This document shows positions 1 through 64,000 of a stretch of DNA of 64,000 nucleotides, one piece after another. Origin of the DNA: a virus; the IMG/VR virus record IMGVR_UViG_3300045988_128026, positions 23,157 to 87,156 of that record. The stretch is one strand, 5' to 3'. Positions within the stretch are counted from its first letter, which is position 1, and every line of letters starts with the position of its first letter. The translations under genes were made by a program, and so were the position numbers. A model generated the notes under the pieces. That model saw nothing but the letters and a program-made list of their open reading frames with translations, was not told the DNA's origin and made no database searches.

Positions 1-1291
1 AACCTTGAATATTCATAGCATCTCTGGAAACAAAGTTCACAAACTTGCTTAATAGTTTTGCCTTGCAGTCAGGATTCATGCATTTTAAAACTTTACTACC
101 ATTTTCATTGATGATTTTTGCTTCGCCACCGCAGGTTGGACAAGTATCTGGAATCTTGAATGTATTGCTTCTTGTCAGATTATCGTGTACTTTTGGAATC
201 ACCATATTACTACGATAAACCTGAATCGTATCACCTGCACCAAGTTCCAACCCTTCAATGTAACTTACATTATGTAATGTAGCTCTTGTGGTTTCTGCGC
301 CATCAAGATCAACTGGATCGAATACTGCAACTGGATTAATCAACCCTGTACGAGATGTATTCCATTCAATATCTCTGATTGTTGTTTCGTAGAGGTCATC
401 TTTATATTTGTAGGCGATCAACGATAATGGATGATGCCCCGTCATTCCTAACGATTTACCATATTGATAATCGTTGTAGGAAATAATTAAACCATCAACA
501 GGATATTTGTATTCTTCTGGCTGAAATGTTGCCATATACTCTTCAACATTATCTCGGTTAACGACCTGATGCTCTACTACATCAAACCCTTGTTCTGCAA
601 GATATTTAAAGCTATCTGCAATGCTTGGCATTTCTGATTCAGGTGTGTCTCCAAGTTTGACTAATTCAAATACTTTGTAAGCCAACTTCCTGTCTTTTGC
701 CACATTAGAGTCTAACTGTCTAACAGTACCTGCTGCTAAATTTCTTGCATTTTTGTATTTGCCATGTAATTTTTCATTAATCTTAGCAAAATCATCATAT
801 CCAATAACTGCTTCACCACGAATTTCAAGATAACGCTTTTCAGGGATTGACTGTGGAACATTTCGTACCATTTTCATCGTGTGAGTGACATCCTCACCGA
901 TTTCGCCATTTCCCCTTGTAATTGCTTGTTTTAAGCGTCCATTTTCGTATCTGAGAACAATACTGAGACCATCTTCTTTCCACGATAAAACACCAATTTT
1001 ATCCGCAAGAAATTTTTTGACCTCATTGACATCCTTCGTCTTCTGAGCTGATAACATTGGGCGTGTATGCTTTACTTTAGCCAGAGAATCAATTATAAAT
1101 CCTTGAACGTGGTGGATGGGCGAATTATTCAAAACAACGCCAGAATCTCTCTCAAGTCGTTCTAAAGCAGCGCATAAATCGTCAAATTCTTTATCTGAAA
1201 TGATCGGATTATCCTCTGCGTAGTACGCATATGAAGCATCATTGATTCTGTCGATCAAGACATTCATTTCTTTCACATATTCAGTTTTCAT
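1..1291 (-). CDS. ligA: NAD+-dependent DNA ligase (LigA family), N-terminal ~430 aa; C-terminus lies beyond window start
   Basis: My own minus-strand translation from ATG at 1291 (MKTEYVKEMNVLIDRINDASYAYY...) is open to position 1. Motifs: KEDG adenylation motif (KxDG), TRGNGEIGEDVT (LigA TRGDGxxGEDxT), EIRGEAV, NARNLAAG, Zn finger CPTCGG..CMNPDC, VSRDAMNIQG entering the HhH region. Absent from ORF track because no stop occurs inside the window. Confidence 0.85.
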   Translation of the reverse strand, partial: MKTEYVKEMNVLIDRINDASYAYYAEDNPIISDKEFDDLCAALERLERDSGVVLNNSPIHHVQGFIIDSLAKVKHTRPMLSAQKTKDVNEVKKFLADKIGVLSWKEDGLSIVLRYENGRLKQAITRGNGEIGEDVTHTMKMVRNVPQSIPEKRYLEIRGEAVIGYDDFAKINEKLHGKYKNARNLAAGTVRQLDSNVAKDRKLAYKVFELVKLGDTPESEMPSIADSFKYLAEQGFDVVEHQVVNRDNVEEYMATFQPEEYKYPVDGLIISYNDYQYGKSLGMTGHHPLSLIAYKYKDDLYETTIRDIEWNTSRTGLINPVAVFDPVDLDGAETTRATLHNVSYIEGLELGAGDTIQVYRSNMVIPKVHDNLTRSNTFKIPDTCPTCGGEAKIINENGSKVLKCMNPDCKAKLLSKFVNFVSRDAMNIQG

Positions 1292-1374
1292 AATTTTTGG
1301 ATTTTCCTTTTCTTGTTTATATTGTTTAGTTAATTATTTTAATTTGTGTTTCTATGTCTTTCAGTAACTGCCAA

Positions 1375-2013
1375 TTACTTCACTACATATATTTTTCTGT
1401 GCTGTTGCACATTTATTGTTTCGGAATGTGTTGATTTGAACACGTCTACATGCATTCCTTTTACTTTGCCTCCACAATCTTCTGCCACAAAGATTGTATC
1501 ACCGTATCCCTCAATCTTAACTCTTGTTCCATAAGGAATAATGTTTTTATCAACCGCAATCGTATGATACGGTCGAGCAAATCTATGCCCTGCATGATTC
1601 CAAGCAATCTTAGATCCATATCCTTCAGAACATTCATAACATGGACAATATGCCGTGATCAAAAATGTTCCAAGTGAACTCTTTTCAAATTCTTGCTTTC
1701 GCTTCAACCGTTGCCGTTTAATTCGCAATCGTTTCTTTCGAAGTTTTTCTAATCGAATCTGCCTTGCTTTCTCCTCATCAGCTTGCTTACATTTCTGATA
1801 ATGCTCATGAACGTCTTTTAATTCAACGCTTTGACTGATTGGATTGTTTGAAATCACATTGCCTTGCTTATTTTCTGCAACAGTTGTCTCTGTTGATAAG
1901 GTTGAAGTCTCTACCGAGGGTCGCTCCTCTGCTTTAACTGTGTGAGTCATAAAGCCCGAACACATTGCTAAGAAGCTAAATGAAACAACTTTCATTAAAA
2001 ATCTTTTTCTCAT
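1375..2013 (-). CDS. secreted 3D-domain (YuiC/MltA-like) cell-wall hydrolase-like protein
   Basis: Signal peptide MRKRFLMKVVSFSFLAMCSG; motifs ITAYCPCYEC and IAVDKNIIPYGTRVKIEGYGD...AEDCGGKVKG typical of the 3D domain. Start set at M9 (2013), the ATG with RBS AAGGAAAGGAG upstream; the ORF-track start at 2037 lies inside the promoter element. Confidence 0.6.
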   Translation of the reverse strand: MRKRFLMKVVSFSFLAMCSGFMTHTVKAEERPSVETSTLSTETTVAENKQGNVISNNPISQSVELKDVHEHYQKCKQADEEKARQIRLEKLRKKRLRIKRQRLKRKQEFEKSSLGTFLITAYCPCYECSEGYGSKIAWNHAGHRFARPYHTIAVDKNIIPYGTRVKIEGYGDTIFVAEDCGGKVKGMHVDVFKSTHSETINVQQHRKIYVVK

Positions 2014-2050
2014 TTTCGTATCTCCTTTCCTTAACATATTGGCATCTTAC

Positions 2051-2099
2051 CATACTTTTTGCACCCTGTCAATAGGTGCAAGAAAGAAAGTTAATTTTT
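2051..2099 (-). promoter_or_regulatory. 49-bp promoter element copy 1 (-35 TTGACA, 17-nt spacer, -10 TAAGAT on minus strand) with TGCACC..GGTGCA inverted repeat over the -35
   Basis: Identical 49-mer catactttttgcaccctgtcaataggtgcaagaaagaaagttaattttt also at 45280-45328; sits immediately upstream of the 3D-domain gene. Confidence 0.5.
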
Positions 2100-4364
2100 T
2101 AGGCTTAACCAAGTGCGCCTCTTATTATGATTTGTTACGATACATCTCTTGAACGCTTCTGGTTCTGCAAGGAGCGCAAATCTTTTCTTAGCTCGTGTTA
2201 ACATCGTATATAACATACAGTTATCAAGCAATTTGTAATGTGTGTTGTCAATAATACCAATCACAGTTTGTGCAGCTGATCCTTGAAGTTTATGCGTGGT
2301 TAATGCATATGCCAATTGAAGTTGTCCTAACTGAGCGAAAGAATATTCAATCATCTTCTCTTCAATATTTGCGTTCATAGATACCAAGCATATTTCTTTT
2401 TCTTTATCAATTGCTGTAATATATCCAATATCACCATTGAATACATCTCGCTCGTAATCATTTGAAGTCTGTAATACCTTATCTCCTAAATAGTATTTAC
2501 GATCTTTGAATTCGACAAATGGTTTATTATTACCAGCAAATAATTCTTTCTGCACTGCTTTATTCAATTCATCTGTACTGTTCGTGCAATTGCTTCTTCG
2601 TGGGGAAATAATCACAACATTATCAAGCCCTTCCTCTTTAACAGATTTAATATACTGCTTTACTGCCATGTTAAATAACGATTCTCTATTCTTCCTGAAC
2701 AAATAAAACATATCATTTAGTTCACCATGAACAATTTTTAATTGTGGACTATCCAATGGGTTAATTCCTCTACGAATCTTTCTTGCATCCGTTAAAATAC
2801 CAGATTTTTCTGCTTGCCTCATCGGTTTGGTGAGCTGAACGCTATTCAAACCTTTCTTTTTTAACAGATCAGAGAAAATATTACCAAATCCAATCGGTGG
2901 CAACTGCATATAATCACCACAAAAAATTAATCGTGTTCCTGGTCGAATTGCCAATAAAAAATTATAGAAAAGACTCGCATTTGTCATGCTACTTTCATCC
3001 ATGATCACAACATCAGCAGGTAATGGGTTATCTTGGTTGTAGCAAAAATTATCAATACCTTCTGCCACAAGTAATCTATGAATAGTCCGTGAGTCTAAAC
3101 CTGTTGCTTCTTTAATTCTTTGAGCTGCTTTTGCAGATAACGCACACGCAACAATGCTGTTATTTCTTTTTTGGTAGCATTTTATAATTGGTTTCAGAAT
3201 TGTTGTTTTACCAGTTCCAGCTTCTCCAGAAATAAACACAACTTGACAATTTAATGCTTTGTTAACTCCTGTAATTTGCTCTTCTGAAAACATAAACCCT
3301 TCTTCATCTTCAACTTCGGAAATCGTCTGACTAATCTCACTATCTGTTATTGGTTCGTAATCTGTAGTGTTTCCAAATGAATATTTCTCCATATCTTTAA
3401 TTAATTCGTAAATATCCATTTCAATTTTATGATACGATTTTAGACCAATTTTATCTCCAGATGTATATAAATAATTTGGTATTTTTTTATCTGATTCTTC
3501 ATCAAGCCATTCGTCAAATATAGGTAGACATTCAGACGCTGCATTACTAATATCGCTTCTTAAATTTTTGATATATACATATGTATGTCCATCATTATCA
3601 CCAACTTGATGCAAGTCGTAAGAAATAAATGCATTTAACCGTTGATTTGAGCATCGCAATTCTGGTTTTAACTTGAGCGCAATATCATCAACTCGTTTAA
3701 AGCCCATGCCCTTTACCCTAGTTAGTATATATGGATTTTGTTCAATCTGTTTTTTTAAAACACTTGGATTAGGTTCGGATTTCAATAATCTTTCAATCGT
3801 TGGTAACGTAACCCCATATGGTTGCAACATTACAACAATATCAGAAATCACATAGTTTTTAATAATTTTATCTCTAAGCTTCTTCCAAGTTTTATCTCCT
3901 AGTCCTTTGATTTCTGAATGGTCAATCATCTCTAACTGACCATTCATTACATCTTCAACAACATTAGGATATTTCGCAATTAATTGATCTGCGATCACTG
4001 CGTTCGTCTGTGTTTTTAAAAATACCTTTTGTGCTTCAAAAGTTTTAGGAACTTCAGCAACTATAGAAAGTGGTTTATATTGGTATTCATTGTATTTCTT
4101 AGAATATGTCATATTGGCTTTAACCTTATATTTCGTTCCTAAATACAACTCCTGCATATTACCAACCAATTTGCCACATTTATTCATTTTTTTATCGGAT
4201 AAGTCATCAAAATCATTATTATTATATGGTTTACATTCTGGTAAATCTTCTGCTGTACAGAATGTGTAAATCCCAAATAAAGATTCTTCATTATAATAAA
4301 TCTGATATAATGGGACAATCTCAAACTCATATTCTTTTGTACTATCCACCACTTTAGGCGACAA
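2091..4364 (-). CDS. SF1 RecD-like ATP-dependent DNA helicase
   Basis: Walker A GEAGTGKTT, Walker B-like VIMDESSM, C-terminal TTHKLQGSAAQTV (RecD/TraA-type motif); 757 aa. Confidence 0.8.
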   Translation of the reverse strand: MSPKVVDSTKEYEFEIVPLYQIYYNEESLFGIYTFCTAEDLPECKPYNNNDFDDLSDKKMNKCGKLVGNMQELYLGTKYKVKANMTYSKKYNEYQYKPLSIVAEVPKTFEAQKVFLKTQTNAVIADQLIAKYPNVVEDVMNGQLEMIDHSEIKGLGDKTWKKLRDKIIKNYVISDIVVMLQPYGVTLPTIERLLKSEPNPSVLKKQIEQNPYILTRVKGMGFKRVDDIALKLKPELRCSNQRLNAFISYDLHQVGDNDGHTYVYIKNLRSDISNAASECLPIFDEWLDEESDKKIPNYLYTSGDKIGLKSYHKIEMDIYELIKDMEKYSFGNTTDYEPITDSEISQTISEVEDEEGFMFSEEQITGVNKALNCQVVFISGEAGTGKTTILKPIIKCYQKRNNSIVACALSAKAAQRIKEATGLDSRTIHRLLVAEGIDNFCYNQDNPLPADVVIMDESSMTNASLFYNFLLAIRPGTRLIFCGDYMQLPPIGFGNIFSDLLKKKGLNSVQLTKPMRQAEKSGILTDARKIRRGINPLDSPQLKIVHGELNDMFYLFRKNRESLFNMAVKQYIKSVKEEGLDNVVIISPRRSNCTNSTDELNKAVQKELFAGNNKPFVEFKDRKYYLGDKVLQTSNDYERDVFNGDIGYITAIDKEKEICLVSMNANIEEKMIEYSFAQLGQLQLAYALTTHKLQGSAAQTVIGIIDNTHYKLLDNCMLYTMLTRAKKRFALLAEPEAFKRCIVTNHNKRRTWLSLKN

Positions 4365-7300
4365 CCCCCTTCACTTTCTTAATATCTTCTAGCCATTGTT
4401 TATATGGTTTAATTTTCTTTGCGATAACCTTCTCTTCTGAATCTTTTCTGCATAACATCGCAATCTGATTTCCTTTGGTAATCATATCTTCATATTCTTT
4501 TAATTGCGAATGCCAGACGATTGCCTCAGTCAATCCAAAACTAGAATATAAATTCACATACGCAAATGTCTTTTTATTTTTGTCTTTCTTTTTATCAACT
4601 TTAGCGATCACTGCAACCACAGTACAATCATCTCCATTTTCAACATCTTGAAATTGTTTTGACATATACTTGTATGCCTGATCAAATGGGTTATCGTTGA
4701 TAAAGATTTGCAATGCTTCAAATTCCCAAAAATCTTCATTCTCAAGATATTTTTGATTCTTTGCGATAAATTTCTGAAATCGTTCTTTTTCCTTATCTTT
4801 ATACAGTTCATACTTTTTATCGTTGTAAGCTTTTAATATTGCATCTTTGTCGTAATCATATTTCTTCTCACCTATACGGTAATCTTCAGCGTCAATATCC
4901 CATTTAATAAGTAACTGTTTGTAACTCGGTGCTTTTGCAACTGGCTTGAATGTTGTTGGCTGATACATAGATTTCAAATACTGAATTAAAGTTTTACGTT
5001 TATTCTTTGTTGGAATTGCACCTGCTTTGATCAACTGAATAACCTGTGATTTACTTGGATTAATACGTTCGCAAAAGTTTTCAAACCCTATGAATTTACC
5101 ATTTTCATCACGGTCTTCAAGAATTACCTTTGCAATTTTTTCTCCAATACCACTGATAGCCGATAATCCAAACAATATATACACATCGTCAATACTGAAA
5201 TTCATCATTGATTTATTTAAGTTTGGTGGTAATACTTGAATCTTAAACGCCTTGGCATCAAGAATATATTTATTTACCATTCCTGCCTTATCTTTGTTAC
5301 GATTCAATAATGCCTTAAAAAAACACAACGCATAATGTTTCTTTAAAAACGCTGTTTGTAAGCATAATACAGCGTAGGAGTACGCATGACTTTTATTGAA
5401 TAAGTATCCCCCTTTTTGGGATAACGTCTCGCTAATCTGTTTTGCAATTTCTTCGGGGTATCCATTCTCAATAATCTCGTAATAAAGCTTTTTAGATTCA
5501 GACTTCACAAGTTCAATATTCTTTTTACCAATCGCCTTACGGAATAAGTCGGCTCCTCCATAACTTCGACCACCAAATTTACGAACAATATCAAGTAATT
5601 GCTCCTGATAAATCATACATCCATATGTTTCCTTTAAGATTGGCTCCATATCTGGATGGATATATGTAATTTTCTCTGGGTGATGTTTGTACTCAATAAA
5701 TTCTTCTAAGACATCCATTGCATCTGGTCTATACAGTGCTAATACAGCTGCCAACTCTTCCATGTTTGATACCTGCAACCTAACCAACAAATCCTTCATG
5801 CCAGCACTTTCAACTTGGAAAACACCATTCGTCATTGCACTACGCAATAATTCATATGATCCTTCATCCATTTCAAACTTTGGATTGTTAATATTTACAT
5901 CAAACTCAGTTAACCCTGCGTCAATTTCAGCTTCTTTTACAGTGTTTAATGTGGCAACACCCAGAATATCAAATTTAATAATTCCAATTTCTTCAACGAT
6001 ACGTTTATCTACTTGAATAACGTGCTCTCCGTCAGTTCCAAGCTTCATTGCCATATAATCGCTAATATCTGTATCTACAATTCCTACACCACCTGCATGA
6101 GAAGATACTGTTTTTACTCTGCCTGCAAGATGTGATGCAACATCAAAAAGTTCTTCATATCTTGGGTTCTCTGCTAAATCTCTGTTATTCCATAAAGATT
6201 CTTCAATCGTGTCATATACAAATTTTTTACTTAGTTTGTCCATCTCGTGATAATTGAACCCTAAGACCTTGCCAACATCTTTGATTGCCACAATTGGAGT
6301 AATAAAACTGAAATTGATAATCTGGCATACTCTGTTTTCGCCATACTTATCGATCAAATATTGGATAATCTCATCTCGTGTACCAACATCTGTATCTGTA
6401 TCTGGCATTGAAATTCGCTCTGGATTCAAAAATCTTTCAAAAATTAGTCCATATTTGATAGGATCTAAGTCTGTAATTGTAATCGTGTAACACACTAAAC
6501 TACCTGCACAACTACCTCGACCAGCACCAATTGGAATACCATTTTCTCTTGCAAAATTGATAAAATCCCATACAATTAAGAAATACCCATCGAATCCCAT
6601 TGAATGAATAATATCTAACTCATAATCAATTCTTTCTTTTCTGAGTTTCTGCTCATCTTCTGGTAATTTATCGAATCCTCGTTTTACCCATCCTGTATCA
6701 ATCAGATACTTTAAATAAGAATAATTATCTTCAAATCCTTCTGGTAATGGGAAAGATGGTAACTGAGGTGCCTGAAATGGCATGTGAATTTCATCAATTA
6801 AATCTGCAATCCTATCAGTTTCTTCAAGCCCTTTAGTTACTGCGTCTTTTCCAATTTGATTATCCATAATTGCATGAATTTCATCGTCAGATTGTAAATA
6901 ACATCCTTCATAAATTTCTGCTGCGGTTTCAGTATCGTGAGCAAGCTTTACATGCCAGTTCTGATAATACAGATCTTCTTTTCTAGCAGCATGACTATCA
7001 GTTGTGATAATGTATGGTGTGTTAGTATCTACTGAAAGCTGTAAGATTTTCTGATTATATACCACTTGATCCTGATGTGAATGTGACTGCATTTCTAAAT
7101 AAAAATGTGGAAAAATCTCTTTGTATTCACGAACATATTCAACACATTTCTGATAATCTGGCTCTCTGGCAAGTTTAGATGCTAAACAAGCACTACTTAC
7201 AATCAAATGCTTAGCATATGGTTTCAACGCTTTCAGATCAATTCGTGGCTTGTAGTAAAATCCATGAAAATTTGAATCAGTTACCAATTGATTAATTGCT

Positions 7301-7587
7301 TTTCTACCATTCTCATTCTTTGCCAATACAATTAAATGGAAATATTTGCTATCCTTATTCTGTTCTGTCATATCAAAGCATTCATAAAATTCAACTCCAA
7401 AAATCAATTTAACACTTGGATATTTCTCATGAAGCTTATCATAATAGCACCAACTATACTCATTGCCATGTTCTGTGATAGCCAGGGCTTTTAGTCCTAT
7501 CTCTTCTGCTCTTTGTAAGTTTTCTTCAGGTAATGCATATCCATCTAACAATGAATAATGCGAATGTGTATGTAATGAACTGCTCAC
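4354..7587 (-). CDS. dnaE: DNA polymerase III alpha subunit (DnaE-type replicative polymerase)
   Basis: N-terminal PHP motif HTHSHYSLLDG; palm signature GAGRGSCAGSLVCYTITITDLDPIKYGLIFERFLNPERISMPDTDTD; 1077 aa. Confidence 0.9.
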   Translation of the reverse strand: MSSSLHTHSHYSLLDGYALPEENLQRAEEIGLKALAITEHGNEYSWCYYDKLHEKYPSVKLIFGVEFYECFDMTEQNKDSKYFHLIVLAKNENGRKAINQLVTDSNFHGFYYKPRIDLKALKPYAKHLIVSSACLASKLAREPDYQKCVEYVREYKEIFPHFYLEMQSHSHQDQVVYNQKILQLSVDTNTPYIITTDSHAARKEDLYYQNWHVKLAHDTETAAEIYEGCYLQSDDEIHAIMDNQIGKDAVTKGLEETDRIADLIDEIHMPFQAPQLPSFPLPEGFEDNYSYLKYLIDTGWVKRGFDKLPEDEQKLRKERIDYELDIIHSMGFDGYFLIVWDFINFARENGIPIGAGRGSCAGSLVCYTITITDLDPIKYGLIFERFLNPERISMPDTDTDVGTRDEIIQYLIDKYGENRVCQIINFSFITPIVAIKDVGKVLGFNYHEMDKLSKKFVYDTIEESLWNNRDLAENPRYEELFDVASHLAGRVKTVSSHAGGVGIVDTDISDYMAMKLGTDGEHVIQVDKRIVEEIGIIKFDILGVATLNTVKEAEIDAGLTEFDVNINNPKFEMDEGSYELLRSAMTNGVFQVESAGMKDLLVRLQVSNMEELAAVLALYRPDAMDVLEEFIEYKHHPEKITYIHPDMEPILKETYGCMIYQEQLLDIVRKFGGRSYGGADLFRKAIGKKNIELVKSESKKLYYEIIENGYPEEIAKQISETLSQKGGYLFNKSHAYSYAVLCLQTAFLKKHYALCFFKALLNRNKDKAGMVNKYILDAKAFKIQVLPPNLNKSMMNFSIDDVYILFGLSAISGIGEKIAKVILEDRDENGKFIGFENFCERINPSKSQVIQLIKAGAIPTKNKRKTLIQYLKSMYQPTTFKPVAKAPSYKQLLIKWDIDAEDYRIGEKKYDYDKDAILKAYNDKKYELYKDKEKERFQKFIAKNQKYLENEDFWEFEALQIFINDNPFDQAYKYMSKQFQDVENGDDCTVVAVIAKVDKKKDKNKKTFAYVNLYSSFGLTEAIVWHSQLKEYEDMITKGNQIAMLCRKDSEEKVIAKKIKPYKQWLEDIKKVKGVVA

Positions 7588-7598
7588 TAACTTTCACC

Positions 7599-9347
7599 TC
7601 AATCCCAAATATCTTCGTCTAATTCTTCATCTATTGTAATGCTCAGAACATTAAGATCATCAACTGCAATTTGATATTGTCTAATACCATTAAAAATATT
7701 AGTTTGCGCAGTTCCTACTAATTCAAATGTAACTGTACCTTCGTCAGAGAAATCGTTCATAATCCAATCATAAATCTTATTTTTTTCATCACATCTAAAC
7801 ATCACGCATGGAATATCATTAATTTTAAATTGGATTGTGTCCATTTTCTTACCAACAACATTAATCTCTTCCTTGTTTAATGTAATATTCTTAACAGCGA
7901 TCATCGGATCATCAATACCCTGCCCACGAATATTATCCAATTTAGACATTTCCTGTAGTAGTTCAAAATCTAATCTGCAAGCATCTACAATGAAATCAAC
8001 CCTATAAGTTGCATCATATTTAACATCTTTCAGCTTGTCGTTTAATTCTGTGATTGCTCCAGAAATATTATCTGTCGAACATCCAAATGCATTGGCGTGA
8101 CCTTTTGCCCATAAAAATGAATTTGTTTCGGATATCACATCTTTCAAACTATCAATCGGGCTATGATCTACATTCCTTGCGCTACCACTCATTTCTACTA
8201 ATCCTGTTTCTTGGTTAGTATGTTTTCGTAATAATAAACATGGTCTGTTCATATCCTCAGCAATCTTAATAGCAACCAATCCTGTCAAACTACTATCTAA
8301 TGTTTCTGTAACATCAAGAATAGTAATCTTGCTATCTTGATCTTTTTCTGCTTCTTTCATAATAATCGGAACCATCTTTTTCTTTTGACGATCCTGTTTA
8401 CCTTTAGCATTTTTACATAATCGAGCAGCACGATCGTAAATGTTCTCTTTGATTACTTCCGCAGGATTGTTTTTTGTTGCTCTTTTCTTATAATCAAATA
8501 CCTCATAGTCTTCAATAAATGCTCTAAAAACTAATTCTTTATCTTTCAAAGAACCAAATCGTACCATACCATTGATAATTGGAACGATATACCACTGAAC
8601 ATTATGGATATTAACAATACTGTGCATTGAATAATCTTGTGCCTGAATTAGTGCTTTAAAGCATTTATTCTGAATATTCTGAATCCCTTTATCCACTAAT
8701 CGACGTGTCTCAAATGATCTCATATCCATGACATCACCGATATTCGCTAATGCACATAAATCTAAATAATCATCAGCATAATTGATCCATAATTCGTCAT
8801 CCATTGCTTGCAAAAATCTATAAACAACGCCTGCCCCACATAAGTCTTTGTTCTTATAGTGTGGACTGCACTGGTTATTTACAATTATAACTTCCTCTGG
8901 CATTTTAATTTCAGATTCTTCTTTTTCATGGTGATCAAGAATTACAATCTGTACGCCACGATTTACAAGTTCAGTACACTGTGTTACATCGTTGGTACCT
9001 GCATCTGGAATTATTAAAAGTTTTACGTCTTCAGGTATAGTAATATCTTCACTTAATCCGTGAGCTTTTGCTTTTTTATGCAATAAGTAACAAATGCTAC
9101 TCTTGCTATCATAAAGTTCATTATTAATACGATTTAAGTACATATATGCCATTGAAGCAGAACAAAATCCGTCTACATCCTCGTCAATTAAAATACCGAT
9201 TTTATGTCCATTTTCAAGTGCAAAAATCGTTGTATTTACTGCATTTTTGATACCCTCTAAATCAGCATAATCTTGAATTACGCTATCATCGAGGTTCAAA
9301 TACGTTTCATAATCATCAATCCCTCTATTTCTTAAAATTTCTGGCAC
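7599..9347 (-). CDS. DHH/DHHA1 phosphoesterase, RecJ-like exonuclease
   Basis: DHH motifs LIDEDVDGFCS, IIPDAGTND, VILDHHEKE; DHHA1 motif GHANAFG; 582 aa inside the replication module. Ends with a TGA stop (DIWD*). Confidence 0.7.
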   Translation of the reverse strand: MPEILRNRGIDDYETYLNLDDSVIQDYADLEGIKNAVNTTIFALENGHKIGILIDEDVDGFCSASMAYMYLNRINNELYDSKSSICYLLHKKAKAHGLSEDITIPEDVKLLIIPDAGTNDVTQCTELVNRGVQIVILDHHEKEESEIKMPEEVIIVNNQCSPHYKNKDLCGAGVVYRFLQAMDDELWINYADDYLDLCALANIGDVMDMRSFETRRLVDKGIQNIQNKCFKALIQAQDYSMHSIVNIHNVQWYIVPIINGMVRFGSLKDKELVFRAFIEDYEVFDYKKRATKNNPAEVIKENIYDRAARLCKNAKGKQDRQKKKMVPIIMKEAEKDQDSKITILDVTETLDSSLTGLVAIKIAEDMNRPCLLLRKHTNQETGLVEMSGSARNVDHSPIDSLKDVISETNSFLWAKGHANAFGCSTDNISGAITELNDKLKDVKYDATYRVDFIVDACRLDFELLQEMSKLDNIRGQGIDDPMIAVKNITLNKEEINVVGKKMDTIQFKINDIPCVMFRCDEKNKIYDWIMNDFSDEGTVTFELVGTAQTNIFNGIRQYQIAVDDLNVLSITIDEELDEDIWD

Positions 9348-9414
9348 AACATTAGAGGTATCATTTGTGCCACCTTCATATAATTTGTATTTTATATGTA
9401 TAACCTGCCTGTTC

Positions 9415-10443
9415 TTATTTAAGTGTATACAAATAGTTATTTAACAATAGTTCCCATTTTTTAGGATCATCAGTAGGTGATTCTTTTTCATCAAGGATTC
9501 CTTCTTTTGAATTATCCATAATATATGAAATCGGAACTCCATCAATAAAACGATCGCCAAGCTTTTGAATCTCTTCTAACTCAACATCTTTGTCAAAAAT
9601 AAATACTACTTCAACTCCGAGTCTTGTTAACATATCAATTTGCTGTCTTGAAACTTGCTTGCCGCCAGTTGCCACAACATTTTGATATCCATATGACCAT
9701 AGCTGCATGACAGCTTTTTCTGCTTCTGCAACATATACTCTTCCAACCCTTTCTATATAAGGTAGAGTTTTATTCAATCCGTATAAGATTCTTTGTCTAG
9801 CGCATGGTTCAATATATAAATATTTCAAATCATGTTTATCTAACTCTTTCTTGAACAATCGTCCTTTAACACCTACCAAATCGCCAATTTCAGAAAAAAT
9901 AGGTATTGTAATTCTGTTTGTATCTTCGTCATAGCCAATATTAAATTCTTTCTGTGTTAAATAAGTAATATGATCTTCATAAAACAGATCATTAACATAG
10001 TCCTTATAATAAGAAAGAATTCGTTTTGAAATTGGTTTGACTGGTTTATCTTCTTCGGTTTCTATATTTTCTTTCATATCATGAATCAATTGAGTGATCT
10101 GCAAACTTTCTGGCAGTTGCTCATTAAAATCATGATAATAATCTATGCCGATCAAATTGGCTAGATATTTTAAACCGTCTGGGAAAGACAGACTTTTTGT
10201 AAAGCATACCAAGTCAATTAAATCTGTCTGTCTTTCTTTTGCTGTCATTTTTCTTGTATAATTTGTGCAATTTAGGTTTTCGTTGTTATATGTAATAACT
10301 GCGGATTCATTATCCCCATCTTTATTTGCACAGCTCCAATATCCAGACGAATGATATTTAATATGATGACAGCCTATATCTTTCAGAATATTTTCTACAT
10401 AATTATTGTCGTATATATATTCTTTTAGCTGTGCTACATCCAT
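9415..10443 (-). CDS. DnaG-like DNA primase (zinc-binding + TOPRIM)
   Basis: N-terminal Cys/His cluster CHHIKYHSSGYWSCANKDGD..NCTNY; TOPRIM-like EAEKAVMQLWSYGYQNVVATGG...VVFIFDKD. Confidence 0.7.
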   Translation of the reverse strand: MDVAQLKEYIYDNNYVENILKDIGCHHIKYHSSGYWSCANKDGDNESAVITYNNENLNCTNYTRKMTAKERQTDLIDLVCFTKSLSFPDGLKYLANLIGIDYYHDFNEQLPESLQITQLIHDMKENIETEEDKPVKPISKRILSYYKDYVNDLFYEDHITYLTQKEFNIGYDEDTNRITIPIFSEIGDLVGVKGRLFKKELDKHDLKYLYIEPCARQRILYGLNKTLPYIERVGRVYVAEAEKAVMQLWSYGYQNVVATGGKQVSRQQIDMLTRLGVEVVFIFDKDVELEEIQKLGDRFIDGVPISYIMDNSKEGILDEKESPTDDPKKWELLLNNYLYTLK

Positions 10444-10446
10444 AAC

Positions 10447-12000
10447 CTACGCTCCGTTTTTCTCTCGTTTTATGACATATCCTATTTCGTCCCAAGTATT
10501 TAAATCCAAATTGATTTCAAAAATTGGAATAACATTTTTGTTACCGCCTCGGTTTTTATCAACCTTAATACAGAAATATGTCTTGTCCTTTTTTAGATCG
10601 TGCGCCTGTGGTTCTCCCCAATCACTAATTGATATATACTGATATTTGTAATATTCGTCAGGATGTAATCTTTTACCAAGCATTAAGATATCAGCAACGT
10701 GCTTAATCTGTTTTGCATTGGCAATATTATTACTACTTAGTTGGAATATATCTGTATACATTGTGTCATCTGTTAACTGGAATACAGAAAAACAAAACAT
10801 ATGGATCTCTTTCATAAGCTCTTTAATTTTTGTGGCTGTCTGTTTCACCGTTTGCCAATCATCAATACGATAACCTTTTAACGTGTCATAACCACAATAT
10901 TTCACATCATATAACATACGATGTTTTCTAAATTCAAACTCTAATGCCGAATCTGAGTAATCAGAGCCAACATCTTTGAAATATAATTTTCCTTGACGTT
11001 TCTGATCTACCCATTTTGCAACTTGCATAACTTTTTGAAACTCATCTGACGTCGTAGCTACTCTATGTCTGTACTCCTCTTCTGTTTCAATAAAGTCGCC
11101 ATTTTCATTTGTTTTTCTTTCAATCACATTGCCATTGTTGTCTCTGTAAATACCAAGAACTATTTCTTCTTCTGGCTTTTCAATATCAACCCCATGAAGC
11201 TCTTTAAAACATTTGTTGTTGATCACTGTAACGACTAAGCAATTTCGCAAATCGTCTTCATCCATTTCGTTACTGAGTAATAAAAATTTCTCATCCATTG
11301 CCAATACGATATATGCGATCAACAACATCATATTTCTTGATTTTCCTTCATTACTTAAGAATCCATTAAAAATTACCTTTCCAAGTCGACACCCTCTGAA
11401 CATCTTATTGAGAATCCCCCAAGGTAACGGAATCCCTAAATCTGGTTTTGATAAAAATGATTCAACCTGTGATTCAACACCACTATTCAATAAGACAGAA
11501 TCTTCGCCTGCGCTAATAACAGTATTAATTTTATCTGCCTGAGATCGAATCACTCTATAAATATCTTTTGCTTCCCATTTTTCAAATAATCTATGGTTTA
11601 AAATTCTTTGAACAGGATATCCATTTCTGTCATACTCTCTAACAAGAGAGTATTTCTTAACGAGATTATAATATTTTTTAAAATCATCACAATCTGCAAC
11701 CTGCATCCATGATGAAATTGTTTTCCACCCTTTGTATCTTTTATATGTCCTAAGTCTTTCATCTGATTGACTCATGAACATATTTACCTTATCTTCCTCA
11801 ATCGTCTGAGTAAATGTTTTGTACATAATCTCAAACATATCATAGAAGAATTTACATGCCTCATCACTGAAATCATACTGGCTTCTCATATATCCACCAT
11901 AAGAAACATATAAATCTGGTTGTTTATACAAAGCACCGATAAACATCATTTCACTCTGAATGTTAGTTACACTTTTACGTTCCACTGTTTCTTCTGTCAA
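10447..12000 (-). CDS. putative DnaB-like replicative helicase (RecA-fold C-terminal domain)
   Basis: P-loop-like NGFLSNEGKSRNMMLLIAY followed by acidic LLLSNEMDEDD; position between primase and recombinase; 517 aa. Weak motif match. Confidence 0.45.
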   Translation of the reverse strand: MTEETVERKSVTNIQSEMMFIGALYKQPDLYVSYGGYMRSQYDFSDEACKFFYDMFEIMYKTFTQTIEEDKVNMFMSQSDERLRTYKRYKGWKTISSWMQVADCDDFKKYYNLVKKYSLVREYDRNGYPVQRILNHRLFEKWEAKDIYRVIRSQADKINTVISAGEDSVLLNSGVESQVESFLSKPDLGIPLPWGILNKMFRGCRLGKVIFNGFLSNEGKSRNMMLLIAYIVLAMDEKFLLLSNEMDEDDLRNCLVVTVINNKCFKELHGVDIEKPEEEIVLGIYRDNNGNVIERKTNENGDFIETEEEYRHRVATTSDEFQKVMQVAKWVDQKRQGKLYFKDVGSDYSDSALEFEFRKHRMLYDVKYCGYDTLKGYRIDDWQTVKQTATKIKELMKEIHMFCFSVFQLTDDTMYTDIFQLSSNNIANAKQIKHVADILMLGKRLHPDEYYKYQYISISDWGEPQAHDLKKDKTYFCIKVDKNRGGNKNVIPIFEINLDLNTWDEIGYVIKREKNGA

Positions 12001-12710
12001 TCAAGTCCCTCACCAAAAATATCACTTAAAATGTCATCCATGTTATCGTCTTGCGTGGCTGTTACTACAGTTTTCTGAGTTGTGATATTATTTGTTTCAA
12101 CAAAAGATTTTGCAAATTTTTCATTATTCTTTTTGTCTACTTCATTTAATTTCTGTTTCTCTTTCCATCGTAAATAACTATCATATTTTCCCACTAAAAC
12201 CGCTAAATCATAATTAACCTGGTGTGTTGGGTTATCTTTATCCATCGTTCCTTTTTGTATTAAAAATGTTCGATTTTTCTTAAGATATTTCATTTGACGC
12301 TTCCACATATCTAAAAGGTCACTTGGCGGAATTGGTTTCGCCAAACCACGATATGTACCTTTGTAAATACTTTTCAATTTTGTAAAAACATATGCTGGTA
12401 CAGAACCAATGTAATTATAATTATCAAGAATAAACCGATATACTTTGTCTTCTAATAATCTTGGTTCAAGTAACAATCGTGCTTTCTGATTATATTCGTC
12501 AATCTTAGATAATGCAGATAACCATTTATCATGTTTAGTATTTTTGGATAATAATTTTGCTTCACACATTTTTTGGAAACATTCTTTGTGATAATAACTA
12601 TTGTCATATTTAACAATCTCTTGTACTTTATCTAAATCAAGTCCAATTACTTCTTTACAATAAGCACATTTTACTGTTAAAACATCTGCCATACTACAGT
12701 TACTCCTCAC
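11997..12710 (-). CDS. hypothetical protein with N-terminal Cys4/His zinc-finger-like motif
   Basis: CAYCKEVIG...YYHKECF; 237 aa; no further recognisable motif. Confidence 0.4.
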   Translation of the reverse strand: MRSNCSMADVLTVKCAYCKEVIGLDLDKVQEIVKYDNSYYHKECFQKMCEAKLLSKNTKHDKWLSALSKIDEYNQKARLLLEPRLLEDKVYRFILDNYNYIGSVPAYVFTKLKSIYKGTYRGLAKPIPPSDLLDMWKRQMKYLKKNRTFLIQKGTMDKDNPTHQVNYDLAVLVGKYDSYLRWKEKQKLNEVDKKNNEKFAKSFVETNNITTQKTVVTATQDDNMDDILSDIFGEGLD

Positions 12711-12759
12711 TTAATATCTAAGGATCAGACAGCCCAAAAGGGCTGCCACATAAATCCTT

Positions 12760-13947
12760 TTATGATAAAACTTCCTCAATCTTTTTCAACTGTCCAAGAT
12801 CTTTAATTCGTGTAATTGTAGTAGGTAATCCTTCTTTCACAAGCTTGTCTTTCATCTCCTGTTTCTCTGGAGGTGTCATCTGTTTAATCATATTAATAAT
12901 TCGCTTTCTAACTGCCTCAACAGAATCTTCATTATTGGAAACTCCGTCATTAGTTACACCAGATTCTTCTTTTTCTGCTTCCTCTTCGGAAACTGGCTTA
13001 CCTGCTTCTCCAAGAATTTCTCTCTTATAGATTTTCTGTTCAACATCAACTGCTTTTGTGAGGGCATTACCAAGTGTAAACTCTTTGTTACCAACAGAAT
13101 TGTCAATAACTTTCTGCCATGCTAACATCTGCGGATCTTCAACAATTTCATTCTTTTTATATGTATGTGTTCTATCTTTCACAATCTGTGCACAAACCAT
13201 GTCAGTTTCATCATCAACGAATGTACGAATTACTGTTTTGGCGTTATAATCCATACCTTTAAATCCGTCAATAATTTTACGACCTGTTGTAACAGTTTCT
13301 CTTTTACCATCAATCATCTTAGATTCTGTTTCATCTTTTTCTCTTGCTGTTACAACACAATGTGCTCCAGAAGCTAATAAATCAAGAATTAAATCCTGAC
13401 CTTTGAAGTTTACAGTCTGGTAATCTTTTAATTCCATACCTGCACCTTCAATCTTGACAAGTCTGGCTTCACCTGTCATATTTGCAGCATCCGCTTTTAC
13501 ACGATTTCTTTTCTTAGAGAACTCAATCAATCCCTGTTTTGTAGTCAGATTTAAGATTGTTGATCCATCTACAACAATTGCATCAGCTCTAAATGGAAGA
13601 CCATCTGCATCTAAAACTACATCATCAGTTTCTTCTCCATCGTCATCAAGCTCGTAGAAGTCACCGTTTGTTTTAACTGTATCAATATAATGTCTTACTT
13701 CTCCTAAGCTCTGAGTGTAAACAATGTAAATGTTTTCGAGATTTACACCATTTTCCTCTAATTCTGGTAAATAATCATCAATACTTCCTGATTCAGAATC
13801 TAAATATAAGACTCTGAAAGGTTTCCCATCTGGGCGTTTAAAATACGCTAACTGCATTGCCAGTGTACTTTTACCAGTAAAAGGTTCTCCATAAATAATA
13901 GTCATCAATTTACTCTGTGTTTTTGCTGCTTTTCTTGCTTTTGCCAA
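12760..13947 (-). CDS. RecA-family recombinase (RecA/UvsX/Sak4-like ATPase)
   Basis: IIYGEPFTGKSTLAMQLAYF...VLYLDSESG closely parallels the RecA Walker A and downstream IDAEHAL segment; 395 aa; acidic C-terminal region. Confidence 0.65.
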   Translation of the reverse strand: MAKARKAAKTQSKLMTIIYGEPFTGKSTLAMQLAYFKRPDGKPFRVLYLDSESGSIDDYLPELEENGVNLENIYIVYTQSLGEVRHYIDTVKTNGDFYELDDDGEETDDVVLDADGLPFRADAIVVDGSTILNLTTKQGLIEFSKKRNRVKADAANMTGEARLVKIEGAGMELKDYQTVNFKGQDLILDLLASGAHCVVTAREKDETESKMIDGKRETVTTGRKIIDGFKGMDYNAKTVIRTFVDDETDMVCAQIVKDRTHTYKKNEIVEDPQMLAWQKVIDNSVGNKEFTLGNALTKAVDVEQKIYKREILGEAGKPVSEEEAEKEESGVTNDGVSNNEDSVEAVRKRIINMIKQMTPPEKQEMKDKLVKEGLPTTITRIKDLGQLKKIEEVLS

Positions 13948-14012
13948 ATGTAAAACTCCTTTATGTATATATTGTTTTTGTTATTTATTTGTGAAATGAT
14001 TTAGAATTGCTC

Positions 14013-15125
14013 TTACCAAACATCGCCTTCAGTATCATCTGAAGAATCATCAAAACCAGATCCCCATTCATCATCTGTAGAAGAACTACTTGTCTGTTTA
14101 TCATCAGACTCACCGAAATCACTTCTTGCTGCTTCTGCCTTTTTAATAGCTTCAATCGCTGCATCAATTGCTTCTCTGGTGTATGTTTCTGAATCAATAC
14201 TGTCTTTGCTTGCGCCAGTGATAATAAGTTCTTTTCTTGCAGAATTTACGACTCTCTTTGTAGGATCTGCTTCTCCCCATCCATCATCTTCTACTTCAAC
14301 TTCTTCTGTCTGAATTTCTGTCTTAATATGTCCCCAAACTTCAATAGATGAATATGGCTTCACATTTTTCTTAAAAGTTTTTGCTAATTTCTTATTTGTC
14401 ATATAGAATTCAGCATCATCAACAGATGAATAACCAATAATCTTTCCATAAACGATAAAACGTCCTGTTGGCACATCATTTTCTTTTTCCTGTTCGATAT
14501 TTGTGAATACCATTGTCTGTTTGAAATCAGATCTTACTTTACGTTCTTCATCATCAAGATCAATTTCTTTACTTGTTAAACTAATCTGTGTTGGAGACAT
14601 TCTTGACCACTGACGTTTAGTACCGTCTTCCCCAGTAAAACTTCCATATTCAATATCTCCTTTGATGAATACACTCTGGTTGTCTGCCATGTGTTCTGAA
14701 GCATATTTTGTTAAATCAAATGGATCTAATACCATTTTTTTGTTAACGACCTGTCCTTTATCATTGGTCTCTTTTTCAAGACCTGCTCTTGAACCAATAA
14801 TTGCCCAACCTTCGCCAAGTCCTAATTCTTCAGCCGATTTAAAACGATCCGCCCAAGGAATTTTTTTAGTTTTGTATGTACCGTCTTTCTCTCGTTTGAT
14901 AAAACATACTGTAGGTTTTTCAAATGCCTGAATTTTACATCCAACTTTTACGTCAGGTTCTACTTTAACTCCGAAAGATAATGTTCGTTTATCTTTGCCT
15001 TTCTGCGTTTTACCTTCCTTATAAAAGTCGTCTTTCGCACAATCAGTGATTAATCCTTCTAACTGAAATGTACCTTTAGTTTCTGGTAAGTTGAAAAGTC
15101 TTTTAGATTTTGTGTTTTCTGCCAA
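14013..15125 (-). CDS. putative ssDNA-binding protein (acidic C-terminal tail)
   Basis: Ends DDEWGSGFDDSSDDTEGDVW (acidic tail, terminal aromatic) as in SSBs; sits next to the recombinase gene. No direct OB-fold motif recognised. Confidence 0.4.
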   Translation of the reverse strand: MAENTKSKRLFNLPETKGTFQLEGLITDCAKDDFYKEGKTQKGKDKRTLSFGVKVEPDVKVGCKIQAFEKPTVCFIKREKDGTYKTKKIPWADRFKSAEELGLGEGWAIIGSRAGLEKETNDKGQVVNKKMVLDPFDLTKYASEHMADNQSVFIKGDIEYGSFTGEDGTKRQWSRMSPTQISLTSKEIDLDDEERKVRSDFKQTMVFTNIEQEKENDVPTGRFIVYGKIIGYSSVDDAEFYMTNKKLAKTFKKNVKPYSSIEVWGHIKTEIQTEEVEVEDDGWGEADPTKRVVNSARKELIITGASKDSIDSETYTREAIDAAIEAIKKAEAARSDFGESDDKQTSSSSTDDEWGSGFDDSSDDTEGDVW

Positions 15126-15335
15126 ATGAATTTACCTCTTTCTGTTATTAAATTTGTTTAGTTAGTTTTTAGTTTGTAAATAAGTCATCAATTTATATCC
15201 ACTGTCAACTCTGCCAAAGTCAACAGGAACAAAAAATAATTTTATCTGATCGTCTTATATTGCTATAATCGTTCTAGCACGTTTATAACAAATGCGTCAA
15301 AAAAAATAATAAAAGTTGTTTGCGTTATTCAACTT

Positions 15336-15878
15336 TTATAATCTGGAAAATGTTGTTGATCGCATTCTTTTAATCTTTTGTTGTATCGCTTGAAATGATG
15401 TGCCAAACATTTTTGCGATTTCTTGATATGTATAACCTTTTGATTTTAAACCAACAATCATTCTGTCCTTATTATTTAGTGTGTAACATTTATCTTGAAA
15501 ATTCAACTTGAAAATAATATTTTTTTCAAAATTTTCTTCATCCTTTAAAAGAAATGAATTTTCATTTTTGTCTTCATCCCAATCATCTAACATATGATTA
15601 TATGAAATAGTATTCATATCGCCCTTTCTTCTCTGTCGAAATCTGTATTTGTTATATACCGTTATTTCATTTTGTATACATAAATACGCATATGTCGAAA
15701 ATGATTTAGACCGTGTTTCATCATAATCAATTGCTGCCTTACACAACCCAATAGCAGCGAATCCATAATAGTCATCAAAATTTTGTCTGCGGATACCGCA
15801 TTTTGTCATAGCAGAGTAAATCAAATTATGATTTTGTTCTACTAATTTTCTCTGTTCGTCATTTAATTTCAACGACAT
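15336..15878 (-). CDS. sigma-70 family sigma factor (phage-encoded), paralog 1
   Basis: Region-2-like FAAIGLCKAAIDYDETRSKSFSTYAYLCIQNEI; C-terminal HTH YQEIAKMFGTSFQAIQQKIKRM; N-terminus LNDEQRKLVEQNHNLI shared with the 21243-21794 protein. Confidence 0.65.
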   Translation of the reverse strand: MSLKLNDEQRKLVEQNHNLIYSAMTKCGIRRQNFDDYYGFAAIGLCKAAIDYDETRSKSFSTYAYLCIQNEITVYNKYRFRQRRKGDMNTISYNHMLDDWDEDKNENSFLLKDEENFEKNIIFKLNFQDKCYTLNNKDRMIVGLKSKGYTYQEIAKMFGTSFQAIQQKIKRMRSTTFSRL

Positions 15879-15908
15879 TTACTCCTTTATTTACTTGTTC
15901 TTATGTAA

Positions 15909-16145
15909 TTATCCCTTGCAAAAAGGCACCCATTGTTTGGGCGGAAATTCGTTCAATCTCCAATAACCAGGATGACTAGAGGTAATAGGACATATTTGCC
16001 TAGTCCCGCCATCTAGTAATTTTAAAAACGGACATGTGATATTACAACCACAACTATCTTTGTTAATAGTACAAATATCTTGAATTGTTTTTAATGCAAC
16101 AGCAACTGCTTCTTCCGTATACTCTCCATAATTTTTCTCACTCAT
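15909..16145 (-). CDS. small Cys-rich protein (tandem paralog A)
   Basis: CGCNITCPF...ICPITSS; shares IQD(I/T)C and overall layout with the 16159-16398 product. Confidence 0.4.
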   Translation of the reverse strand: MSEKNYGEYTEEAVAVALKTIQDICTINKDSCGCNITCPFLKLLDGGTRQICPITSSHPGYWRLNEFPPKQWVPFCKG

Positions 16146-16158
16146 AAATCTTCATCTC

Positions 16159-16398
16159 CTACTTTTCAAATGCTCGCCACGTAGTATCTGGATTGTCTGC
16201 AATACTCCAATTATCAGGCTCTAAATCTGTAATTGTACACGTATCATTATCTTCGATTCTCGTGCATAAAGGGCATTGCTTACACCGATCTCTATCGACA
16301 ATATTGCTCTGATAATATTCGCACGTATCCTGAATCACATGCAGTGCATTTAAAATTTCTTCAGATGTATGTAATTTATTTTTCTTTTCTTTCTCCAT
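16159..16398 (-). CDS. small Cys-rich protein (tandem paralog B)
   Basis: CKQCPLCTRIEDNDTCTIT; paralog of 15909-16145. Confidence 0.4.
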   Translation of the reverse strand: MEKEKKNKLHTSEEILNALHVIQDTCEYYQSNIVDRDRCKQCPLCTRIEDNDTCTITDLEPDNWSIADNPDTTWRAFEK

Positions 16399-16403
16399 CT
16401 ACA

Positions 16404-16802
16404 TTACTCTCCTAACTCAATACCGCAAATTTCTTTTGCTAGTTCTCTTACTGCAACACGACCTACCCAATCTGTCTGCCAGCCATTTATAGATTTTGAT
16501 GACCAATCTGTGAGATCATTGTCATACATAAATTTCAGCAAATCTTCTAAAGTATGAATGTCTTTTTTAACCTCATTTACCTTGCCATAAAACTCTCGTT
16601 TTAGAACCGCTTTTATTTCTGATTCAGTGCGATATATCTCTTCTAAAAGAACCATATATAAACCATGTGTTATACTGTCTTGTATCATTATATATGTTAG
16701 ATCGCCAAGACATTTAATCTCCGTAATAATTCCAGACTTAACAGTATATGGTTCACCGTACCAAGCAAAATACACTTCGTCTCCAACTTTGAAATCGCCC
16801 AT
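16404..16802 (-). CDS. hypothetical protein
   Basis: ORF track; start moved to ATG at 16802 (RBS AGAAAGAGGTGA upstream); the track start is a GTG. Confidence 0.35.
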   Translation of the reverse strand: MGDFKVGDEVYFAWYGEPYTVKSGIITEIKCLGDLTYIMIQDSITHGLYMVLLEEIYRTESEIKAVLKREFYGKVNEVKKDIHTLEDLLKFMYDNDLTDWSSKSINGWQTDWVGRVAVRELAKEICGIELGE

Positions 16803-16817
16803 CTTTATCACCTCTTT

Positions 16818-17021
16818 CTAGCACCAAGCCCATAGAATTAGCTCAATTAAGAATACTACATGTAACATAATCCAGAAAAGAAATACCGCATGGACAGGTG
16901 AATCCCAATTGTCCGAGTCATCACGAGCAGTAATTATGAACCAAACCCAAGCAGCTACATACAACAATACGCACACAGCAATTGAAAATATTCTGATTGT
17001 TAATTTAACATTATCTATCAT
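16818..17021 (-). CDS. small membrane protein
   Basis: Two hydrophobic helices (IFSIAVCVLLYVAAWVWFII; VFLFWIMLHVVFLIELILWAW). Confidence 0.35.
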   Translation of the reverse strand: MIDNVKLTIRIFSIAVCVLLYVAAWVWFIITARDDSDNWDSPVHAVFLFWIMLHVVFLIELILWAWC

Positions 17022-17030
17022 TGCATCCTA

Positions 17031-17570
17031 CTATTCATTGACTTCAACTGGCTCTAATTTGTCTTTATTTTTAACAAAATCCAACATGACTTCTTCTTGT
17101 ATATCTTCATATAATTTGTCATAGTATGTTTTCTTTAATTTAAAAAATGCTACTTTCAAATCTTCACAATAAAACCTACCTCTTTGCCCATTTTTAATTT
17201 GCCGATAAGGATTTTCAGGGTGCTCATACACAACAGAAATTGTTCCATCTCCATCATATGTAGTCTCCATCGAAATACTACCACTCTTAAGAGCATGATA
17301 CATAACCTGATTATCTTCAATAAAACCATATGGATGCCACTCATAATCATCAGGAATAACAGTTGGTTCAATAACATCAAAATATTTTTCCAATTCATCT
17401 CCTGACATCACGCCAAGATGTACTCCATCTACACCAAATCTAAAATTAATAACATTTTCATCTGTATCAATCTTAACAATCTCACATACCTCGCCAAGAT
17501 TATCGAAGCATCCCATTGATTTCTTTAATTTAATCTTATGATCTGTTGTCAATTCATTAATATTAATCAT
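17031..17570 (-). CDS. hypothetical protein
   Basis: ORF track; 179 aa. Confidence 0.35.
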   Translation of the reverse strand: MININELTTDHKIKLKKSMGCFDNLGEVCEIVKIDTDENVINFRFGVDGVHLGVMSGDELEKYFDVIEPTVIPDDYEWHPYGFIEDNQVMYHALKSGSISMETTYDGDGTISVVYEHPENPYRQIKNGQRGRFYCEDLKVAFFKLKKTYYDKLYEDIQEEVMLDFVKNKDKLEPVEVNE

Positions 17571-18598
17571 GCTGCCACCTTACCTTTCTTACTAAAATGT
17601 TTATTCCATGCATCAACCGCTTCTTGTTGATCGGCAGTTAGAGGATCATTGAATCTTTGCAGTGCTTGTACGATTCGTCCATTTTGTATTTCAATCGTCA
17701 CTAACGATTTGTTTGGTTCTTTTACTCTTCTCAAGAACATAATATGGCATTCGCCATCAATGACTCGATCTATGTAACTTGCCACACAATTATTCTGCTG
17801 TACCGCTTCGTCTTTGATGTCTTGAGTGGAGTCTGGATAAAAGAATCTCAGTCCTTTATATGTAAATTCGTATTCTTTATTAATACGGCTCTTAAAGACT
17901 TCTTCCGAAAATTCTTTTTGTAATCTTTTGTAATTTCTTGTGACAATATCCATTGTTGTTTTGAAATGTCTTGGATATCTATCAAATTTATGACTGATTG
18001 CGTCCATCATACGGGCATAATCACGCAATTCTCTGAGCAACCAATTTATAGCAACAATTGCTTCAAACGTCATTATCTTATCCATATAAACAAATACATC
18101 TGCGAGATTATATCCATAATCCTTATTTAAAGACGTTAATATTTCCATATAATAATCTGTGCTACGATTAGCAAAAAAGAACATTAAGTCGGATTGAGTC
18201 ACTGTCATATATTGTGTTTGAAGAATTGTTTGAACATAATCTGGATATTTTTTGTAAAAATCAACAAACTTGTTATTTAATAAGCGGTTCGTCTTCACAC
18301 CAATACAATAATTTCTTAACCATTTTGGTACTTCATTAATTGAATATCTGAAATCTTCTGCAATTTGTTTGTGCGTAAACCCTATAGCGAAGAACTGCTC
18401 ACATACTGAATATTGACTTGCATATTCAAACAAAGTTCCCAAATTATAATCAATGAAGCCACATGTAGTTCTTCCCATTTCACAATTTCTTCGCCAATTT
18501 ACATATTTTAGAAACTCTGCATAATGTGGATCGGACACAAACAATTTATCCAATTCATCAGCTGAATGTCCAGACAGAATATTATTTAAAGCTTTCAC
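17567..18598 (-). CDS. hypothetical protein
   Basis: 343 aa; GTG start in track. The same frame stays open ~115 nt further upstream without an ATG, so the start is uncertain. Confidence 0.35.
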   Translation of the reverse strand: MKALNNILSGHSADELDKLFVSDPHYAEFLKYVNWRRNCEMGRTTCGFIDYNLGTLFEYASQYSVCEQFFAIGFTHKQIAEDFRYSINEVPKWLRNYCIGVKTNRLLNNKFVDFYKKYPDYVQTILQTQYMTVTQSDLMFFFANRSTDYYMEILTSLNKDYGYNLADVFVYMDKIMTFEAIVAINWLLRELRDYARMMDAISHKFDRYPRHFKTTMDIVTRNYKRLQKEFSEEVFKSRINKEYEFTYKGLRFFYPDSTQDIKDEAVQQNNCVASYIDRVIDGECHIMFLRRVKEPNKSLVTIEIQNGRIVQALQRFNDPLTADQQEAVDAWNKHFSKKGKVAA

Positions 18599-18726
18599 TT
18601 TCTTACCACTTTTGCCATAACAATCACCATTTGATAAATCATATTTGCAAGTTTTACCATCATCCAGATGGAAAATAATAAACTTGCCTTGTTTTTCTGC
18701 TGTAATAGTGTTTCAACTCCTTTTCT

Positions 18727-18773
18727 ACCACAATATATAGTATATAATATTTATAGGCATACTATATATTGTG
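18727..18773. repeat. perfect 16-bp inverted repeat CCACAATATATAGTAT / ATACTATATATTGTGG separated by 15 nt
   Basis: Read directly; lies in the gap between the 157-aa and 343-aa genes. Confidence 0.6.
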
Positions 18774-18813
18774 GTTATTTTTAACATCAAATTCCTATTT
18801 CATATCATTGCAT

Positions 18814-19287
18814 TTACACCCATGCTCGAATACTACTATGATTCATCCTGAGATAAAAGTCATATATATATGTACATAATTTTTTCTCATCGTCAAATAT
18901 CTTGTCAGACATTTGCACCCACCAAGCATGCAATCTTTTCTTTTCTGTATTCAAAATCAGTACAGGAATATGACGTTCATATGCAATTGCAATCTCCATA
19001 GATGTACCAATGCTCTTCGGATCATTCGCATTTACCACAACAAGATCACTATTTCTAACAAAATTTGTATCAAATCTCATTACTTCTTTTTCTGTATCAT
19101 GTAACTCTGTTTGAAAATTATAATAATCAACGGGGTTAATAATGTTGACTTCTTTCATATTAACATTAAGTATTCTACGCATAGCAATAATTTGATTGCA
19201 AATTCTTTCTCTCCAAGTATTCTGCTCTTCAAATGATAAATCCTGCATACCGCCTGCAAGATAAATCTGAAATACATTATTTTGCAT
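18814..19287 (-). CDS. nucleoside 2-deoxyribosyltransferase-like protein
   Basis: IYLAGGM near the N-terminus and GTSMEIAIAY, resembling the NDT/DNPH1 family YLAGP and xxxEIGYA catalytic-Glu segment; 157 aa. Confidence 0.5.
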   Translation of the reverse strand: MQNNVFQIYLAGGMQDLSFEEQNTWRERICNQIIAMRRILNVNMKEVNIINPVDYYNFQTELHDTEKEVMRFDTNFVRNSDLVVVNANDPKSIGTSMEIAIAYERHIPVLILNTEKKRLHAWWVQMSDKIFDDEKKLCTYIYDFYLRMNHSSIRAWV

Positions 19288-19615
19288 TTAATTTCTCCTC
19301 CACTTTCTTTGTTAAATAATCCAAAATATCTTTATCTGTTTTAAATGCCTGAGTATCTTTCATAATCCTCTCAGCACTTAGAATACATTGATTCATCTTT
19401 TTAAAATTATCCACTGTAATATGTGAGAAGAATCTGGAATCTTCTTCGACAGAGGCAGGATTCTCACCTATCGTTGTATAATGAAATTCTTCACAGATCA
19501 GTAGCATATCTTTACTACTTGGAAATCCACCCATTCTAAATGAAAAATTAACTACATGTTGAATTACTTTTGGATTACATTTACTCTGCCAAAAATCTCC
19601 AATATGTACATCCAT
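19277..19615 (-). CDS. hypothetical protein
   Basis: ORF track; overlaps neighbours by 11 and 1 nt (translational coupling). Confidence 0.35.
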   Translation of the reverse strand: MDVHIGDFWQSKCNPKVIQHVVNFSFRMGGFPSSKDMLLICEEFHYTTIGENPASVEEDSRFFSHITVDNFKKMNQCILSAERIMKDTQAFKTDKDILDYLTKKVEEKLNAK

Positions 19616-20157
19616 TATTTTCTTTCTCCTTTCATAACATAGGACTCAATCAATCCTTTCTTTAGTCGGTCATTCATATCCTGAATGGCTTCATCGATTG
19701 TTTTAAATTTACATGAACAAATATGCTCTTTGGTCAAATTAACAAATGAATATGTGCCATCTGACTTGTTCCTAAAAATAACAACCACTGATTCTTCTCC
19801 ATCTGGTTTCTTAACAATAAATCTGAGCGCACCTTTTTGTGTTTCCTTTTTATTTTCAAGTAAAATAGTATAATTGATTTTTAACCAGCTACCATTTGCC
19901 CATACTTGTTTAATTTTTTCTTCAGCATTTTGAAGTACACAATGTCTATAATCAATACTCTCGATATTATAGACAAGTGATTCAATGGCTTCTTTATCAT
20001 TTTTTATTGTAATTTGACCATGCGTTCCATTTCTTCCATCTGCAATCGCATCAATAAATTCTTCTACAGTATATTCTTTATCAAGCACAACATCATATTT
20101 AGTATATTTATCGTTATCAGAACGTGGGCGTTTTATTAATTTAAACATCCCTATCAC
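19615..20157 (-). CDS. hypothetical protein (translationally coupled downstream of HigA-like HTH)
   Basis: 180 aa; 17-nt overlap with the HTH gene. Confidence 0.35.
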   Translation of the reverse strand: MIGMFKLIKRPRSDNDKYTKYDVVLDKEYTVEEFIDAIADGRNGTHGQITIKNDKEAIESLVYNIESIDYRHCVLQNAEEKIKQVWANGSWLKINYTILLENKKETQKGALRFIVKKPDGEESVVVIFRNKSDGTYSFVNLTKEHICSCKFKTIDEAIQDMNDRLKKGLIESYVMKGERK

Positions 20158-20410
20158 CTACTTTCTTATCAAATGTTTCTTGCAAATTTAACCAGAACTG
20201 CCCATCATCAGCAAACCCATAATGGTCTGCCATTGTTTTCGCAAATTCTTTTGTAACACTTTGTGATCCGTCAATCAACCCTTGAACATAATCAACATCC
20301 ATGCCAATTTTACTCGCAAGCTGATAAGGAGTCATCCTGCAAGATTCAAGAAATTCTTCTAAGCATTCGCCAGGATGAAAAGCAATTTCGTCTCCAATCT
20401 TTACATACAT
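20141..20410 (-). CDS. HigA-family XRE-type HTH protein (antitoxin-like)
   Basis: HPGECLEEFLESCRMTPYQLASKIGMDVDYVQGLIDGSQSVTKEFAKTMADHYG..FWLNLQ, the characteristic HigA/antidote HTH with the WLNLQ tail. Confidence 0.6.
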   Translation of the reverse strand: MYVKIGDEIAFHPGECLEEFLESCRMTPYQLASKIGMDVDYVQGLIDGSQSVTKEFAKTMADHYGFADDGQFWLNLQETFDKKVGDRDV

Positions 20411-20412
20411 TT

Positions 20413-21246
20413 TTACACCATTCCTCTCACAATTCGTTCATTTGTTGTCATCAAGAAGTTATTGATACGATCCCAGTCTGGTTCGTCTGGCAAATCAGTA
20501 TTCATATAATCATAATCAAATTGATAAAGTAATCCTTCAATAAAAACATCGTATGACTGATTTGGGAAATATTCTGTATGCTCATTGTGTTTGCCAAATC
20601 TATATGTTTTATGCGTACTATTGTACCCTTCTTTGATCTTTACAAGATCTTTTCCTATGTCATCCATAGATCCAAACATTGTTCCGTTATGTAATAATTC
20701 AATACCCTGTAACAATAATCGAACTGCGTGCATCATTGATTTATTAGCGTATCGTTCCGCCTTTTGCTTTTCTTTCTCTGAATCTTTATTTTTATAATAC
20801 TTAAAACTCGTTCGAGTCAGGCAATCACATATATATCCTTTATATGCATGATAAACTCTCTTAGATAAAAACATATCTCTATTTTTGATCAGTTCCATAC
20901 CAATATCAGATATATATAAATAGCGGTCTGGTGCAAAATATAACAGCTCTAAAAACGTAGGATTACCCTTTGCAAGCATATTGATCATCTTAATATGCGA
21001 ATGTAACACAGTATCAACATCTTTATGATCGTCTGTCTTTTCAAGATTATTTGGATTATTATTCAACAAAATCTCTCTTTTATCACTAAGGAAAACACCA
21101 CGTAAATCAATGTCAGAATCCTCTGTATTTGTTCCGTAAGCATAACTTCCACCTAGTGTGAGAAAAGCGATTTTATGAGGATAATCTCGCAAAAAATCAT
21201 ACTCTGTAGACGAGTTTATGTAATCTTTCACTTCTTCAATTGTCAT
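20413..21246 (-). CDS. Pol-beta superfamily nucleotidyltransferase
   Basis: LGGSYAYGTNTEDSDIDLRGVF = GS..(x9-13)..DxD nucleotidyltransferase motif; 277 aa; stop is 2 nt from the HTH start. Confidence 0.55.
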   Translation of the reverse strand: MTIEEVKDYINSSTEYDFLRDYPHKIAFLTLGGSYAYGTNTEDSDIDLRGVFLSDKREILLNNNPNNLEKTDDHKDVDTVLHSHIKMINMLAKGNPTFLELLYFAPDRYLYISDIGMELIKNRDMFLSKRVYHAYKGYICDCLTRTSFKYYKNKDSEKEKQKAERYANKSMMHAVRLLLQGIELLHNGTMFGSMDDIGKDLVKIKEGYNSTHKTYRFGKHNEHTEYFPNQSYDVFIEGLLYQFDYDYMNTDLPDEPDWDRINNFLMTTNERIVRGMV

Positions 21247-21794
21247 GATCTCACCGCCTTTGCCCTATGCATTATTTTTTTAATATTACCAAGTTGCCAA
21301 CTTACCCATTGAATACTCTTTCCAAATTCTTTGGCTATGTATTTATGCTCAATATCATCAAGTAACATATATATAATTTTCTTCTGCTTGTCTGATAATT
21401 TGTTAAATTCTCCTTGATAATATACTGTTGTTAGTGCTTGACTCTCTATGTCATCGTTACTCACAAGCAAACTACCAATTGTTAATTCTTCTGCGTCAAC
21501 TCTTTCGTCAACAGGTGCATCCAATGATTCCGCATTTCTGTTCATTTTCTCTGTTGGGCTATGCCATTTTATATAATATTTATTAATTTCTGACTGTAAT
21601 ACCCATCTAAAATACGTCCCAAAATTACCTTTAGACTCATCCCATTTTAATGCTGCTTTGCAAATTGCCATACGACCAAGATCCATATATGTATCAAAAT
21701 CTTTAAATTTTGTAAAATACTTCTCATGCAAATGCCAAATCAAAGAATAATTATCTTCAATCAGCTTTCGCTGTTCATCATTTAGTTTCTTCAC
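21243..21794 (-). CDS. sigma-70 family sigma factor (phage-encoded), paralog 2
   Basis: N-terminus LNDEQRKLIEDNYSLI matches paralog 1; region-2-like MAICKAALKWDESKGNFGTYFRWVLQSEI; C-terminal HTH-like KYIAKEFGKSIQWVSWQLGNIKKIM. Confidence 0.6.
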   Translation of the reverse strand: MKKLNDEQRKLIEDNYSLIWHLHEKYFTKFKDFDTYMDLGRMAICKAALKWDESKGNFGTYFRWVLQSEINKYYIKWHSPTEKMNRNAESLDAPVDERVDAEELTIGSLLVSNDDIESQALTTVYYQGEFNKLSDKQKKIIYMLLDDIEHKYIAKEFGKSIQWVSWQLGNIKKIMHRAKAVRS

Positions 21795-22581
21795 ATTTCT
21801 TAGCCTCCTGTTCTTTAATAAATTGCTCTACTTCATCTGTATAATCTAAACCAAAATAATACTCTGCATGTCTTCCAGGATGAGGCACAATCATATCTAT
21901 AGCATTTGGGACTTCTTTGTTTATTTCTTTATAAATATCACCACTGCATTTTAATGTACCCATTACTAAATCATGTATAGAATATTTATTTTTAATACAT
22001 GGAATTGGAGGGTCGTTAAACAAGTGGCTAATAAAAGGATGTATGCTTCGTTCATTTCTTGCTTTTATATACGCTTTGTCCATCATATCTTTCATTATAT
22101 GTATAGCCTTGCAAACATCTTTACTAGCCAATTCATAAACTAATGCTTTAGTAGATTCATAATATACATCATCTGTATATGTACTATTAGAATATAATTT
22201 ATAAACTTCATTGCCATTTGATTTATCAATACATATGTTATCAATAGAAATTTTCTCACCGTTTTTTAATACAATTTCATCACAACACAATATTGCAGGA
22301 GATGTAATATGCATTGTTTCGATTGGCACATAATCTGTATATTCATACAAATAAGACTGCATAAGTATTTTTAAATTATAATCAAAACAATAATACATTT
22401 CATCTAACTCGTCACAATTTTTGTATTCTAAAGACTCAATTTCAGCAAACTCATCTCCCAGACAAATACCACGCACTACTTCGAACTTTCTTCTTCTATA
22501 AATTTCCACATCGGCTTCCCAATCTGGATCTCTGTTTTTACTAAAAGCAAGTTCAATTTCTCTTGTATTTTTCCTTGACAT
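21778..22581 (-). CDS. hypothetical protein
   Basis: ORF track; 267 aa. Confidence 0.35.
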   Translation of the reverse strand: MSRKNTREIELAFSKNRDPDWEADVEIYRRRKFEVVRGICLGDEFAEIESLEYKNCDELDEMYYCFDYNLKILMQSYLYEYTDYVPIETMHITSPAILCCDEIVLKNGEKISIDNICIDKSNGNEVYKLYSNSTYTDDVYYESTKALVYELASKDVCKAIHIMKDMMDKAYIKARNERSIHPFISHLFNDPPIPCIKNKYSIHDLVMGTLKCSGDIYKEINKEVPNAIDMIVPHPGRHAEYYFGLDYTDEVEQFIKEQEAKKCEETK

Positions 22582-22584
22582 ACA

Positions 22585-23538
22585 TCACACTCCTAATACA
22601 TATTTATCACATCTGAACCCAGCTGCATTTGGATGACCGCCACCACCATATTTCACAGCAAGCTCATACACATTTACTTTATCTTGTTCTGCGGATCGTA
22701 GCTGATATTCCCACATACTTCCATTGAATGAAAAACCGATAAACATATCGTATTTAGAAGCATCAATAGATTCGAAGAAATCAGAATTGATTAACGCTCT
22801 GTTGATTGCATAGACTTTATGTCCCTCAAATATGGTTTCAAAACCATATGCTCTAAGATATTGTTCTGCATTTGCTGCTAAATACTCAATAATTGATAAG
22901 CCATCTGCTATCATATCACCAATAATTTTTGCTGCTTCATAAATTCCTTGATCTTTATTTAACGTGTTTAGCAATGGACTTAACGCATCAAAATCATACG
23001 ATTCAAATGCATAGTGAAATGCTTTTACGAATTGTTTTGACGTTTCACCAAAATAAAATGTATCCCACATGGCTGTATATTCTGCCAGTTTTGGATAATC
23101 TGCTTTATATTTATATATATTGAGTAATCTTTTTACATTTTTCTCATCCGTCCTCTCAATTTGCTCCCAATTTTCATCACACATATATTTAAAATATAAC
23201 CATGTCAAATTCGCTCCTGAAATACCCGCTCCAGTAATTCTGATTCCTTTTACATCACACTTGAAATCTTTATACGCTTCAATCGTAGACTGATGATGGT
23301 CGATCCAAAATACATTCTTTGTAATACTGAGCAACTGCCACATCTCTTCTGGCTCAATACTGTAGTCTACAATAAACACAAATTCATCCTGCTCAATGTC
23401 ATGAAACGGGAATTTCATACCGTAATTAATTTTTCGGAAGTCCTCTGGTTCAAATGCTAAACCTCGCTGTTCACAAGCTTTTCTGACGTAGAATCCAGAC
23501 ACGATTCCGTCTTGATCAACATGATAAAAACACTTCAT
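22585..23538 (-). CDS. NrnA-like DHH/DHHA1 phosphoesterase (nanoRNase / pAp or cyclic-dinucleotide phosphodiesterase family)
   Basis: YHVDQDGIVSG (DHH motif I), WIDHHQS (DHH motif III), C-terminal GGGGHPNAAGF (DHHA1 GGGH motif); 317 aa, the size of stand-alone NrnA. Confidence 0.65.
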   Translation of the reverse strand: MKCFYHVDQDGIVSGFYVRKACEQRGLAFEPEDFRKINYGMKFPFHDIEQDEFVFIVDYSIEPEEMWQLLSITKNVFWIDHHQSTIEAYKDFKCDVKGIRITGAGISGANLTWLYFKYMCDENWEQIERTDEKNVKRLLNIYKYKADYPKLAEYTAMWDTFYFGETSKQFVKAFHYAFESYDFDALSPLLNTLNKDQGIYEAAKIIGDMIADGLSIIEYLAANAEQYLRAYGFETIFEGHKVYAINRALINSDFFESIDASKYDMFIGFSFNGSMWEYQLRSAEQDKVNVYELAVKYGGGGHPNAAGFRCDKYVLGV

Positions 23539-23822
23539 TATTTTTCCTCCTTTATCTGCTCACCTTTATTAATTGACTCAACATATATTTCCCAGTCACC
23601 TGCATATACATCTTCCGCAAGAGGTATCCAAACTTCTGCGTTTTCTTTATCAAATAAAAAAATAATTGAATCTGGCTTATATTCACCCATATCATTACAC
23701 TCAAAATAAACATTAGTTAATTCTGACGAATAAATTTTCAAATACTTTTCCTTTCCCCAAATGCCTCTTCTTATAGTAGTTTTGTCTTTTTTTATTGCAG
23801 TCATTGCTTTTATAAAATTCAA
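23538..23822 (-). CDS. hypothetical protein
   Basis: ORF track. Confidence 0.3.
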   Translation of the reverse strand: MNFIKAMTAIKKDKTTIRRGIWGKEKYLKIYSSELTNVYFECNDMGEYKPDSIIFLFDKENAEVWIPLAEDVYAGDWEIYVESINKGEQIKEEK

Positions 23823-23830
23823 TTAATTAC

Positions 23831-24142
23831 TCACCTCTTCCTTTTACTGTTAAAATCCCATCCTTGCTCAACCCAATCATTTGCGAAAATATCCTCTTGT
23901 GTAGGCAACCATCCCAATGTTATAACTCCATTTTGGTCTCTACATAAGAGTGGTTTCATTTTATATTTTTTATCAAATGGAATAATCTCATTTAATTCTT
24001 CTTCGCACATCATAAACACATAATCATAAGTTGTTCGTGTCTTCTTCCACGAACTACGACGATACAATTGTCTTGGATTAATTTCCATATTTTGCATCAT
24101 CATTTCAAACGACATTCCTTGTTTCTTTTTTGCCATTGGCAT
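23831..24142 (-). CDS. hypothetical protein
   Basis: ORF track. Confidence 0.3.
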   Translation of the reverse strand: MPMAKKKQGMSFEMMMQNMEINPRQLYRRSSWKKTRTTYDYVFMMCEEELNEIIPFDKKYKMKPLLCRDQNGVITLGWLPTQEDIFANDWVEQGWDFNSKRKR

Positions 24143-24447
24143 TATTTCTCCTTTACAATCTTAACTTTATAACCAAGTTCCTTTTCAATTTCTGCAACCG
24201 TCATTTCTTTTGGCGGTGATAAACTCATATTTAAACTATCAATATCAGATTCCATATTCCAAACGCTTCTGTAGATCAATCGTCCCGTCAAAATACAAAT
24301 TGCTTTCTTAACTTCGTCTGCCGTCGGTGGATAATGATCTAATGATGAAATAATATGTTTGTAATTTTCTTCATTCAATAAAACACGTTTAGAATCGAGG
24401 GATGTATTCTCTTCTTCCCGTGATTCAATATATAAGAAGTTGTTCAT
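24142..24447 (-). CDS. hypothetical protein
   Basis: ORF track. Confidence 0.3.
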   Translation of the reverse strand: MNNFLYIESREEENTSLDSKRVLLNEENYKHIISSLDHYPPTADEVKKAICILTGRLIYRSVWNMESDIDSLNMSLSPPKEMTVAEIEKELGYKVKIVKEK

Positions 24448-24451
24448 TATA

Positions 24452-24615
24452 TCTCTCCTTTCTCAATTTCTTCTTTAATAATTCTATATGCAAGAGCCTC
24501 ATCAGACTCTTTGTCATTAATTCCATTTCTTTCTAACAGCCTGTCCAATTCACTGGGACTCAGCCGATCAAAGAATCGTTTTATCTCTTGTTTTTGTTGT
24601 TGTCTCGATTTCATT
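24452..24615 (-). CDS. small hypothetical protein (54 aa, below ORF-track cutoff)
   Basis: My own translation: MKSRQQQKQEIKRFFDRLSPSELDRLLERNGINDKESDEALAYRIIKEEIEKGDIM. Confidence 0.3.
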
Positions 24616-24647
24616 TTTTGTTTAAATTCCTTTAGTTCTGTTATTGT

Positions 24648-24727
24648 TTATAGTTGTCAAACATTACATGAAGCATAGAAAAATACCATATAGTTTTGTA
24701 CCCATGTTATTTTTAATAGTTGTCAAA
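24648..24727 (-). promoter_or_regulatory. two direct repeats ATAGTTGTCAAAC (minus strand GTTTGACAACTAT, each containing TTGACA) 64 nt apart in a 270-nt noncoding gap
   Basis: Read directly; candidate internal promoter or operator for the downstream minus-strand genes. Confidence 0.35.
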
Positions 24728-24886
24728 CCACCAAATAACATAAATCCGACAAAATAACATAGATTTTAGTGAGTGCTATAACAAATCTCACTTTTGACGT
24801 ACTCAAAAACTATTTGAGCAGAATATTTTTATATTCCCAAAACACACCAAATATTTTAAAATTTTTATTTTGTTTCTTAGCCATAT

Positions 24887-25072
24887 CTACTTCACTACCT
24901 TACCATCTGGCATTATAAATTCCCAATACCCATCACTATTTTCAACTTCTTTTGGTTCTTCTTTATATATTTTCTCCATTAACTTCCGACCTCGCTCAAT
25001 ATCTTCTTTTGTCCAATTTTCTACTTCGTCAATCAAACCTTGCAAAAACTTCAATGATTCTTGTTTACTCAT
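24887..25072 (-). CDS. hypothetical protein
   Basis: ORF track. Confidence 0.3.
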   Translation of the reverse strand: MSKQESLKFLQGLIDEVENWTKEDIERGRKLMEKIYKEEPKEVENSDGYWEFIMPDGKVVK

Positions 25073-25077
25073 GAGTC

Positions 25078-25359
25078 TTATTCCTCACATTTTCTACCAT
25101 ATAGTAAGAATCCAATATCTCGTATTCTACCTATCTTACGATCATCCTTGTTTTCAAAAAATTCTAAAGAGTAAATATCACGATTAGAGGTATTTACTGG
25201 TTTGTCAAATTTAACGGTCATATATCTATACCCATATCTGCGACCAATCTCATCTGTTCCGATGCGAGTAATTGTACCTTTGTCGTTATTTCTAACCAAA
25301 CCTCCTTTAGCCGCTGGCTTCATTCTATAAATATAAACTCTATCTCCGACCTTTAGCAT
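25078..25359 (-). CDS. hypothetical protein
   Basis: ORF track. Confidence 0.3.
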   Translation of the reverse strand: MLKVGDRVYIYRMKPAAKGGLVRNNDKGTITRIGTDEIGRRYGYRYMTVKFDKPVNTSNRDIYSLEFFENKDDRKIGRIRDIGFLLYGRKCEE

Positions 25360-25680
25360 TTACTTACCTTTCATTTCTTCATAAAGCTCTCTAAATTTTC
25401 TAAAATCATCTGCACTGCCACCATTATCTGGATGACTTTTCTTCATTGCATACTTCACTGCGTCCTTAACATCTGAACGAGTTTCTTCCTTATTATATGT
25501 ATCATGTTCTTTGTTGTTAGCATCAGCCATAAACGACATCTTATCTAAGATCAGATTTACATTTGTCTGCCTCAGGCGATCCATCTTTCTTTCATGTCTT
25601 AGAAATACGATCGCCCCAACGATACAAAACCCAATGGCATAGCCAATGGCAAACTCAATATTGACTTCCATGTTAATCAT
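25360..25680 (-). CDS. membrane-anchored J-domain (DnaJ-like) protein
   Basis: N-terminal TM helix FAIGYAIGFCIVGAIVFL; C-terminal DAVKYAMKKSHPDNGGSADDFRKFRELYEE with the HPD tripeptide of J domains. Confidence 0.55.
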   Translation of the reverse strand: MINMEVNIEFAIGYAIGFCIVGAIVFLRHERKMDRLRQTNVNLILDKMSFMADANNKEHDTYNKEETRSDVKDAVKYAMKKSHPDNGGSADDFRKFRELYEEMKGK

Positions 25681-25888
25681 CCTCCCTTTACATAAAACTC
25701 AGATTTTACTCTATTACATATCTTTTCTCACAGCCACATTTCTTGCAGCGATAAACCTTCTCACATCTATAAGGTTTTGTAGATCTGTCGCCATAATATA
25801 TTGCAGACTCAAATATCTGTTCCCAATCATGTTTACAGAAACAAGACCTGATATACCAAATTAATCTTCTCATTTAATACCTTGCACC

Positions 25889-26197
25889 TCATATTTCACT
25901 CAATAAGTCTTTCACAATTACTCGATCTTCGTCTTTAACTTTTTTTGATTTTGTTGTTGCCATAAACTCTAACCACTCTTTTCTCATTTTCTTTTCGTCA
26001 TCATTTAAGTGTTCGATTACAATTAATTGCTTAGAATTAAGTTTGTCGTGACTAGAAATATAGTTATTCCATCCGTCTTTCCAAAACAACTTGTTTGAGA
26101 TAACTAATGCATATCCCATCAATGTTTCTCCATTTACTATTCTTGATCTAAAACACAGATTTCCATTTTCAATGGGATTATTTCTCATATCTTTCAT
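25889..26197 (-). CDS. hypothetical protein
   Basis: ORF track. Confidence 0.3.
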   Translation of the reverse strand: MKDMRNNPIENGNLCFRSRIVNGETLMGYALVISNKLFWKDGWNNYISSHDKLNSKQLIVIEHLNDDEKKMRKEWLEFMATTKSKKVKDEDRVIVKDLLSEI

Positions 26198-26376
26198 TCT
26201 TCATCACCCTCTTCTGGTCTTAGCATAATCCCAAGACCTGTACACATTCCTGTAAGTTTCTTGTCCATTGCCTTGATTCTTTTGTAGTTGTAATATGTCA
26301 TATATGGTACTCCAATTCCAATTGCTACGATCACCATAAACGCCAATACCCAAATTATGTAAAACAAAACGTCCAT
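26194..26376 (-). CDS. small membrane protein
   Basis: Hydrophobic FYIIWVLAFMVIVAIGIGV. Confidence 0.3.
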   Translation of the reverse strand: MDVLFYIIWVLAFMVIVAIGIGVPYMTYYNYKRIKAMDKKLTGMCTGLGIMLRPEEGDEE

Positions 26377-26377
26377 T

Positions 26378-26785
26378 TTATCTTTCTCCTTTTCTTCGAT
26401 CTCTTTCTATTTTTCTGAGATACCTTCTTTGTTTTTCGACCACATTAAATGCAAAATCATCTATGTGTCCATACGATGCGAAGTTTCGTGCCATTGTCAA
26501 ATCCCCATAAATCTTATGATATGTTTCGTTTTTGACCATTTCTTTTCTGCAATAATACAATGCGTTACATAATGTTGTTAGCTCTGTTGCATCCAATCTA
26601 ATGATCGCCTCACTATCTTCTTTGGAAAGATTTAAAATCTGCATATCAACAACTCCTTTCTGTCTACTACTATCTCCTAAAATCAAACCACCATACTGTG
26701 TAAAAATTCTTCTGAAAATATGTATCGTCTCCGTCATCAAGTTCTGTAAAATATTTTCTGCCTCGTTCCTTAACATCGTCTTCAT
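26378..26785 (-). CDS. hypothetical protein
   Basis: ORF track; overlaps the next ORF, so the true start may be an internal Met. Confidence 0.3.
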   Translation of the reverse strand: MKTMLRNEAENILQNLMTETIHIFRRIFTQYGGLILGDSSRQKGVVDMQILNLSKEDSEAIIRLDATELTTLCNALYYCRKEMVKNETYHKIYGDLTMARNFASYGHIDDFAFNVVEKQRRYLRKIERDRRKGER

Positions 26786-27179
26786 TGAAATAACTATATG
26801 CCCATGCAGGAATTGTGTAAGATTCCTTATCTTCTAAGCAAAGATTCAACAAATCTTTGACCATCATCTGCAATTCTTCTTCATCATATCCCTGCGTCAT
26901 TACGTCAAAATATGGGATATATGCCATATATGGAACCGAGTCATTTTCATCTTTTAGAACTACGACAGGAAATGTTAGATTGTAATTCATATCAGCCTTG
27001 CTCCCTTGAATTGTAAATATTATTTTTTCTTCATCGGTTGTATCGTCAGTAAGTGCAAATAGCGAAACATCTCTAAGTGCGTATCTAATATTGTTTACAT
27101 CCTTTCTTCTTATGTTTTTTCTTCTTATATGGCGTACAATCACGAACATTAACCCATGACCATCTAAATGCTTCATCAA
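26670..27179 (-). CDS. hypothetical protein (start uncertain; probably an internal Met near 26993)
   Basis: ORF track; overlaps both neighbours in other frames. Confidence 0.25.
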   Translation of the reverse strand: MMKHLDGHGLMFVIVRHIRRKNIRRKDVNNIRYALRDVSLFALTDDTTDEEKIIFTIQGSKADMNYNLTFPVVVLKDENDSVPYMAYIPYFDVMTQGYDEEELQMMVKDLLNLCLEDKESYTIPAWAYSYFNEDDVKERGRKYFTELDDGDDTYFQKNFYTVWWFDFRR

Positions 27180-27285
27180 GATAAATCAAAAAGGCTGTAT
27201 AAGTGTCTCCACAACTGCTAGAATCACATTTGTCTGTGCAAACTCCATACACTTTATATGGTTTTGCATGATATAAAACTTTCAT
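27085..27285 (-). CDS. small Cys-rich protein
   Basis: CTDKCDSSSCGDTY; start taken at an internal ATG (MKVLYHAKPY). Confidence 0.25.
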   Translation of the reverse strand: MKVLYHAKPYKVYGVCTDKCDSSSCGDTYTAFLIYLDEAFRWSWVNVRDCTPYKKKKHKKKGCKQY

Positions 27286-27287
27286 AA

Positions 27288-27725
27288 TCATTCTCCTCCA
27301 AAATAAATCCACCACTTAGTAACATTGTAATCAATTTCTTTTTCTTTTAATTTTGCAATCTTGCGATAATTGCTTTGGTATGTATCCATCTGTTCTTTAA
27401 CAAGTTCATTACTTCTTAATTCAGGATATGTTGTGATCAATGCCATTCCATCACCAGCTTTAAATTCTTTGTATGTATCCTTTTCATGATTCATGTAACT
27501 CTTAACAGTCACATCAATCTTTCTCTCAAGTTGCCAATTTTGTGTTTCATACATTTTAATTTTCTGATTGACGCCTTGATTTTCATACAAGTTACTCAGT
27601 AGCAAACATAAAACTACGATGACAGCAAAGTTAATCGGAATTAACACAACATCAAAATCACCAGAGAAGCAACCTTTGTAGATTATTAAAGCAATTATGG
27701 CGATTATAAGTACCAATATCACCAT
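27288..27725 (-). CDS. membrane protein
   Basis: Two N-terminal TM helices (MVILVLIIAIIALII; INFAVIVVLCLLLSNL). Confidence 0.35.
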   Translation of the reverse strand: MVILVLIIAIIALIIYKGCFSGDFDVVLIPINFAVIVVLCLLLSNLYENQGVNQKIKMYETQNWQLERKIDVTVKSYMNHEKDTYKEFKAGDGMALITTYPELRSNELVKEQMDTYQSNYRKIAKLKEKEIDYNVTKWWIYFGGE

Positions 27726-28258
27726 TATTCATCCACCTCACAATCAACATCAAATAGATATTTTATGATGCGTTTTGCTCCAACCTTGTTGGCGGCATCC
27801 TCAGCGATTTCTTTAGAAGAAAAATATACCTCATTTAGGCGTCTAAGTTGTACGGCAGGGATTTTTGCCAAATCATCCTCAGTCACATCATATCCAATAT
27901 AATAATGAAAATTCGCTCCATCCCATTCTTCTTGATCAGGATCATTATGTTCATCAGCATATATTTGCAATTCAACCCTAACCTTCTGCTTTTCAATAGC
28001 AAACTCTGTATCCTTTTCAGTCTTAAATACATTACCTAAAGCTAATCTTCTCAAATCTGATGCTCTACCTTGCCATTTTGCAATACCGATCTGTCCATCA
28101 TTAGTGATGTAATAATACTCATCTCCGTTCTTTAACCCACATGGATTTGTTTCTTCTTTCTGTTCTGATCTCTCGCAGAACTGCTCAAATAATGATTTAA
28201 ATAAATTCTGCTGTGCTTCAGATAATTTTGAAATATCAATTGTCTTTGCTGTACCCAT
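27725..28258 (-). CDS. hypothetical protein (tandem paralog of 28275-28787)
   Basis: Shared TKTIDIS.L.EA.Q.L.K.LF...CER, LGNVFKT and RIIKY segments. Confidence 0.4.
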   Translation of the reverse strand: MGTAKTIDISKLSEAQQNLFKSLFEQFCERSEQKEETNPCGLKNGDEYYYITNDGQIGIAKWQGRASDLRRLALGNVFKTEKDTEFAIEKQKVRVELQIYADEHNDPDQEEWDGANFHYYIGYDVTEDDLAKIPAVQLRRLNEVYFSSKEIAEDAANKVGAKRIIKYLFDVDCEVDE

Positions 28259-28274
28259 TTTCTTTCACCTCACT

Positions 28275-28787
28275 TTATGCTCCAAAGATGTATTTAATGA
28301 TTCTGTCTCTTCCGATTGCTTCAATTGCATCAACTAAAACATCTTTTGATGTAAACATAACTGTACCCTGTATTTTTGTTGTAGCCCATGTATCGCAAAG
28401 AAGTCTTTTTCCGTCTTCTTCACATCGAATACAATAACAACGATTGGCAAATTCTGTGCCATTGTGTTCCTTTGCATACCGCTCAAGTTCAACTTCTACT
28501 TTTCTTTTCTTTCTTGCAAATACTGCTTCTTCTTGTGTTTTAAATACGTTGCCTAATACCCATCTACCGTTATCGACAATGCTATTAAACCATATTGCAC
28601 TATAAATAGATCCGCTACCATCAATGTAATGATATCTTTCACCGTATTTTGGTTTCCAAACTTTAGACCCTGAATTAGTTTTTTCTTTTGGTTTCGCTCT
28701 TTCACAACATTTATCAAATAATGCTTTTATTAGATCCTGTTCTGCCTCTGGCAGCACTGAAATATCAATTGTTTTTGTTACACTCAT
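28275..28787 (-). CDS. hypothetical protein (tandem paralog of 27725-28258)
   Basis: See paralog; the C-terminal third is diverged and Cys-containing. Confidence 0.4.
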   Translation of the reverse strand: MSVTKTIDISVLPEAEQDLIKALFDKCCERAKPKEKTNSGSKVWKPKYGERYHYIDGSGSIYSAIWFNSIVDNGRWVLGNVFKTQEEAVFARKKRKVEVELERYAKEHNGTEFANRCYCIRCEEDGKRLLCDTWATTKIQGTVMFTSKDVLVDAIEAIGRDRIIKYIFGA

Positions 28788-29179
28788 TTATTTCCCTCAC
28801 TTTTAAACTCTTCAATCTCTCTCCACGCCAAAACACTTTCGTCGTTATAGTATAAAATGTTACTGTTACGCCTTCTCCATCCATGAGAATCGTGCCATGA
28901 CCTATGGGTGCATTCACCTTTTATAAAAACCCAAACGTACTTAATATCTTCTGGCAGATCATCAGGATTCTTTCTTAAGTCATGCCATCTATACTTTTCT
29001 TTATATTCTTTTAACTCTTTCAATTCTCCCAGCCACTTCGCAAGTTGCTCATGATTTAAGGCACAGTCAATCAATCCATCAAGTTCTTCATCATCTGGAT
29101 TTGCATGGCACAACATAGCTTCTGTGTATTTCTTGGTTGCCATATCATTTGCGTATTTAATAGTTTCTTCTAAATTCAT
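28784..29179 (-). CDS. hypothetical protein
   Basis: ORF track. Confidence 0.3.
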   Translation of the reverse strand: MNLEETIKYANDMATKKYTEAMLCHANPDDEELDGLIDCALNHEQLAKWLGELKELKEYKEKYRWHDLRKNPDDLPEDIKYVWVFIKGECTHRSWHDSHGWRRRNSNILYYNDESVLAWREIEEFKSEGNK

Positions 29180-29193
29180 TTGTCTTCTCCTCT

Positions 29194-29481
29194 CTAATCA
29201 ATTTCTGCGATACTTTCTACGAAGCAGTTGTAGTAAATATATCTCTTACCTTTGTAGTCAAACTTGACATATCCACCGTCATTTGTATCAATGTCAATTT
29301 TCCCTTTATATTCAGCAATCTTTTTACCATCTGCTGTATATACTGTAATGACTCTTTTCATACCGCCATTCCAATTGCTTTTCATATCAACAACTTCTCT
29401 TTTGAATCCTGCGGTACATCCTGTCATTGATCCTAAACAAATCGTTGCTCCTAAAACTGTTGCTAAAATTTTCTTTCTCAT
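29194..29481 (-). CDS. putative lipoprotein
   Basis: Signal peptide with lipobox-like LGSMTGC. Confidence 0.4.
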   Translation of the reverse strand: MRKKILATVLGATICLGSMTGCTAGFKREVVDMKSNWNGGMKRVITVYTADGKKIAEYKGKIDIDTNDGGYVKFDYKGKRYIYYNCFVESIAEID

Positions 29482-29889
29482 TTATTTCTCTCCTTCTTCC
29501 TTATAATAGTATCCATACAAGCAGCAATCTCCAGAATCCCATGTGTCGTAATAACAACCGTTTGAAATTGCAACTACATGATTCGCAACATTTACCAAAT
29601 AATTGCCTTGCTTATGATCTTTTGCAAAACTTTCAACTGTTGGTCGTTTAGATCCTTTTCGGTTGCTAATACCTTGATAAGCAAATCCATTATCGAATAA
29701 ATATTCTTCGTAACATTTTCGTTCTGATGGCATACACTGCATATCCCTTGCGTATGGCAACAAATCATCAAATGTTGTTAACCATTCTTTATCAAGCACT
29801 TTTGTTAATGCTCTAATCACGCAATCTGAATGATTATCTTTTGTATCTTTATCGTTTGGTTGATAATATCTGTAAATTTTATTTGACAT
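29482..29889 (-). CDS. hypothetical protein
   Basis: ORF track. Confidence 0.3.
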   Translation of the reverse strand: MSNKIYRYYQPNDKDTKDNHSDCVIRALTKVLDKEWLTTFDDLLPYARDMQCMPSERKCYEEYLFDNGFAYQGISNRKGSKRPTVESFAKDHKQGNYLVNVANHVVAISNGCYYDTWDSGDCCLYGYYYKEEGEK

Positions 29890-29930
29890 TTTCTCGCTCC
29901 TTCATATTTCATTTCTTAAAGTTTATCTCT

Positions 29931-30000
29931 CATTTGTTGAATATAATATACCACTTCTTGAATATACTGTCAATACAAAATCTTCAACTTCTTGAACATT
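29931..30000. promoter_or_regulatory. three copies of (T/C)TTCTTGAA(T/C)AT-like repeat in the divergent intergenic region (candidate operators)
   Basis: tttgttgaatataat / cttcttgaatatact / cttcttgaacatttt read directly. Confidence 0.35.
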
Positions 30001-30004
30001 TTAT

Positions 30005-30033
30005 TTTACATCCTGTATGTAATATGCTACAAT
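30005..30033 (+). promoter_or_regulatory. sigma-A-type promoter TTTACA-N17-TACAAT
   Basis: Exact 17-nt spacer; RBS GGAGGT at 30043-30048 and ATG at 30055 follow. Confidence 0.5.
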
Positions 30034-30054
30034 ATAGATGTGGAGGTATATCAT

Positions 30055-30258
30055 ATGATAAGTTATAAACCGCTTTTCGTAACTTTAGCAAAAAAGGGTA
30101 TGACAAAATCTGATTTACGAACCGCTTTAAGTATGGGGTCTGGTACAATTGCCAAGATGGCAAAGAATCAGTATATCAGTCTCGAAAACATCGATAAAAT
30201 TTGCTTATATCTTGATTGCAAAGTTGAAGATGTTATTGAGGTCATACCAAACGATTAA
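30055..30258 (+). CDS. Cro/XRE-like small HTH transcriptional regulator
   Basis: MISYKPLFVTLAKKGMTKSDLRTALSMGSGTIAKMAKNQYISLENIDKICLYLDCKVEDVIEV is the typical ~65-aa Firmicutes phage HTH. Start set at the ATG with a good RBS; the track start at 29992 is upstream and hydrophobic. Confidence 0.65.
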   Translation: MISYKPLFVTLAKKGMTKSDLRTALSMGSGTIAKMAKNQYISLENIDKICLYLDCKVEDVIEVIPND

Positions 30259-30298
30259 TCAAAAAGACTTTGACCATTTAGGTTAAGGTCTTTTTTAG

Positions 30299-30436
30299 TG
30301 GAAACAACAGGAATCGAACCTGTGTCGGCAATTTATATGTGATGAAAATTAAAATGTAAATAAATAAAATACTTATATGGAGGTAGAAAAATGAATGTTT
30401 ATGTATTGCCTGCTCTACCAACTGAGCTATGTTTCC
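30299..30436 (-). tRNA. tRNA-like gene (CAU-anticodon-type arms) with ~65-nt insertion in the anticodon loop; possible intron-containing or disrupted tRNA
   Basis: Minus strand: acceptor GGAAACA/TGTTTCC (7 bp), D-arm GCTC-AGTTGGTA-GAGC, anticodon stem GGCAA/TTGCC enclosing 72 nt beginning TACATAA, T-arm ACAGG-TTCGATT-CCTGT, discriminator A. No encoded CCA; variable loop only 3 nt. Confidence 0.45.
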
Positions 30437-30506
30437 ATGACTGGCATTGTATTTCAAATGCCAGTTTTATGTTTGTGAAATTAATTTTTGTAGATGAATT
30501 TATTCG

Positions 30507-31241
30507 TTATTTGCGAGCATTTTTCATCTGATCTAATATGGCTTTAGCTTCTTGCTGTCGCTCTTCTTGCTCCATATGATAATCCAATGTTTCTGCACTA
30601 GATTCATACGCAATAGCAACGCCTTTGGCTTGTTCGCTAAGTTTCTTTGCTCCTTCTCGAACCTCTTCCAAACCTTCCTGAGCAGCATTTGAACTATTGT
30701 ATTGATCTAAATTTTTCTGCAATTCTGCAATCTGCTGATCTGCCTCCATCTGAAGAACCACAGTATCTTTTTCGCTTTTTAGCTTAATGAGCTGATCATA
30801 CGCTTGGTTTTTAATTTCTTCTTGTTTATCTTTTGTGGATTGCAACTCTGGGATTTTCTTTTCGTACACTGATTTCTGTGCCTTTAGCGTGGCTAATTTT
30901 TGAGCATAATACATTGCTTTTTTATCATCATGATTATCAATGTACTGGTTGATCATTGCCTCGGTTTTAGAAATTTCTTCTTTTGTTTCTTTGAGATCAT
31001 CTTCCATTGTTGCCAATCTACCAGCTACCGTTGTGTATGTACCCATTGTTTTCTTATAAAAGTCCTGTTTCTCTTTAATTGCAGTATTATATCTGGCTCT
31101 TGCTCCCTCTGGAGTCATTGCATTTTCTTTGATCTTTTCTGTAACTGTTCCAGATGCCACATTTTTAATCTGCTTTCCGTTTTTAGTAAATTGTAAATAT
31201 GCGATAATTGCTACAATTACACAAATAATAATAATTGCCAT
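30507..31241 (-). CDS. membrane-anchored PspA/IM30-like coiled-coil protein
   Basis: N-terminal TM MAIIIICVIVAIIAYL followed by ~220 aa heptad-rich coiled coil. C-terminal NSSNAAQEGLEEVREGAKKLSEQAKGVAIAYESS resembles the PspA/LiaH C-terminal region. Assignment by pattern only. Confidence 0.4.
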   Translation of the reverse strand: MAIIIICVIVAIIAYLQFTKNGKQIKNVASGTVTEKIKENAMTPEGARARYNTAIKEKQDFYKKTMGTYTTVAGRLATMEDDLKETKEEISKTEAMINQYIDNHDDKKAMYYAQKLATLKAQKSVYEKKIPELQSTKDKQEEIKNQAYDQLIKLKSEKDTVVLQMEADQQIAELQKNLDQYNSSNAAQEGLEEVREGAKKLSEQAKGVAIAYESSAETLDYHMEQEERQQEAKAILDQMKNARK

Positions 31242-31255
31242 AATAATTTCTCCTA

Positions 31256-32716
31256 TTAGAACTCACGGTAATCTGCTGGCTCTGGTGTTCCAAGATTTTC
31301 ATTATCTGTAAACTCTACTTCTTTATCTTCAGAAACAAAATCTTTCAACATCTTTGCAAGATCAACACCTGTAGATCCTTTAACACCATCTGATACCTGA
31401 TTCACAACATTCATAATATCTTTTGTTAATTTTGTTGTATTGCCTTCTCCATACATAGTGATACTTCCTACGTTTCCTAATGGCGCAGCTGCATTTTTAA
31501 CTGCTTCTGGGAACATCTGGCACATCATTTCGACGATAGAAGCTTTACCCATCTGCTTCATAGCTTCGGCTTTCTTTTCGATCGCTTCTGCTTCAGCAAT
31601 ACCTTTTGCTTTAATCGCCTCAGCTTCTGCTACACCTTTCGCACGGATACCTTCAGCTTCCTGTTCCATAGCATATTTTGTAGATTCAGCTTCTTTTTCT
31701 TTAGCATATTTATTAGCTTCTGACTCTTTCTGTCTCTTATATAAATCTGCATCTGCTTTCTGCTGAGAGGCATATCTTTCAGCCTCTGCCTGTTTCTTGA
31801 TCTGTGCATCTAATGTCTGCTCTGTTACCTCAACGTCTTTACGTTTCAGTTCAATTTCTTTTTCCTGACGCATAATATTAGCATCCGCAGTTACAATTTC
31901 AATTTCTTTACGTGATTTTTCTTCCTGAATCTTGTATGCTGCATCTGCCTCAGCCTTCTTTGCTTTTGAAATCTTCTCAAGTTCAGATTTTTTAATTTCC
32001 AGATTGTTATTCTTTTCTGCGATCGCTGTTTCTGACTCAACCCTTGCATCATTCGCTTCTTTTTCAGCCATTGCTTTTGCTTTTTCAATATCTCTTTCGC
32101 TTTCAGCTCTGGAAATTGCAGCCTTCTTCTGAATTTTAACAACATTATCTACACCAAGATTTTCAATAACATCATTATCATCCATAAAATTCTGCACATT
32201 AAAACTGATGATATCTAATCCCATTGCAGCAAGGTCTGGCTTCGCATTTTCTGTAACAAGCTGTGCAAATTTCTGACGATCAGAAACCATTTCTTCGAGG
32301 CTCATCTTTCCAACGATCTCTCGCATATTACCTTCAAGGACTTCTCTTGCGACCTGTCCAATATCGCCTACTGGCTTATTTAAGAAGTTTTCTGCTGCAA
32401 GTTTTAATCTTTCTGGATTACTGCTAACCTTTACATTGACCGCTGCATCTACATTGATATTGATATAATCTGCTGTAGGCACAGAACTTGATGTCTTAAC
32501 ATCAATTGGAATTAACTCAAGATTAAGATGATCTGCTTTTTCAAAGAATGGGATTTTTAACCCTGCCTTACCAATTAATGTCTTAGGTGTCTTTCTAAGT
32601 CCAGAAATAATATAAGCTTTATCTGGACTTGCTTTGACATAACCGCTACCGATAATAGCTCCTACGCCACCTACCGCAATAACCACTGGTACCACTGTTC
32701 CAATTACTTCAATCAT
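31256..32716 (-). CDS. flotillin-like SPFH/band-7 protein (FloT/YqiK-like)
   Basis: N-terminal hydrophobic hairpin VVPVVIAVGGVGAIIGSGYV; SPFH core ...LIPIDVKTSSSVPTADYININVDAAVNVKV...RQKFAQLV...; long EA-rich repeat region (AEAEAIKAKGIAEAEAIEKKAEA); 486 aa. Confidence 0.75.
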   Translation of the reverse strand: MIEVIGTVVPVVIAVGGVGAIIGSGYVKASPDKAYIISGLRKTPKTLIGKAGLKIPFFEKADHLNLELIPIDVKTSSSVPTADYININVDAAVNVKVSSNPERLKLAAENFLNKPVGDIGQVAREVLEGNMREIVGKMSLEEMVSDRQKFAQLVTENAKPDLAAMGLDIISFNVQNFMDDNDVIENLGVDNVVKIQKKAAISRAESERDIEKAKAMAEKEANDARVESETAIAEKNNNLEIKKSELEKISKAKKAEADAAYKIQEEKSRKEIEIVTADANIMRQEKEIELKRKDVEVTEQTLDAQIKKQAEAERYASQQKADADLYKRQKESEANKYAKEKEAESTKYAMEQEAEGIRAKGVAEAEAIKAKGIAEAEAIEKKAEAMKQMGKASIVEMMCQMFPEAVKNAAAPLGNVGSITMYGEGNTTKLTKDIMNVVNQVSDGVKGSTGVDLAKMLKDFVSEDKEVEFTDNENLGTPEPADYREF

Positions 32717-32781
32717 AAATATCTCCTTTGTTATAAAATTTATTTATCACAACACCATATATAGATGTCATAATCTTGTTA

Positions 32782-33114
32782 CTAAATACATCCGCCACAA
32801 GAATTAGTGCGAAAATCCTCTTCATTGATTGCTTTGAAGATCTGGCGCTGAACATCAATATCTTTTGTAATTTTATCTAACCAATACTTATTAGCCTCAA
32901 TCCACTCATCTTGTTTCAGTCCGTCATAATATGATTCCCATTCTTCAACCCAGTCCTTAAAATACCATCGCTCATATCTTTTATATGTATTCATAGGTTC
33001 TGTGCGTAAGTCTTCTGGAATCTTATCGGTAACATCTTTGCCATCAACATCAAGCTTCCATTCTCCAATACAGAGTGCAAAACCACGACCTGTCCATTTT
33101 GCTTTAACTTCCAT
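32782..33114 (-). CDS. hypothetical protein
   Basis: ORF track; C-terminal CGGCI. Confidence 0.3.
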   Translation of the reverse strand: MEVKAKWTGRGFALCIGEWKLDVDGKDVTDKIPEDLRTEPMNTYKRYERWYFKDWVEEWESYYDGLKQDEWIEANKYWLDKITKDIDVQRQIFKAINEEDFRTNSCGGCI

Positions 33115-33116
33115 AT

Positions 33117-33887
33117 TTAATCATCCAACTCCATTCCTGCCTCGATCCACATGCCAGATATAAATTTAGGCATTGGAGCAAGTTTAAATACATTCTTCTC
33201 ATGCATCTCGTCAATGATCTGTCTCACTGCTTCATCTTTACATACTCCAGTTCTCAGATATTCGTCTAACATATCATATATAAATCCAAGATTATCTTCA
33301 TCTGTCTTACCGCATAATCCATCAGTAGGTGTTTTTTCGATTAACTCTGTTGGAAGTCCCAGAACTCTACCAATTGCTTTAACTTCTGTCACAGTCAGAT
33401 CACTTAATGGACTAAAATCTCCGGCTGAATCTCCATATCTTGTTGCATATCCGACCCAATCTTCAGATAAATTACATGTATTTGCTACTCTTCCATTCAT
33501 ACTCTGTGCAAAAGCATACAATGTAGCCATTCGGATACGAGCAGGTAAATTTGTGGCACTCTGTTTACTCCATTTACCGCCTAATTCATCTCTGATTTCA
33601 TGTTTAATATCTCTGCAAGCATTAAAAATATTAACTGTGTAATGTTCAATTCCTAGATGATCACATAGCATCTGAGAATACTCAATATCACTCTGCACAC
33701 CCTGTGGCATCATAATTCCAATAACTCGATCTTTACCTAGTGCTTCGACACATAAGGCAGCGACAACTGATGAATCTTTACCGCCTGAAATTCCTACAAC
33801 GGCATTACACCATCTTCCATTAACTTTAAACCAATCTCTAATCCACTGTACTAATCTGTCTTTGGTTTCTGCTGCATTAAAACTCAT
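33117..33887 (-). CDS. nadE: NH3-dependent NAD+ synthetase
   Basis: PP-loop GISGGKDSSVVAAL; size 256 aa; ATP-pyrophosphatase-fold conservation throughout. Confidence 0.85.
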   Translation of the reverse strand: MSFNAAETKDRLVQWIRDWFKVNGRWCNAVVGISGGKDSSVVAALCVEALGKDRVIGIMMPQGVQSDIEYSQMLCDHLGIEHYTVNIFNACRDIKHEIRDELGGKWSKQSATNLPARIRMATLYAFAQSMNGRVANTCNLSEDWVGYATRYGDSAGDFSPLSDLTVTEVKAIGRVLGLPTELIEKTPTDGLCGKTDEDNLGFIYDMLDEYLRTGVCKDEAVRQIIDEMHEKNVFKLAPMPKFISGMWIEAGMELDD

Positions 33888-34287
33888 GTTTTATATCTCC
33901 TCTCTTAATTCTTGAAATAAGTATTTTTAAGTGTTTATAGACTAAAGGCAAGCCACCTCTGTCATCAATATATACATTTGCATATGTCTTGCGACCGCCT
34001 ACGGGAACTGAACTGTCACAGTTGATACCTTTATATTTAATCTTATAATTCTGTAAATAATTTGCGATCATATCATATTTGTCTGATCCATTACCTGTCA
34101 GAATAATCACTTCAGAATAATCTTCCCATTCTCGAAGCAAATTCATCACGTCGTCATAAGTTCTACCAACTTTGTGAAAATCATATAATGTATCATCAAA
34201 ATCTACACAGAAAATTAATTTTCCATATTTTTTAAATTCATCTTCAAGTCGCTGATAGCAATGGTTTTCATCTAAGTAAAAATCCAT
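33877..34287 (-). CDS. small HAD-superfamily phosphatase
   Basis: Motif I VDFDDTL (DxDxT), motif II ILTGN, motif IV YIDDRGG; 136 aa. Confidence 0.5.
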   Translation of the reverse strand: MDFYLDENHCYQRLEDEFKKYGKLIFCVDFDDTLYDFHKVGRTYDDVMNLLREWEDYSEVIILTGNGSDKYDMIANYLQNYKIKYKGINCDSSVPVGGRKTYANVYIDDRGGLPLVYKHLKILISRIKRGDIKHEF

Positions 34288-35756
34288 TAAAATTCTCCTT
34301 CGTTTAAAACTCTTCTAATTTCCTGTAATGACTGTTCTTTTACCAATTTGCCATCTCTAAATACTGTCTCAAGCAGATTATTCATTGGAAGATTTTCTGA
34401 AGTATATCCATCTTTAAATGTCAATTTACCGTCTGATCCTGTATAAACATGACATAAACCTCTCTGAGATTTCTTAAATCCGCCATCTTTGGGATTCTTA
34501 AAAATTGGATATGGTCTGCCATTAATCTCACAATATGTTGCTTTGATGCAGCTACTAAATGTATCTCTTGTAAATGGTTTCAAAACTCCATCTTCTTCAA
34601 TGCACTGGAATGAGAATGATCCGACACCAAGTGCAACATTGCTTGCTGCGAATCCATTTTTCTCTAAGATGTCATAAATCTGCTCACATCTCTGCACTGT
34701 AATTGAATCTCCGTAAATTGCTTTTATATGAGGATCTAAAACTTTATATCCTTTACTGTTTGTCGTTCCCCCAAACTCTTCCCATAACTTGAATACCGTT
34801 CTGGTTACTACATCTACACAATCTCCTGAGTCTCCTCTGACAAGAAAACATCCATTGTGATTCATGATCTCATTCTTGAGTTTTGGGAGAATATTCTCTA
34901 CAACATTCCAATAATCATATGAATCTAACACTGCTGAGAAACTTGTGTTTGGATAAATCTCTGTCAGTAATCTCTTAATTAATGTTTCTTCATCTCCATC
35001 AATTGCATAATTACTACACATAACTGAATGTTCAGTCGATGGACTACCAAAAGCAACTGGCTCTTTCGTACAATCACAGTTATAATTTCTCTCTAAATAC
35101 GGAATTGTTGGAACTGTTGCTGTATTCAAGAATGATAAACACCATCCTGCCCCTGCTTTAACCGCAGACTGTAAACATTCTTCGCCACGAAAATCGAAAG
35201 CCCCTAATGCTTTAGATTTTGGAATATCGTCATCACAAGTCATTTCATAGAACTTGTTAACAATCTGTCTGTATGTATGTCCAACAGTTGCAGCGATCAT
35301 CGGATGCCACATTTCTGCGGAAATTAAGCTTTCTAATGCCTGTGGTAACCATGCAAAATCTTTATGTGTATTCTCAATACTAAACATCGGCACATGCATT
35401 GGTGCTAAAGTTCCTTCAGGAAGAGCCTTAATCTCAATTGGAAGATAGCCAAGATCATATAAATCTTCGATTTTCTGTAATCCATATGTACCTTCTCCAA
35501 GAGCTGCATCCATTACTGTCTTATAAGTACCAATTGCTTTGTTTCTATATTCAAAGAAAAAATACTCATTAAAATAATCGACCAAATACTCTTTAATGAA
35601 TCCTTGTAATCCAAACATGGCTACTTCATTCCATCGTTTTACTCTGCTCATACGTGGAGTAAAATAAGAAACAGATTTTGTAATACCTTTTGGTAACATT
35701 TCAGCATGAACTGCTTTGTAAAAATCAATTAATAACATTGGGTTTGTCTGTTTCAT
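34287..35756 (-). CDS. nicotinamide phosphoribosyltransferase family protein (NadV/Nampt-like; could equally be a Namat-type nicotinamide ADP-ribose transferase)
   Basis: LLIDFYKAVHAEMLP..SYFTPR parallels the Nampt ATDSYKVTHYKQYP..SYFECR; 489 aa; adjacent to a Prs-like gene. Confidence 0.75.
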   Translation of the reverse strand: MKQTNPMLLIDFYKAVHAEMLPKGITKSVSYFTPRMSRVKRWNEVAMFGLQGFIKEYLVDYFNEYFFFEYRNKAIGTYKTVMDAALGEGTYGLQKIEDLYDLGYLPIEIKALPEGTLAPMHVPMFSIENTHKDFAWLPQALESLISAEMWHPMIAATVGHTYRQIVNKFYEMTCDDDIPKSKALGAFDFRGEECLQSAVKAGAGWCLSFLNTATVPTIPYLERNYNCDCTKEPVAFGSPSTEHSVMCSNYAIDGDEETLIKRLLTEIYPNTSFSAVLDSYDYWNVVENILPKLKNEIMNHNGCFLVRGDSGDCVDVVTRTVFKLWEEFGGTTNSKGYKVLDPHIKAIYGDSITVQRCEQIYDILEKNGFAASNVALGVGSFSFQCIEEDGVLKPFTRDTFSSCIKATYCEINGRPYPIFKNPKDGGFKKSQRGLCHVYTGSDGKLTFKDGYTSENLPMNNLLETVFRDGKLVKEQSLQEIRRVLNEGEF

Positions 35757-36589
35757 AAATCTAACACCTCAACTTTCTCATGCTCTTTGGTAAAAATACT
35801 ACGTGTCGTATACACTTTTTTAAACAAACTATCTTCCTTTAATAATTCGCCATCAAGAATTGTATTTTCACAGTGACTAACATATAAATACATATCTTTA
35901 CAACCGTATTTGTTTAATTCTTTTGATCCATAATAGAATGTGCCACCCTTACTACAAATATCATCAATCATAAGGATTGCCGTATTTTCGTCTAATTTAT
36001 CTGTATCTCCATGAATCTCAATACCAAGAATTTCTCCTGTCTTCCAATCACGATTTTTAATTCCATAAACAATCGGATAATCATCTGATACAAATTCAGA
36101 ATATCTTTTTAGTGATCCGCTATCTGGAAAATAAATTACAAGATTTCTTGATGGTTCTGCTTTAAGGACTTTGCTACAAGTTTGTGTAATATATGATGCT
36201 CCACGGATTACTTCTACATGATCAATCAATGCAGTAGATACATCAGAATGTGGATCAGTTACAATAACTCTTACAAATCCAAGACTATTAATAATTTCTG
36301 CAAAATATTTTAATGTAAAGCATTCGCTTGGCTCTTTTACTCTGTCAAATCTTGCATTTGGTATATACGGCATCACTAATGCTTGTTGTAACCACGGAAA
36401 ATGTTCTTTAATATTTTTAGAAATACACAACAAGGAAAACAACTCTTTATCTGACTCATATAACCATGTGATATACGCTGTCTTGTTTTCTATGATTTCT
36501 TGAGATATCACGCCTAACGAAAAATCAATTTTTTGCGTTCCATCTGGAAAAGATTCTGGAACAACTGGGACTCCATTAATACTAATCAT
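35753..36589 (-). CDS. ribose-phosphate pyrophosphokinase-like protein (Prs; alternatively Adps-type ADP-ribose pyrophosphokinase)
   Basis: PRPP-binding loop AILMIDDICSKGGTF; 278 aa (shorter than canonical Prs); 4-nt overlap with the Nampt-like gene. Confidence 0.7.
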   Translation of the reverse strand: MISINGVPVVPESFPDGTQKIDFSLGVISQEIIENKTAYITWLYESDKELFSLLCISKNIKEHFPWLQQALVMPYIPNARFDRVKEPSECFTLKYFAEIINSLGFVRVIVTDPHSDVSTALIDHVEVIRGASYITQTCSKVLKAEPSRNLVIYFPDSGSLKRYSEFVSDDYPIVYGIKNRDWKTGEILGIEIHGDTDKLDENTAILMIDDICSKGGTFYYGSKELNKYGCKDMYLYVSHCENTILDGELLKEDSLFKKVYTTRSIFTKEHEKVEVLDL

Positions 36590-36603
36590 TCTTTATCACC
36601 CCT

Positions 36604-37194
36604 TTATTCATTAATTATTTCAATTTGACACATTTTCATTGCTTCAAGTGCATTCTTGTGACTCTCTGGTGTTACACCTGCGCAACACGATGCATCTACG
36701 ATAATCTTTGCTTTTGGAAGTGCCGCTTTTAATAACATTGCATTGGAGATTACACAAATATCTGTACATAAACCAATTAATGTAATTTCCACATTTTCTG
36801 GATGAAGTCGATTACCAATCCCAAATTCATCTTCACAGTCAAGTGCAAGGTCTAATGATCCAAATGTGCTTTTACGGTACATACCATCTGGTAATATAGA
36901 TTTGTCTTTGTTATCATCAATGGAAATATTGTTAGATAAAACATCTCCTACCTCTTGATTTAACCGCCATCCATCTTCTCCGCAGATGCAATGCTTTACT
37001 GGAAGATTCTTTCCTTCCTGTGTGGAAAGATAATCTTCCTCATGTGTGTCCATTGTTGCTACGATTATTCCATCAAAATTAATAATTTTCTCTACAACTT
37101 TTGGAACGATCTCCTGTGCTTCTTTAGTCCCAAGGCTTCCGTCGATGAAATCATTCTGCATATCGACGACAACCAATAACTTGTCAATATTCAT
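36604..37194 (-). CDS. pncA: nicotinamidase / isochorismatase-family hydrolase (PncA-like)
   Basis: LLVVVDMQNDFIDGSLG; Cys-containing GLCTDICVISNA catalytic segment; 196 aa. Confidence 0.75.
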   Translation of the reverse strand: MNIDKLLVVVDMQNDFIDGSLGTKEAQEIVPKVVEKIINFDGIIVATMDTHEEDYLSTQEGKNLPVKHCICGEDGWRLNQEVGDVLSNNISIDDNKDKSILPDGMYRKSTFGSLDLALDCEDEFGIGNRLHPENVEITLIGLCTDICVISNAMLLKAALPKAKIIVDASCCAGVTPESHKNALEAMKMCQIEIINE

Positions 37195-37228
37195 TATTAA
37201 TTTCTCCTTCCTTTAAATTACTGTTTTA

Positions 37229-37696
37229 TTAATCAAATAATCCATACCCAAAGTGCTGTCTCAGTTCATGATTCCAACTATTAATCGATTCAACTTTTCG
37301 CTCTTTGACAAGCTTATATCGAAAATCTTTAGGCATAGACAATGCGATAAAATTCATAATAAGTTTTGCACAGTCTTTCCTTTCTTCGATATAATACACG
37401 CCATCTTCTTTATAGAAATCAACCTCTTTAAAACACCCAGAATTATTTAAAATTTCAAATGCTGTTTCGCTAATTTCTGATTCTTGATACTCTGTCCAAA
37501 TCAGTCTCTCACTTCTACAACCAAGACCTAGCCCCGTATAATCTTCATTACAATTAAAACCTACTCCTAGCTTTTTACAGCTGTCTTTATACGCTTGTCG
37601 AATTTTATGAATATCATAGTTACAATCAAATAAAAAACTTTCTGATATTTTATGCCCATCTTCCGACCAGTCGCCTAATTCTAATTTATAAATCAT
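37229..37696 (-). CDS. hypothetical protein
   Basis: ORF track. Confidence 0.3.
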   Translation of the reverse strand: MIYKLELGDWSEDGHKISESFLFDCNYDIHKIRQAYKDSCKKLGVGFNCNEDYTGLGLGCRSERLIWTEYQESEISETAFEILNNSGCFKEVDFYKEDGVYYIEERKDCAKLIMNFIALSMPKDFRYKLVKERKVESINSWNHELRQHFGYGLFD

Positions 37697-37753
37697 TCCA
37701 GTCTCCTTTCTTTAGGCACCCACCCGTCAAATATGACGAGCAGGTATATCATC

Positions 37754-38143
37754 TTAATCTTCTAAAGAATCAATCATCGCACGTAATTCTGCTTCTGACA
37801 TCTTCTCAATAGCCTCATCCTGTTTCTTGGAAAGAGCATCAATATATTTTCTCTGTGTCAGTTTCTTATTAATACGTTCCTTCTCAGCAAGTCTCTCATT
37901 ACGTTTTGTTATAAAGATATACTTCACAATACCAATCGCAGCTGTTAACTTTGGATCAACATTTGCATCATCCAACAGACTTTCTTCTGAAGATTTAACT
38001 TCCTGATCTTTCAGATTTTTATAAACCACGTCTAAATCTTTATCAGATAAATCCCATAAATCTTCTACGGATAATTCGCCCTTTGTTGATGGGAATCTCA
38101 ATTTACTTCTTGTTGCCATTTCGAATAAATTTTCTGTTGTCAT
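37754..38143 (-). CDS. hypothetical protein
   Basis: ORF track. Confidence 0.3.
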   Translation of the reverse strand: MTTENLFEMATRSKLRFPSTKGELSVEDLWDLSDKDLDVVYKNLKDQEVKSSEESLLDDANVDPKLTAAIGIVKYIFITKRNERLAEKERINKKLTQRKYIDALSKKQDEAIEKMSEAELRAMIDSLED

Positions 38144-38163
38144 AATTCAATCTCCTTTTTATA

Positions 38164-40233
38164 TTAAAATTTAATTTTAAGAACTCTTTCAGTAGCGCCC
38201 TTGACTTTGACGATCACATCATCTCGTTTTGTAGAACTAAAACCAATTCCTGATAACTGGTTTTGATCATCTGCGACATGCATCTTACTTCCTAAAGCCT
38301 CGAATACTCTCTTGTGCTGTACTAATTCCTGTTTCAAGAACTCATTGAAGAATCCATTTGGAGTATCTTCATTTACACATCCGTTTAACATGAACAGATA
38401 ATGTTTGTGTCCAATACCTGTCTGTTCATCCCAATAGTTAGGCGAATAACACATTACTGTTACTGGCACAAACTGATTTGTATTGACACCCCAGATTTCT
38501 CTTGAAGATGTTGTAGATGGAAGTTTCTCTTTGATTGTGAATACTCCATCTTTTAATGTAACTGTAGCCACTGGCACGTTTTGTCCCTGTCGCAAAGGCT
38601 GATCGTATTCAAATTCATAAATCTGACCATCAAATTCAATCTCTGCTGTAAATCCTGATGTACCGTTGCTATGGCAATAATTGTGTACGAAAAATTCATA
38701 ATCTCCATCAACCATCTTGGATTTATCCGCCCATGTAATATTTTCTACAGCAGGTTTCCCCTTTACTGGATTAATCACATCAACATCAAGTCTGCCTCGT
38801 GTTCCAGAATCAAACATATGACTAAAGAAAATATGCTGACAAGGTGTTTTACAATGTGCGTCAAAGTCATCTCTGTTCCAATCTTTTCCTGCGTTCCACT
38901 GGATTGAAAATCTTAAGACACCATCAACTGCTCCGCCTGCGTTCTTAACTCGTTCTTTCATCTCGCTATCTGTCATATTTCCTGAATATGCCCAACTGAA
39001 AGGATTGCTCCACTTCATCATGTTCTTGGCATCTTTGTTTACAGGTGCGATCAGTGAAACCATGTTCTTCTTATGTCGATTTTCAAACAAGACTTCTAAT
39101 TCTTTTGCGGTTGGAAGAACATCTGATACAAATTTCTCTGCACTGATCTCTTCTACTTTAGAGAATTTCTTAGGATTTACAGCGACTTCCTTACTCATCT
39201 CATCAAAAATATCTAAGCCGCCCTGGATACGTGGTGCTGCATCACGATTACAAAACAGAATATTGTTTACCGTAATATCGTCAAGTCTTGCAAATCTACG
39301 CTGCAATGAATCCATATATCCTAAATCGGTTACAGTTTTCTTTGCATCCTCAAGCATTTTCTTCGTAAAAATTGCCTTTGGTCGTTTGTAATTCGCAGGA
39401 GCTACAACATTTTCATAAGCTTTTACTGCATTATCTAAATCCATACCTTCGCTGATATTCACAAGTAATGTACCGATACTATGGTTTCTAATACGACCAA
39501 TTACATCTCCGATCGTCATGGCTTTTGTCCATGTGTATGTATCTTTTTCTTCATCTGACAAACCGTTGTATTCTCGCTGATATTTTCTAAAATCTTTTAA
39601 TACTCTTTCCCATTCCTGTCCTCTATAAAGAGTATTTGAAGCAATCAGTTCTAATACTGTATCAACAGCTTCTTCTGTAATTTCATCAAGTGATCTTTTA
39701 AACACATTCTTTCGATCTCTCACTTTTGCTTTAATTGTAGGAATATCAGATTTCCTTTCCAATAACCTCTCTGGAATCGGTGTATACATATGAGTCCATT
39801 TGATAATCTGCTTATCTTCTGTATACTCATTTGTGGTTTTTGTACCAACTGTATTTGTAAAATGTCTCCAAATATCTTTGATCGGCTTTGATTCGACATA
39901 TGTTCTTAAGGCATCAACTACTGGCTGAAATACTACATCATCTGTGTCGATCTCCCAGATTGTATGAATCTTGCCGTCAACAATTGCCACAGCTCCACCG
40001 ATTGTTTTAATAAAGTTTCGGCAATGACCACAGTCATATTCTCGTCGTTTGCGATACATTTTGTTTGTTCCTTCAGGAAAACTACTCAGATATACTTCCC
40101 ACAGCACATCTTTATCAATATCAGTTTCATACAATGTAGAATTGTTTTTCTCTACATAGTCGAGCATTTTATTTAAACGCTCTGACAATTTGTTTAAAAA
40201 ATTGCTCCAGTTTTCATTCATTGGCGTACACAT
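38164..40233 (-). CDS. large hypothetical protein (689 aa) flanking the NAD island
   Basis: Intact long ORF; CGHC (thioredoxin/PDI-like CxxC) at residues ~68-71 (YDCGHCRNF); no other recognisable motif. Confidence 0.45.
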   Translation of the reverse strand: MCTPMNENWSNFLNKLSERLNKMLDYVEKNNSTLYETDIDKDVLWEVYLSSFPEGTNKMYRKRREYDCGHCRNFIKTIGGAVAIVDGKIHTIWEIDTDDVVFQPVVDALRTYVESKPIKDIWRHFTNTVGTKTTNEYTEDKQIIKWTHMYTPIPERLLERKSDIPTIKAKVRDRKNVFKRSLDEITEEAVDTVLELIASNTLYRGQEWERVLKDFRKYQREYNGLSDEEKDTYTWTKAMTIGDVIGRIRNHSIGTLLVNISEGMDLDNAVKAYENVVAPANYKRPKAIFTKKMLEDAKKTVTDLGYMDSLQRRFARLDDITVNNILFCNRDAAPRIQGGLDIFDEMSKEVAVNPKKFSKVEEISAEKFVSDVLPTAKELEVLFENRHKKNMVSLIAPVNKDAKNMMKWSNPFSWAYSGNMTDSEMKERVKNAGGAVDGVLRFSIQWNAGKDWNRDDFDAHCKTPCQHIFFSHMFDSGTRGRLDVDVINPVKGKPAVENITWADKSKMVDGDYEFFVHNYCHSNGTSGFTAEIEFDGQIYEFEYDQPLRQGQNVPVATVTLKDGVFTIKEKLPSTTSSREIWGVNTNQFVPVTVMCYSPNYWDEQTGIGHKHYLFMLNGCVNEDTPNGFFNEFLKQELVQHKRVFEALGSKMHVADDQNQLSGIGFSSTKRDDVIVKVKGATERVLKIKF

Positions 40234-40254
40234 AATTTATCTCCTTTTCATGTA

Positions 40255-41589
40255 TTATTTAATTGCTACGAAGATTTCATAACTCTTATTGTCATTGATA
40301 TAAATTTCTTTGCCCTTGAGTTCTGGGAAATACTTCTTAGCAAGTTTCTTAAATTCCTTAATCTTTTGACCATTCTCGTCCTCATATGATTCTTTAAGTG
40401 GATCAAACATTAATTCTTCTTTCTTTACGACAAAGAATTTTGCATGAGGCAAACCTTTTCTTTCTTCTTCTCTCTGCTTGTCATTCTCAAGAATTTTTTC
40501 TAATTTGCATAAATTTTCTGTTACTTCAATACAGCTGCTTGGATATTTCACATATTTGTTTGTCCAGAAGTCAACTGCATCATGAGCACCTGCGTTGCCG
40601 CAAAGGTATTTTAATACACAGGTTTTGAAGCCATTTTCTCTGTCATACACATCATTTCCTTCTACATACGCAACAGTTTCCGATCCAGAAGTCCATAAGA
40701 TTTTAACCATTCCATGATAATGTTTTACTTTAAACACTGGTTCGCCATCTTTTTCAATCTGTTTACCGTTATTGTCTAACATTGGTTCTTTTACTGTAAT
40801 TTCTTTATCAACATAAATCGGTTTCTTAATCATTTCTTTTAAATTCTTCGTATACATTTCTTTCTCCTCTTCGTTTTCTGTAAGTTCACTCATGATTTCA
40901 TCCAATTTTTCTGACGAAAACGTTAAAGTCGCACTCGTTTCACCATTCCAAACAATATGTGTTGGTGCATAAGGACTCAACCCATGGTCGTCATGTATCA
41001 TCCTTGATTCCCCTGGGGCTGAAAATCCACCAAACCAATTCTTTTCTGCTTCTGACGTTGCGGTAATTGGTTTTTGCTGATAGTGTGGCAGAGCAGACAC
41101 TCTTCTTTCTGAAAGTGGCGGTATTAATGTTCCAACTTTTATTTTGCCTGCTGGAATCGTACCTGCCTGAATCTTTGGATTTTCATTCATTGTTTCTGTT
41201 ACTTCTTTTCTTGTAACCGTAATTGCAGCTTCTGTTGATCGTATGCTTTGATTCCTATACTGTTCTTTGTTATACCAAGGCGGAACAATGATCAACGCTC
41301 TATCATTTCCATACACATCCATTTCAATTGGCTTAGTATCATGAAATCTAGTAGTCATATAAGGATGTCTTGTTCGATCAATTCTGAGTTGTGGTTTTAT
41401 TGTATAAGTAGCAGTAACTGTCGCAAGATTTTTCAATTCAACAACCACAATTTTAAATTTCGTATATACATCATCATTATCTACTTCGACAATATCTCCT
41501 ACATTAAATGATGAATGGCTGCCACGGTTATATCTAATTCTTTTACCATTCGTACAGCGTACCCAAACGCCCGTTTTATTTTCGTCCAT
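40255..41589 (-). CDS. hypothetical protein (444 aa)
   Basis: ORF track. Confidence 0.4.
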   Translation of the reverse strand: MDENKTGVWVRCTNGKRIRYNRGSHSSFNVGDIVEVDNDDVYTKFKIVVVELKNLATVTATYTIKPQLRIDRTRHPYMTTRFHDTKPIEMDVYGNDRALIIVPPWYNKEQYRNQSIRSTEAAITVTRKEVTETMNENPKIQAGTIPAGKIKVGTLIPPLSERRVSALPHYQQKPITATSEAEKNWFGGFSAPGESRMIHDDHGLSPYAPTHIVWNGETSATLTFSSEKLDEIMSELTENEEEKEMYTKNLKEMIKKPIYVDKEITVKEPMLDNNGKQIEKDGEPVFKVKHYHGMVKILWTSGSETVAYVEGNDVYDRENGFKTCVLKYLCGNAGAHDAVDFWTNKYVKYPSSCIEVTENLCKLEKILENDKQREEERKGLPHAKFFVVKKEELMFDPLKESYEDENGQKIKEFKKLAKKYFPELKGKEIYINDNKSYEIFVAIK

Positions 41590-41603
41590 TCTTTGTCTCC
41601 TCT

Positions 41604-42434
41604 CTAAGCTGATGCACTCTGTGAGGCAAAGTATTGTGCTAATTTCTTTGCCAAGTATAATTGCCCTTTGCCAGTCACATATGTTTTGGTGATCAACTTG
41701 TTTCCATTCTTAGTTTCAACTTCACTTTCTGTTAATTTGAAAATGCCCTGCTTAACATATCTTTCATATGGGGTATTATCTGACATGAGATACCCTTCTT
41801 TTCTTAACCACGCAAATAATTTGTTTCTGCCCATATGAATATCTTGATTTTCTTTCTCAAGAAGCTTTGCCATTGTTTTCATATCAACCATTGTTGGTGT
41901 GGCACTGACCGTATTGGCAAAATCAACAAGTGGCTTCTGTTTACTGATAACTTCTTCTTTCTGGGCTAATAGTTCATCCTTTTGTTCCAAAGTGTTTTGC
42001 ATAATATTCAATGCTTTCGCCATGATAGTTAAATCATCATCGTCTTTTTCAATTGGAATATATCCGCCTGTCTTACGAATCTGCGGAAGAACTTCTGATG
42101 TTACCCAATGCTTGAATTCTTTTGCCTTATCAAGCTTACTTCCAAAGATTAATGCATAAAGTCCTGACTCATTAATAAACACTGGGTATTGAACTCTCCC
42201 TAATTTGTCTGTTATAGATGGGGTAACGTTTCGTTCCCCCATAATTTTATCTTCATCGTCAACATGATCTCGAATTGCTTTCTTCGAATTTGTATAACCA
42301 AGACACTCAGCTACATCTTTCCCTACGAACCACGGGTTATTATTTAAGATTACCGTTCTGATATTCCCAAATTCATCATTATTAAACACCAATGTGTTTA
42401 ATCCTTCATTTACCATATTCTTTTCTTCTGTCAT
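41604..42434 (-). CDS. BRO-N / KilA-C type phage anti-repressor-like protein
   Basis: BRO-N signature ..FGNIRTVILNNNPWFVGKDVAECLGY.NSKKA and SKLDKAKEFKHWVTSEVLPQIRKTGGY; good RBS AGGAGG. Confidence 0.65.
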   Translation of the reverse strand: MTEEKNMVNEGLNTLVFNNDEFGNIRTVILNNNPWFVGKDVAECLGYTNSKKAIRDHVDDEDKIMGERNVTPSITDKLGRVQYPVFINESGLYALIFGSKLDKAKEFKHWVTSEVLPQIRKTGGYIPIEKDDDDLTIMAKALNIMQNTLEQKDELLAQKEEVISKQKPLVDFANTVSATPTMVDMKTMAKLLEKENQDIHMGRNKLFAWLRKEGYLMSDNTPYERYVKQGIFKLTESEVETKNGNKLITKTYVTGKGQLYLAKKLAQYFASQSASA

Positions 42435-42517
42435 TAAATACCTCCTAAGTTATAATTTTACATTTTAATTTTGCACAAATGCCTGTGCGAGTCATCATAT
42501 ATAATAAGGAAGAAACT

Positions 42518-43168
42518 CTACCCGATTATATTCTGGATCAGCTCATAATACTTTGTTCTACCGACATAAGGTTTATGCTCTGCATCTTTTAATTCTTTCT
42601 TCAAAGTACATATGTCTTTCTGATTATCCATGCAATTTTGCATCACTTCTATGTATCGAATACAATTCTTGATCTTTCTGTGTAATTCTTGTAAGGTTTT
42701 AAGATACCCAACAATCACTGCACGTTTCGCAGCATCAATCTTTTTAAACTCAATCGCATGAAGAATATCACTTCTGGCAGAGTCGGCATATGATAACGCC
42801 TGCTCTAATTCAAACTTCTTTTCTCCTAATTGATCTGAGTCATATGCTAAAAGCCCTACTATAGCTCTTTCCTCAGTCTCTATGTTGTCGATCAATGTAT
42901 TATCACATTCCCAGTCCATAAAGCAATTTCCATTACCTTTTCGCATTATTTCGCTAGATTCCATGGGTTTTCCAACTTTACCTAGCTCAATTTCTCGGGC
43001 ATAAAATCCGTCTTTCATCCACGTATATTTATGCTTCAAACCTAAAATGTGCTTTACTTGCTTAGAGGTAAATTGAGTAGCTTCAGACTTACGATTATCA
43101 CGAATGTATTTATTTCTTGCATGATCTCTTTTCACATAGAACTCTCCATTCGTAATTATGTATTTCAT
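42518..43168 (-). CDS. hypothetical protein
   Basis: ORF track. Confidence 0.3.
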   Translation of the reverse strand: MKYIITNGEFYVKRDHARNKYIRDNRKSEATQFTSKQVKHILGLKHKYTWMKDGFYAREIELGKVGKPMESSEIMRKGNGNCFMDWECDNTLIDNIETEERAIVGLLAYDSDQLGEKKFELEQALSYADSARSDILHAIEFKKIDAAKRAVIVGYLKTLQELHRKIKNCIRYIEVMQNCMDNQKDICTLKKELKDAEHKPYVGRTKYYELIQNIIG

Positions 43169-43214
43169 ACATCACTCCTGTATTTAATTGTAGTTTTTTG
43201 GAAAAATTTTCATG

Positions 43215-43243
43215 TTGACGAACATGTTTAGAATTGTTATAAT
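43215..43243 (+). promoter_or_regulatory. near-consensus sigma-70/sigma-A promoter TTGACG-N17-TGtTATAAT on plus strand
   Basis: TTGACG 43215-43220, 17-nt spacer, extended -10 TGT-TATAAT 43235-43243; sits inside a hairpin CATGTT-gacg-AACATG. Confidence 0.5.
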
Positions 43244-43249
43244 GATTTT

Positions 43250-43345
43250 AAGGATAATAATATCCTTATCTCTTAAACAATTCTAAATATCAAATTCGAT
43301 TTTCTATCGTGCTGCCAACACGGTAGATTCAAAAAATCTTTTTTT
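43250..43345 (+). ncRNA. candidate small structured transcript (sRNA/antisense) from the consensus promoter
   Basis: Hairpin 1 TAAGGATA-ataa-TATCCTTA at the predicted +1; hairpin 2 CTATCGTG-ctgccaa-CACGGTAG (one G.U), then A6-TC-T7 run. No credible plus-strand ORF. Confidence 0.3.
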
Positions 43346-43361
43346 GTTATCTATGATTTGT

Positions 43362-43727
43362 TTAGTTGAAATTTTTAGTTTGTGTGAAAGTAGAAGTTTT
43401 ACCAAAGACTTCTGCTTTCTTTTTTATTGTCTGTATTTTTATTCCAACATTGTATCTCTCTTTGTATGTAAATTGCAGGCATTTGATTATGTCAAATATG
43501 TCGTCCTGCCTAATATGAGAGAACAAATTCTCATCTTGAATAAATTCGATCCAATGATATGAAAGATCTTTATCTTTGCCATAGATCTTCATCTTTCTAT
43601 CATCTGCTCGAATCTTATATTCACTCAGAAACCACGATGACATTTCTGATGAGTGTAAATCAAGTACATCAATATGCATTTGATTTGATTGATTCGCTAC
43701 CAATGTTTTTAATATTTGATTGTCCAT
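43362..43727 (-). CDS. hypothetical protein
   Basis: ORF track. Confidence 0.3.
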   Translation of the reverse strand: MDNQILKTLVANQSNQMHIDVLDLHSSEMSSWFLSEYKIRADDRKMKIYGKDKDLSYHWIEFIQDENLFSHIRQDDIFDIIKCLQFTYKERYNVGIKIQTIKKKAEVFGKTSTFTQTKNFN

Positions 43728-43741
43728 ACATATACCTTCCT

Positions 43742-44770
43742 TTATTCTGTCATAATTTGATGTACACGATAATTCTTATAGTCCTCATCTTTATATAAAT
43801 AACCAATAGTTTTACCAATTACAGTTTGACGATCACTAAATTGTTTCTTTTTTAATCTATATGATATATAATAATTATAATAAAATTCAATTGCAATTTC
43901 ACTAAATTGACGTGCGATTATAGATCGTGCGATTCCTTCTTTTGATTTAATATAATATAAATCTGCAATTGCCTTGATATCCATTTTAGATTTTAAATAT
44001 TGTATAAAACCAGAATTAATAACATCAATGGTTGTCAATTTCTCATAAGATAAAGTGTTACCAGTTAATTCTAATTGAGACTGCACATTATTATATATCC
44101 TCTTTTGCTCTGCTTGATATTCTTCTATATTATTACATTTTTTTCGTGGTATTAATACAAAATCATCATATATATTCGTATCTCCCATTTTCAATTTATA
44201 TTCATTCAATGTCTCGATAAAATCTTTGGAGACTGGTTTCCCAAAAATTGTTAAATCATTTTGATTAATATCTGAGAATTTTAGATTTCTTAACTCCTTT
44301 CCATTTATCCCATTATATAAACTCACAATATGAAATCTAGTATTCAATTTGGTATCGGCTGATGCATTGCACGACATCAGATTCGAAATAAACGCATTTA
44401 TTTTATCTGGTGTAACATAATTAACATTAACTCTATTTGAAAAATATATATCAACTGCTAATTGCAAGTTTATAAATTTATCATTAACAAATGGATTATA
44501 TTTAATGTAATTTTGTTCATATGCATAAGTATATAGTTTAACGAGCTGGTCATATCTTTTTTTAATAGAATTCATACTTTTGGTTTTTTTACCTCTAGTA
44601 TCTGATAATATAGCCTCTTGGATTGTACCTGGTGCATATGTTAACCCAGATTCATTGTCGTCCGCAATATCAGAATCTAACAACCAATTCCATGTTGGGC
44701 GACGTGATTCTGATACGTGAGAATCTATATAATTTTGTATCAATTCTTTATTATTCATAATATTCTCCAT
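43742..44770 (-). CDS. hypothetical protein
   Basis: 342 aa; one segment (ELRNLKFSDINQNDL) resembles recombinase box I, but no HxxR/Tyr catalytic motifs are seen. Confidence 0.3.
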   Translation of the reverse strand: MENIMNNKELIQNYIDSHVSESRRPTWNWLLDSDIADDNESGLTYAPGTIQEAILSDTRGKKTKSMNSIKKRYDQLVKLYTYAYEQNYIKYNPFVNDKFINLQLAVDIYFSNRVNVNYVTPDKINAFISNLMSCNASADTKLNTRFHIVSLYNGINGKELRNLKFSDINQNDLTIFGKPVSKDFIETLNEYKLKMGDTNIYDDFVLIPRKKCNNIEEYQAEQKRIYNNVQSQLELTGNTLSYEKLTTIDVINSGFIQYLKSKMDIKAIADLYYIKSKEGIARSIIARQFSEIAIEFYYNYYISYRLKKKQFSDRQTVIGKTIGYLYKDEDYKNYRVHQIMTE

Positions 44771-44772
44771 TT

Positions 44773-45222
44773 CTAGGATGCCATTGCATTCATGTACGAT
44801 AACATGCCGTTTTGTATTAAAATGCCATGTCCTATTTTTAACATTAAAGATAGATCAGATATTCTTCCCCAATATTCTAAAAGATTATTCTTTGGAATTG
44901 TTCTTCCTTGCTCTAAATACACCTGTGATACCATTTTTAATCCATTACTGGTATTTGGATAAATGGTTACATGTGTCGGTATCCAGTTCCTTAATTTTTT
45001 TGTAATTGGATACACGTTAATCTCTGTGCTCGTATTATTACAAATATTATTAGAATATACGATGACTGGTCTTTTCCCATGCAAGATATGACTACCTTCA
45101 ATTTTCGGCAAATCTGCAAAATATATTCCCCAAACTTGAGGATTTTGATATTTGCCATATACATATTCTTTTCTTTTTCTGTTATCGTTTCCTTTTCTTT
45201 CTTTGTTAGTATATCCGTTCAT
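44773..45222 (-). CDS. MazF/PemK-like endoribonuclease-fold protein with N-terminal extension
   Basis: GIYFADLPKIEGSHILHGKRPVIVYSNNICNNTSTEINVYPITKK matches the MazF/PemK core (G-x-[ILV]-x-x-[ILV]-D-[FL]-x...GKRP-x-[ILV]-V-[ILV]-S-N...V-x-P-[ILV]-T). Start set at M21 (RBS GAGGG, downstream of promoter copy 2). Confidence 0.5.
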   Translation of the reverse strand: MNGYTNKERKGNDNRKRKEYVYGKYQNPQVWGIYFADLPKIEGSHILHGKRPVIVYSNNICNNTSTEINVYPITKKLRNWIPTHVTIYPNTSNGLKMVSQVYLEQGRTIPKNNLLEYWGRISDLSLMLKIGHGILIQNGMLSYMNAMAS

Positions 45223-45279
45223 TTTTACGTCCCTCAACTTTCCCCAGTTGCATTTTTTGTTTTCATGAATTAAATATAC

Positions 45280-45328
45280 CATACTTTTTGCACCCTGTCA
45301 ATAGGTGCAAGAAAGAAAGTTAATTTTT
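45280..45328 (-). promoter_or_regulatory. 49-bp promoter element copy 2 (-35 TTGACA, 17-nt spacer, -10 TATATT on minus strand)
   Basis: Identical to 2051-2099; sits immediately upstream of the MazF-like gene. Confidence 0.5.
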
Positions 45329-45382
45329 GTTGTGAACAAAGAATCTCTACATTTCTTATTATAATGCTACCATAGAACAAAA

Positions 45383-45703
45383 TCAAGATATTTTTCGAAC
45401 AGATGTTCTCTTTTTGTTCGAACACTTTACTTTGTGCTTACTTGGAAGGGGGAAATACTGTCTAACTTTATGAGGCTTATCCAGTTTCCATTTCTTTTCT
45501 TCAAAATCATAGTCACAAAAATCAAGCACTTCGTCCACACATCCATCATTATATTTGTAATCCACAATAACAGGATATGTTTTATACCTCATGTAACGTG
45601 ATGCATTATCTGGTTTTAATGGTGGAATCTCTGCTGAAATCCACATAAGATTCTGGTTTGCTTTCTTTTCTTCCTTATTTTGTCTAATCGTATTTATCTT
45701 CAT
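45383..45703 (-). CDS. hypothetical protein
   Basis: ORF track. Confidence 0.3.
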   Translation of the reverse strand: MKINTIRQNKEEKKANQNLMWISAEIPPLKPDNASRYMRYKTYPVIVDYKYNDGCVDEVLDFCDYDFEEKKWKLDKPHKVRQYFPLPSKHKVKCSNKKRTSVRKIS

Positions 45704-45714
45704 ACAAAATTCTC

Positions 45715-46461
45715 CTATAAAATCCTAATAATTTGTTCGTAAATTGCAATCGCATTATCTTCTGGAAAGTTCTGGTTCACATGCATATGCCCAAAGAACC
45801 ATTTTTGATAAATCACTTTGTCTTTTATTTGCTGTAAATAATCCGTTAACTTGTCAGATTTGTACACTCCTGATCCTTGATCCATTTGTCTTAAAACAGA
45901 TGTGTATGGACTATGTGTAATAACGTAATCTACTTGGAAGTCATTTTTCTCTAAATTCATCACACCTTCTGCCATCTCTTTATCAGATGGCAATTCTTCT
46001 TTCCACCAGCTCACATGATTAATCCTAAACATTTTGTCATAATCTCTGTACCATTCATTAATTCTTGGATCGTCTGGCTCTAAAATTCCATCTTGCACAT
46101 CATGGGAACTGGCACCGCCAAATGTAAAGAATTTCTTTCCTTGAATTTCAAACACCTGTCCACGCATAAGATGAAATACAGAGTCTTTGATCTTGTGAAT
46201 CTTTCCGCCGCACCATTTCTCTACAGGATATTGATATAAGCGGTCGTAATTTTCATGATTCCCACATACAAACAATGTAGTAAATGGCTTGTTATCTAAC
46301 CATTCCAGATTATATCGTTCTTCTTTTGTGTCATGCCACAGTCCAAAATCTCCGCAGATAATCACATAATCATCTTTGGTTAACTCAACTCCCTCTGGGA
46401 AAGAACGACTGTTTAATCGAGTCATCCAATCCCCATGTGTATCTCCTGTTACAAATATCAT
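45715..46461 (-). CDS. calcineurin-like metallophosphoesterase
   Basis: MIFVTGDTHGDW, ICGDFGLW, VCGNHENY metallophosphatase motifs. Confidence 0.75.
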   Translation of the reverse strand: MIFVTGDTHGDWMTRLNSRSFPEGVELTKDDYVIICGDFGLWHDTKEERYNLEWLDNKPFTTLFVCGNHENYDRLYQYPVEKWCGGKIHKIKDSVFHLMRGQVFEIQGKKFFTFGGASSHDVQDGILEPDDPRINEWYRDYDKMFRINHVSWWKEELPSDKEMAEGVMNLEKNDFQVDYVITHSPYTSVLRQMDQGSGVYKSDKLTDYLQQIKDKVIYQKWFFGHMHVNQNFPEDNAIAIYEQIIRIL

Positions 46462-47408
46462 ACAATTACTCCTTCCAATAACTCTTCTAATGCCTGCATA
46501 TTATCTTCATGTACTCTATCATCTTGATCTGCATCATCTTTGCCAGTCTTATAAGCAAACTTGATAATCTCCATAACTCTATCATAACTCACATTAACAA
46601 CATTTTCCTTCAATCCGTTAAAAGCCCCACTGATAATTTCCTTGTATGTCTGCGCAATATCATCAAACAATACATGAGTTTCTTCCTCTGTGATTGTTGC
46701 ATACAGAAATGTCATTGCAGGGCTACTATGATTCAATAATCTCATAAGTGTATACAATACGTTCTGATCATCTTTATGATCGACAAGTGTCCAATACACA
46801 AAGTTCTTTCGTAATGTATGCGTACCAATATTGTCCTCAATTCCAACTGCTTTAGCACCTTTTTTAACAAAATCCAAAGCATTTGCTTCAGTCATGTGTC
46901 CTGATCCAGACTTACATGTTCCAAAAACATAATCATCCATTGGCACTTCGCCATCAATCTTGACATCATATTTAGTTCCTGCAACAGCTTCAAAGAAAAT
47001 ATCCACTGCTTCAGTTACCAAATCGTTAAAGTATACAGTTCTGAATTTCTTTGTTTTCTTTTCCTGCTTACGAGTCTTATCGTCTAATAAATCGCCCCAT
47101 TTGAGTCTGACGATATCAGAGATACGATATGCTGTATTGTTTCCAACTGCAACCAAAAGATTGTTTCTGGCAGCTACATATCGTTTGTACTCTGTGTACG
47201 ATTTATCAATCTGGTCTCTAAAATATGCATTAAAGGCTGCAAATTTTTCTTTGTTCTTAATTGGATACACTAAAGATGATACGCCTTTTTGTTTATTAGA
47301 TCGAGTCCATTTAGGATTTCCGTCCTTACGTCTTTTGATCTTTGCTTCAGGTTCTTCTGCGTTATTATTGTTTGCTGTTTTAATAACTTCAAACTGTGTT
47401 GCTGCCAT
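46458..47408 (-). CDS. tyrosine site-specific recombinase / integrase
   Basis: Box I YRISDIVRLKWGDLL, box II GTHTLRKNFVYWTL, LLNHSSPAMTFLYATI with the terminal catalytic Tyr. Confidence 0.7.
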   Translation of the reverse strand: MAATQFEVIKTANNNNAEEPEAKIKRRKDGNPKWTRSNKQKGVSSLVYPIKNKEKFAAFNAYFRDQIDKSYTEYKRYVAARNNLLVAVGNNTAYRISDIVRLKWGDLLDDKTRKQEKKTKKFRTVYFNDLVTEAVDIFFEAVAGTKYDVKIDGEVPMDDYVFGTCKSGSGHMTEANALDFVKKGAKAVGIEDNIGTHTLRKNFVYWTLVDHKDDQNVLYTLMRLLNHSSPAMTFLYATITEEETHVLFDDIAQTYKEIISGAFNGLKENVVNVSYDRVMEIIKFAYKTGKDDADQDDRVHEDNMQALEELLEGVIV

Positions 47409-47434
47409 GATAATCTCTCCTCTCTTAATTATTC

Positions 47435-47767
47435 TTACACTCTCTTAATTACTTTTTCTATTTCCTGTGCCAACAGAAAATCATTTATTGCATTTTCATC
47501 GTCAGTAATCAATGTATATTTCCATACTGGGGAACCATGATACGATATATCTTCAACCTTAAATAATGCTCTTTTACCAGTGTTATTTTCTCTATGATCT
47601 GACTCCAATAACTCTGTATGAATTCCCCAACTATCATATAGATGTCCATCGTATAGTATTTGAGCCGCAGCTATTAATATATTATATTTACTCACATCAA
47701 CCTCTGTATTCACTGTTCCGTATAATTTCATTGTTCCAATCTCCTCTCTAATTATTGCACTGTTCAC
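47435..47767 (-). CDS. hypothetical protein
   Basis: ORF track. Confidence 0.3.
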   Translation of the reverse strand: MNSAIIREEIGTMKLYGTVNTEVDVSKYNILIAAAQILYDGHLYDSWGIHTELLESDHRENNTGKRALFKVEDISYHGSPVWKYTLITDDENAINDFLLAQEIEKVIKRV

Positions 47768-47884
47768 GTACTTCTGGTCTAATTTCTACTTCGATTAATT
47801 CCATAATTCTTACTCCTATTCTCTAAATTTAGGCAAAATAAAAAGAAGCCATAAGCTTCTCAATCTCATTCTGTTATTCAATTT

Positions 47885-48349
47885 CTACAATGGTCTAATA
47901 ATATCAGGATTCATGATCAGAATACTATCACAATCCCAACCGTAAAGCTCATAATATAACTCATAATCACCTTTGGATAAATTAAGCTTAATTGCATCAA
48001 CTCCATCTTCGACCATCTTCTCAAAATCTGGCACAACGCCCATTGTATCAAATAAATATTCTGGGAGATATCCCGATAGATCTTGCGTTGGAACCTGCTT
48101 TAAATCGGCTTTCGCTGTCCATTCAACAATATTTGCCGAATCATCCAATGTAAGTTTAAAGTTTTTGTCTAGTTTATCAATTCTAAAATCATTATCAATA
48201 CACCATTTCTCCCACGGCTGATCCGCCTTTATATCCGATGCCCATAAACCTCCAAATGGTTTGTTAATCATGTTTCTGTTCACAATTGACATAAACAACT
48301 CTTTCTCAAACTTATCACTTCCGTAGTGAATATAAATATTTTCTGACAT
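47885..48349 (-). CDS. hypothetical protein
   Basis: ORF track. Confidence 0.3.
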   Translation of the reverse strand: MSENIYIHYGSDKFEKELFMSIVNRNMINKPFGGLWASDIKADQPWEKWCIDNDFRIDKLDKNFKLTLDDSANIVEWTAKADLKQVPTQDLSGYLPEYLFDTMGVVPDFEKMVEDGVDAIKLNLSKGDYELYYELYGWDCDSILIMNPDIIRPL

Positions 48350-48370
48350 TTTTCCATCCTTTCGTCAAAC

Positions 48371-49093
48371 TTATCCTGTCATCTGCTTCTCAAACAACTG
48401 TCTTTCCAACGCACCAAAATCATAATCACGATCACATTCCAAGTGTGCAAGGTTCGTTACCTTTGGCTTTTGTTTAGCGTTCTTCTTAGCCTGATTTCGT
48501 TCCCAGTTTCGTACTGCTGCCTTCCAGTCTTGCATCTTGCTATTGCCCATCATCCAATCTTTGGCTGTGTAATAATCCACAAACTCTTCTGGATCAATCC
48601 CATTGTTTCTTTGTTGACAATATCTGGAGACTTGCTCGCAATCAGGCGGTGTGAATCGCTTTATATTATTATTATTATATTTATTATTATTCTTTACTTT
48701 CTTTTTATGTGTCGCTTCTGCGTCGTTTTGGTGTCGTTTCTGTGTAGCTTGTTCGTCTACAAAACCTTGATAAACACTGTAATTTACTATGGTTATGACC
48801 GTCTTTTTAGTGTCGCTTTTTACATGTATGATACTGTCGTTTTCCAGTGTCTTTAAAAATTTGATAACCTTTGAATTACTCCACCCCCATCGATCACACA
48901 ATCTTCTGATCGAAGTAACCATCGATCCTCACTCGACTATTTCTAAGTTTCCATCAACATACTTAGGTTGATTATTATAACCTGCGAGAATAAGTAAGTC
49001 AATCATTGCTTGTCCTCTGGCAAATGGTTTGTCTTCCCATAGCCAATGATCTGTAATTTTCCGATGGAGTTTGATCCATCCTGTGTTACTCAT
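48371..49093 (-). pseudogene. phage replisome-organizer-like gene interrupted by one in-frame TGA (48930-48932)
   Basis: Translating from ATG 49093 gives MSNTGWIKLHRKITDHWLWEDKPFARGQAMIDLLILAGYNNQPKYVDGNLEIVE-TGA-GSMVTSIRRLCDRWGWSNSKVIKFLKTLENDSII...TVITIVNYSVYQ. The two halves together form the canonical GWIKLHRK...(E-R-G-Q)..S...L...WGWS..KV..FLK.LE..I..TLITI.N...YQ N-terminal domain, and the TGA sits where Arg (CGA) is expected. Confidence 0.5.
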
Positions 49094-49133
49094 GGCATCA
49101 CTCCCCTCTATATATGGAGATAAAATTCTCCTT

Positions 49134-49379
49134 TCACTGTTTTAAATGCTTACCTGTTAATTCATCGATTGCATAATGTGTCATAAATTCATCATAACTC
49201 ATTATACGTTTACCACAGTCACAGCATGTCATACATTTATTATATGTACAGTATTCAATAATTTCTTCATCTTGAAAATGTCCATCAAAACTATATATAT
49301 CGGTTCCAATAGCTTTAAACCTAACAGCCATTCCACGATCACTTCCGCAGTGCGGACATTTTGTTATTGGTTTTCTCAT
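49134..49379 (-). CDS. small zinc-ribbon protein
   Basis: CPHCGS...CCDCGKR. Confidence 0.35.
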   Translation of the reverse strand: MRKPITKCPHCGSDRGMAVRFKAIGTDIYSFDGHFQDEEIIEYCTYNKCMTCCDCGKRIMSYDEFMTHYAIDELTGKHLKQ

Positions 49380-49762
49380 TTAGCATCTCCTTCTAATTCT
49401 ATCTCTTCAATTTCATTCTGTTTAATCCAACGATCAGAAATTTCCGCTAACATATTAATATACGAGATAGGGAAATTTCCATTATAAATTTCTTTTCGTT
49501 CCTTATAAAATTTCAACAACTTATCATCGCTCCAGCTTTTGAACTGATTACTCACGATATTTTCTTTCTTCATATTTTCATGTTCTCGAATCCATCGCTT
49601 GCCGATTTCTTTCAAGACTATATATTGTTCTAAAAAAGTTCTATCGTCTCTTATTCCATGTGATCTTACCTGAATGTCTAACTTTCCCTGCTCCAACAGT
49701 TCATCATCTGTATATTCAAACGTACATTTGTGATCATTCAAATCCACCATTCGTACCACCAC
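49376..49762 (-). CDS. hypothetical protein
   Basis: ORF track. Confidence 0.3.
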   Translation of the reverse strand: MVVRMVDLNDHKCTFEYTDDELLEQGKLDIQVRSHGIRDDRTFLEQYIVLKEIGKRWIREHENMKKENIVSNQFKSWSDDKLLKFYKERKEIYNGNFPISYINMLAEISDRWIKQNEIEEIELEGDAK

Positions 49763-49778
49763 CTATCAAATTTTCGTT

Positions 49779-50507
49779 TTATTCTTCATCAAGTTCCATA
49801 TGATTTACATCAACAGGATTCTCTAATTTTAAAATATCTTCTTTCTGTTCTACAAGAGCTTGTTGAGCTATTGCATTAATTTTATTCTGTGCAAAAGCCT
49901 CGATTTCTCCTTTAGCTTCTGTAATTGTTTTGTCTATCTGATTTTGGAATTGATCAAAGATAAATTTTGAACTAGATTCCATACCTTGAGTCACGTTGGC
50001 AAGTCTTCTCAGGATCATTTCTCGATCGCCTTTTCCAATAGATTTCTTCGTAGTAAAAAGCTCCTTGACTTCATCATAAAATTCTTTTGCATCGCTCATA
50101 CGCTCGTTCATAGACTCTTTAAATTCATTTGTTATCTGCTGTCTTTTATTGATAAAATCCGCTTCGTTAATACGTCCTTTACCACGTAAATATTTAATAG
50201 TACATGGAGTACCTGTTCCAACATTCATAGAAGTAATTAATTCCGCAAATTGTGATTGCGACATTTCTACTTCCAGAATCTCACCTTCTCCAACATACCT
50301 ATCATCATTGAGTCCCCTTATAACCACACCTTCCTTTAATACCATATGGATTGTATCGTTATGCTGAATGCTACTGCCAAATAAATTGCTATGCCCGCCA
50401 TGAGTACGATTGAATGATAACATTCCAAATGATGGGTGTTTATATGATGTTCCAAGAACATCTTCTGATATTATATAATCTCCTTCTTTCCTGGCATTTT
50501 CTCTCAT
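49779..50507 (-). CDS. hypothetical protein
   Basis: ORF track. Confidence 0.3.
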   Translation of the reverse strand: MRENARKEGDYIISEDVLGTSYKHPSFGMLSFNRTHGGHSNLFGSSIQHNDTIHMVLKEGVVIRGLNDDRYVGEGEILEVEMSQSQFAELITSMNVGTGTPCTIKYLRGKGRINEADFINKRQQITNEFKESMNERMSDAKEFYDEVKELFTTKKSIGKGDREMILRRLANVTQGMESSSKFIFDQFQNQIDKTITEAKGEIEAFAQNKINAIAQQALVEQKEDILKLENPVDVNHMELDEE

Positions 50508-50526
50508 TTATCCAACTTCCTTTCTA

Positions 50527-51030
50527 TCAAAGTTTCATTTCATCTATACGATCGTCACATTCCCATACCGCTTCATAGCAGACATCTAATATATCTCTTA
50601 CGATTTGTTTCCTTTGACTTAACTTTGCTTCTCTTTTTTCAATATCCTCTTTATCACGCAATAAATACATATATTTTTGATACGGCATATTTGTATCTGT
50701 TAGTTTTTCTTCTATAGCGATCCTTTCATCAATTACTTTTCTTAGTTTATTACCTAATTCCTTATTCTTGTCTTTAAGCGCTTTGATAATTGCATATCCA
50801 TACATCCTTTGATATTTAGACTCAAATTTTCCATCTTTGAATTCATAACGATCCTCAACCTTACAAGCATCTAAAATCTTATCTCCGTTTTCTCTGCACT
50901 CATTTAACAATTCTAATAAACTCTGTTCATTATCAAATGTCGCATAGCCAATTCCATCCTCTTTTGTTTCATAAACACACATATATGGTTTTTCTGATGT
51001 ATATGCTTTAGATTTTTCCATTTTAAACAC
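50527..51030 (-). CDS. hypothetical protein
   Basis: ORF track. Confidence 0.3.
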   Translation of the reverse strand: MFKMEKSKAYTSEKPYMCVYETKEDGIGYATFDNEQSLLELLNECRENGDKILDACKVEDRYEFKDGKFESKYQRMYGYAIIKALKDKNKELGNKLRKVIDERIAIEEKLTDTNMPYQKYMYLLRDKEDIEKREAKLSQRKQIVRDILDVCYEAVWECDDRIDEMKL

Positions 51031-51045
51031 TCCTTTTTAATTCCT

Positions 51046-51402
51046 TTATTTCTTACAAGCTACAATGCAAGTTAGCTCTTTAAAGAACGGTTGATCTTTA
51101 ACCTGATTTAATAAATAATATACATCCAAATTGATCATATCTTTTTCGGATTTATCTATACTATATATTATTAAATATTCCAGTTTGTCACTCCAATTCT
51201 CAACAATTCCTAAATATTTTTCCATTTCCTCTTTAATGCTCTGCGAATCATCTAAAATAAAATTATCACATCTTGAAAACAGACTGCGAGAAATATTTTC
51301 ATCTTCAAATATGATTACAAAACATTTTTCTGATCGAGAACTATCAATAAAATCACTGAGAAATTTAGATTTTCCGTTCCCTTTTAATGTTAATATATTC
51401 AT
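51046..51402 (-). CDS. hypothetical protein with P-loop-like TLKGNGKSKF
   Basis: ORF track; weak Walker-A resemblance only. Confidence 0.3.
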   Translation of the reverse strand: MNILTLKGNGKSKFLSDFIDSSRSEKCFVIIFEDENISRSLFSRCDNFILDDSQSIKEEMEKYLGIVENWSDKLEYLIIYSIDKSEKDMINLDVYYLLNQVKDQPFFKELTCIVACKK

Positions 51403-51440
51403 TTTTCCATCACTCCTTCTGATCGAATATTTGTTTTATT

Positions 51441-51926
51441 CTAGTATCCAATATTCGTTTCCTTTTCTAATTCTGCTACAAAATTGTCCAATTTCTCATA
51501 TTTATCAATAATGTACAACACTTCTTCTTTAGTCAAAAGTCGCCATTCGCCAGTTTTATCATTCTTAAATTGTAATTTTCTATTTATGCGATTAATCCAT
51601 ACAGGAATTCCAAATGTTATTCCAGAGTATTTATCCATTAAATACAAACATTTGTCAACCACCTTCCTATATTCCTTGGCTTCTTCTTTTCTTTTTTCTA
51701 ATTTATTCATCAATTTTCCACCTTCATTATTATCTTGATTACACATCAATTGGAACAATTCTTCATAACACTCAGAACACAAATAAATCGGCTGTGTGCT
51801 AGTATATTTTCCATTCTTATATTCAAACACAATCTTCTTCATACTCTTATCATTGTCAGAATACTTCCTACATTCAACACATGATCCAAATTCATCTGGC
51901 AAATTTGCCACATTATATATTTTCAT
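51441..51926 (-). CDS. hypothetical protein
   Basis: ORF track; CVECRK...CSECYEE Cys pairs. Confidence 0.3.
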   Translation of the reverse strand: MKIYNVANLPDEFGSCVECRKYSDNDKSMKKIVFEYKNGKYTSTQPIYLCSECYEELFQLMCNQDNNEGGKLMNKLEKRKEEAKEYRKVVDKCLYLMDKYSGITFGIPVWINRINRKLQFKNDKTGEWRLLTKEEVLYIIDKYEKLDNFVAELEKETNIGY

Positions 51927-51943
51927 AATTATATCACACCTTT

Positions 51944-53038
51944 CTATTCTTCTGAAATAATTTCCACCGCAGCTTCATAGAATCTATTATATAAAGTTGC
52001 ATTGGTTTTAATAAGCTGAGATTTAGACAGCCCATGAGCATATTCATCCCAGTTAACACCATTCTCTGTCATCTTGGTATAGATTTTCCGATAAACAGAC
52101 GTTCCACCTTTAGATTTATTTCCAATATGATTAGCATAATTGGTAATCTTAATCTTCATTTCATCCCAATCAGGCTGTGCGTTCTCTTTTCGGAACTGTC
52201 GCAGAAGTTTTTCCAATGAATTAACCAATAGGTCAGGATATTTGTCATAGCAAAGATCAATCGTTGGTACATTACCTCTTTCCCCGATATTATACTTCTC
52301 TTTGTATTCTTTCCGATCCTGTTCCCACACAATTCCATATGTGTTAGTAAGATACCTGTATGTTTCTTTAAGAATATCTCTTGTAGTAGTTCCTAGTTCG
52401 TCAGATTCTTTTAGAATATCATCAATGATAGAGTAGACATTAGATTTCCATTCATTGAGCTTGTATTCTGCGATAACACTTTCCGTATCCACTACTGGAA
52501 TATCTTTCGTAGGCTTGCCGATCTGCTTATATAATTCTTTCCGCTCCGCTTTCATTTCTTTAACAATGTCTGCCAGCTGATTAAATCCTTTAATAGTAAC
52601 CTTATACAGGCGTTCGTTGTTTCTTTCCATCTGTTTCATAAGTTCTGTCTGTTCTGTAAGAAACTGTTCTACTGTTGTTACTGGAGTTCCTATTCTTAAA
52701 TTTCCATGACGATAAGCTGCAATCACGTCCCATACCCAATCCATAAAAGCATTTGCCTTCGGTTGTCTGCTCCATCTGCAAATTTCCATCACACCACGTT
52801 CACTATAAAGTGTAGTATCATACTTCTTGTTATCAGTAGCCCCCAGTTTGAGGGTAACTGAATATTTATCCAGTCTACCTCTATACCTATTATGCAAATT
52901 ATCAATTGCTTTCTGTGGATCACTGTATTCCAGTGCCTCTCCGATCTGTTTTCTTGTCATCCAAATATCGTCCTCAGCACTATAAAAATCACACGTTATA
53001 TCGTTAAAATTTTCCGTTTTTACTAACTGTAGGTTCAT
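51944..53038 (-). CDS. BRO-N domain protein (anti-repressor-like)
   Basis: N-terminal ...CDFYSAEDDIWMTRKQIGEALEY and RWSRQPKANAFMDWVWDVIAAYRHG match the BRO-N pattern shared with 41604-42434. Confidence 0.55.
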   Translation of the reverse strand: MNLQLVKTENFNDITCDFYSAEDDIWMTRKQIGEALEYSDPQKAIDNLHNRYRGRLDKYSVTLKLGATDNKKYDTTLYSERGVMEICRWSRQPKANAFMDWVWDVIAAYRHGNLRIGTPVTTVEQFLTEQTELMKQMERNNERLYKVTIKGFNQLADIVKEMKAERKELYKQIGKPTKDIPVVDTESVIAEYKLNEWKSNVYSIIDDILKESDELGTTTRDILKETYRYLTNTYGIVWEQDRKEYKEKYNIGERGNVPTIDLCYDKYPDLLVNSLEKLLRQFRKENAQPDWDEMKIKITNYANHIGNKSKGGTSVYRKIYTKMTENGVNWDEYAHGLSKSQLIKTNATLYNRFYEAAVEIISEE

Positions 53039-53099
53039 TCTTTATCTTCCTTTCTAAACTGTCTTATTTTTCTCTATACTCATTATTTTTATATAGCTG

Positions 53100-53230
53100 T
53101 ATTCCGTAAACTAATAGAAATAAAATCAACATTTAATTCCAACTATTAGTGTGCCAATCCTAATAGAAACCTATTCTATTCCTATTAGTTCTCTATGTAA
53201 TTAACACCTTACCTATTAACAATTCTATGC
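53100..53230. promoter_or_regulatory. cluster of CTAATAG / CTATTAG motifs (at least 2 direct + 2 inverted) in a 320-nt noncoding region
   Basis: aaactaatagaaat, caactattagtgtg, cctaatagaaacc, cctattagttctc read directly. Confidence 0.35.
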
Positions 53231-53267
53231 TTAGTTAATCATTAATTTGTGTATAATAAATTTGACA

Positions 53268-53345
53268 AAGAACCGACCTGCCAAATCGGTTCCTGCCAAA
53301 TATTTCCGTAAAACAAAAAGAACCTTCCGTTCGGTTCTTTGCCAA
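53268..53345 (-). terminator. two tandem hairpins with GAACCG/CGGTTC stems; the second (AAAGAACC-loop-GGTTCTTT followed by TTGTTTTAC on minus strand) is an intrinsic-terminator candidate
   Basis: Read on minus strand immediately downstream of the 53361-53606 gene. Confidence 0.45.
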
Positions 53346-53360
53346 AATTATTATATGGAA

Positions 53361-53606
53361 TTAAATCAGCTGATAAATAAGCATTCCGAAAGCTACGATA
53401 ACCCATAATGTCGTAATTGCTTTCATAGGCTTCATAATAGCTTCTAATATTTCCTCTAATACGTCTATATATTTGCTTAAATATACCTTATTATGTTCAC
53501 GATCAATTTTTCTTAGCGATAACCAAGCTAGGAAAACAATCACATATAACACAAAAGATATTCCGCAGAACTGTTCAAAGAAATGAATAATCTGTTCTAA
53601 TTCCAT
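53361..53606 (-). CDS. small membrane protein
   Basis: Two hydrophobic helices (ISFVLYVIVFLAWLSL; TLWVIVAFGMLIYQLI). Confidence 0.35.
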   Translation of the reverse strand: MELEQIIHFFEQFCGISFVLYVIVFLAWLSLRKIDREHNKVYLSKYIDVLEEILEAIMKPMKAITTLWVIVAFGMLIYQLI

Positions 53607-54949
53607 ACTTCATCAGCCTCATCTTCATTATCATATAAATTTTCCACTGGTGCTGTCTGTTGGAACATATCTGTTGGAGATAGGTTTCTAGCTTCACACA
53701 TTGCACAAAAGACTTTCATTACCTTATCCCATTCATGTTCTTGAATCCACTGAAGAAATGGTTTCTTACCACGTTTCTTAACATCAATCTGATATTTGTA
53801 TTGCAAGTTCTTATAAAGCTCGTTCCACATAACAGAGAATTGTGTTCCTGTAACGGCAGCCAACTTCCTAATTCCAGCGTTCATCTTATTGCGATCATCC
53901 CACGTCAAAATTTCCGCTGCTAATAGCTTATTATCATTCTGTAACTTCTGATTCTCTTCTTTGAGTTCTTTGTTTTGTGTTCGCAGATCGGTTACCATAG
54001 CAAGCTTGACATCCTCAGAAAATGACGGGAAGTAGTGTTCAATGAACTGTGACTCTTTTCCAAAGTCAACCGCACCGCCTGTCTTACGAATGTTTCTAAG
54101 ATATTCTTTAATCTGTTTCTTCATCTGCTTTGCAATCGGTTTGCGTGACTGCATACATACTTCATAGAGTCCATCTTCTGTCAGAAACCAAAATGGATTA
54201 ATAGTCTTTCCCGTAGAATCAATCTGACCTAAATTTGACCCGCCAACATTATTGGCGGTTAAGATTTTGGTCTTATATTTTTCCTCTGAATCAATCGCCT
54301 GTAACATCATATCTGTTTTATAACTTCCATCAGGACGTTTACTATAATCAATCCATTCTGCAACATCTCTTGCCAAGAATAACGGATCTTCAATGCTTCT
54401 GTATAAGTCAATTCTTCTACCTAAAATTTCCGTTGTGTCTACAAGCTGCACACCTGCCTCTACCTGCTCTTGTTCTCTCTGCTCTTCCATCGTGATGTAC
54501 TCATTAATAAAAACATAATGTCTTACGTTCTCAGCAAGGCTTGAAGTTTCCATCAGTAAAGACAATCTGATCAAACATTTAAGAGTAAACACCTTAGCAC
54601 CCTTATAGCCGAATGAGATATTCAATCCGTTCGGATACGTTACAATGATTCTTCCCTTCTGTTTTTCCGTTGTTGCGTCCTGACCGTCAATGATTTCTTG
54701 TATTGTCTTAACTTCCATTCCATCGTCTAAAAACTCTTTGCGATACTTCGTACACAATCTCTTAACCTCGTCAACATCTCCATCAAAAAATCGTGCTACC
54801 TGTTCCGTAGTGATATAATCTCGTCCAGGGAGCCACGGAATCGGCTTGATCGTAACTTGTTTTAAAAGCTCCGTGTTCTGCACTAACTCATCCCTCTTTG
54901 CTTTATCCAAAATTGGATCGCAAGGGATTTCCATTTCGTTTAGATTCAT
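53597..54949 (-). CDS. BRO-N domain-containing protein (anti-repressor-like)
   Basis: Internal MQSRKPIAKQMKKQIKEYLRNIRKTGGAV matches the BRO-N family; start moved to the ATG preceded by AAGGTGG. Confidence 0.45.
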   Translation of the reverse strand: MNLNEMEIPCDPILDKAKRDELVQNTELLKQVTIKPIPWLPGRDYITTEQVARFFDGDVDEVKRLCTKYRKEFLDDGMEVKTIQEIIDGQDATTEKQKGRIIVTYPNGLNISFGYKGAKVFTLKCLIRLSLLMETSSLAENVRHYVFINEYITMEEQREQEQVEAGVQLVDTTEILGRRIDLYRSIEDPLFLARDVAEWIDYSKRPDGSYKTDMMLQAIDSEEKYKTKILTANNVGGSNLGQIDSTGKTINPFWFLTEDGLYEVCMQSRKPIAKQMKKQIKEYLRNIRKTGGAVDFGKESQFIEHYFPSFSEDVKLAMVTDLRTQNKELKEENQKLQNDNKLLAAEILTWDDRNKMNAGIRKLAAVTGTQFSVMWNELYKNLQYKYQIDVKKRGKKPFLQWIQEHEWDKVMKVFCAMCEARNLSPTDMFQQTAPVENLYDNEDEADEVWN

Positions 54950-55042
54950 AATTAATTCCACCTTTCTTATGTAAAAATTTGTATTAAAAAAGACACTCTG
55001 GAATTTTCCATAAGTGTCCTAGTTACCTATATTAATTTGTAT

Positions 55043-55564
55043 TCATTCTAATTCTAGTTCATCAATTTCTGGCGTATCGGAATGATCCATTTCCCTTAGT
55101 TCTTCGATACTTGTTCCAAGCAAAGTAAGAGCCGACTTAAATCGTTTAGGATCAATATATCCTGTAGGTCTATGCCAAAAATTTTTAGCAAAATTGTGAT
55201 CTTCTTTTTCCAATTCATATGCTATGTGATCGGCTTTATCATACAATAGCCTTGCTCGTGTTGGCAGTTTCATCGGTTCATATCCTCTACTCTGCTGTCT
55301 GTAATCTTCTATTATGTTATCCCAACTAAGATCATCAGGAATCTTTTCTATTATATATACTTCTTGTAATGCTTCTTCAGGTACATCAGGATAATGAATT
55401 AGAGCATACCTCTCTTTTCCATTCTTAACATATTTATATACTTCATGTTCAAGATCTGGAAGTGCTACATATTCTAATCCGTTTTTCTTTAGTCCATCTA
55501 CCCAGTTTGTTTCTGTAAATGTCTGAACCCATACATCTTTCCCATAATGCTTGAATTTATTCAT
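55043..55564 (-). CDS. hypothetical protein
   Basis: ORF track; start moved to the third in-frame ATG (RBS GGAAGGAG at a sensible spacing). Confidence 0.3.
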   Translation of the reverse strand: MNKFKHYGKDVWVQTFTETNWVDGLKKNGLEYVALPDLEHEVYKYVKNGKERYALIHYPDVPEEALQEVYIIEKIPDDLSWDNIIEDYRQQSRGYEPMKLPTRARLLYDKADHIAYELEKEDHNFAKNFWHRPTGYIDPKRFKSALTLLGTSIEELREMDHSDTPEIDELELE

Positions 55565-55622
55565 ATTCATAACTCCTTCCATATATAATCTGCTTTATCA
55601 AATAATATTTTCCATTCTATCT

Positions 55623-55788
55623 TCAGTTCCAAAGATCGGAAAAGAACTTATAAATTCCATACAGAATAGCAACAAATGCTATAACCATTAAAATTCCATA
55701 GCCACCACCTAAGATAGCTCCTAACATATATTCCAAACTATCCTCTGGAACGATAAATATAATTATTAATAATAAAACAAATGGCATA
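55623..55788 (-). CDS. small membrane protein (54 aa, below ORF-track cutoff)
   Basis: My own translation MPFVLLLIIIFIVPEDSLEYMLGAILGGGYGILMVIAFVAILYGIYKFFSDLWN; RBS AAAGGAGAG 8 nt upstream. Confidence 0.4.
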
Positions 55789-55894
55789 ATTTACTCTCCT
55801 TTGCTCTGTTCTTTAAGTTTTTTGTTTGTCTTGTATCTCAACTAATATGTATATATTATCATCTTCTCTGACTGTAGTAAACAGTCCATAAAAA

Positions 55895-56089
55895 TTACAC
55901 TTCGCTTTCCTCTACCTCACTTGCAAATAACTCGTACTCATAGTCGTAACCACCGCCATCACAAGGAATATCAATATCTCCTGTATTAATCTTTTCCGCT
56001 ACAATATTTCTTGCTTCATCCTCTGTTTCTGCTTTAATTTCAACTGATCTCTTATATGTTTCTACAACATCTATTATATATTTTTTCAT
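55895..56089 (-). CDS. hypothetical protein
   Basis: ORF track; start at second ATG. Confidence 0.3.
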   Translation of the reverse strand: MKKYIIDVVETYKRSVEIKAETEDEARNIVAEKINTGDIDIPCDGGGYDYEYELFASEVEESEV

Positions 56090-56128
56090 GTAAATTTCCA
56101 TCCTTCCTACAATAGAATTGACATTCTA

Positions 56129-56380
56129 TTAATTAATAGATCCATCTGCATTGACCAATCTATTTTCCATATCTGCGTTGTTATCTGCAATATTCTGCAA
56201 TACATAAAACAGAGAATCATCCGCTTTAGACAATTTTCCGATTGCCTTAGATAAATTTCCAATGCTTTCAGTTAACATTTTCATATCTTCTTTACAATCA
56301 TCTACGAACGTGTCATAGTCCATTCCCAAAGACATATTGAATAAGATGTTTGCAATTCTTTTTACTTCGTTATTTTCCAT
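56129..56380 (-). CDS. hypothetical protein
   Basis: ORF track; RBS AGGAGAG. Confidence 0.3.
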   Translation of the reverse strand: MENNEVKRIANILFNMSLGMDYDTFVDDCKEDMKMLTESIGNLSKAIGKLSKADDSLFYVLQNIADNNADMENRLVNADGSIN

Positions 56381-56394
56381 AACTAATCACTCTC

Positions 56395-57039
56395 CTATTC
56401 CCTAATCTCGTTTGCAATGTCATTTCTTGTGCCTCTAATAGAGCATCCTTCTGTATCATGTCGCATCAGGATCTCGTAAATCTGTTCTTCTTCTTCCTCT
56501 GTTAGAGAAAATCCTCCCCAGTATCCATAATCATTCTCTCCGTGACACATAACGATTCCGATAATTTCCTGTTTTGTTTCTGTATTCATAATTCTTCCAT
56601 CCTGTTCTTCTACGTCAATCCATTCTGGTTCTCCATCAATGTAACATCCGCAATCTTCTGCCCCAAACTCTAATTCAGTAGGGTTAAAAGTGATATTATC
56701 CATCATGTATGTTTTAATTTCATTTTTTGTAAGATCTACATTGTATTTTTCTGCAACCGCTGTGTAAAAATCATCAAGTATATACGCATCAGGGTTTTCC
56801 ATGATACCGCTAATACTAAATTCTTCTGCATAATATTTTCCGTTGATTTCTACGATGTCACGCCATGTGAATTTGTGTTCCTTAAATTCATTAATAATGT
56901 CACTTGCAATCATTCCAATAATCGGCTGTTTTCCGCATTGCTGTCGTTCTAGCTCGCAGTTAACTAATTCCAATACATCAATATCCAGTCCGTTCTCTGT
57001 TTTTACGATTGCACTATAATAATCTCTATATTTGTTCAT
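56395..57039 (-). CDS. hypothetical protein
   Basis: ORF track; start at the ATG after GAGGTGGAAATT (track uses an upstream TTG). Confidence 0.3.
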   Translation of the reverse strand: MNKYRDYYSAIVKTENGLDIDVLELVNCELERQQCGKQPIIGMIASDIINEFKEHKFTWRDIVEINGKYYAEEFSISGIMENPDAYILDDFYTAVAEKYNVDLTKNEIKTYMMDNITFNPTELEFGAEDCGCYIDGEPEWIDVEEQDGRIMNTETKQEIIGIVMCHGENDYGYWGGFSLTEEEEEQIYEILMRHDTEGCSIRGTRNDIANEIRE

Positions 57040-57148
57040 AATTTCCACCTCATATCTTTCTTCCAAATCTGCATTTTTTTTCCATCAAAAAAGGAAGATA
57101 CATCTCTGCATCTTCCTAGATTACTTTGTTCTTGTATTAAATTTTCCG

Positions 57149-57481
57149 TTATTCTTTTTCCCCAATAAGCTGGATGATGCAACCAAAATCTCCAGCACGA
57201 TATACTCTAATCTGATCCGCCCTATAATCTGCTGTCAATCCTTCATCGTCATAAATCTTAAGCCATGCCTTGAAGCCTGATGATGTTTCATATTCCATCT
57301 CTAATGTATAGTGATCTCCGATCGTTGCGTTCTCGTCCACGATATAAGCATTATATCTTCCATCACAACCAAAGTCTAAAATCTTTGCTTCTAATCCGTT
57401 CTTTGTTATTCCAACAAAAGTTAATGCTGCAATGTCGCTGTCTCCGATAAATACTTTCTCGTATTCTTTATATGATTTCAT
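57149..57481 (-). CDS. hypothetical protein
   Basis: ORF track; start at the ATG after AAGGTGGTGGAAAAT. Confidence 0.3.
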   Translation of the reverse strand: MKSYKEYEKVFIGDSDIAALTFVGITKNGLEAKILDFGCDGRYNAYIVDENATIGDHYTLEMEYETSSGFKAWLKIYDDEGLTADYRADQIRVYRAGDFGCIIQLIGEKE

Positions 57482-57499
57482 ATTTTCCACCACCTTATT

Positions 57500-58273
57500 C
57501 TATAAACAATAACTAATTAACCATTCTTTTCCATCGTACTTTACAAAACTATACCCATCCATTGGAATTTTTGTTTCCAACATCTTCTTAATTTTCTTAT
57601 CTGCTTCAATTTCATCTGCATCTTCATGAAAATTTTTCATAAATTCAAAATTTTCTGTAAAATCTTCTAATGTATAAACAACCGTGCCATTGTTTAAATG
57701 CTTTTCTGCTTCTTTTCTAGTACAGCCATCTTCCATTAAAATTTCCACATTTTTTTCCATAGCCCAAAGTTCTTTTAGAAGCTGGATCACAAATTCTGGA
57801 TATTCCATAAAGTAATACCATTCATAAGCTGATTCTATCTGATCCATTTCTTCTCTAATGAGATCTTCATGGCATTCATTGATATATCCGTTTTCATCTT
57901 CGTGTCCTCTAATGAGATCTTCATAGTATTCGTCGGTATATCCGTTTGCATTTGCCCACGTTTCAAAATCCATTGCTGTTCTCTGGAATTCTTTTACCTT
58001 GCTACTAATTCGTTGCAAGTCATTTCTTTCAATTGTGATCAAAGGATTTCCGTCATCGTCATAAAGATCTTCCCATAGGTCTTTACTCCATTTTGATTTT
58101 GGCTCGTTCTGCATACAGATGTTTGTTAATCCATTTACGTTCCAGCCCGTTGTGGCTACTAATTTTCCAGTTTCTTTCTCTACCCCATAAAACATTCCAG
58201 GTTTCACACAAAAACCGCTATATGAAGCATGTTTAAAATGCTTTGGTAGAATCATTTCTTTAAATTCGTACAT
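57500..58273 (-). CDS. hypothetical protein
   Basis: ORF track; start at the ATG after GGCGGTTGGAAATT. Confidence 0.3.
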   Translation of the reverse strand: MYEFKEMILPKHFKHASYSGFCVKPGMFYGVEKETGKLVATTGWNVNGLTNICMQNEPKSKWSKDLWEDLYDDDGNPLITIERNDLQRISSKVKEFQRTAMDFETWANANGYTDEYYEDLIRGHEDENGYINECHEDLIREEMDQIESAYEWYYFMEYPEFVIQLLKELWAMEKNVEILMEDGCTRKEAEKHLNNGTVVYTLEDFTENFEFMKNFHEDADEIEADKKIKKMLETKIPMDGYSFVKYDGKEWLISYCL

Positions 58274-58282
58274 AATTTCCAA

Positions 58283-58568
58283 CCGCCTTTCTTCCTACTT
58301 AAGGACTTTGTTTGTTGTTCTTCTTTATTATACACGATAATTTCCATCGTGTGAAGTGACGGGGAGGAATTGAACCGCCCGATAAAAGCACTCTTTTATC
58401 TACCATACGCCACCGTTTTTCCGTTCCAATACGTCACTACCATCAACCAGTAGTACAGTCTTTCCGTTCATATAAAGTAACTATTAGCTTCAATAGTCGA
58501 GTCTTTCCGTTATGGTGTAGTCTGCTTCATTACAGACAGTAAAAGCCTTTAATTGGCTATGTAATAAA
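58283..58568 (-). other. 286-nt structured noncoding gap: three ACGGAAA(G/A)AC repeats, tRNA T-arm/acceptor-like element, 8-bp hairpin GATAAAAG-agtg-CTTTTATC, minus-strand TATAAT
   Basis: Read directly on minus strand; no ORF. Confidence 0.3.
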
Positions 58569-58823
58569 CTATGTACGGCATACAGAGAAGTTGAATAGAT
58601 TAGCTGGATCTTCTTTTAAAATTTCCGTCATGTCGTTGACTGCTTCTTCTTGCGTTCTGTATTTCCGAAAAATTCCGAACGTGTTCTTGAATAGCAAGAA
58701 ATATTTGTAGCCAAACAAATCATCGTCAATTCCAGCGTTTGGCGGATTTTCCGTAAAGTATAACGTGTTATACTTGCGTTCTACGTGGCACACAAGTGCT
58801 GTCATTGTCGTTCTGCGACTCAT
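58569..58823 (-). CDS. hypothetical protein
   Basis: ORF track; start at the ATG after GTAGGTGGAAAGA. Confidence 0.3.
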   Translation of the reverse strand: MSRRTTMTALVCHVERKYNTLYFTENPPNAGIDDDLFGYKYFLLFKNTFGIFRKYRTQEEAVNDMTEILKEDPANLFNFSVCRT

Positions 58824-58839
58824 TCTTTCCACCTACTTT

Positions 58840-59028
58840 CTATTCTTCTTTATATTTAAAATAAACATCTACGTTGTTCTTATCATCACGGCTCCAACTA
58901 GATCCAACGTATTTTCCACTTGCTCCGCAATCTTCAAGATCAAACTCACAGCATAAATCATTATATTCATCGGGTGTATCACAAAAAATTTCCGTTCTAC
59001 CATCGGGATATGTATTTCTTGTTATCAT
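58840..59028 (-). CDS. small Cys-containing hypothetical protein
   Basis: Start moved to an internal ATG preceded by GGGAGTTGGAAATT; this removes the overlap with the next gene. Confidence 0.3.
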   Translation of the reverse strand: MITRNTYPDGRTEIFCDTPDEYNDLCCEFDLEDCGASGKYVGSSWSRDDKNNVDVYFKYKEE

Positions 59029-59045
59029 AATTTCCAACTCCCTTC

Positions 59046-59318
59046 TTATAATCTTTCCATCAGTTCTACCGCTAAGATGTACGCCACATACTTCCATACG
59101 TTCACATAGTCCTTTAGATCTTCCAGTCTACATTGCAATGCCGTGTGAATCATTCCATCGCAGAAGCCCTTGCATTTAAGTTCTGCGATAAGATCACGTT
59201 TTGCAATCGGTGGCAAGGCAGATACTTTGATTTTTCCAATATCAAAAGTATTTCGTTCTTCCTTCTCAATTGTCTGAATTACTACTGTTTTGCGTTCTGT
59301 CATCTTTAAAATTTCCAT
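59046..59318 (-). CDS. hypothetical protein
   Basis: ORF track; RBS AAAGGAGAT. Confidence 0.3.
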   Translation of the reverse strand: MEILKMTERKTVVIQTIEKEERNTFDIGKIKVSALPPIAKRDLIAELKCKGFCDGMIHTALQCRLEDLKDYVNVWKYVAYILAVELMERL

Positions 59319-59348
59319 TCTATCTTATCTCCTTTTCTTTCTTATAAA

Positions 59349-59684
59349 TCATTCTGCGATATTTGTAATCACAATATAATTTCCATTTCCCTTAAGATAT
59401 AACAATTCATACACCTCCCCATCGTATCCGCCATTATTTTGTTTATAGCCATCTAGCGTATTGTATTTTTCATAGTTAATAATGTAATCACACATATCAT
59501 ATAAACCAGTTTCCATTGCTTCTTTATTTCTATATTCAATTTCATTCTTATCTTTATACTTATGACTATTTACATTGTCGTAGCTACATTTTACAAATGG
59601 CACATTAAGATATTTTGCAAGATCATTTTCAATTTCTTTTAGTTCTGCTTCATCTTTTTTCAATTCATATCTATTTCCAATCAT
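59349..59684 (-). CDS. hypothetical protein
   Basis: ORF track; RBS AGGAGG. Confidence 0.3.
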   Translation of the reverse strand: MIGNRYELKKDEAELKEIENDLAKYLNVPFVKCSYDNVNSHKYKDKNEIEYRNKEAMETGLYDMCDYIINYEKYNTLDGYKQNNGGYDGEVYELLYLKGNGNYIVITNIAE

Positions 59685-59686
59685 AT

Positions 59687-60175
59687 CTATTGTTCCTCCT
59701 GGTTATCTTTCTTTGTAATTGTTATGTCGTATCCCATTTCTTTCCAATACCACAGTGTTTCACTTTTAATATGGTCTAATGTACATAATCTCACATGACT
59801 TTTTTCAAGATCAGCCATATAAAGTTCCGTATTTGTTTCCATAACTAAAATCATTGGGAAATTACCCGTATACTCTACCTTGTGATGATATGGACTTGCT
59901 ATTGTATACATATCGTTTATTTTTTCCAATTCTTTTTTATTTTTAATGGTAACATATGTATATTTGTAGTCTGTACTTGCTTCTTGATATACTGGACATT
60001 CGCCTTGCTTCATTGGTAAAGAGTTAATCAATTTATTCCAGCGTTCTTGTAGATTTATTCTTCTATTATCTTCTTTGATCCAATTTTCATGCTGGATACA
60101 ATCCCATTTGTCTGTATAATAAATTCCATCATCTGAAATATAATATGTTTTTGCTTCTTTGATTTCTGTTCTCAT
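59687..60175 (-). CDS. hypothetical protein
   Basis: ORF track. Confidence 0.3.
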   Translation of the reverse strand: MRTEIKEAKTYYISDDGIYYTDKWDCIQHENWIKEDNRRINLQERWNKLINSLPMKQGECPVYQEASTDYKYTYVTIKNKKELEKINDMYTIASPYHHKVEYTGNFPMILVMETNTELYMADLEKSHVRLCTLDHIKSETLWYWKEMGYDITITKKDNQEEQ

Positions 60176-60195
60176 GATCTTCCATACCTCCTATT

Positions 60196-60507
60196 CTATG
60201 CCGTTTCCAGTTTTTCTTTCTCATACTCTTCACGATCCTTATAGTACATATCTAACAGTTCTCTATACTTCTTTTCGCTATCTGTCATGTACAGTTCGTT
60301 GACACTTGACCATTCATTCAAGCCCTTTTCTAAGATCATCACGTACTTTCTTAGCTTAACTCTGCCCCATTTCATATTGTTATTTCCAATATCAAAGAAA
60401 TAGTTATCTAACATACAGCCTTCAAAACTATCTTCTAAGTAATCATCTAAAGTCGTGCAAAACATTTCTACTGTATCATTATCAATAATCGTTCTATAAT
60501 CTTTCAT
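60196..60507 (-). CDS. hypothetical protein
   Basis: ORF track; start at the ATG after GAAGGTATGGAAATT. Confidence 0.3.
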   Translation of the reverse strand: MKDYRTIIDNDTVEMFCTTLDDYLEDSFEGCMLDNYFFDIGNNNMKWGRVKLRKYVMILEKGLNEWSSVNELYMTDSEKKYRELLDMYYKDREEYEKEKLETA

Positions 60508-60525
60508 AATTTCCATACCTTCTTT

Positions 60526-60759
60526 CTAAGCCGTAATCAGTTCATAATCTTCCAGTAACGTCATCAAGTTTGCTTTTTTCCATCTATGTAAGACTCGATC
60601 GCCCATTTCATTTCTGATAGGTTTAGCAAGCTGATTCCCATTGTGATCTTTCTTCCATTGCATAAACTGTTTTACTGAGTTGTGATAATATCCATCGTTA
60701 TGGACTTCTATATATTTGTTCTCGTTTCTTTTGTTTCTGTAAATAGTAACAGTTGTCAT
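60526..60759 (-). CDS. hypothetical protein
   Basis: ORF track; start at the ATG after GAAGGTTGGAAATT. Confidence 0.3.
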   Translation of the reverse strand: MTTVTIYRNKRNENKYIEVHNDGYYHNSVKQFMQWKKDHNGNQLAKPIRNEMGDRVLHRWKKANLMTLLEDYELITA

Positions 60760-60776
60760 AATTTCCAACCTTCTTT

Positions 60777-61385
60777 TTATCTGATTTTTCCATTATCTGC
60801 CACGACTTCTACATCATCACAATAACTATTGCAAGGATTCCATACACAATAGCTTGTTATGTGTTTTCCCTTGCGTACACGTTTGTTATAGGCAATATAG
60901 TAGTTTTTTCCATACGTTCCATGTCTACCTCCAGCAGAAACACTTTTAATAATTTCCACGTAAATCGTATGTCGTGTGGCACGTTCACGGATCATTTTAT
61001 CCGTTAATTTTCTAGTGTTGATATACTTTACCTTATAGGCGTTTAGATCGTAATTTCTGCGTATATAATCGTTTACAAGCTGGATATTTCTATTCTTTGC
61101 ATTGATCTTTACGATCGAATCATCGAGCTTGTTTCTAGTGCCGTGAGTATTGAATTTTACAGTTACAACGGTAGTCTCTGGATAGGCATATGATTCCTTG
61201 CGAACTTTCCAGCAATAACCATCTGCCGTGTCAATTGTGCCGTCACTGTTATAAATGCCGTTTATCGTTCTGTACGTGCTTCTTTTTGTCTTTGCGTGTA
61301 CAGTATTTCCAAAGATTAAAAAAGCCGTAAACATGAGTGCTACAGCTAATAGGATCTTGATTGTTTTGTTCTGTTTTGTTCTCAT
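60777..61385 (-). CDS. secreted or membrane-anchored hypothetical protein
   Basis: Start at an ATG with RBS AGAAAGAAGG; signal-peptide-like KILLAVALMFTAFLIFGNTVHA. Confidence 0.35.
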   Translation of the reverse strand: MRTKQNKTIKILLAVALMFTAFLIFGNTVHAKTKRSTYRTINGIYNSDGTIDTADGYCWKVRKESYAYPETTVVTVKFNTHGTRNKLDDSIVKINAKNRNIQLVNDYIRRNYDLNAYKVKYINTRKLTDKMIRERATRHTIYVEIIKSVSAGGRHGTYGKNYYIAYNKRVRKGKHITSYCVWNPCNSYCDDVEVVADNGKIR

Positions 61386-61404
61386 TGTGTGTTTACCTTC
61401 TTTC

Positions 61405-61800
61405 TTAATATTCAAAATTCGGAAATAGTTCGTATAAATCTTCTTCATCTATGTATTTTCCATTAATTGTGATACTAACGGCATAGGATACAAAATATTT
61501 TCCATTATCATCTTCTAAACCATCATCATCTTCTTGTTTCCAAAAAGAAAAGCAACTACCACAAATACAAATATCTTTTGCTTCTAAATTGTTAATAAAA
61601 TGCTGATTGATTTCATTAAGAACGAATTGTTCAAAATTGAAATTTTCCGCTTTTGCTAATGTGGATTTTCCCGTTAACCAGTCTGCATCTTTTCCACGTA
61701 AAGGATCAATAAGTTCTCCATGTTCATTCTCTTGAAATATGTCGGCAGAAATCCCATGCAATTTAATTGTGTCAAGTTCTCTATATTTTTCAAAATTCAT
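61405..61800 (-). CDS. hypothetical protein
   Basis: ORF track; start at second ATG. Confidence 0.3.
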   Translation of the reverse strand: MNFEKYRELDTIKLHGISADIFQENEHGELIDPLRGKDADWLTGKSTLAKAENFNFEQFVLNEINQHFINNLEAKDICICGSCFSFWKQEDDDGLEDDNGKYFVSYAVSITINGKYIDEEDLYELFPNFEY

Positions 61801-61818
61801 AATCATTTACCTTCTTTC

Positions 61819-62010
61819 TTATTCTGTATCTGTATCATCATCAAAAAATCCAACGCAAGCAAGCATATAGACAGCGGTAATCATTACCAACAACGCTTCT
61901 AATATAAAGGCTTGCGGGATCTTTATAAACGCAATAATAGCCATTGCAATTCCTACAATCGCAACGGCTATATCTATCGGTTGTGGTTTATGTAATTGTA
62001 TTTTTTCCAT
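61819..62010 (-). CDS. small membrane protein
   Basis: Hydrophobic IAVAIVGIAMAIIAFI...LLVMITAVYMLACVGFF. Confidence 0.3.
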   Translation of the reverse strand: MEKIQLHKPQPIDIAVAIVGIAMAIIAFIKIPQAFILEALLVMITAVYMLACVGFFDDDTDTE

Positions 62011-62025
62011 TGTTCTTTCCTCCTC

Positions 62026-62277
62026 CTACTCGTCAACTCTTTCTATCATAAAATTACCACCGTGATATAAGTTCAGTCCGTGATTTCCACCAGTGATATA
62101 CATATCATCAGTGATCCCATCACGTTCTATATCTTCATCTGAAACAAATACGCCCATATTTCCATTAGATTCTAGTTGATCGATCGCAAGATCTAAGATT
62201 GCACCATAATCCGTTGTAGGTTCGTCAACTGTTACAAGTTCGCTGAAATAACCAAAAATCACTTTATATTTTGTCAT
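62026..62277 (-). CDS. hypothetical protein
   Basis: ORF track. Confidence 0.3.
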   Translation of the reverse strand: MTKYKVIFGYFSELVTVDEPTTDYGAILDLAIDQLESNGNMGVFVSDEDIERDGITDDMYITGGNHGLNLYHGGNFMIERVDE

Positions 62278-62370
62278 AATATCCTTCCTTCTGCCCTTTA
62301 CGGGACTTTATTTCTTTATAAGTTCAATAAAATAGACAAGTCGTGTTTTGACTTGTCTATAATATTCAAT

Positions 62371-62733
62371 CTATAAATACGCCACAAACTCTGAAAAATC
62401 AACCGTATCATATAAGTTCTTGATTTTCTCATGATATACATTGTCAAGTTCTTCTTGAGTATCTACCCACGGCATACCATTAAAAACCTTCTCAGCTTCT
62501 TGTAAGATATACTGTTTTGCTAATGGCTGTAAATCACAAACAACCGTTTCTGCTTCTTTATGTGGGCAAAACGGTTCAATAAGATCCATTCTTATGTTAT
62601 CTTGAATATAACTTTCCAAACTTGAACCGTTCTTTTTATCATCTGATTTATTAAAAAATTCTAACAGTTGTCCAACCGTTAGAATTTTAATCTCATTGTC
62701 ATCATATTCATCAGCATATAAATATTGTTCCAT
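62371..62733 (-). CDS. hypothetical protein
   Basis: ORF track; RBS AAGGAG. Confidence 0.3.
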   Translation of the reverse strand: MEQYLYADEYDDNEIKILTVGQLLEFFNKSDDKKNGSSLESYIQDNIRMDLIEPFCPHKEAETVVCDLQPLAKQYILQEAEKVFNGMPWVDTQEELDNVYHEKIKNLYDTVDFSEFVAYL

Positions 62734-62749
62734 AATTCAAACACTCCTT

Positions 62750-62965
62750 TTATTTAATATCGTTTAGTGTATATGGTTTATCGTTAATATAATCTTGTGA
62801 TTCTAACCCTTCTTTACAATTATGGTAATAATTTAACAACATTACTATTTCATGATCGGGTATACACATTTCATTATCGTCATTACCAAACCTTTTAACA
62901 AAAATCCCGTTTGGCGTTTCTTTGATTGTAAATAAACTATCGTTGTTTGTATGTATTATTTTCAT
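62750..62965 (-). CDS. hypothetical protein
   Basis: ORF track; RBS AGGAGG. Confidence 0.3.
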   Translation of the reverse strand: MKIIHTNNDSLFTIKETPNGIFVKRFGNDDNEMCIPDHEIVMLLNYYHNCKEGLESQDYINDKPYTLNDIK

Positions 62966-62978
62966 GATTAATAACCTC

Positions 62979-63377
62979 CTAAATAATAATATTACTTTCT
63001 TTTTTAAGTAGCTTTCTAAACTCCCTAAAGCAAAGATAATCCATTAAGTTTGCCGTTTCTTCCACGTCAACAACTTCTCTTCCAGTCCAGTCTTTCATGA
63101 TAATACTTGATACTCTTTCATCATCTTTGTATAGACAATAAATATCAGCACCAAAACCACGCAACCCCATGTGGAAATGTTTCCACTTTTCAAAGTTGGT
63201 GTATTTATCATAAATACCGCCGTTGATTTCATCTGTTATGATATTCCAGTAAGTAAGAAAAGGACTGTTTTCACAGTCCTTTTTATCATACTCGTGTGCT
63301 TCTAACCAATCTTTGATTGATTCCGTTAAATAGATTCTGATTTTTTTGTTGATTTCTTTGTTATATGTAATACTCAT
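62979..63377 (-). CDS. hypothetical protein
   Basis: ORF track; RBS AGAAAGAAGG. Confidence 0.3.
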   Translation of the reverse strand: MSITYNKEINKKIRIYLTESIKDWLEAHEYDKKDCENSPFLTYWNIITDEINGGIYDKYTNFEKWKHFHMGLRGFGADIYCLYKDDERVSSIIMKDWTGREVVDVEETANLMDYLCFREFRKLLKKESNIII

Positions 63378-63397
63378 AATATACCTTCTTTCTAAAT

Positions 63398-63760
63398 CTA
63401 ATTATAGAAAATAGCATGAACTAATTCTTGTATGCCTCCATTTGTTGTATCTTTTGCACCAATTAATGGATACCATGACACATAAAAAAGATCTAGTCCA
63501 TAGATTTCTTTGAAAGTTTTTTGTAATCGTTTAAACCATTTACTTTCTCGTTCTTCACTCTTATGAGTGCTTACTCGATTATAAGTATTTTCATTGTTTG
63601 TAAGTATTAAATTCCTATTAGCTAATCCACACAAACGATAATAAGAATTCATTATTTTACGTGCTTCTTTATAATCCGCTGGTGTTGGGTTGCTAGTTTT
63701 ATAACTAATTAATATATCTAGTTCTTTTTCTCTTCTTTCTGCGATTGTTAGTTTTTTCAT
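63398..63760 (-). CDS. hypothetical protein
   Basis: ORF track; RBS AGAAAGAAGG. Confidence 0.3.
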   Translation of the reverse strand: MKKLTIAERREKELDILISYKTSNPTPADYKEARKIMNSYYRLCGLANRNLILTNNENTYNRVSTHKSEERESKWFKRLQKTFKEIYGLDLFYVSWYPLIGAKDTTNGGIQELVHAIFYN

Positions 63761-64000
63761 AATAATATACCTTCTTTCTTAAGTTACCCTACATAAAAGC
63801 GGGATTTTAAATAGTTACAATAAAAAAGACACAATCTTTTTTAGATCGTGCCTTTGGTTTACTGGTTACAATGGCAAGATACCCAACAATTCGGTTGATT
63901 GCAAGGGTGTAAACCTTTACCGCCGTTATTCTCCGGGCAATGTTTACAATTGCCAATGTTATTTTCAGAGTACATAAATTTTATATACTCATTTTGTGTA

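Follow-up and report, generated by a model that had tools for sequence, protein, structure and literature searches.

In the stretch of DNA from a large gut phage analysed here (64,000 nucleotides, hereafter the window), a host-derived flotillin gene stands beside a gene for a PspA-like protein with its own transmembrane (TM) anchor. We conclude that, in the lineage of the window, the flotillin open reading frame (ORF) very probably took the place of an ATPase-vWA-TerD block, in a recent exchange. As the best explanation of the whole, we propose that a flotillin was swapped in beside a resident PspA-like gene, that the pair would serve membrane upkeep and that the flotillin possibly took over a scaffolding role; we give this reading a probability of a little under one half (about 0.45).

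The window encodes DNA polymerase, RecJ-like, DnaB-like and exoV-like proteins, which marks it as phage DNA, and IMG/VR contigs of ~160 kb are identical to it; no GenBank phage matched the region in a megablast search. The flotillin gene (31256..32716) and the PspA-like gene (30507..31241) share the minus strand and are separated by 14 nt (31242..31255, minus strand), where the preliminary description had counted 15. A Shine-Dalgarno sequence precedes each of them: the spacer carries the ribosome-binding site (RBS) of the PspA-like gene, read from the sequence as TAGGAGAAATTATT-ATG, and the flotillin RBS, AAAGGAGAT, lies in the intergenic region upstream (32717..32781, minus strand). No terminator-like site was found on the minus strand between the two genes, and their co-transcription is probable. 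Median dN/dS values of 0.068 (PspA-like) and 0.061 (flotillin) indicate strong purifying selection on both, which are therefore not chance ORFs. Neither GC nor GC3 pointed to a foreign origin of either gene.

According to Pfam, the 486-aa protein contains a Band_7 domain (PF01145) at residues 50-207 (7.8e-24, 85.1 bits for a gathering cut-off of 23.6) and a marginal Flot match (PF15975; 3.2e-6, 27.7 bits for a cut-off of 27). It begins with a hydrophobic anchor (residues 5-23, Kyte-Doolittle 2.26) and ends with an EA-rich tail; residues 200-400 are 54% E+A+K, with AEAEAI repeats. The SPFH/flotillin identity first given to this protein is thus borne out. Its score against the FloT equivalog of NCBIfam (NF058507; 298.5 bits, 1e-88) lies below the cut-off of 700, and we classify the protein, on its sequence, as a member of the flotillin family but not as a FloT equivalog. 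Its nearest cellular relatives are chromosomal flotillins of Coprobacillaceae (Longibaculum muris, Coprobacillus cateniformis), which have the same domains and are 70-72% identical to it over 90% of the length, a relatedness that suggests the host range. The host gene, however, belongs to a PadR-HAAS-80aa-flotillin operon, which in Longibaculum we read as wired to a stress regulator, whereas the phage copy lacks these genes and stands behind a phage promoter/RBS region. No NfeD/YuaF/YqiJ-type partner lies beside the phage flotillin, its neighbours being a PM0253-like gene of 110 aa and the PspA-like gene; such partners are frequent but non-defining companions of flotillins, and the Longibaculum operon is also without one.

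The 244-aa protein has a single N-terminal hydrophobic helix (residues 2-18, Kyte-Doolittle 2.9) followed by long helices. This TM helix, kept across the family, stands where PspA has the amphipathic alpha0 with which it binds membranes peripherally. Taken alone, the protein matches PspA_IM30 (PF04012) below the gathering threshold (E 0.015, 15.4 bits, threshold 33.9), but the match is colinear and joins profile positions 29-217 of 220 to residues 52-242, nearly all of the soluble part; the resemblance to PspA noted earlier is not limited to the C-terminal region. Among relatives, 13 of 15 close ones match PF04012 at 0.01 or better, and 37 of 71 family members do so at 1e-3 or better (best 6.6e-13). 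A profile of these 71 sequences finds Vipp1/PspA chains in the PDB at 2.9e-7 to 1e-6, 1000-fold better than tropomyosin, and the protein itself matches phrog_33389 at 9e-22. AF2 predicts a helical hairpin, with helices at 44-102, 106-181 and 186-243 and pLDDT >90 at residues 50-160; in Foldseek, Vipp1/PspA give the best TM-scores (0.5-0.65, probability 1.0), although with E-values of only 0.02-0.2 and with comparable scores for SMC coiled coils. We assign the gene, from these profile and fold matches, to a distinct phage family of divergent PspA/IM30-like (bacterial ESCRT-III-type) proteins, of which it is a resident, fast-evolving member. The assignment rests on profile- and fold-level similarity in a protein rich in coiled coil. 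Tape-measure, chaperone and SMC-like identities were considered and gave only generic coiled-coil noise, below the PspA/Vipp1 signal; no rival family beat PspA/Vipp1, and the TM-anchored PspA-like identity proposed at the outset is retained. Three apparent fusions (P0023, which joins TerD and PspA-like, P0208 and P0217) are deletion- or chimeric-looking singletons without the TM helix and N-terminal part, and were not used as Rosetta-stone evidence. Both identifications, flotillin and TM-anchored PspA-like protein, are very probably correct.

The two families had been described as non-standard for phages, which is no more than half true: the family of the PspA-like protein (PHROG 33389) is widespread, with 319 clusters in large gut phages, and flotillins occur on at least 45 other viral contigs. 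Relatives of the PspA-like gene that are at most 72% identical to it occur at more than 60 phage loci, and in every one the PspA-like gene closes a cassette composed, in this order, of a Ca2+ P-type ATPase, sometimes a vWA-TerF gene, one to three TerD genes and the PspA-like gene. This TerD/ATPase context was found at 40/40 divergent loci and 14 more, at 7/7 usable genome or MAG loci and at three Logan/ENA loci. With TerD as query, the PspA-like gene lies directly downstream in 67 of 79 loci, the remainder being truncated or inner TerD copies. The 64-kb window contains no TerD, ATPase or vWA gene, and we found no flotillin-type contig among the TerD matches. By this comparison of loci, the ATPase-TerD-PspA-like operon is the ancestral, almost universal context of the family and the window a derived, Ter-less variant. 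The comparison thereby defines a family of considerable size, made up of phage PspA/ESCRT-III-like proteins with a membrane anchor and strictly linked to TerD and to a pump for Ca2+. The gene context favours a role in membrane integrity and speaks against lysis timing. Indeed, a holin/antiholin-like or spanin-like function, which the single TM helix and coiled coil might evoke, is very improbable: the gene lies among replication and auxiliary genes outside any lysis cassette, its family is invariably coupled to TerD/Ca-ATPase and its best similarity is to PspA/Vipp1.

The pairing with flotillin is confined to the shallow clade of the window, with alleles at least 86% identical. In that clade, the flotillin ORF replaces ATPase-vWA-TerD precisely, from the start codon: the junctions of the swap lie at window positions 32711 and 31251, and nucleotide homology to two related loci (L034 and L161) extends through the start codon. 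Ter-type relatives have the region 32717..32781 as well, in front of their Ca-ATPase gene. Owing to this ORF-exact replacement, the flotillin inherited the same upstream signals and its place 14 nt before the PspA-like gene. Flanking genes are common to Ter-type and flotillin-type phages at 88-99% amino-acid identity; the conserved left flank is the 110-aa gene (32782..33114, minus strand), assigned to phrog_20678 / PM0253. The PspA-like allele of the window is nested inside Ter-linked alleles (72/61/49%), one allele (L119) is a recombinant of the flotillin and Ter types, a relative without flotillin (L016) differs by a clean 1526-bp indel, and one close relative has an intact PspA-like gene with neither flotillin nor Ter genes. 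Close relatives thus constitute a natural experiment, with the Ter cassette, flotillin or nothing upstream of the same PspA-like gene. Elsewhere, flotillin and Ter/ATPase occupy the same accessory slot (L104/114/115 against L190; L105/107 against L204), and in L208/209 a flotillin adjoins a Ca-ATPase. More generally, the region is a hotspot of accessory genes, among them NAD-salvage genes and, in relatives, also tRNA-repair genes, and adjacency alone is weak evidence there.

These comparisons also bear on a simpler explanation, namely that the two genes are coincidental neighbours, the flotillin being a host-derived moron in a recombination hotspot and the PspA-like gene an independent leftover of a dismantled Ter cassette. 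We regard this as possible but less probable than the reading preferred here. It is favoured by the confinement of the pair to one shallow clade, by the varied positions of flotillin in related phages and its lack in L016, by the solitary state of the other viral flotillins (PspA-like, TerD, ATPase and vWA genes: 0 within 10 kb of about 45 loci), and by the free reassortment of flotillin and PspA-like alleles within the clade, which leaves no sign of co-adaptation. Set against this are the strong purifying selection that still acts on the PspA-like gene after the loss of TerD (dN/dS 0.068), the ORF-precise replacement under the same upstream signals, the slot shared by flotillin and Ter/ATPase in at least three lineages and the well-documented coupling of PspA and SPFH proteins in bacteria. 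The "module" of the preliminary description is a real, co-oriented pair, but one found in a single clade; elsewhere the PspA-like gene ends an ATPase-TerD cassette.

In Bacillus subtilis, PspA is brought to the membrane by YdjI, a protein of the SPFH family (PMC8581546). The pspA-ydjGHI (samGHI) operon is similar to the phage locus in that PspA-family and SPFH-family genes form one co-oriented unit, and both its PspA and its SPFH protein are membrane stress effectors. YdjI, however, is cytosolic and is itself recruited by YdjG/H, whereas the phage has a full flotillin and no YdjG/H homologues; moreover, the PspA-like protein of the phage is anchored by a TM helix of its own, and the pair is evolutionarily unconserved. 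Bacterial operons that join PspA with band-7/flotillin proteins were also surveyed in 2024 (PMC11237479). Their flotillins have the same architecture as that of the phage, and distant members of the PspA-like family (Bacillus phage G gp247 and L003, ~25% identity) have the ABC-permease/ATPase and OmpA context of these operons, but the phage locus has none of the CesT/Tir, AAA+ ATPase and YqiJ/YuaF partners, TerD has 0 occurrences in the survey, and the phage adjacency is not conserved across divergent lineages as it is in bacterial PspA-SPFH operons. Direct cooperation of flotillin and PspA-like protein is plausible from the bacterial precedents but unsupported by co-conservation, and we consider it doubtful.

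For the preferred reading, a membrane-maintenance role in the infected cell has about even odds. Both proteins would be placed at the cytoplasmic side of the host membrane. There the flotillin may assemble into SPFH microdomains or cages, and the PspA-like protein may polymerise on the membrane where the bilayer is stressed or damaged, which would help the membrane to stay sealed and energised while a ~160-kb phage goes through its long infection cycle. In this way the pair could compensate for envelope-stress responses that are no longer inducible in a shut-off host. With less certainty, recruitment or scaffolding, formerly the task of the lost Ter/Ca2+ part, may have passed to the flotillin, much as YdjI recruits PspA. 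Little is understood of how phages maintain the integrity and energy of the host membrane over a long infection, once the expression of host genes has stopped, and the locus offers handles on PspA-SPFH cooperation, on ways in which phages might counter membrane-targeting immunity and on the function of TerD, to our knowledge an unsettled question for decades.

Two more specific purposes can be envisaged, each unlikely. The first is superinfection exclusion, in which a sub-membrane PspA-like layer (with TerD/vWA, here with flotillin) would bar rival phages or colicin-like agents from the infected or lysogenised cell. Such a role is proposed for phage Ter operons with TerD, TerF-vWA and TelA by Iyer et al. 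2021 (PMC7824862), and the PspA-like gene occupies a TelA-like terminal position. It also diverges more than any other gene of the locus, with 44-72% identity against 82-99% for its neighbours, which is consistent with an arms race; coiled-coil proteins nevertheless diverge fast without one, and dN/dS gives no sign of positive selection. In addition, flotillins have no known link to entry exclusion, and no PADLOC model matches any component (flotillin, PspA-like, TerD, vWA or ATPase). The second purpose is dedicated counter-defence, that is, repair or pre-emption of the membrane damage caused by abortive-infection effectors (CBASS or retron TM effectors, pore formers), in parallel with neighbours that reverse NAD+ depletion or, in relatives, tRNA cleavage. 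Consistent with it, a PRPS-like and NAMPT-like pair reminiscent of NARP1 stands immediately upstream of the locus, together with NadE and a nicotinamidase-like gene, and the same neighbourhood in relatives contains RlaP, CCA-adding enzyme and RtcB. All of this is an argument from context, however; no known anti-defence protein family was matched, and general membrane upkeep explains the same data.

A broader and speculative extension, to which we give little credence, is that large gut phages carry a self-contained, Ca2+-gated membrane repair. A lesion would admit Ca2+, to be sensed by TerD and a copine-like vWA protein; these sensors would recruit the TM-anchored, ESCRT-III-type PspA-like polymer, the bilayer would be sealed and the phage Ca2+-ATPase would reset the signal. 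In the lineage of the window, a captured host flotillin would be the platform that positions the polymer, replacing the Ca2+ sensor-pump part. The purpose would be survival of pore-forming abortive-infection effectors or superinfection. Eukaryotic cells repair their plasma membrane by Ca2+-triggered recruitment of ESCRT-III via ALG-2/ALIX, and in the ancestral phage cassette, too, an ESCRT-III-type polymer is accompanied by proteins for Ca2+ handling, namely a pump, the Ca-binding TerD and a copine-like vWA protein. The parallel goes no further than analogy: the sensors are non-homologous and the window lacks the Ca2+ part. If true, the proposal would give a prokaryotic-virus analogue of eukaryotic Ca2+/ESCRT-III repair. 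According to PMC12880540, gut Jug phages have terD beside a pspA-like gene and Ca2+ P-type ATPases. The kinds of proteins in phage Ter systems described in PMC7824862 and PMC12880540 (TerD, vWA-TerF, Ca-ATPase, PspA-like) are also those of the relatives of the window, whereas in the window TerD, vWA and ATPase have been lost and a flotillin is present instead. In the accessible parts of these two papers, we found no description of a strict ATPase-TerD-PspA-like operon or of the flotillin swap.

Finally, the locus is flanked by a convergent plus-strand gene of HTH_26 (Cro/C1) type (29992..30258; Pfam 1.5e-13) and by an interrupted tRNA-like gene with a CAU-type loop remnant (30299..30436, minus strand; Rfam RF00005, 46.4 bits, model 1-71). 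Both had been pointed out in the preliminary description and are real. The tRNA-like gene has an AT-rich insertion of about 64-66 nt in the anticodon arm/loop; ARAGORN found no tRNA, which, given the Rfam match, is a limit of the tool, and no RtcB or CCA-adding gene able to process the interrupted tRNA was found among the window ORFs scanned. It is present and 97% conserved in flotillin-type and Ter-type relatives alike, and every relative of the genus, whatever its cassette type, shares the HTH_26 gene at 90-100% conservation. Judged by this conservation, the two elements are backbone and not the scars of a cassette. The locus had been taken for an acquired cassette, but the PspA-like, tRNA-like and HTH genes are kept in all relatives and the flotillin is the sole newcomer.

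The window is of phage origin: among its products are a DNA polymerase and exoV/helicase-like, RecJ-like and DnaB-like proteins, and IMG/VR contigs of ~160 kb are identical to it across the gene-pair region. The flotillin ORF (31256-32716, minus strand, 486 aa) and the PspA-like ORF (30507-31241, minus strand, 244 aa) have the coordinates, lengths and strand given in the preliminary description and are indeed adjacent, the measured gap being 14 nt instead of the 15 nt proposed. Each gene is preceded by a strong Shine-Dalgarno sequence, and no terminator-like site was found between them on their own (-) strand. Among ~35 near-identical contigs, median pairwise dN/dS was 0.068 for the PspA-like gene (22 alleles) and 0.061 for the flotillin gene (19 alleles); both are under strong purifying selection and are therefore real, functional genes. 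Some copies in the comparison loci (L-numbers) are split by a frameshift (PspA-like in L042, 6001-6694; flotillin in L006 and L022), which corresponds either to assembly errors or to occasional pseudogenisation.

Taken alone, the PspA-like protein matches PspA_IM30 weakly (E 0.015, 15.4 bits, gathering score 33.9), in a colinear alignment covering almost the entire profile, and it matches PHROG 33389 (unknown function) over its full length. An exhaustive profile search delineated a distinct family of 319 clusters (E<=1e-3), mostly of 240-260 aa and matched full-length. PF04012 was matched by 13 of 15 close relatives at E<=0.01 and, at E<=0.001 (best 6.6e-13), by 37 of a diverse set of 71. The 71-member family profile aligned colinearly with Vipp1/PspA chains (query 51-207 to chain 29-186; 2.9e-7 to 1e-6), tropomyosin, the best generic coiled coil, being ~1000-fold worse. 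The AlphaFold2 model (mean pLDDT 76; >90 for residues 50-160) comprises a TM helix (2-18) followed by helices 44-102, 106-181 and 186-243, and its best Foldseek TM-scores were obtained with Vipp1/PspA structures (0.5-0.65), with weak E-values, as expected for long helices. We conclude that the 244-aa protein is a divergent PspA/IM30 protein (ESCRT-III superfamily) in which the amphipathic helix alpha0 is replaced by a true TM helix. The positive charges that follow this helix (net +3 for residues 19-40) suggest that the helical body lies on the cytoplasmic side. Distant family members (~25% identity) are present in Bacillus phage G (locus L001, gp243-gp250, the member being gp247) and in L003 (MT835556), with ABC permease/ATPase genes on one side and OmpA/MotB-domain (solute-binding + OmpA) genes on the other, a context that matches the bacterial TM-PspA/Snf7 + ABC + PBPB-OmpA one (Ravi et al. 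2024, PMC11237479).

At <=72% identity to the window's protein, the PspA-like gene is always the last of a conserved cassette, ordered P-type ATPase, sometimes vWA-TerF, one to three TerD, PspA-like. This context was seen at 40/40 divergent loci, 14 further loci, three Logan/ENA loci and 7/7 usable genome/MAG loci; one of the last group is on the scaffold of a Ruminococcus isolate, where the neighbouring genes are phage-like. The ATPase, vWA-TerF and TerD identities were confirmed by domain matches, the PMCA-type Ca2+ pump model being the best match of the ATPase (1.5e-145). Reciprocally, a TerD query retrieved 79 viral loci, and in 67 of them the PspA-like gene follows directly, no more than 1 kb downstream; the others are truncated or correspond to inner TerD copies, and no flotillin-type contig was found among these hits. 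The flotillin + PspA-like arrangement is restricted to alleles at least 86% identical to the window's. Within its own cassette, the PspA-like gene consistently shows the greatest divergence (L034 vs L161; L190 vs L204), with identities of 99% for vWA, 77% for TerD and 50% for PspA-like in one comparison, and of 82-92% for TerD and 44% for PspA-like in a second; it forms a 64-78% nucleotide island within a 94-98% backbone. This divergence could be due to an arms race or simply to lax constraint on the coiled coil.

Within the genus of the window, Ter-type phages (ATPase, vWA-TerF and TerD upstream of the PspA-like gene) and flotillin-type phages have flanking genes 88-99% identical at the amino acid level: NadE and a 110-aa gene on one side; a tRNA-like element, an HTH gene and a 135-aa gene on the other. 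Nucleotide homology between Ter-type phages and the window extends up to 32711, intergenic region, RBS and start codon included, and restarts at 31251, immediately ahead of the PspA-like RBS. The flotillin ORF therefore occupies exactly the place of ATPase-vWA-TerD, with upstream signals unchanged. Within the genus, the PspA-like allele of the window falls inside the group of Ter-linked alleles (72, 61 and 49% identity), and another flotillin-linked allele (P0003, locus L119) is recombinant, nt 1-315 being window-type and nt 316-735 being 98-100% identical to a Ter-type allele. In one close relative (L016/L132), flotillin is absent as a clean 1526-bp indel, and the Ter genes are absent too. 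Taken together, the junctions, allele nesting, recombinant allele and indel show that the PspA-like gene is the resident and flotillin the newcomer.

The two flanking elements, taken as brackets of an acquired cassette in the preliminary description, are conserved in relatives, and neither is a scar left by such an event. The HTH gene (HTH_26) is kept in all of them. The tRNA-like element, also present in L005, L007, L016, L034, L036, L119, L161 and L162, shows 97% conservation throughout the genus and in both cassette types, with indels confined to its insert. The disrupted element itself (30299-30436, minus strand) is real, matching the complete Rfam model with 46.4 bits; its length of 138 nt is due to some 66 additional nt in the anticodon arm, and ARAGORN did not detect it. 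The AT-rich insertion (~64-66 nt) lies in the anticodon loop, with stem halves GGCAA / UUGCC, a loop remnant UACAUAA (CAU-type) and ACAUA(U)AAA-like repeats on either side. A group I intron was rejected, the insert being too short. Read on the plus strand, the insert contains the GGAGG-N7-ATG of a 46-aa ORF (30391-30531). The element may be spliced, may be functional or may be a pseudogene that has become fixed.

The flotillin matches Band_7 in Pfam (7.8e-24), Flot barely over the gathering score, and NCBIfam FloT at 1e-88, under the equivalog cut-off; it has a hydrophobic N-terminal anchor and an EA-rich tail. Its closest named homologues outside the phage clade are flotillins encoded on the chromosomes of Longibaculum muris and Coprobacillus cateniformis (70-72% identity, 90% of length), both Coprobacillaceae (order Erysipelotrichales), which suggests this family as gene source and likely phage host range. 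Its GC and GC3 are already phage-like. The Longibaculum operon reads PadR-HAAS-80aa-flotillin, and a HAAS-PadR-like regulator pair was described as a novel partner of the PSP envelope-stress system (Ravi et al. 2024, PMC11237479). Two GenBank 'Bacteriophage sp.' entries (L004, MT836322.1, and MT839823.1) encode flotillins 51-53% identical to the window's; L004 is apparently bacterial chromosome, with lgt, ybaK, greA and beta-glucosidase genes adjoining flotillin.

Two observations speak against a link between flotillin and the Ter-PspA cassette beyond this clade: PspA-like, TerD, ATPase and vWA genes are all absent from the 10 kb around ~45 other viral flotillin genes (40-66% identity), and flotillin occupies several sites among related phages. 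Two others favour such a link. In two additional lineages, one slot holds either flotillin or the Ter-PspA cassette, with common flanks on both sides (L104/114/115 vs L190) or a common upstream pair of 685-698-aa and 126-129-aa genes (L105/107 vs L204). In L208 (2043-6962) and L209 (2020-6941), a flotillin with 81-82% identity to that of the window lies one gene away from a Ca2+ P-type ATPase, the intervening gene being RNase H-like; TerD and PspA-like genes are absent. This recurrent co-location may reflect either a plain accessory hotspot or one theme of membrane and Ca2+ homeostasis. Direct cooperation of the two proteins would have good bacterial precedent, PspA-SPFH coupling being already known (the SPFH protein YdjI recruits PspA, PMC8581546; operons that combine PspA with band-7/flotillin proteins occur frequently, PMC11237479), but has no co-evolutionary support here. 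One rival reading is that they are independent neighbours.

The identities of the two proteins, the operon structure, the selection and the history of the swap are established. We propose that both proteins would work on the cytoplasmic side of the host membrane, helping it to stay sealed and energised while the infection lasts, with the phage supplying envelope-stress effectors that a shut-off host could not induce. Superinfection exclusion is a rival, already proposed for phage Ter systems (PMC7824862). Counter-defence against membrane-targeting Abi effectors is another, favoured by the NAD block directly upstream (33117-37194, minus strand), which encodes nicotinamidase-like (196 aa), PRPS-like (278 aa), NAMPT-like (489 aa), phrog_1238 (136 aa) and NadE proteins. 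The PRPS-like and NAMPT-like genes overlap by 4 nt, and the pair resembles NARP1 (Adps + Namat), an anti-defence pathway. Genes of tRNA-repair type (RlaP, CCA-adding enzyme/PolyA_pol, RtcB), near flotillin or the Ter-PspA cassette in L210/L211, L105 and L044, point the same way. Lysis timing is disfavoured, as genomic location and family context speak against it. This is a moderately interesting lead, whose interest would be high only if a reading as Ca2+-gated ESCRT-III-like repair held.

Ter genes in jumbo phages (PMC7824862) and terD next to a pspA-like gene, plus Ca-ATPases, in gut Jug phages (PMC12880540) are already known. The literature searched and read yielded no description of a TM-anchored PspA-like family of ~320 clusters, of a near-obligate ATPase-TerD-PspA-like operon or of a host-derived flotillin taking the place of the Ter part with ORF precision. 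Elsewhere in the window, toxin-, recombinase- and anti-repressor-type genes (44773-45282, 46458-47408, 41604-42434 and 51944-54961, all minus strand) include a PemK/MazF-like toxin domain, a phage-integrase-family recombinase and several Bro-N/KilAC or Ant-type anti-repressors; this phage could be temperate, or could bear genes of the addiction type. Finally, the Ter-type phage L190 has a tRNA cluster (10293-11430) including tRNA-Met and a TTA-anticodon tRNA (ochre-suppressor-like), a possible sign that stop codons are reassigned or suppressed.

What the first reader, a model, noticed from the sequence alone, without database searches (positions are those of the whole stretch)
33117..37194. 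Phage-encoded NAD+ metabolism island (PncA, Prs-like, Nampt-like, HAD phosphatase, NadE) in the same genome as an NAD-dependent DNA ligase
Five consecutive, translationally coupled minus-strand genes all act on the NAD+ pool. They are a nicotinamidase (VVVDMQNDF), a PRPP-synthetase-fold protein (MIDDICSKGGTF), a 489-aa Nampt-family phosphoribosyltransferase, a DxDxT HAD phosphatase and a PP-loop NadE (GISGGKDSS). The phage ligase at 1-1291 is itself NAD+-dependent (KxDG, TRGNGEIGEDVT motifs), so phage replication needs NAD+ directly. From established knowledge, bacterial TIR/SIR2-type defence systems (Thoeris, DSR, some CBASS and AVAST effectors) abort infection by depleting NAD+. Phage-borne NAD+ salvage genes are recognised counter-measures. 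This combination covers both the amidated route (Nampt) and the deamidated route (PncA plus NadE, with host PncB and NadD), together with a Prs-like enzyme and a phosphatase. That is broader than the two-gene cassettes I know of, and the role of the HAD enzyme is open.
Basis: partly seen in the sequence, partly recalled or inferred. Interest (0 to 1): 0.75.

Follow-up and report, generated by a model that had tools for sequence, protein, structure and literature searches.

The report
Phage NAD+ rebuilding pathway via nicotinate
This gut-phage gene island is a version of the known phage "NARP1" system that rebuilds NAD+ after bacterial defences destroy it. Sequence evidence suggests it has been rewired to work through nicotinic acid, with an added phosphatase of a kind not previously linked to the system.

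Summary
The five minus-strand genes are real and tightly packed at 33117-37194. The "Prs-like" and "Nampt-like" genes are not Prs and Nampt. They are Adps and Namat, the published phage NAD+ reconstitution pathway NARP1.

Two features appear to be undescribed. First, this Namat belongs to a deep subfamily that has lost the Asp which hydrogen-bonds nicotinamide (SpβL1 D215, human NAMPT D219). It has Ala or Ser there instead, and A242 becomes Ser. Among 208 non-redundant loci, 113 of 116 Ala/Ser Namats have both a nicotinamidase and NadE nearby. None of 92 Asp/Glu Namats has either. I infer a self-contained deamidated route: Nam→NA (PncA); ADPR→ADPR-PP (Adps); NA+ADPR-PP→NaAD (Namat variant); NaAD→NAD+ (NadE).

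Second, the 136-aa HAD protein belongs to a family found inside NARP1 operons of unrelated phages. It occupies the slot otherwise held by the known Macro-domain phosphatase Adpp, and the two never co-occur (72 versus 57 loci, 0 with both). It is probably a non-homologous substitute for Adpp.

All biochemistry here is inferred. Relatives are abundant in gut Clostridia phages and MAGs. Verdict: a new variant of a known kind.

The parts
36604..37194 (-). PncA-type nicotinamidase (196 aa). Predicted reaction: nicotinamide to nicotinate.
   Evidence: PF00857 5.9e-17; phrog_19305 6.5e-31. Best PDB match is the P. horikoshii pyrazinamidase/nicotinamidase 1ILW. The alignment conserves the catalytic triad D11/K101/C142 and the metal ligands D49/H51/H68. 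Found at the 5' end of the island in 113 of 116 loci with Ala/Ser-type Namat.
35753..36589 (-). Adps (ADP-ribose pyrophosphokinase, PRPS fold; 278 aa). Predicted reaction: ADPR + ATP to ADPR-PP + AMP.
   Evidence: TIGR01251 scores 87 bits, below its 113-bit cutoff. phrog_619 5e-66. The best canonical PRPS in the PDB scores only 51 bits. The PP loop DDICSKGGTFYY falls within the range of Adps proteins found beside classical Namats (residues per PMC13586617). A 4-nt ATGA overlap joins it to Namat.
34287..35756 (-). Namat-family transferase of the Ala215/Ser242 subfamily (489 aa). Predicted reaction: nicotinate + ADPR-PP to NaAD + PPi.
   Evidence: 389 bits to SpβL1 Namat 9W5X/9W5W versus 175 bits to human NAMPT. 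Motif FLNTATVP replaces FTGTDTIP (SpβL1) and FKGTDTVA (human). Ala therefore sits where Asp215/Asp219 hydrogen-bonds nicotinamide. A242 becomes Ser and H187 becomes Gly. Clamp residues R40 and F392 are kept, and there is a 9-aa insertion in the clamp helix.
33877..34287 (-). Small capless HAD-superfamily phosphatase (136 aa), a NARP1-associated accessory. Predicted to dephosphorylate a phospho-ADPR species, such as ADPR-1''-P, to ADPR.
33117..33887 (-). Single-domain NH3-dependent NAD+ synthetase NadE (256 aa). Predicted reaction: NaAD + ATP + NH3 to NAD+.
   Evidence: PF02540 1.7e-56; TIGR00552 2e-55, above its cutoff. PP-loop motif GISGGKDSS. Best PDB match is the archaeal-type enzyme 2E18 at 130 bits. 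The characterised archaeal single-domain NadE acts on NaAD and not on NaMN (PMC3376133). It closes the island in 114 of 116 Ala/Ser-type loci.

Best explanation
The island is a counter-defence operon built on the phage NAD+ reconstitution pathway NARP1, in a variant that runs through deamidated intermediates.

When a host NADase (TIR, SIR2 and similar) cleaves NAD+ into ADP-ribose and nicotinamide, the proposed steps are:
1. PncA deamidates nicotinamide to nicotinate.
2. Adps pyrophosphorylates ADPR to ADPR-PP, using ATP.
3. The Namat variant has Ala in place of the nicotinamide-binding Asp and Ser in place of Ala242. It joins nicotinate to ADPR-PP to give nicotinate adenine dinucleotide (NaAD).
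4. NadE amidates NaAD to NAD+, using ATP and ammonia.

Gene order follows pathway order, and no host enzyme is required.

The HAD phosphatase is an optional fifth component. It converts a phosphorylated ADPR that Adps cannot use into ADPR. The most likely substrate is ADPR-1''-phosphate, made by RES-type NAD+ phosphorylases (aRES) or by breakdown of ADPR-PP. This is the job the Macro-domain Adpp does in the published NARP1-AP.

Shown here: the family memberships, the residue substitutions, the covariation, and the sharing of one slot. Inferred: every substrate and product, and the anti-defence phenotype.
For: NARP1 core:
- Namat scores 389 bits to the solved SpβL1 Namat versus 175 bits to human NAMPT.
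- Adps falls below the canonical Prs cutoff but hits the phage family at 5e-66. Its PP loop resembles that of Adps proteins beside classical Namats.
- The two genes overlap by 4 nt.

Deamidated route:
- SpβL1 Asp215 is the residue that hydrogen-bonds nicotinamide (PMC12774641).
[quoted passage not shown] D219S switches substrate affinity and D219A loses activity (PMC4919578).
- The window protein has Ala at this position.
- Among 208 non-redundant Namats with at least 3 kb of flank on both sides, 113 of 116 Ala/Ser types have both PncA and NadE nearby. None of the 92 Asp/Glu types has either (Fisher p = 2e-56, not corrected for phylogeny).
- The triple substitution at positions 215, 242 and 187 is complete: 129 island-type versus 123 classical sequences.
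- The association holds across 21 clusters at 80% identity and down to phAss-1 at about 36% identity.
- It holds again in 80 independent bacterial-genome/MAG loci, all of which read TATVP.
- No PncB, NadD or NMNAT homolog was found in the window.
- PncA keeps all of its catalytic and metal-binding residues.
- NadE is of the archaeal-type NaAD-specific class.

HAD phosphatase:
- The catalytic motifs are intact and the fold is HAD-like.
- The gene sits between Adps and Namat in classical operons that lack PncA and NadE.
- It occupies the Namat-NadE slot that holds Macro in about 48 of 102 islands.
- HAD occurs in 72 loci, Macro in 57, and both together in 0 of 208.
- Among relatives whose Namat is at least 94% identical, the slot is empty in 20, Macro in 6 and HAD in 3.
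- The published NARP1-AP operon has the layout Adps-Macro phosphatase-Namat.
Against: - No biochemistry was done. Nicotinate + ADPR-PP to NaAD has not been reported for any enzyme.
- The covariation traces to essentially one deep split in the Namat tree. Statistically it is one or a few evolutionary events maintained over time, not 113 independent ones.
- Ser242 could in principle replace Asp215 as a hydrogen-bond partner for the amide, which would leave nicotinamide as the substrate.
- It is not obvious why a phage should spend an extra ATP and add two enzymes when classical Namat uses nicotinamide directly.
- Three of the 116 Ala/Ser loci lack PncA or NadE nearby. One is explained by a TnpB/IS605 insertion. 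Another carries a NadD-like gene instead.
- The HAD family also occurs in a huge-phage island (PncB-NadE-TonB receptor-HAD-PnuC-NadR-PncA) with no Adps or Namat within 8 kb. It is fused to NadE in two contigs. A substrate other than ADPR-1''-P therefore remains possible, such as NADP+, 2'-phospho-ADPR or a mononucleotide.
- Foldseek matches for the HAD model were weak.
Confidence: 0.58

Rival explanations
1. This is classical NARP1 (nicotinamide + ADPR-PP to NAD+) accompanied by two independent salvage boosters. The Ala/Ser-type Namat still uses nicotinamide, with Ser242 or another residue compensating for the lost Asp. PncA and NadE speed up the host Preiss-Handler pathway through host PncB and NadD, as a back-up for when ADPR is unavailable.
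For: All other ligand-contacting residues of Namat are conserved: D13, Y15, F189, R192, R306, D308, G360, D361, G390, R399 and D400. Other phages do stack several NAD+ pathways. A few MAG loci append PnuC-NadR to the island, and the huge phage carries PncB, NadE, PnuC and NadR together.
Against: It does not explain why loss of the specificity Asp coincides almost perfectly with the presence of PncA and NadE (0 of 92 versus 113 of 116). A phage PncA would compete with Namat for nicotinamide. PncB, the committed step of Preiss-Handler salvage, is absent from the window and from these islands. Human D219A is reported as loss of activity on nicotinamide.
Confidence: 0.2
2. The Prs-like enzyme makes PRPP and the Nampt-like enzyme makes NMN (amidated route). 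In parallel, PncA and NadE run a deamidated route through host PncB and NadD. The island is a broad two-route salvage cassette.
For: Pfam and NCBIfam names point this way. SpβL1 Namat retains about half of human Nampt's NMN-forming activity in vitro (PMC12774641).
Against: The original NARP1 study showed these Pfam-based predictions to be wrong for this gene pair. Rescue was independent of the host NMN-to-NAD enzymes pncC and nadR. The window proteins belong to the Namat and Adps families. There is no NMNAT in the window. The nicotinamide-binding Asp is absent.
Confidence: 0.1
3. A Francisella-like route. The Namat variant uses nicotinate + PRPP to make NaMN. NadE acts as an NMN synthetase (NaMN to NMN). 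A host NMN adenylyltransferase then completes NAD+.
For: The second-best PDB match of NadE is the F. tularensis enzyme 3FIU (107 bits), whose lineage adapted to NaMN. NadE is a short form.
Against: The best match is the archaeal-type enzyme (130 bits). The characterised representative of that type acts on NaAD with no appreciable NMN synthetase activity. Adps is always adjacent and has a typical Adps PP loop. The adenine-clamp residues R40 and F392 are retained. The route would require a host NMNAT.
Confidence: 0.05
4. The island is a general auxiliary-metabolism module, not a counter-defence system. It raises NAD+ supply for the phage's own NAD-dependent ligase and for replication, whether or not host NADases are active.
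For: The genome encodes an NAD-dependent DNA ligase. No defence context can be assessed from the sequence.
Against: The substrate of Adps, ADPR, is the product of NAD+ cleavage, so the pathway recycles rather than synthesises de novo. NARP1 homologs were shown experimentally to counter Thoeris, DSR1/2, SIR2-HerA and SEFIR. The rapidly swapping accessory slot is typical of arms-race loci. This reading is not mutually exclusive with the best explanation.
Confidence: 0.07

Closest known systems
NARP1 (Adps + Namat; Osterman et al. 2024, phages Bas63, SpβL1, Fado)
   Same: An adjacent, overlapping pair of a PRPS-fold Adps and a Nampt-fold Namat. Namat is about 50% identical to the solved SpβL1 enzyme. 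The catalytic core and adenine-clamp residues R40 and F392 are conserved. The expected role is to rebuild NAD+ from the products of NADase cleavage.
   Different: The nicotinamide-binding Asp215 is Ala (Ser in a sister group), A242 is Ser and H187 is lost. The pair is always bracketed by a nicotinamidase and NadE, which were found near none of 92 classical NARP1 loci. The predicted intermediate is NaAD rather than direct formation of NAD+.
NARP1-AP (Adps-Adpp-Namat of Vibrio phage Gary; Osterman et al. 2026 preprint)
   Same: A phosphatase gene embedded in or abutting the NARP1 operon. In sister islands the very same slot holds a Macro-domain protein. The presumed role is to convert a modified ADPR into ADPR for Adps.
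   Different: The phosphatase here is a 136-aa capless HAD enzyme with no homology to the Macro/Poa1p-like Adpp. Its substrate is untested.
Preiss-Handler salvage (PncA, PncB, NadD, NadE)
   Same: It uses the first enzyme (nicotinamidase) and the last enzyme (NH3-dependent NAD synthetase), and passes through nicotinate and NaAD.
   Different: PncB and NadD are absent. Their two steps (NA to NaMN to NaAD) are predicted to be replaced by Adps plus the Namat variant acting on ADPR.
NARP2 (Nampt + NMNAT/Nudix, Vibrio phage KVP40) and NARP3 (PnuC + NadR-like, Bas30)
   Same: Phage-encoded NAD+ restoration systems that counter NAD+-depleting defences. A few relatives of this island carry PnuC-NadR immediately downstream.
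   Different: Those pathways go through NMN or nicotinamide riboside and do not use ADPR. The window has no NMNAT, PnuC or NadR.

Membership tests
NARP1 | A PRPS-fold protein of the phage Adps type rather than canonical Prs | tested here: met
   TIGR01251 at 87 bits is below its 113-bit cutoff. phrog_619 5e-66. The best PDB PRPS scores only 51 bits. The PP loop DDICSKGGTFYY matches Adps proteins beside classical Namats. No formal Prs/Adps tree was built.
NARP1 | A Namat homolog immediately adjacent to Adps (97% of the Adps clade in the defining study) | tested here: met
   The genes overlap by 4 nt. Adps was present in 208 of 208 Namat loci examined.
NARP1 | Namat closer to characterised Namat than to Nampt | tested here: met
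   389 bits to 9W5X/9W5W (SpβL1 Namat) versus 175 bits to human NAMPT. It groups with phage Namats in the NJ tree rooted on human NAMPT.
NARP1 | Adenine selectivity clamp (R40 in the loop; F392 and Y396 in the helix) | tested here: inconclusive
   R40 and F392 are conserved. The helix carries a 9-aa insertion (GSFSFQC-IEEDGVLKP-FTRD), so the Y396 equivalent cannot be assigned from sequence.
NARP1 | Nicotinamide as the base substrate, recognised by Asp215 (human Asp219) | tested here: not met
   Ala occupies this position (FLNTATVP versus FTGTDTIP) and A242 is Ser. The actual substrate was not assayed.
NARP1 | Enzymatic conversion of ADPR + ATP + base into a dinucleotide, and rescue from NAD+-depleting defence | not testable with these tools
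   Requires purified proteins with LC-MS, and plaque assays.
NARP1-AP | A phosphatase gene inside or abutting the NARP1 operon | tested here: met
   The HAD gene overlaps the Namat stop and the NadE start. The family sits between Adps and Namat in many classical operons.
NARP1-AP | The phosphatase is a Macro-domain (Poa1p-like) protein, Adpp | tested here: not met
   No Macro hit was found. The protein has HAD motifs and a HAD fold. Macro does occupy the same slot in sister islands.
NARP1-AP | ADPR-1''-phosphate to ADPR activity; overcomes aRES | not testable with these tools
   Biochemical and phenotypic assays are needed.
HAD-superfamily phosphatase | Motifs I-IV (DxDxT, Ser/Thr, Lys, DD) and a Rossmannoid HAD fold | tested here: met
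Nicotinamidase (PncA) | Asp-Lys-Cys catalytic triad and an Asp/His/His metal site | tested here: met
   D11, K101 and C142, plus D49, H51 and H68, align to P. horikoshii PncA 1ILW. The NCBIfam equivalog score is far below its cutoff, so this is a divergent member.
NH3-dependent NAD+ synthetase (NadE) | PP-loop SGGxDS, a single synthetase domain, no glutaminase domain | tested here: met
   GISGGKDSS motif. TIGR00552 at 188 bits exceeds its 63.65-bit cutoff. The protein is 256 aa. NaAD versus NaMN preference was not tested.
Complete Preiss-Handler pathway | PncB and NadD present alongside PncA and NadE | tested here: not met
   No homolog of phage PncB, NadD-like, NadR or PnuC was found in the 64-kb window by phmmer at E up to 0.01. 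This is a limited-sensitivity search.

The most novel reading that the evidence does not exclude
The Ala/Ser-type Namat catalyses a reaction not known for any enzyme: nicotinate + ADPR-pyrophosphate to NaAD. PncA, Adps, this Namat and NadE would then form a fourth, self-contained phage NAD+ reconstitution pathway (a "deamidated NARP1"), widespread in phages of gut Clostridia. A HAD-family phosphatase would be a second, independently recruited solution to the problem that the Macro-domain Adpp solves.
Probability: 0.5. Interest if true: 0.82.

Novelty: new variant of a known kind. Interest (0 to 1): 0.72.

Why it matters
NAD+ depletion is among the most common bacterial anti-phage strategies, and NARP pathways are the main metabolic counter-measure known.

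If this reading is correct, a large and previously unnoticed branch of NARP1 runs on nicotinate and NaAD. It is present in hundreds of gut-phage contigs and in Lachnospiraceae/Clostridia MAGs. That would add a new enzymatic reaction to NAD biochemistry. It would also provide a natural example of the Asp-to-Ser/Ala specificity switch that had previously been engineered in human NAMPT.

The finding raises a concrete question: why does the deamidated route pay in gut anaerobes?

The HAD/Macro/empty slot, which turns over among phages more than 94% identical, marks an active arms-race position. It predicts that RES-type or other non-canonical NAD+-cleaving defences are common in these hosts.

Both claims can be tested directly with four or five purified proteins and with existing defence-system plating assays.

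Tried and rejected
1. I first took the "HDF" motif for the nicotinamide-specificity site and found Asp-to-Ala only in the window's own clade. This was a mistake. HDF is H187-D188-F189. The specificity Asp is D215 in "GTDT". The HDF-region differences (H187 lost in all island types; D188A and S190D in the window clade) are kept only as side observations.

2. Megablast of the island against 50,697 phage records found nothing. Relatives were reachable only at the protein level.

3. I tested whether NadE is generally linked to NARP1 in phages, and rejected it. Cyanophage and pelagiphage "NadE-like" genes (about 34% identity) lie in glycosylation clusters, and Agrobacterium phage Atu_ph07 has a two-domain NadE among structural genes.

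5. The promoter and terminator scan gave no signal above shuffled expectation (23 versus 27.4 promoter-like sites; 0 terminators). Operon boundaries therefore cannot be set from consensus motifs.

6. There are no tRNAs in the window, and no sign of the TAG recoding seen in the distant relative phAss-1.

7. Literature searches for a HAD accessory, PncA/NadE with NARP1, or NaAD with NARP1 returned nothing relevant. The library is incomplete, so this is absence in what could be searched, not proof of absence.

8. The Adps structure paper's protein was not in the PDB copy, so a direct comparison with a solved Adps was not possible.

Full report
**1. Observation**

The five ORFs exist exactly as described, all on the minus strand:
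- 36604-37194, 196 aa
- 35753-36589, 278 aa
- 34287-35756, 489 aa
- 33877-34287, 136 aa
- 33117-33887, 256 aa

Three of the four junctions overlap: ATGA, TAATG, and an 11-nt overlap. The PncA/Adps junction is a 14-nt spacer containing a G-rich ribosome-binding motif.

Profile searches confirm most of the family calls. These are an isochorismatase/nicotinamidase domain (PF00857, 5.9e-17), a PRPS-like protein, a NAPRTase/NAMPT_N protein, and an NAD synthase (PF02540, 1.7e-56; TIGR00552 above its cutoff). The 136-aa protein has no Pfam match but hits phrog_1238 (3e-19).

The partial gene at 2-1291(-) is an NAD-dependent DNA ligase (PF01653, 3e-51, plus OB fold and zinc finger).

The whole window is coded on one strand at about 33% GC. 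It has no tRNA genes. Promoter or terminator signals around the island do not exceed chance.

**2. The central pair is NARP1, not Prs plus Nampt**

The Nampt-like protein scores 389 bits against PDB 9W5X/9W5W and 175 bits against human NAMPT. The depositing paper identifies 9W5X and 9W5W as Namat of phage SpβL1, the nicotinamide ADP-ribose transferase of NARP1 (PMC12774641).

The Prs-like protein falls below the curated Prs cutoff (87 versus 113 bits). It matches the phage family phrog_619 at 5e-66 and reaches only 51 bits against any solved PRPS.

Its PP loop, DDICSKGGTFYY, lies within the range seen in Adps proteins encoded beside classical Namats. The functional residues were taken from PMC13586617.

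The study that defined NARP1 started from the same two Pfam annotations. It showed experimentally that they mislead. Adps makes ADPR-PP from ADPR and ATP, Namat joins ADPR-PP to nicotinamide, and the operon overcomes Thoeris, DSR1/2, SIR2-HerA and SEFIR (bioRxiv 10.1101/2024.02.11.579819).

The core of the finding is therefore already known biology.

**3. The island is a conserved module**

Protein-level searches recovered the same gene order, PncA-Adps-Namat-HAD-NadE, in phage phAss-1 (OQ749652). Its proteins are only about 35-45% identical to those of the window.

A fecal contig, MT835544, has Adps-Namat-Macro-NadE-PncA.

IMG/VR holds 346 PncA-like and 159 NadE-like relatives. The dominant architecture is PncA>Adps>Namat>[slot]>NadE.

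A scan of 185,579 species genomes found 140 relatives at 71-79% identity. Almost all are in Lachnospiraceae or other Clostridia MAGs. Two are cultured isolates, and some lie on Mb-scale Mogibacterium contigs. In this set 57 of 80 loci read PncA>Adps>Namat>NadE.

The hosts are therefore most likely gut Clostridia, in agreement with the prediction made for phAss-1 (PMC10607447).

**4. A Namat subfamily that has lost the nicotinamide-binding Asp**

[quoted passage not shown] A review table lists D219S as switching substrate affinity and D219A as losing activity, both citing Khan et al. 2006 (PMC4919578).

The window protein reads FLNTATVP where SpβL1 reads FTGTDTIP and human reads FKGTDTVA.

I assembled 252 non-redundant Namats from loci seeded in five different ways: by PncA, NadE, HAD, two classical Namats, and an SpβL1-led alignment.
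- Every classical sequence has Asp or Glu at 215, Ala at 242 and His at 187 (123 sequences).
- Every island-type sequence has Ala or Ser at 215, Ser at 242 and a small residue at 187 (129 sequences).

Among the 208 with at least 3 kb of flank on both sides:
- 113 of 116 Ala/Ser types have both PncA and NadE nearby.
- 0 of 92 Asp/Glu types have either.
- Fisher p = 2e-56.

That p-value overstates the evidence. In an NJ tree the Asp/Glu sequences form one clade. The Ala/Ser sequences form its deep sister group, with phAss-1 at the base. The pattern therefore reflects one or a few ancient events, faithfully maintained across 21 clusters at 80% identity.

The three exceptions are informative rather than damaging.
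- L005 has a TnpB/IS605 element just downstream of Namat.
- L075 carries a NadD-like nucleotidyltransferase, YqeY, an NADAR/GP30.3-like protein and Macro in place of NadE.
- In L210 the Adps match is a short fragment (51 bits) and no PncA was found upstream; I did not examine this locus further.

An earlier analysis used the wrong motif, HDF. It is superseded.

**5. Proposed mechanism**

Four observations point to a linear deamidated pathway:
- Namat has lost the negative charge that would repel a carboxylate, and has gained a hydroxyl beside the catalytic His.
- It invariably co-occurs with an enzyme that makes nicotinate and an enzyme that amidates NaAD.
- Gene order matches the order of the reactions.
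- PncB, NadD and NMNAT are absent from the window and from these islands.

The proposed steps are:
1. Nicotinamide to nicotinate (PncA).
2. ADPR to ADPR-PP (Adps).
3. Nicotinate + ADPR-PP to NaAD (Namat variant).
4. NaAD to NAD+ (NadE).

PncA retains the full catalytic triad and metal site.

NadE is a single-domain ammonia-type enzyme. It is closest to the archaeal form, whose characterised member uses NaAD and not NaMN.

This is inference. No enzyme is known to make NaAD from ADPR-PP, and the selective advantage is unclear. Possible reasons, all speculative:
- Nicotinamide may be deamidated quickly in these hosts, so that nicotinate is the available base.
- The extra ATP-driven step may pull the pathway forward.

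The main rival is classical nicotinamide-using NARP1 with independent PncA and NadE boosters. It leaves the covariation unexplained and sets PncA in competition with Namat.

**6. The HAD protein**

All four HAD motifs are invariant in an alignment spanning 28-100% identity.

Foldseek alone was weak.

Genomic context gives the strongest evidence.
- In Bacillus phage Megatron the order is Adps-Namat-HAD. In crAss-like cr126_1 it is Namat-HAD-Adps.
- In an IMG/VR scan seeded with a diverse HAD alignment, 76 of 77 loci had Adps or Namat within 6 kb.
- The divergent members (35-47% identity) sit directly between Adps and Namat in operons that lack PncA and NadE.

That layout is the one published for NARP1-AP, Adps-Adpp-Namat. 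There the Macro-domain Adpp dephosphorylates ADPR-1''-P produced by the aRES defence, so that NARP1 can use it (bioRxiv 10.64898/2026.01.28.702374).

In the deamidated islands, the slot between Namat and NadE is distributed as follows among 102 non-redundant loci:
- Macro: about 48
- HAD: about 23
- empty (gap of -67 to +23 bp): 29

Across 208 loci, HAD occurs 72 times, Macro 57 times, and the two together never.

Among phages whose Namat is at least 94% identical to the window's, the slot is empty in 20, Macro in 6 and HAD in 3.

In classical loci not seeded on HAD, 22% have Macro and 6% have HAD. The authors reported 15% for Macro.

I conclude that this HAD family is a second, non-homologous NARP1-associated phosphatase.

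Its substrate is open. ADPR-1''-P is the most economical guess. Two observations urge caution:
- The family also occurs in a huge-phage island, PncB-NadE-TonB receptor-HAD-PnuC-NadR-isochorismatase, that has no Adps or Namat nearby.
- It is fused in frame to NadE in two contigs from different metagenomes.

NADP+/2'-phospho-ADPR, or a mononucleotide, remain possible substrates.

**7. Comparison with the literature, and novelty**

The searchable papers describe NARP1, NARP1-AP (Macro), RyDEP feeding NARP1, NARP2 and NARP3.

None of the papers I could search mentions a HAD accessory. None links a nicotinamidase, NadE, nicotinate or NaAD to NARP1. The phAss-1 paper only annotates the genes. The library is incomplete, so priority cannot be guaranteed.

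I classify the finding as a new variant of a known kind. The core is known. The nicotinate/NaAD rewiring and the HAD phosphatase are new, well supported by comparative evidence, and biochemically untested.

**8. Confidence**

| Claim | Confidence |
|---|---|
| The island is a NARP1-derived NAD+ reconstitution module | about 0.9 |
| It runs through nicotinate and NaAD | about 0.55 |
| The HAD is a NARP1-associated phosphatase, as a class-level statement | about 0.8 |
| Its substrate is ADPR-1''-P or a related phospho-ADPR | about 0.45 |

Noticed in passing
window 2-1291 (-): A partial NAD-dependent DNA ligase, cut by the window edge: adenylation domain PF01653 at 3e-51, OB fold, N-terminal Ia domain and zinc finger. 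The phage is therefore a direct consumer of NAD+.
   Followed up: yes
window 31256-32716 (-) and 30507-31241 (-): An SPFH/Band 7 protein with a flotillin-like region (486 aa) lies two genes downstream of NadE, followed by a 244-aa coiled-coil protein. CrAss-like phage cr126_1 also has an SPFH/Band 7 gene two genes from its NARP1 operon (L004 6396-7187). This may be coincidence or a recurrent neighbour.
   Followed up: partly
L213 5974-7131 and L219 (same coordinates): An in-frame fusion of the HAD phosphatase and NadE into one protein of about 377 aa, found in two contigs from different metagenomes.
   Followed up: partly
L167 (LR756501.1, 735-kb uncultured phage) 5992-14465: A different NAD island: PncB (NAPRTase) - 170 aa - 91 aa - NadE - TonB-dependent receptor - HAD homolog - PnuC - NadR-like (NMNAT + AAA_28 kinase) - 116 aa - isochorismatase. 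It has no Adps or Namat within 8 kb. A TonB-dependent receptor gene in a phage NAD island is odd.
   Followed up: partly
L075 8594-13264: A variant island: PncA - Adps - YqeY-like - cytidylyltransferase (NadD-like) - Ala-type Namat - GP30.3/NADAR-like - Macro, with no NadE in the 3.3 kb downstream.
   Followed up: partly
L005 12680-14305: The window's closest relative by PncA (99% identical) has a TnpB/IS605 OrfB-like gene (Cas12f-like TNB domain) shortly after Namat. HAD, NadE and the usual downstream genes are missing there.
   Followed up: partly
window 34287-35756 (-), Namat residues about 385-395 and 186-192: The window clade has a 9-aa insertion (IEEDGVLKP) inside the adenine selectivity-clamp helix, relative to both SpβL1 Namat and human NAMPT. 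It also reads GAFDFRG where others read HDFSMRG (H187G, D188A, S190D). S190 contacts the NMN phosphate in SpβL1. The consequences are unknown.
   Followed up: no
L378-L457 (genome-contig loci): In a few Clostridia MAG loci the island is directly followed by PnuC>NadR, a NARP3-like pair. Two NAD+ restoration systems are thus stacked side by side.
   Followed up: no
window 33117-34287 compared with L013/L019/L028 and L014-L016/L169-L171: Mosaicism. The window's NadE is 99.6% identical to relatives whose slot is empty. Its HAD is 96-99% identical to relatives whose NadE is only about 88% identical. This implies recent recombination at the slot.
   Followed up: partly
L165 (Synechococcus phage Bellamy) 5980-6720; L166 (Pelagibacter phage HTVC008M) 5986-6744: Genes annotated as NadE/NAD synthetase in marine cyanophages and pelagiphages sit between carbamoyltransferase, UDP-glucose dehydrogenase and glycosyltransferase genes. 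They are probably sugar-modifying amidotransferases and may be misannotated as NAD synthetase.
   Followed up: no
window 38164-40233 (-), 41604-42434 (-): A 689-aa protein matches phrog_1735 (unknown function) at 4.7e-263 and is conserved upstream of the island in close relatives. A Bro-N/KilAC (ANT) antirepressor-type protein lies further upstream.
   Followed up: no

What the first reader, a model, noticed from the sequence alone, without database searches (positions are those of the whole stretch)
34287..36589. Adjacent Prs-like and Nampt-like pair: canonical PRPP-to-NMN route or NARP1-type Adps/Namat NAD+ reconstitution?
Two readings are possible. In the first, a PRPP synthetase feeds a nicotinamide phosphoribosyltransferase to make NMN; that route needs an NMN adenylyltransferase, and I find none in this window. 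In the second, the two-enzyme NARP1-type pathway rebuilds NAD+ directly from ADP-ribose plus nicotinamide, the products of defence NADases. There a Prs homolog (Adps) pyrophosphorylates ADPR and a Nampt homolog (Namat) joins it to nicotinamide, so no NMNAT is required. The short Prs-like protein (278 aa), its 4-nt overlap with the Nampt-like gene and the absence of an NMNAT fit the second reading. The sequence alone cannot decide between them.
Basis: partly seen in the sequence, partly recalled or inferred. Interest (0 to 1): 0.7.

Follow-up and report, generated by a model that had tools for sequence, protein, structure and literature searches.

The report
Nicotinate-type phage NAD+ rebuilding operon
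The gene pair is a phage NARP1-type system for rebuilding NAD+ after bacterial immune enzymes destroy it, but it belongs to a large subfamily not described in the papers I could search, one that appears rewired, with a flanking nicotinamidase and NAD synthetase, to run through nicotinic acid instead of nicotinamide.

Summary
A 278-aa Prs-like ORF (35753-36589, -) and a 489-aa Nampt-like ORF (34287-35756, -) overlap by ATGA, and no NMNAT was detected in the 64 kb.

Both proteins group with the validated NARP1 enzymes Adps and Namat (SPbetaL1, FADO), not with Prs or Nampt.

The pair is the core of a tight operon: nicotinamidase, Adps, Namat-like, small HAD protein, NH3-dependent NadE.

In the Namat-like protein, the Asp that binds the nicotinamide amide (SPbetaL1 D215, human Nampt D219) is Ala213. 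Pocket residue A242 is Ser and G213 is Asn. All ribose, phosphate and most adenine contacts are kept.

- 125 of 130 non-Asp loci with adequate flanks carry PncA + NadE + Adps.
- 0 of 24 Asp-type loci carry PncA or NadE.
- The non-Asp proteins form one subfamily, about one third of the 150 nearest cluster representatives.
- A natural Namat::NadE fusion exists.

Best explanation (about 0.55): nicotinamide is converted to nicotinate, ADPR to ADPR-PP, the two are joined into NaAD, and NadE makes NAD+. The papers I could search do not describe this. It is not tested biochemically.

The parts
36604..37194 (-). Nicotinamidase-like protein (PncA, isochorismatase fold), 196 aa; first gene of the module
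   Evidence: Pfam Isochorismatase E 6e-17. The best PDB matches are nicotinamidases: P. horikoshii 1ilw/1im5 at E 1e-11, plus 29iv, 2h0r and 3pl1. Catalytic Asp and Cys and the Asp-His-His metal site are conserved here and in 12 homologous loci, and a conserved K-x-T probably corresponds to catalytic Lys94. The protein is far below the E. coli PncA equivalog cutoff (30 vs 174 bits). It ends 14 nt upstream of Adps.
35753..36589 (-). Adps-like protein (ADP-ribose pyrophosphokinase, Prs superfamily), 278 aa
   Evidence: 36% identity and 140 bits to the validated SPbetaL1 Adps and 35% to FADO Adps, against 24% and 48 bits to E. coli Prs. PDB Prs matches reach only E 1e-12 or weaker. Every NCBIfam Prs model scores below its cutoff. 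The active-site Lys (SPbetaL1 K162) is conserved, and the motifs DPHS and K-x-R-D-x-x-TG-x-I are shared with all 22 Adps sequences but not with Prs.
34287..35756 (-). Namat-like transferase of the non-Asp subfamily, 489 aa; predicted nicotinate:ADPR-PP transferase
   Evidence: The best PDB hit is SPbetaL1 Namat 9W5X/9W5W (389 bits); human Nampt scores 175 bits. The protein lies inside the Adps-linked Namat clade, whose split from NARP2-type Nampt has 100% bootstrap.

Kept residues (window numbering): D11, Y13, R38, F187, R190, H243, R307, D309, G349, D350, G379, S380, F381, T396, R397, D398.

Changed residues (SPbetaL1 number to window residue): D215 to A213, G213 to N211, A242 to S240, H187 to G185, Y396 to C385. 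There is also a 9-aa insertion in the SCH element, GSFSFQC-IEEDGVLKP-FTRD.
33877..34287 (-). Small capless HAD-like (DxDxT) putative phosphatase, 136 aa; optional accessory gene
   Evidence: Invariant DFDDT, a Thr/Ser motif, and K...DD motifs. A profile search hits PDB 2obb, a hypothetical protein, at E 0.002. The AF2 model has pLDDT 82. Foldseek gives only weak matches (E>=0.02) to capless HAD phosphatases: SCP3, lipin/Pah and T4 PNK phosphatase.

The gene is present in 18 of the 125 complete non-Asp modules. It is fused to NadE in L062/L063 and also occurs in the Asp-type NARP1 operons L106 and L113.
33117..33887 (-). NH3-dependent NAD+ synthetase (NadE, single domain, no glutaminase), 256 aa
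   Evidence: Pfam NAD_synthase E 2e-56. TIGR00552 nadE scores 188 bits against a cutoff of 64. The best PDB hits are NH3-dependent NAD synthetases 2e18, 3fiu and 3p52. The gene overlaps the HAD gene by 11 nt.
32782..33114 (-). 110-aa protein of unknown function that follows NadE after 2 nt; possible module member
   Evidence: PHROG 20678, function unknown. The near-identical protein in L097 carries a precomputed PF27390 (PM0253) hit. A PM0253-family gene also lies near the Namat::NadE fusion in L197. It is conserved only in the close relatives of the window.

Best explanation
This is a NARP1-derived, four-enzyme NAD+ reconstitution pathway that runs through the deamidated intermediates. It is carried by a large temperate phage or mobile element of gut Clostridia; the same module occurs in an Anaerostipes assembly and in many Lachnospiraceae MAGs.

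Proposed steps:
1. The nicotinamidase converts nicotinamide, released by defence NADases, into nicotinate.
2. Adps pyrophosphorylates ADP-ribose to ADPR-PP using ATP.
3. The Namat-like enzyme joins nicotinate to ADPR-PP, giving nicotinate adenine dinucleotide (NaAD). Its adenine clamp and ribose/phosphate site are intact, but its nicotinamide-amide-binding Asp is replaced by Ala and its pocket carries new Ser and Asn side chains.
4. NadE amidates NaAD to NAD+ with ATP and ammonia.

No NMNAT is needed. The small HAD protein is an optional accessory phosphatase, most likely acting on the ADPR side.

What is shown: homology and clade membership, residue changes, gene linkage, covariation and fusions. 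What is inferred: every catalytic activity, and above all the nicotinate specificity of step 3.
For: Kind:
- Both core proteins are closest to the experimentally validated SPbetaL1 and FADO NARP1 enzymes.
- The Namat/Nampt split has 100% bootstrap, and the window protein lies on the Namat side.
- Adps K162 and the catalytic His, Arg and Asp of Namat are conserved.

Pyridine switch:
- SPbetaL1 D215 H-bonds nicotinamide, and D215A cuts activity about 8-fold (PMC12774641).
- Human D219 defines Nampt substrate specificity. D219S is listed as switching substrate affinity and D219A as losing activity (PMC7096376, PMC4919578).
- The window has Ala at this position. Related clades have Ala or Ser, and one representative has Val.
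- In a comparison of 63 non-Asp and 107 Asp-type Namats, the most discriminating columns are 215, 187, 242 (Ala to Ser in 62/63) and 213. Columns 215 and 242 are listed nicotinamide-pocket residues. Every ribose, phosphate and AMP contact is conserved in both groups except Y396.

Linkage:
- Among loci with at least 2.5 kb of flank, 125 of 130 non-Asp loci have PncA + NadE + Adps, and 0 of 24 Asp-type loci have PncA or NadE.
- The link holds in divergent non-Asp lineages: L076 clade, 48% identity; Phass-1, 33-36%; P0143, P0146 and P0212.
- It holds despite rearranged gene order in L002, L064 and L108.
- Three Asp/Glu-type control representatives lack both genes.

Fusions:
- P0168 is a non-Asp Namat fused to NadE in one 865-aa protein, seen in two assemblies, with an isochorismatase gene directly upstream and a Prs-like gene nearby.

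Substrate context:
- An NrtR-type winged-helix regulator sits upstream of the module in a bacterial context. From my own knowledge, NrtR repressors respond to ADP-ribose.
- Two Tad2-like anti-Thoeris genes lie in the same window.
- PncA catalytic and metal residues are conserved.
- Adps is present in all 130 non-Asp loci.
Against: - No biochemistry was done. Nicotinate use is inferred from residue changes and gene context only.
- In human Nampt the D219A change is recorded as loss of activity, not a switch, so Ala213 alone does not prove nicotinate use.
- The non-Asp proteins form a single group with only 48% NJ bootstrap. The covariation may therefore trace to one ancestral event and cannot be counted as 125 independent observations.
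- The second adenine-stacking aromatic (Y396) is Cys, and the SCH motif carries a 9-aa insertion. ADPR-PP preference is therefore not guaranteed.
- The second-best PDB hit of NadE is 3fiu (Francisella). From memory, that enzyme prefers NaMN, so amidation at the mononucleotide level is not excluded.
- A phage-encoded nicotinamidase would remove nicotinamide, which inhibits sirtuin-type NADases. This is a cost that the model does not explain.
- Five non-Asp loci lack PncA and/or NadE within the fetched flanks. One distant representative (P0153) showed neither gene, on a contig cut just upstream.
Confidence: 0.55

Rival explanations
1. Classic NARP1 plus an independent booster. The Namat-like enzyme still joins nicotinamide to ADPR-PP to give NAD+ directly, with the Asp loss tolerated or compensated. 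PncA and NadE separately push the host's own Preiss-Handler route (PncA, host PncB, host NadD, NadE) as a second supply line.
For: Adps and Namat clade membership, with all ribose, phosphate and most adenine contacts kept. SPbetaL1 D215A retains some activity, only about an 8-fold loss. PncA and NadE are the first and last steps of a standard bacterial salvage route (established pathway knowledge).
Against: This rival does not explain why loss of Asp, A242S and G213N/K co-occur with PncA/NadE in 125 of 130 loci and never in Asp-type loci. It does not explain why Namat and NadE are fused in P0168. A nicotinamidase in the same operon would compete with Namat for its own substrate.
Confidence: 0.17
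2. Mononucleotide route. The Prs-like protein makes PRPP, or host PRPP is used. The Nampt-like enzyme acts as a nicotinate phosphoribosyltransferase and makes NaMN. NaMN is then adenylylated by host NadD and amidated by NadE, or is amidated first by a Francisella-type NadE.
For: Namat enzymes can still use PRPP in vitro. NCBIfam places the protein above the cutoff of the PRK09198 'nicotinate phosphoribosyltransferase' model, 431 against 405 bits. The second-best PDB hit of NadE is 3fiu.
Against: The Prs-like protein groups with Adps, which does not make PRPP. Adps is present in all 130 non-Asp loci, whereas no adenylyltransferase was found in the window or in the Pfam-annotated neighbourhoods of L097 and L197-L201. 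The adenine-clamp residues R38, F381, T396 and D398 are conserved, which would be pointless for PRPP. The PRK09198 name is, in my reading, the historical label of the NadV/Nampt family and carries no information on specificity.
Confidence: 0.12
3. Canonical housekeeping-type Prs + Nampt making NMN, completed by an NMNAT encoded elsewhere.
For: Only the domain annotations (Pfam NAPRTase and NAMPT_N, PHROG 'ribose-phosphate pyrophosphokinase'), plus the fact that the remainder of the phage genome was not examined.
Against: Both proteins fall with validated Adps and Namat rather than with Prs and Nampt. The nicotinamide-binding Asp needed for Nampt activity is absent. No NMNAT is in the window. 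Osterman et al. found no phage carrying both NARP1 and NARP2.
Confidence: 0.04

Closest known systems
NARP1 (Adps + Namat; Osterman et al. 2024; phages SPbetaL1, Bas63, FADO)
   Same: A two-gene core in the same order with overlapping ORFs. Adps-clade and Namat-clade membership. Conserved Adps Lys (K162). Conserved Namat catalytic His, Arg and Asp and the SCL Arg. No NMNAT. Phage-borne, and found alongside other anti-NAD-defence genes (Tad2-like).
   Different: The nicotinamide-binding Asp215 is Ala. A242 is Ser and G213 is Asn. The SCH signature is interrupted by 9 aa and lacks its position-7 aromatic. The core is flanked by a nicotinamidase upstream and NadE downstream. The predicted product is NaAD rather than NAD+, and the pathway needs an extra ATP-dependent amidation step.
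NARP1-AP (NARP1 plus the Macro-domain ADPR-1''-phosphate phosphatase Adpp; Osterman et al. 2026 preprint)
   Same: A NARP1 operon extended by accessory genes, here including a putative phosphatase.
   Different: The accessory protein is a capless HAD-fold protein, not a Macro domain. No Macro domain was found in the window. Its substrate is unknown. The PncA and NadE extension is not part of NARP1-AP.
Bacterial Preiss-Handler salvage (PncA, PncB, NadD, NadE)
   Same: It starts with nicotinamide deamidation, passes through NaAD and ends with NadE amidation.
   Different: PncB and NadD are replaced by Adps plus a Namat-like enzyme. The adenylyl and ribosyl parts would therefore come ready-made from ADP-ribose, not from PRPP and ATP.
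NARP2 (Nampt + NMNAT, phage KVP40) and NARP3 (PnuC + NadR, Bas30)
   Same: Phage-encoded NAD+ restoration against NAD+-depleting defences.
   Different: There is no NMNAT, NadR or PnuC here. The Nampt-like protein falls outside the NARP2 Nampt clade with 100% bootstrap.

Membership tests
Adps (NARP1 ADPR pyrophosphokinase) | Falls in the phage Adps clade rather than with cellular Prs | tested here: met
   140 bits and 36% identity to SPbetaL1 Adps, against 48 bits and 24% to E. coli Prs. All NCBIfam Prs models score below their cutoffs. The closest phage hits include the validated SPbetaL1 and FADO proteins. Only one true Prs was used for comparison, and no formal tree with many Prs sequences was built.
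Adps (NARP1 ADPR pyrophosphokinase) | Active-site Lys (SPbetaL1 K162) present | tested here: met
   Conserved as 'YGIKNRD'.
Adps (NARP1 ADPR pyrophosphokinase) | Namat homologue in the immediate vicinity (97% of the clade, per Osterman et al.) | tested here: met
   4-nt overlap with the Namat-like gene.
Adps (NARP1 ADPR pyrophosphokinase) | Pyrophosphorylates ADPR and not ribose-5-phosphate | not testable with these tools
   Needs an enzyme assay.
Namat (nicotinamide ADP-ribose transferase) | Falls in the Adps-linked Namat clade, separate from Nampt | tested here: met
   100% bootstrap for the split. 389 bits to 9W5X against 175 bits to human Nampt.
Namat (nicotinamide ADP-ribose transferase) | Nampt-like catalytic core: F189, R192, D215, H245, R306, D308 | tested here: not met
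   F187, R190, H243, R307 and D309 are present, but D215 is Ala213. D215 is Asp in 106 of 107 Asp-type Namats, with one Glu.
Namat (nicotinamide ADP-ribose transferase) | [quoted passage not shown] | tested here: not met
   The sequence is GSFSFQC + IEEDGVLKP + FTRD. The position-3 Phe and the TRD are kept, position 7 is Cys, and there is a 9-aa insertion. Some members of the same non-Asp subfamily (Phass-1, P0143, P0146) keep the canonical motif.
Namat (nicotinamide ADP-ribose transferase) | SCL loop with Arg, Lys or Tyr at the stacking position (SPbetaL1 R40) | tested here: met
   R38 in 'PRMSRV'.
Namat (nicotinamide ADP-ribose transferase) | Makes NAD+ from ADPR-PP and nicotinamide | not testable with these tools
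   Needs an enzyme assay. The sequence evidence argues for a different pyridine substrate.
Nicotinamidase (PncA) | Asp-Lys-Cys catalytic triad plus Asp-His-His metal site | tested here: met
   D, D-x-H, H and C align with P. horikoshii D10, D52, H54, H71 and C133. A conserved K-x-T stands where K94 lies. The alignment around the Lys is gapped, so that one residue is less certain.
Nicotinamidase (PncA) | Passes the curated equivalog model | tested here: not met
   NF008623 scores 30 bits against a cutoff of 174. The protein is a divergent member.
NH3-dependent NAD+ synthetase (NadE) | Passes the curated model, with an SGGxDS PP-loop | tested here: met
   TIGR00552 scores 188 bits against a cutoff of 64. 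'ISGGKDS' is present in the translation. There is no glutaminase domain (256 aa).
NARP2 (Nampt + NMNAT) | NMNAT encoded by the same phage | tested here: not met
   None in the 64-kb window. The rest of the genome was not examined.

The most novel reading that the evidence does not exclude
A previously undescribed enzymatic reaction and pathway. A Namat-derived 'nicotinate ADP-ribose transferase' makes NaAD from ADPR-PP and nicotinate. It works inside a conserved PncA-Adps-transferase-NadE module, a 'deamidated NARP1'.

The module is common in phages and prophages of gut and rumen Clostridia. It is also present in at least one bacterial chromosome next to an NrtR-type regulator, a family I know as ADP-ribose-responsive. 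It may have arisen because host nicotinamidase activity starves classic NARP1 of nicotinamide.
Probability: 0.5. Interest if true: 0.8.

Novelty: new variant of a known kind. Interest (0 to 1): 0.72.

Why it matters
NAD+ depletion is one of the most widespread bacterial anti-phage strategies, and NARP1 is the main known metabolic counter-measure.

If this subfamily really runs through nicotinate and NaAD, several things follow:
- It adds a new enzyme activity and a fourth route to the phage NAD+-reconstitution repertoire.
- A sizeable share of genes now labelled 'NARP1' or 'nicotinamide phosphoribosyltransferase' in gut phage genomes would be mis-assigned in substrate. About one third of the 150 nearest cluster representatives are of this type, although that sample is biased towards the query.
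- It gives a natural experiment on how one Asp controls amide versus acid specificity in the Nampt fold.
- It suggests a further layer of the arms race around the fate of nicotinamide.

The module is compact at four genes, so the prediction can be tested directly in vitro and in E. coli or B. subtilis defence assays.

Tried and rejected
- Megablast of the operon against GenBank phages found nothing. Protein-level searches were needed.
- I suspected the 136-aa HAD protein was the known NARP1-AP phosphatase. That one is a Macro domain, and no Macro domain is in the window.
- PDB sequence search, profile search and AF2 + Foldseek identify the HAD protein only as a capless HAD-like fold, with no substrate clue.
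- NARP3 was considered and rejected: it is PnuC + NadR.
- Biopython bootstrapping timed out twice. I replaced it with a numpy NJ implementation.
- The search for related loci with P0136, P0149 and P0168 found nothing in IMG/VR.
- Promoter and terminator scans were at or below shuffle expectation and say nothing about operon boundaries.
- An Rfam scan found no riboswitch near the operon.
- A possible PncA::Namat fusion (P0194) is a 308-aa fragment, and I did not trust it.
Full report
**1. What is there**

Searches confirm the two minus-strand ORFs at the stated coordinates and their ATGA overlap. They are not an isolated pair. They sit in a run of tightly packed, same-strand genes:

| Coordinates | Size | Gene | Spacing to the next gene |
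|---|---|---|---|
| 36604-37194 | 196 aa | isochorismatase-fold protein | 14-nt gap |
| 35753-36589 | 278 aa | Prs-like | 4-nt overlap |
| 34287-35756 | 489 aa | Nampt-like | 1-nt overlap |
| 33877-34287 | 136 aa | small protein with a DFDDT motif | 11-nt overlap |
| 33117-33887 | 256 aa | NAD synthase | 2-nt gap |
| 32782-33114 | 110 aa | unknown | |

- Pfam, PHROGs and NCBIfam give Isochorismatase, PHROG 619 'ribose-phosphate pyrophosphokinase', NAPRTase + NAMPT_N, and NAD_synthase (TIGR00552, 188 bits against a cutoff of 64).
- Almost every gene in the window is on the minus strand.
- The window is a replication and accessory region of a large phage-like element. It has PolIII alpha, RecD2-like, RecJ-like, primase and DnaB-like genes, two sigma factors, an integrase, Bro-N/ANT genes and a MazF toxin.
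- No adenylyltransferase, Nudix or Macro domain was found in the window.

**2. Which family the pair belongs to**

- The Nampt-like protein scores 389 bits against the crystal-structure sequence of SPbetaL1 Namat (9W5X/9W5W, identified through PMC12774641). It scores 175 bits against human Nampt.
- The Prs-like protein is 36% identical (140 bits) to SPbetaL1 Adps and 35% to FADO Adps. It is 24% identical (48 bits) to E. coli Prs and fails every curated Prs model.
- It keeps the Adps active-site Lys that Osterman et al. mutated (K162). It shares DPHS and K-x-R-D-x-x-TG-x-I motifs with 22 Adps sequences but not with Prs.
- In a neighbour-joining tree, the Adps-linked proteins separate from NARP2-type Nampts (a KVP40-like phage, T4-like phages and a cyanophage) with 100% bootstrap. 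The window protein is on the Namat side.
- On homology and context this is a NARP1-type pair, not a Prs/Nampt pair.

**3. The twist**

- Lan et al. (PMC12774641) list the nicotinamide pocket of Namat as F189, R192, D215, A242, R306, D13' and Y15'. D215 H-bonds the amide, and D215A costs about 8-fold in activity.
[quoted passage not shown] D219S is tabulated as switching substrate affinity and D219A as losing activity (PMC4919578).
- In the window protein this residue is Ala213.
- I compared 63 non-Asp and 107 Asp-type Namat sequences. They came from the loci and from 150 cluster representatives of a 1.8-billion-protein library.
- The columns that best separate the two groups are:
  - 215: Asp versus Ala, Ser or Val
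  - 187: His versus Gly, Ser, Cys or Ala
  - 242: Ala versus Ser in 62 of 63
  - 213: Gly versus mostly Asn or Lys
- Columns 215 and 242 are listed pocket residues. Position 213 lies two residues before 215, so on a beta-strand its side chain would point the same way (inference).
- Every residue that contacts the ribose, the phosphates or the AMP moiety is conserved in both groups: R306, D308, G360, D361, G390, S391, F/Y392, T398, R399, D400 and R/K40. The exception is Y396, which is Cys or Ala in most non-Asp members and is usually accompanied by an insertion.
- The change is therefore concentrated where the pyridine substituent is read. It removes a negative charge and adds hydroxyl, amide or amine donors. 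This is what one would expect for a switch from a carboxamide to a carboxylate.

**4. Gene linkage**

I collected 79 IMG/VR loci, 80 loci from GTDB species genomes, 18 more IMG/VR loci, 17 GenBank phage loci and several metagenome contigs.

| Namat type (loci with at least 2.5 kb of flank on both sides) | Loci | With PncA + NadE + Adps | With PncA or NadE |
|---|---|---|---|
| non-Asp | 130 | 125 | 129 |
| Asp-type (20 NARP1, 4 Nampt) | 24 | 0 | 0 |

- The Asp-type set includes the validated phages SPbetaL1 and FADO, a Felixounavirus close to Bas63, ICP1, Staphylococcus G1 and Listeria A511.
- The link holds in divergent non-Asp lineages:
  - the 'KTS' clade at 48% identity
  - Phass-1 at 33-36% identity, which keeps a canonical SCH motif
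  - the representatives P0143, P0146 and P0212
- It holds where gene order is rearranged (L002, L064, L108).
- Three Asp/Glu-type control representatives have neither gene.
- With the diagnostic columns masked, all 63 non-Asp sequences form one pure group in the NJ tree, at only 48% bootstrap. The safest reading is a single ancient subfamily whose gene partnership has been maintained down to about 35% identity. It should not be read as many independent events.

**5. Fusions and regulation**

- P0168 is an 865-aa protein seen in two assemblies. A non-Asp Namat is fused to NadE, an isochorismatase gene lies directly upstream and a Prs-like gene is nearby.
- Fusion of two enzymes is classic evidence for consecutive steps. 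It is hard to reconcile with NadE serving only the host pathway.
- The HAD protein is fused to NadE in L062/L063.
- In L198 the module follows a regulator with an NrtR winged-helix domain (30.7 bits against a cutoff of 27) and is next to a chemoreceptor gene, which is a bacterial context. From my own knowledge, NrtR repressors are released by ADP-ribose, which fits ADPR as the pathway's input.
- The window also carries two tandem Tad2-like genes. The element is therefore equipped against Thoeris, whose type I effector depletes NAD+.

**6. Mechanism proposed**

1. PncA converts nicotinamide to nicotinate. Its catalytic and metal residues are conserved.
2. Adps converts ADPR + ATP to ADPR-PP.
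3. The Namat-like enzyme joins nicotinate to ADPR-PP, giving NaAD + PPi.
4. NadE converts NaAD + ATP + NH3 to NAD+.

Homology, residue patterns, linkage and fusions are shown. All four activities are inferred. Step 3 would be a new reaction.

Why a phage would take the longer route is open. One possibility is that hosts with high nicotinamidase activity starve classic NARP1 of nicotinamide. That is speculation.

**7. Rivals**

- A classic NARP1 plus a separate Preiss-Handler booster does not explain the pocket changes, their covariation or the fusion.
- A PRPP/NaMN route does not explain the universal presence of Adps, the retained adenine clamp or the lack of any adenylyltransferase. The similarity of NadE to Francisella 3fiu keeps this route alive at low probability.
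- The canonical Prs/Nampt/NMNAT reading is disfavoured on every test.

**8. Is it known?**

- Full-text searches combining Namat, NARP or phage with nicotinamidase, NadE, nicotinate or NaAD found nothing describing this arrangement.
- The two NARP1 papers from the Sorek laboratory do not mention nicotinamidase or NadE.
- The Aravind survey of viral NAD+ systems contains no mention of nicotinamidase, PncA, NadE or NAD synthase.
- The Phass-1 paper only lists 'nicotinamidase' in a table.
- NARP3 is PnuC + NadR.
- Subscription-only papers are not covered by these searches.
- I therefore rate it a new variant of a known kind.

**9. Host and spread**

- The same module, including the HAD gene, occurs in an assembly of Anaerostipes sp. 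Marseille-Q3525.
- The genome scan is dominated by Lachnospiraceae, Acetatifactor, Ruminococcus, Roseburia and Mogibacterium MAGs from human, rodent and ruminant guts.
- Related viral contigs are about 110-170 kb.

Noticed in passing
window 23538-23822 (-) and 23831-24142 (-): Two tandem genes each carry a Tad2-like (Thoeris anti-defence 2) domain above Pfam's cutoff (42.7 and 34.2 bits against 25). A 317-aa protein with weak DHH/DHHA1 phosphoesterase hits lies directly downstream (22585-23538). This may be a second anti-Thoeris or anti-signal island.
   Followed up: partly
window 30299-30436 (-): Rfam tRNA match (46.4 bits). The acceptor, D and T arms are intact, but 81 nt stand where the 15-nt anticodon arm belongs. 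ARAGORN finds no tRNA in the window. It could be an intron-containing, interrupted or decayed tRNA gene.
   Followed up: partly
L197 7115-9712 (protein P0168); L062 and L063 8467-9597: Natural fusions: a non-Asp Namat fused to NadE (865 aa, seen in two assemblies), and the small HAD protein fused to NadE (376 aa).
   Followed up: partly
L198 128-958: An NrtR-type winged-helix regulator sits directly upstream of an Adps-PncA-Namat(non-Asp)-NadE module, next to a methyl-accepting chemotaxis gene. The module therefore also exists in a bacterial chromosomal context, possibly under ADP-ribose control.
   Followed up: partly
L106 5536-5943; L113 5107-5556: Homologues of the small HAD protein also sit inside or beside Asp-type (classic) NARP1 operons. 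The HAD protein is therefore a NARP1 accessory in its own right, possibly a non-Macro counterpart of the Adpp phosphatase.
   Followed up: no
window 32782-33114 (-); L197 2732-3325: A small PM0253-family (PF27390) protein follows NadE in the window. A larger family member lies near the Namat::NadE fusion in an unrelated contig. The function is unknown.
   Followed up: no
window 43742-47408 (-): A PemK/MazF-type toxin (44773-45282), a tyrosine integrase (46458-47408), a second integrase-like ORF (43742-44770) and a calcineurin-like phosphoesterase (45715-46461). Three Bro-N/ANT antirepressor-like genes lie elsewhere in the window. Together these suggest a temperate or integrative lifestyle.
   Followed up: no
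window 30507-32716 (-) compared with L097 13035-17891: Downstream of the NAD module the window has an SPFH/flotillin protein (31256-32716). The near-identical element in Anaerostipes carries a P-type ATPase, vWA-TerF-like, TerD and PspA-like genes at that position. This looks like a variable cargo slot.
   Followed up: no
representatives P0122-P0270: Many Namat homologues are 550-1100 aa and match the query in two to four separate stretches. This suggests frequent insertions (inteins or homing endonucleases) within the gene. Pectobacterium phage phiTE has an HNH endonuclease annotated inside its copy.
   Followed up: no
window 18814-19287 (-) and 20413-21246 (-): A nucleoside 2-deoxyribosyltransferase-like ORF just below the Pfam cutoff (27.6 against 28.8 bits) and an RlaP RNA-repair nucleotidyltransferase. 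RlaP plus RNA ligases also accompany the module in L197.
   Followed up: no
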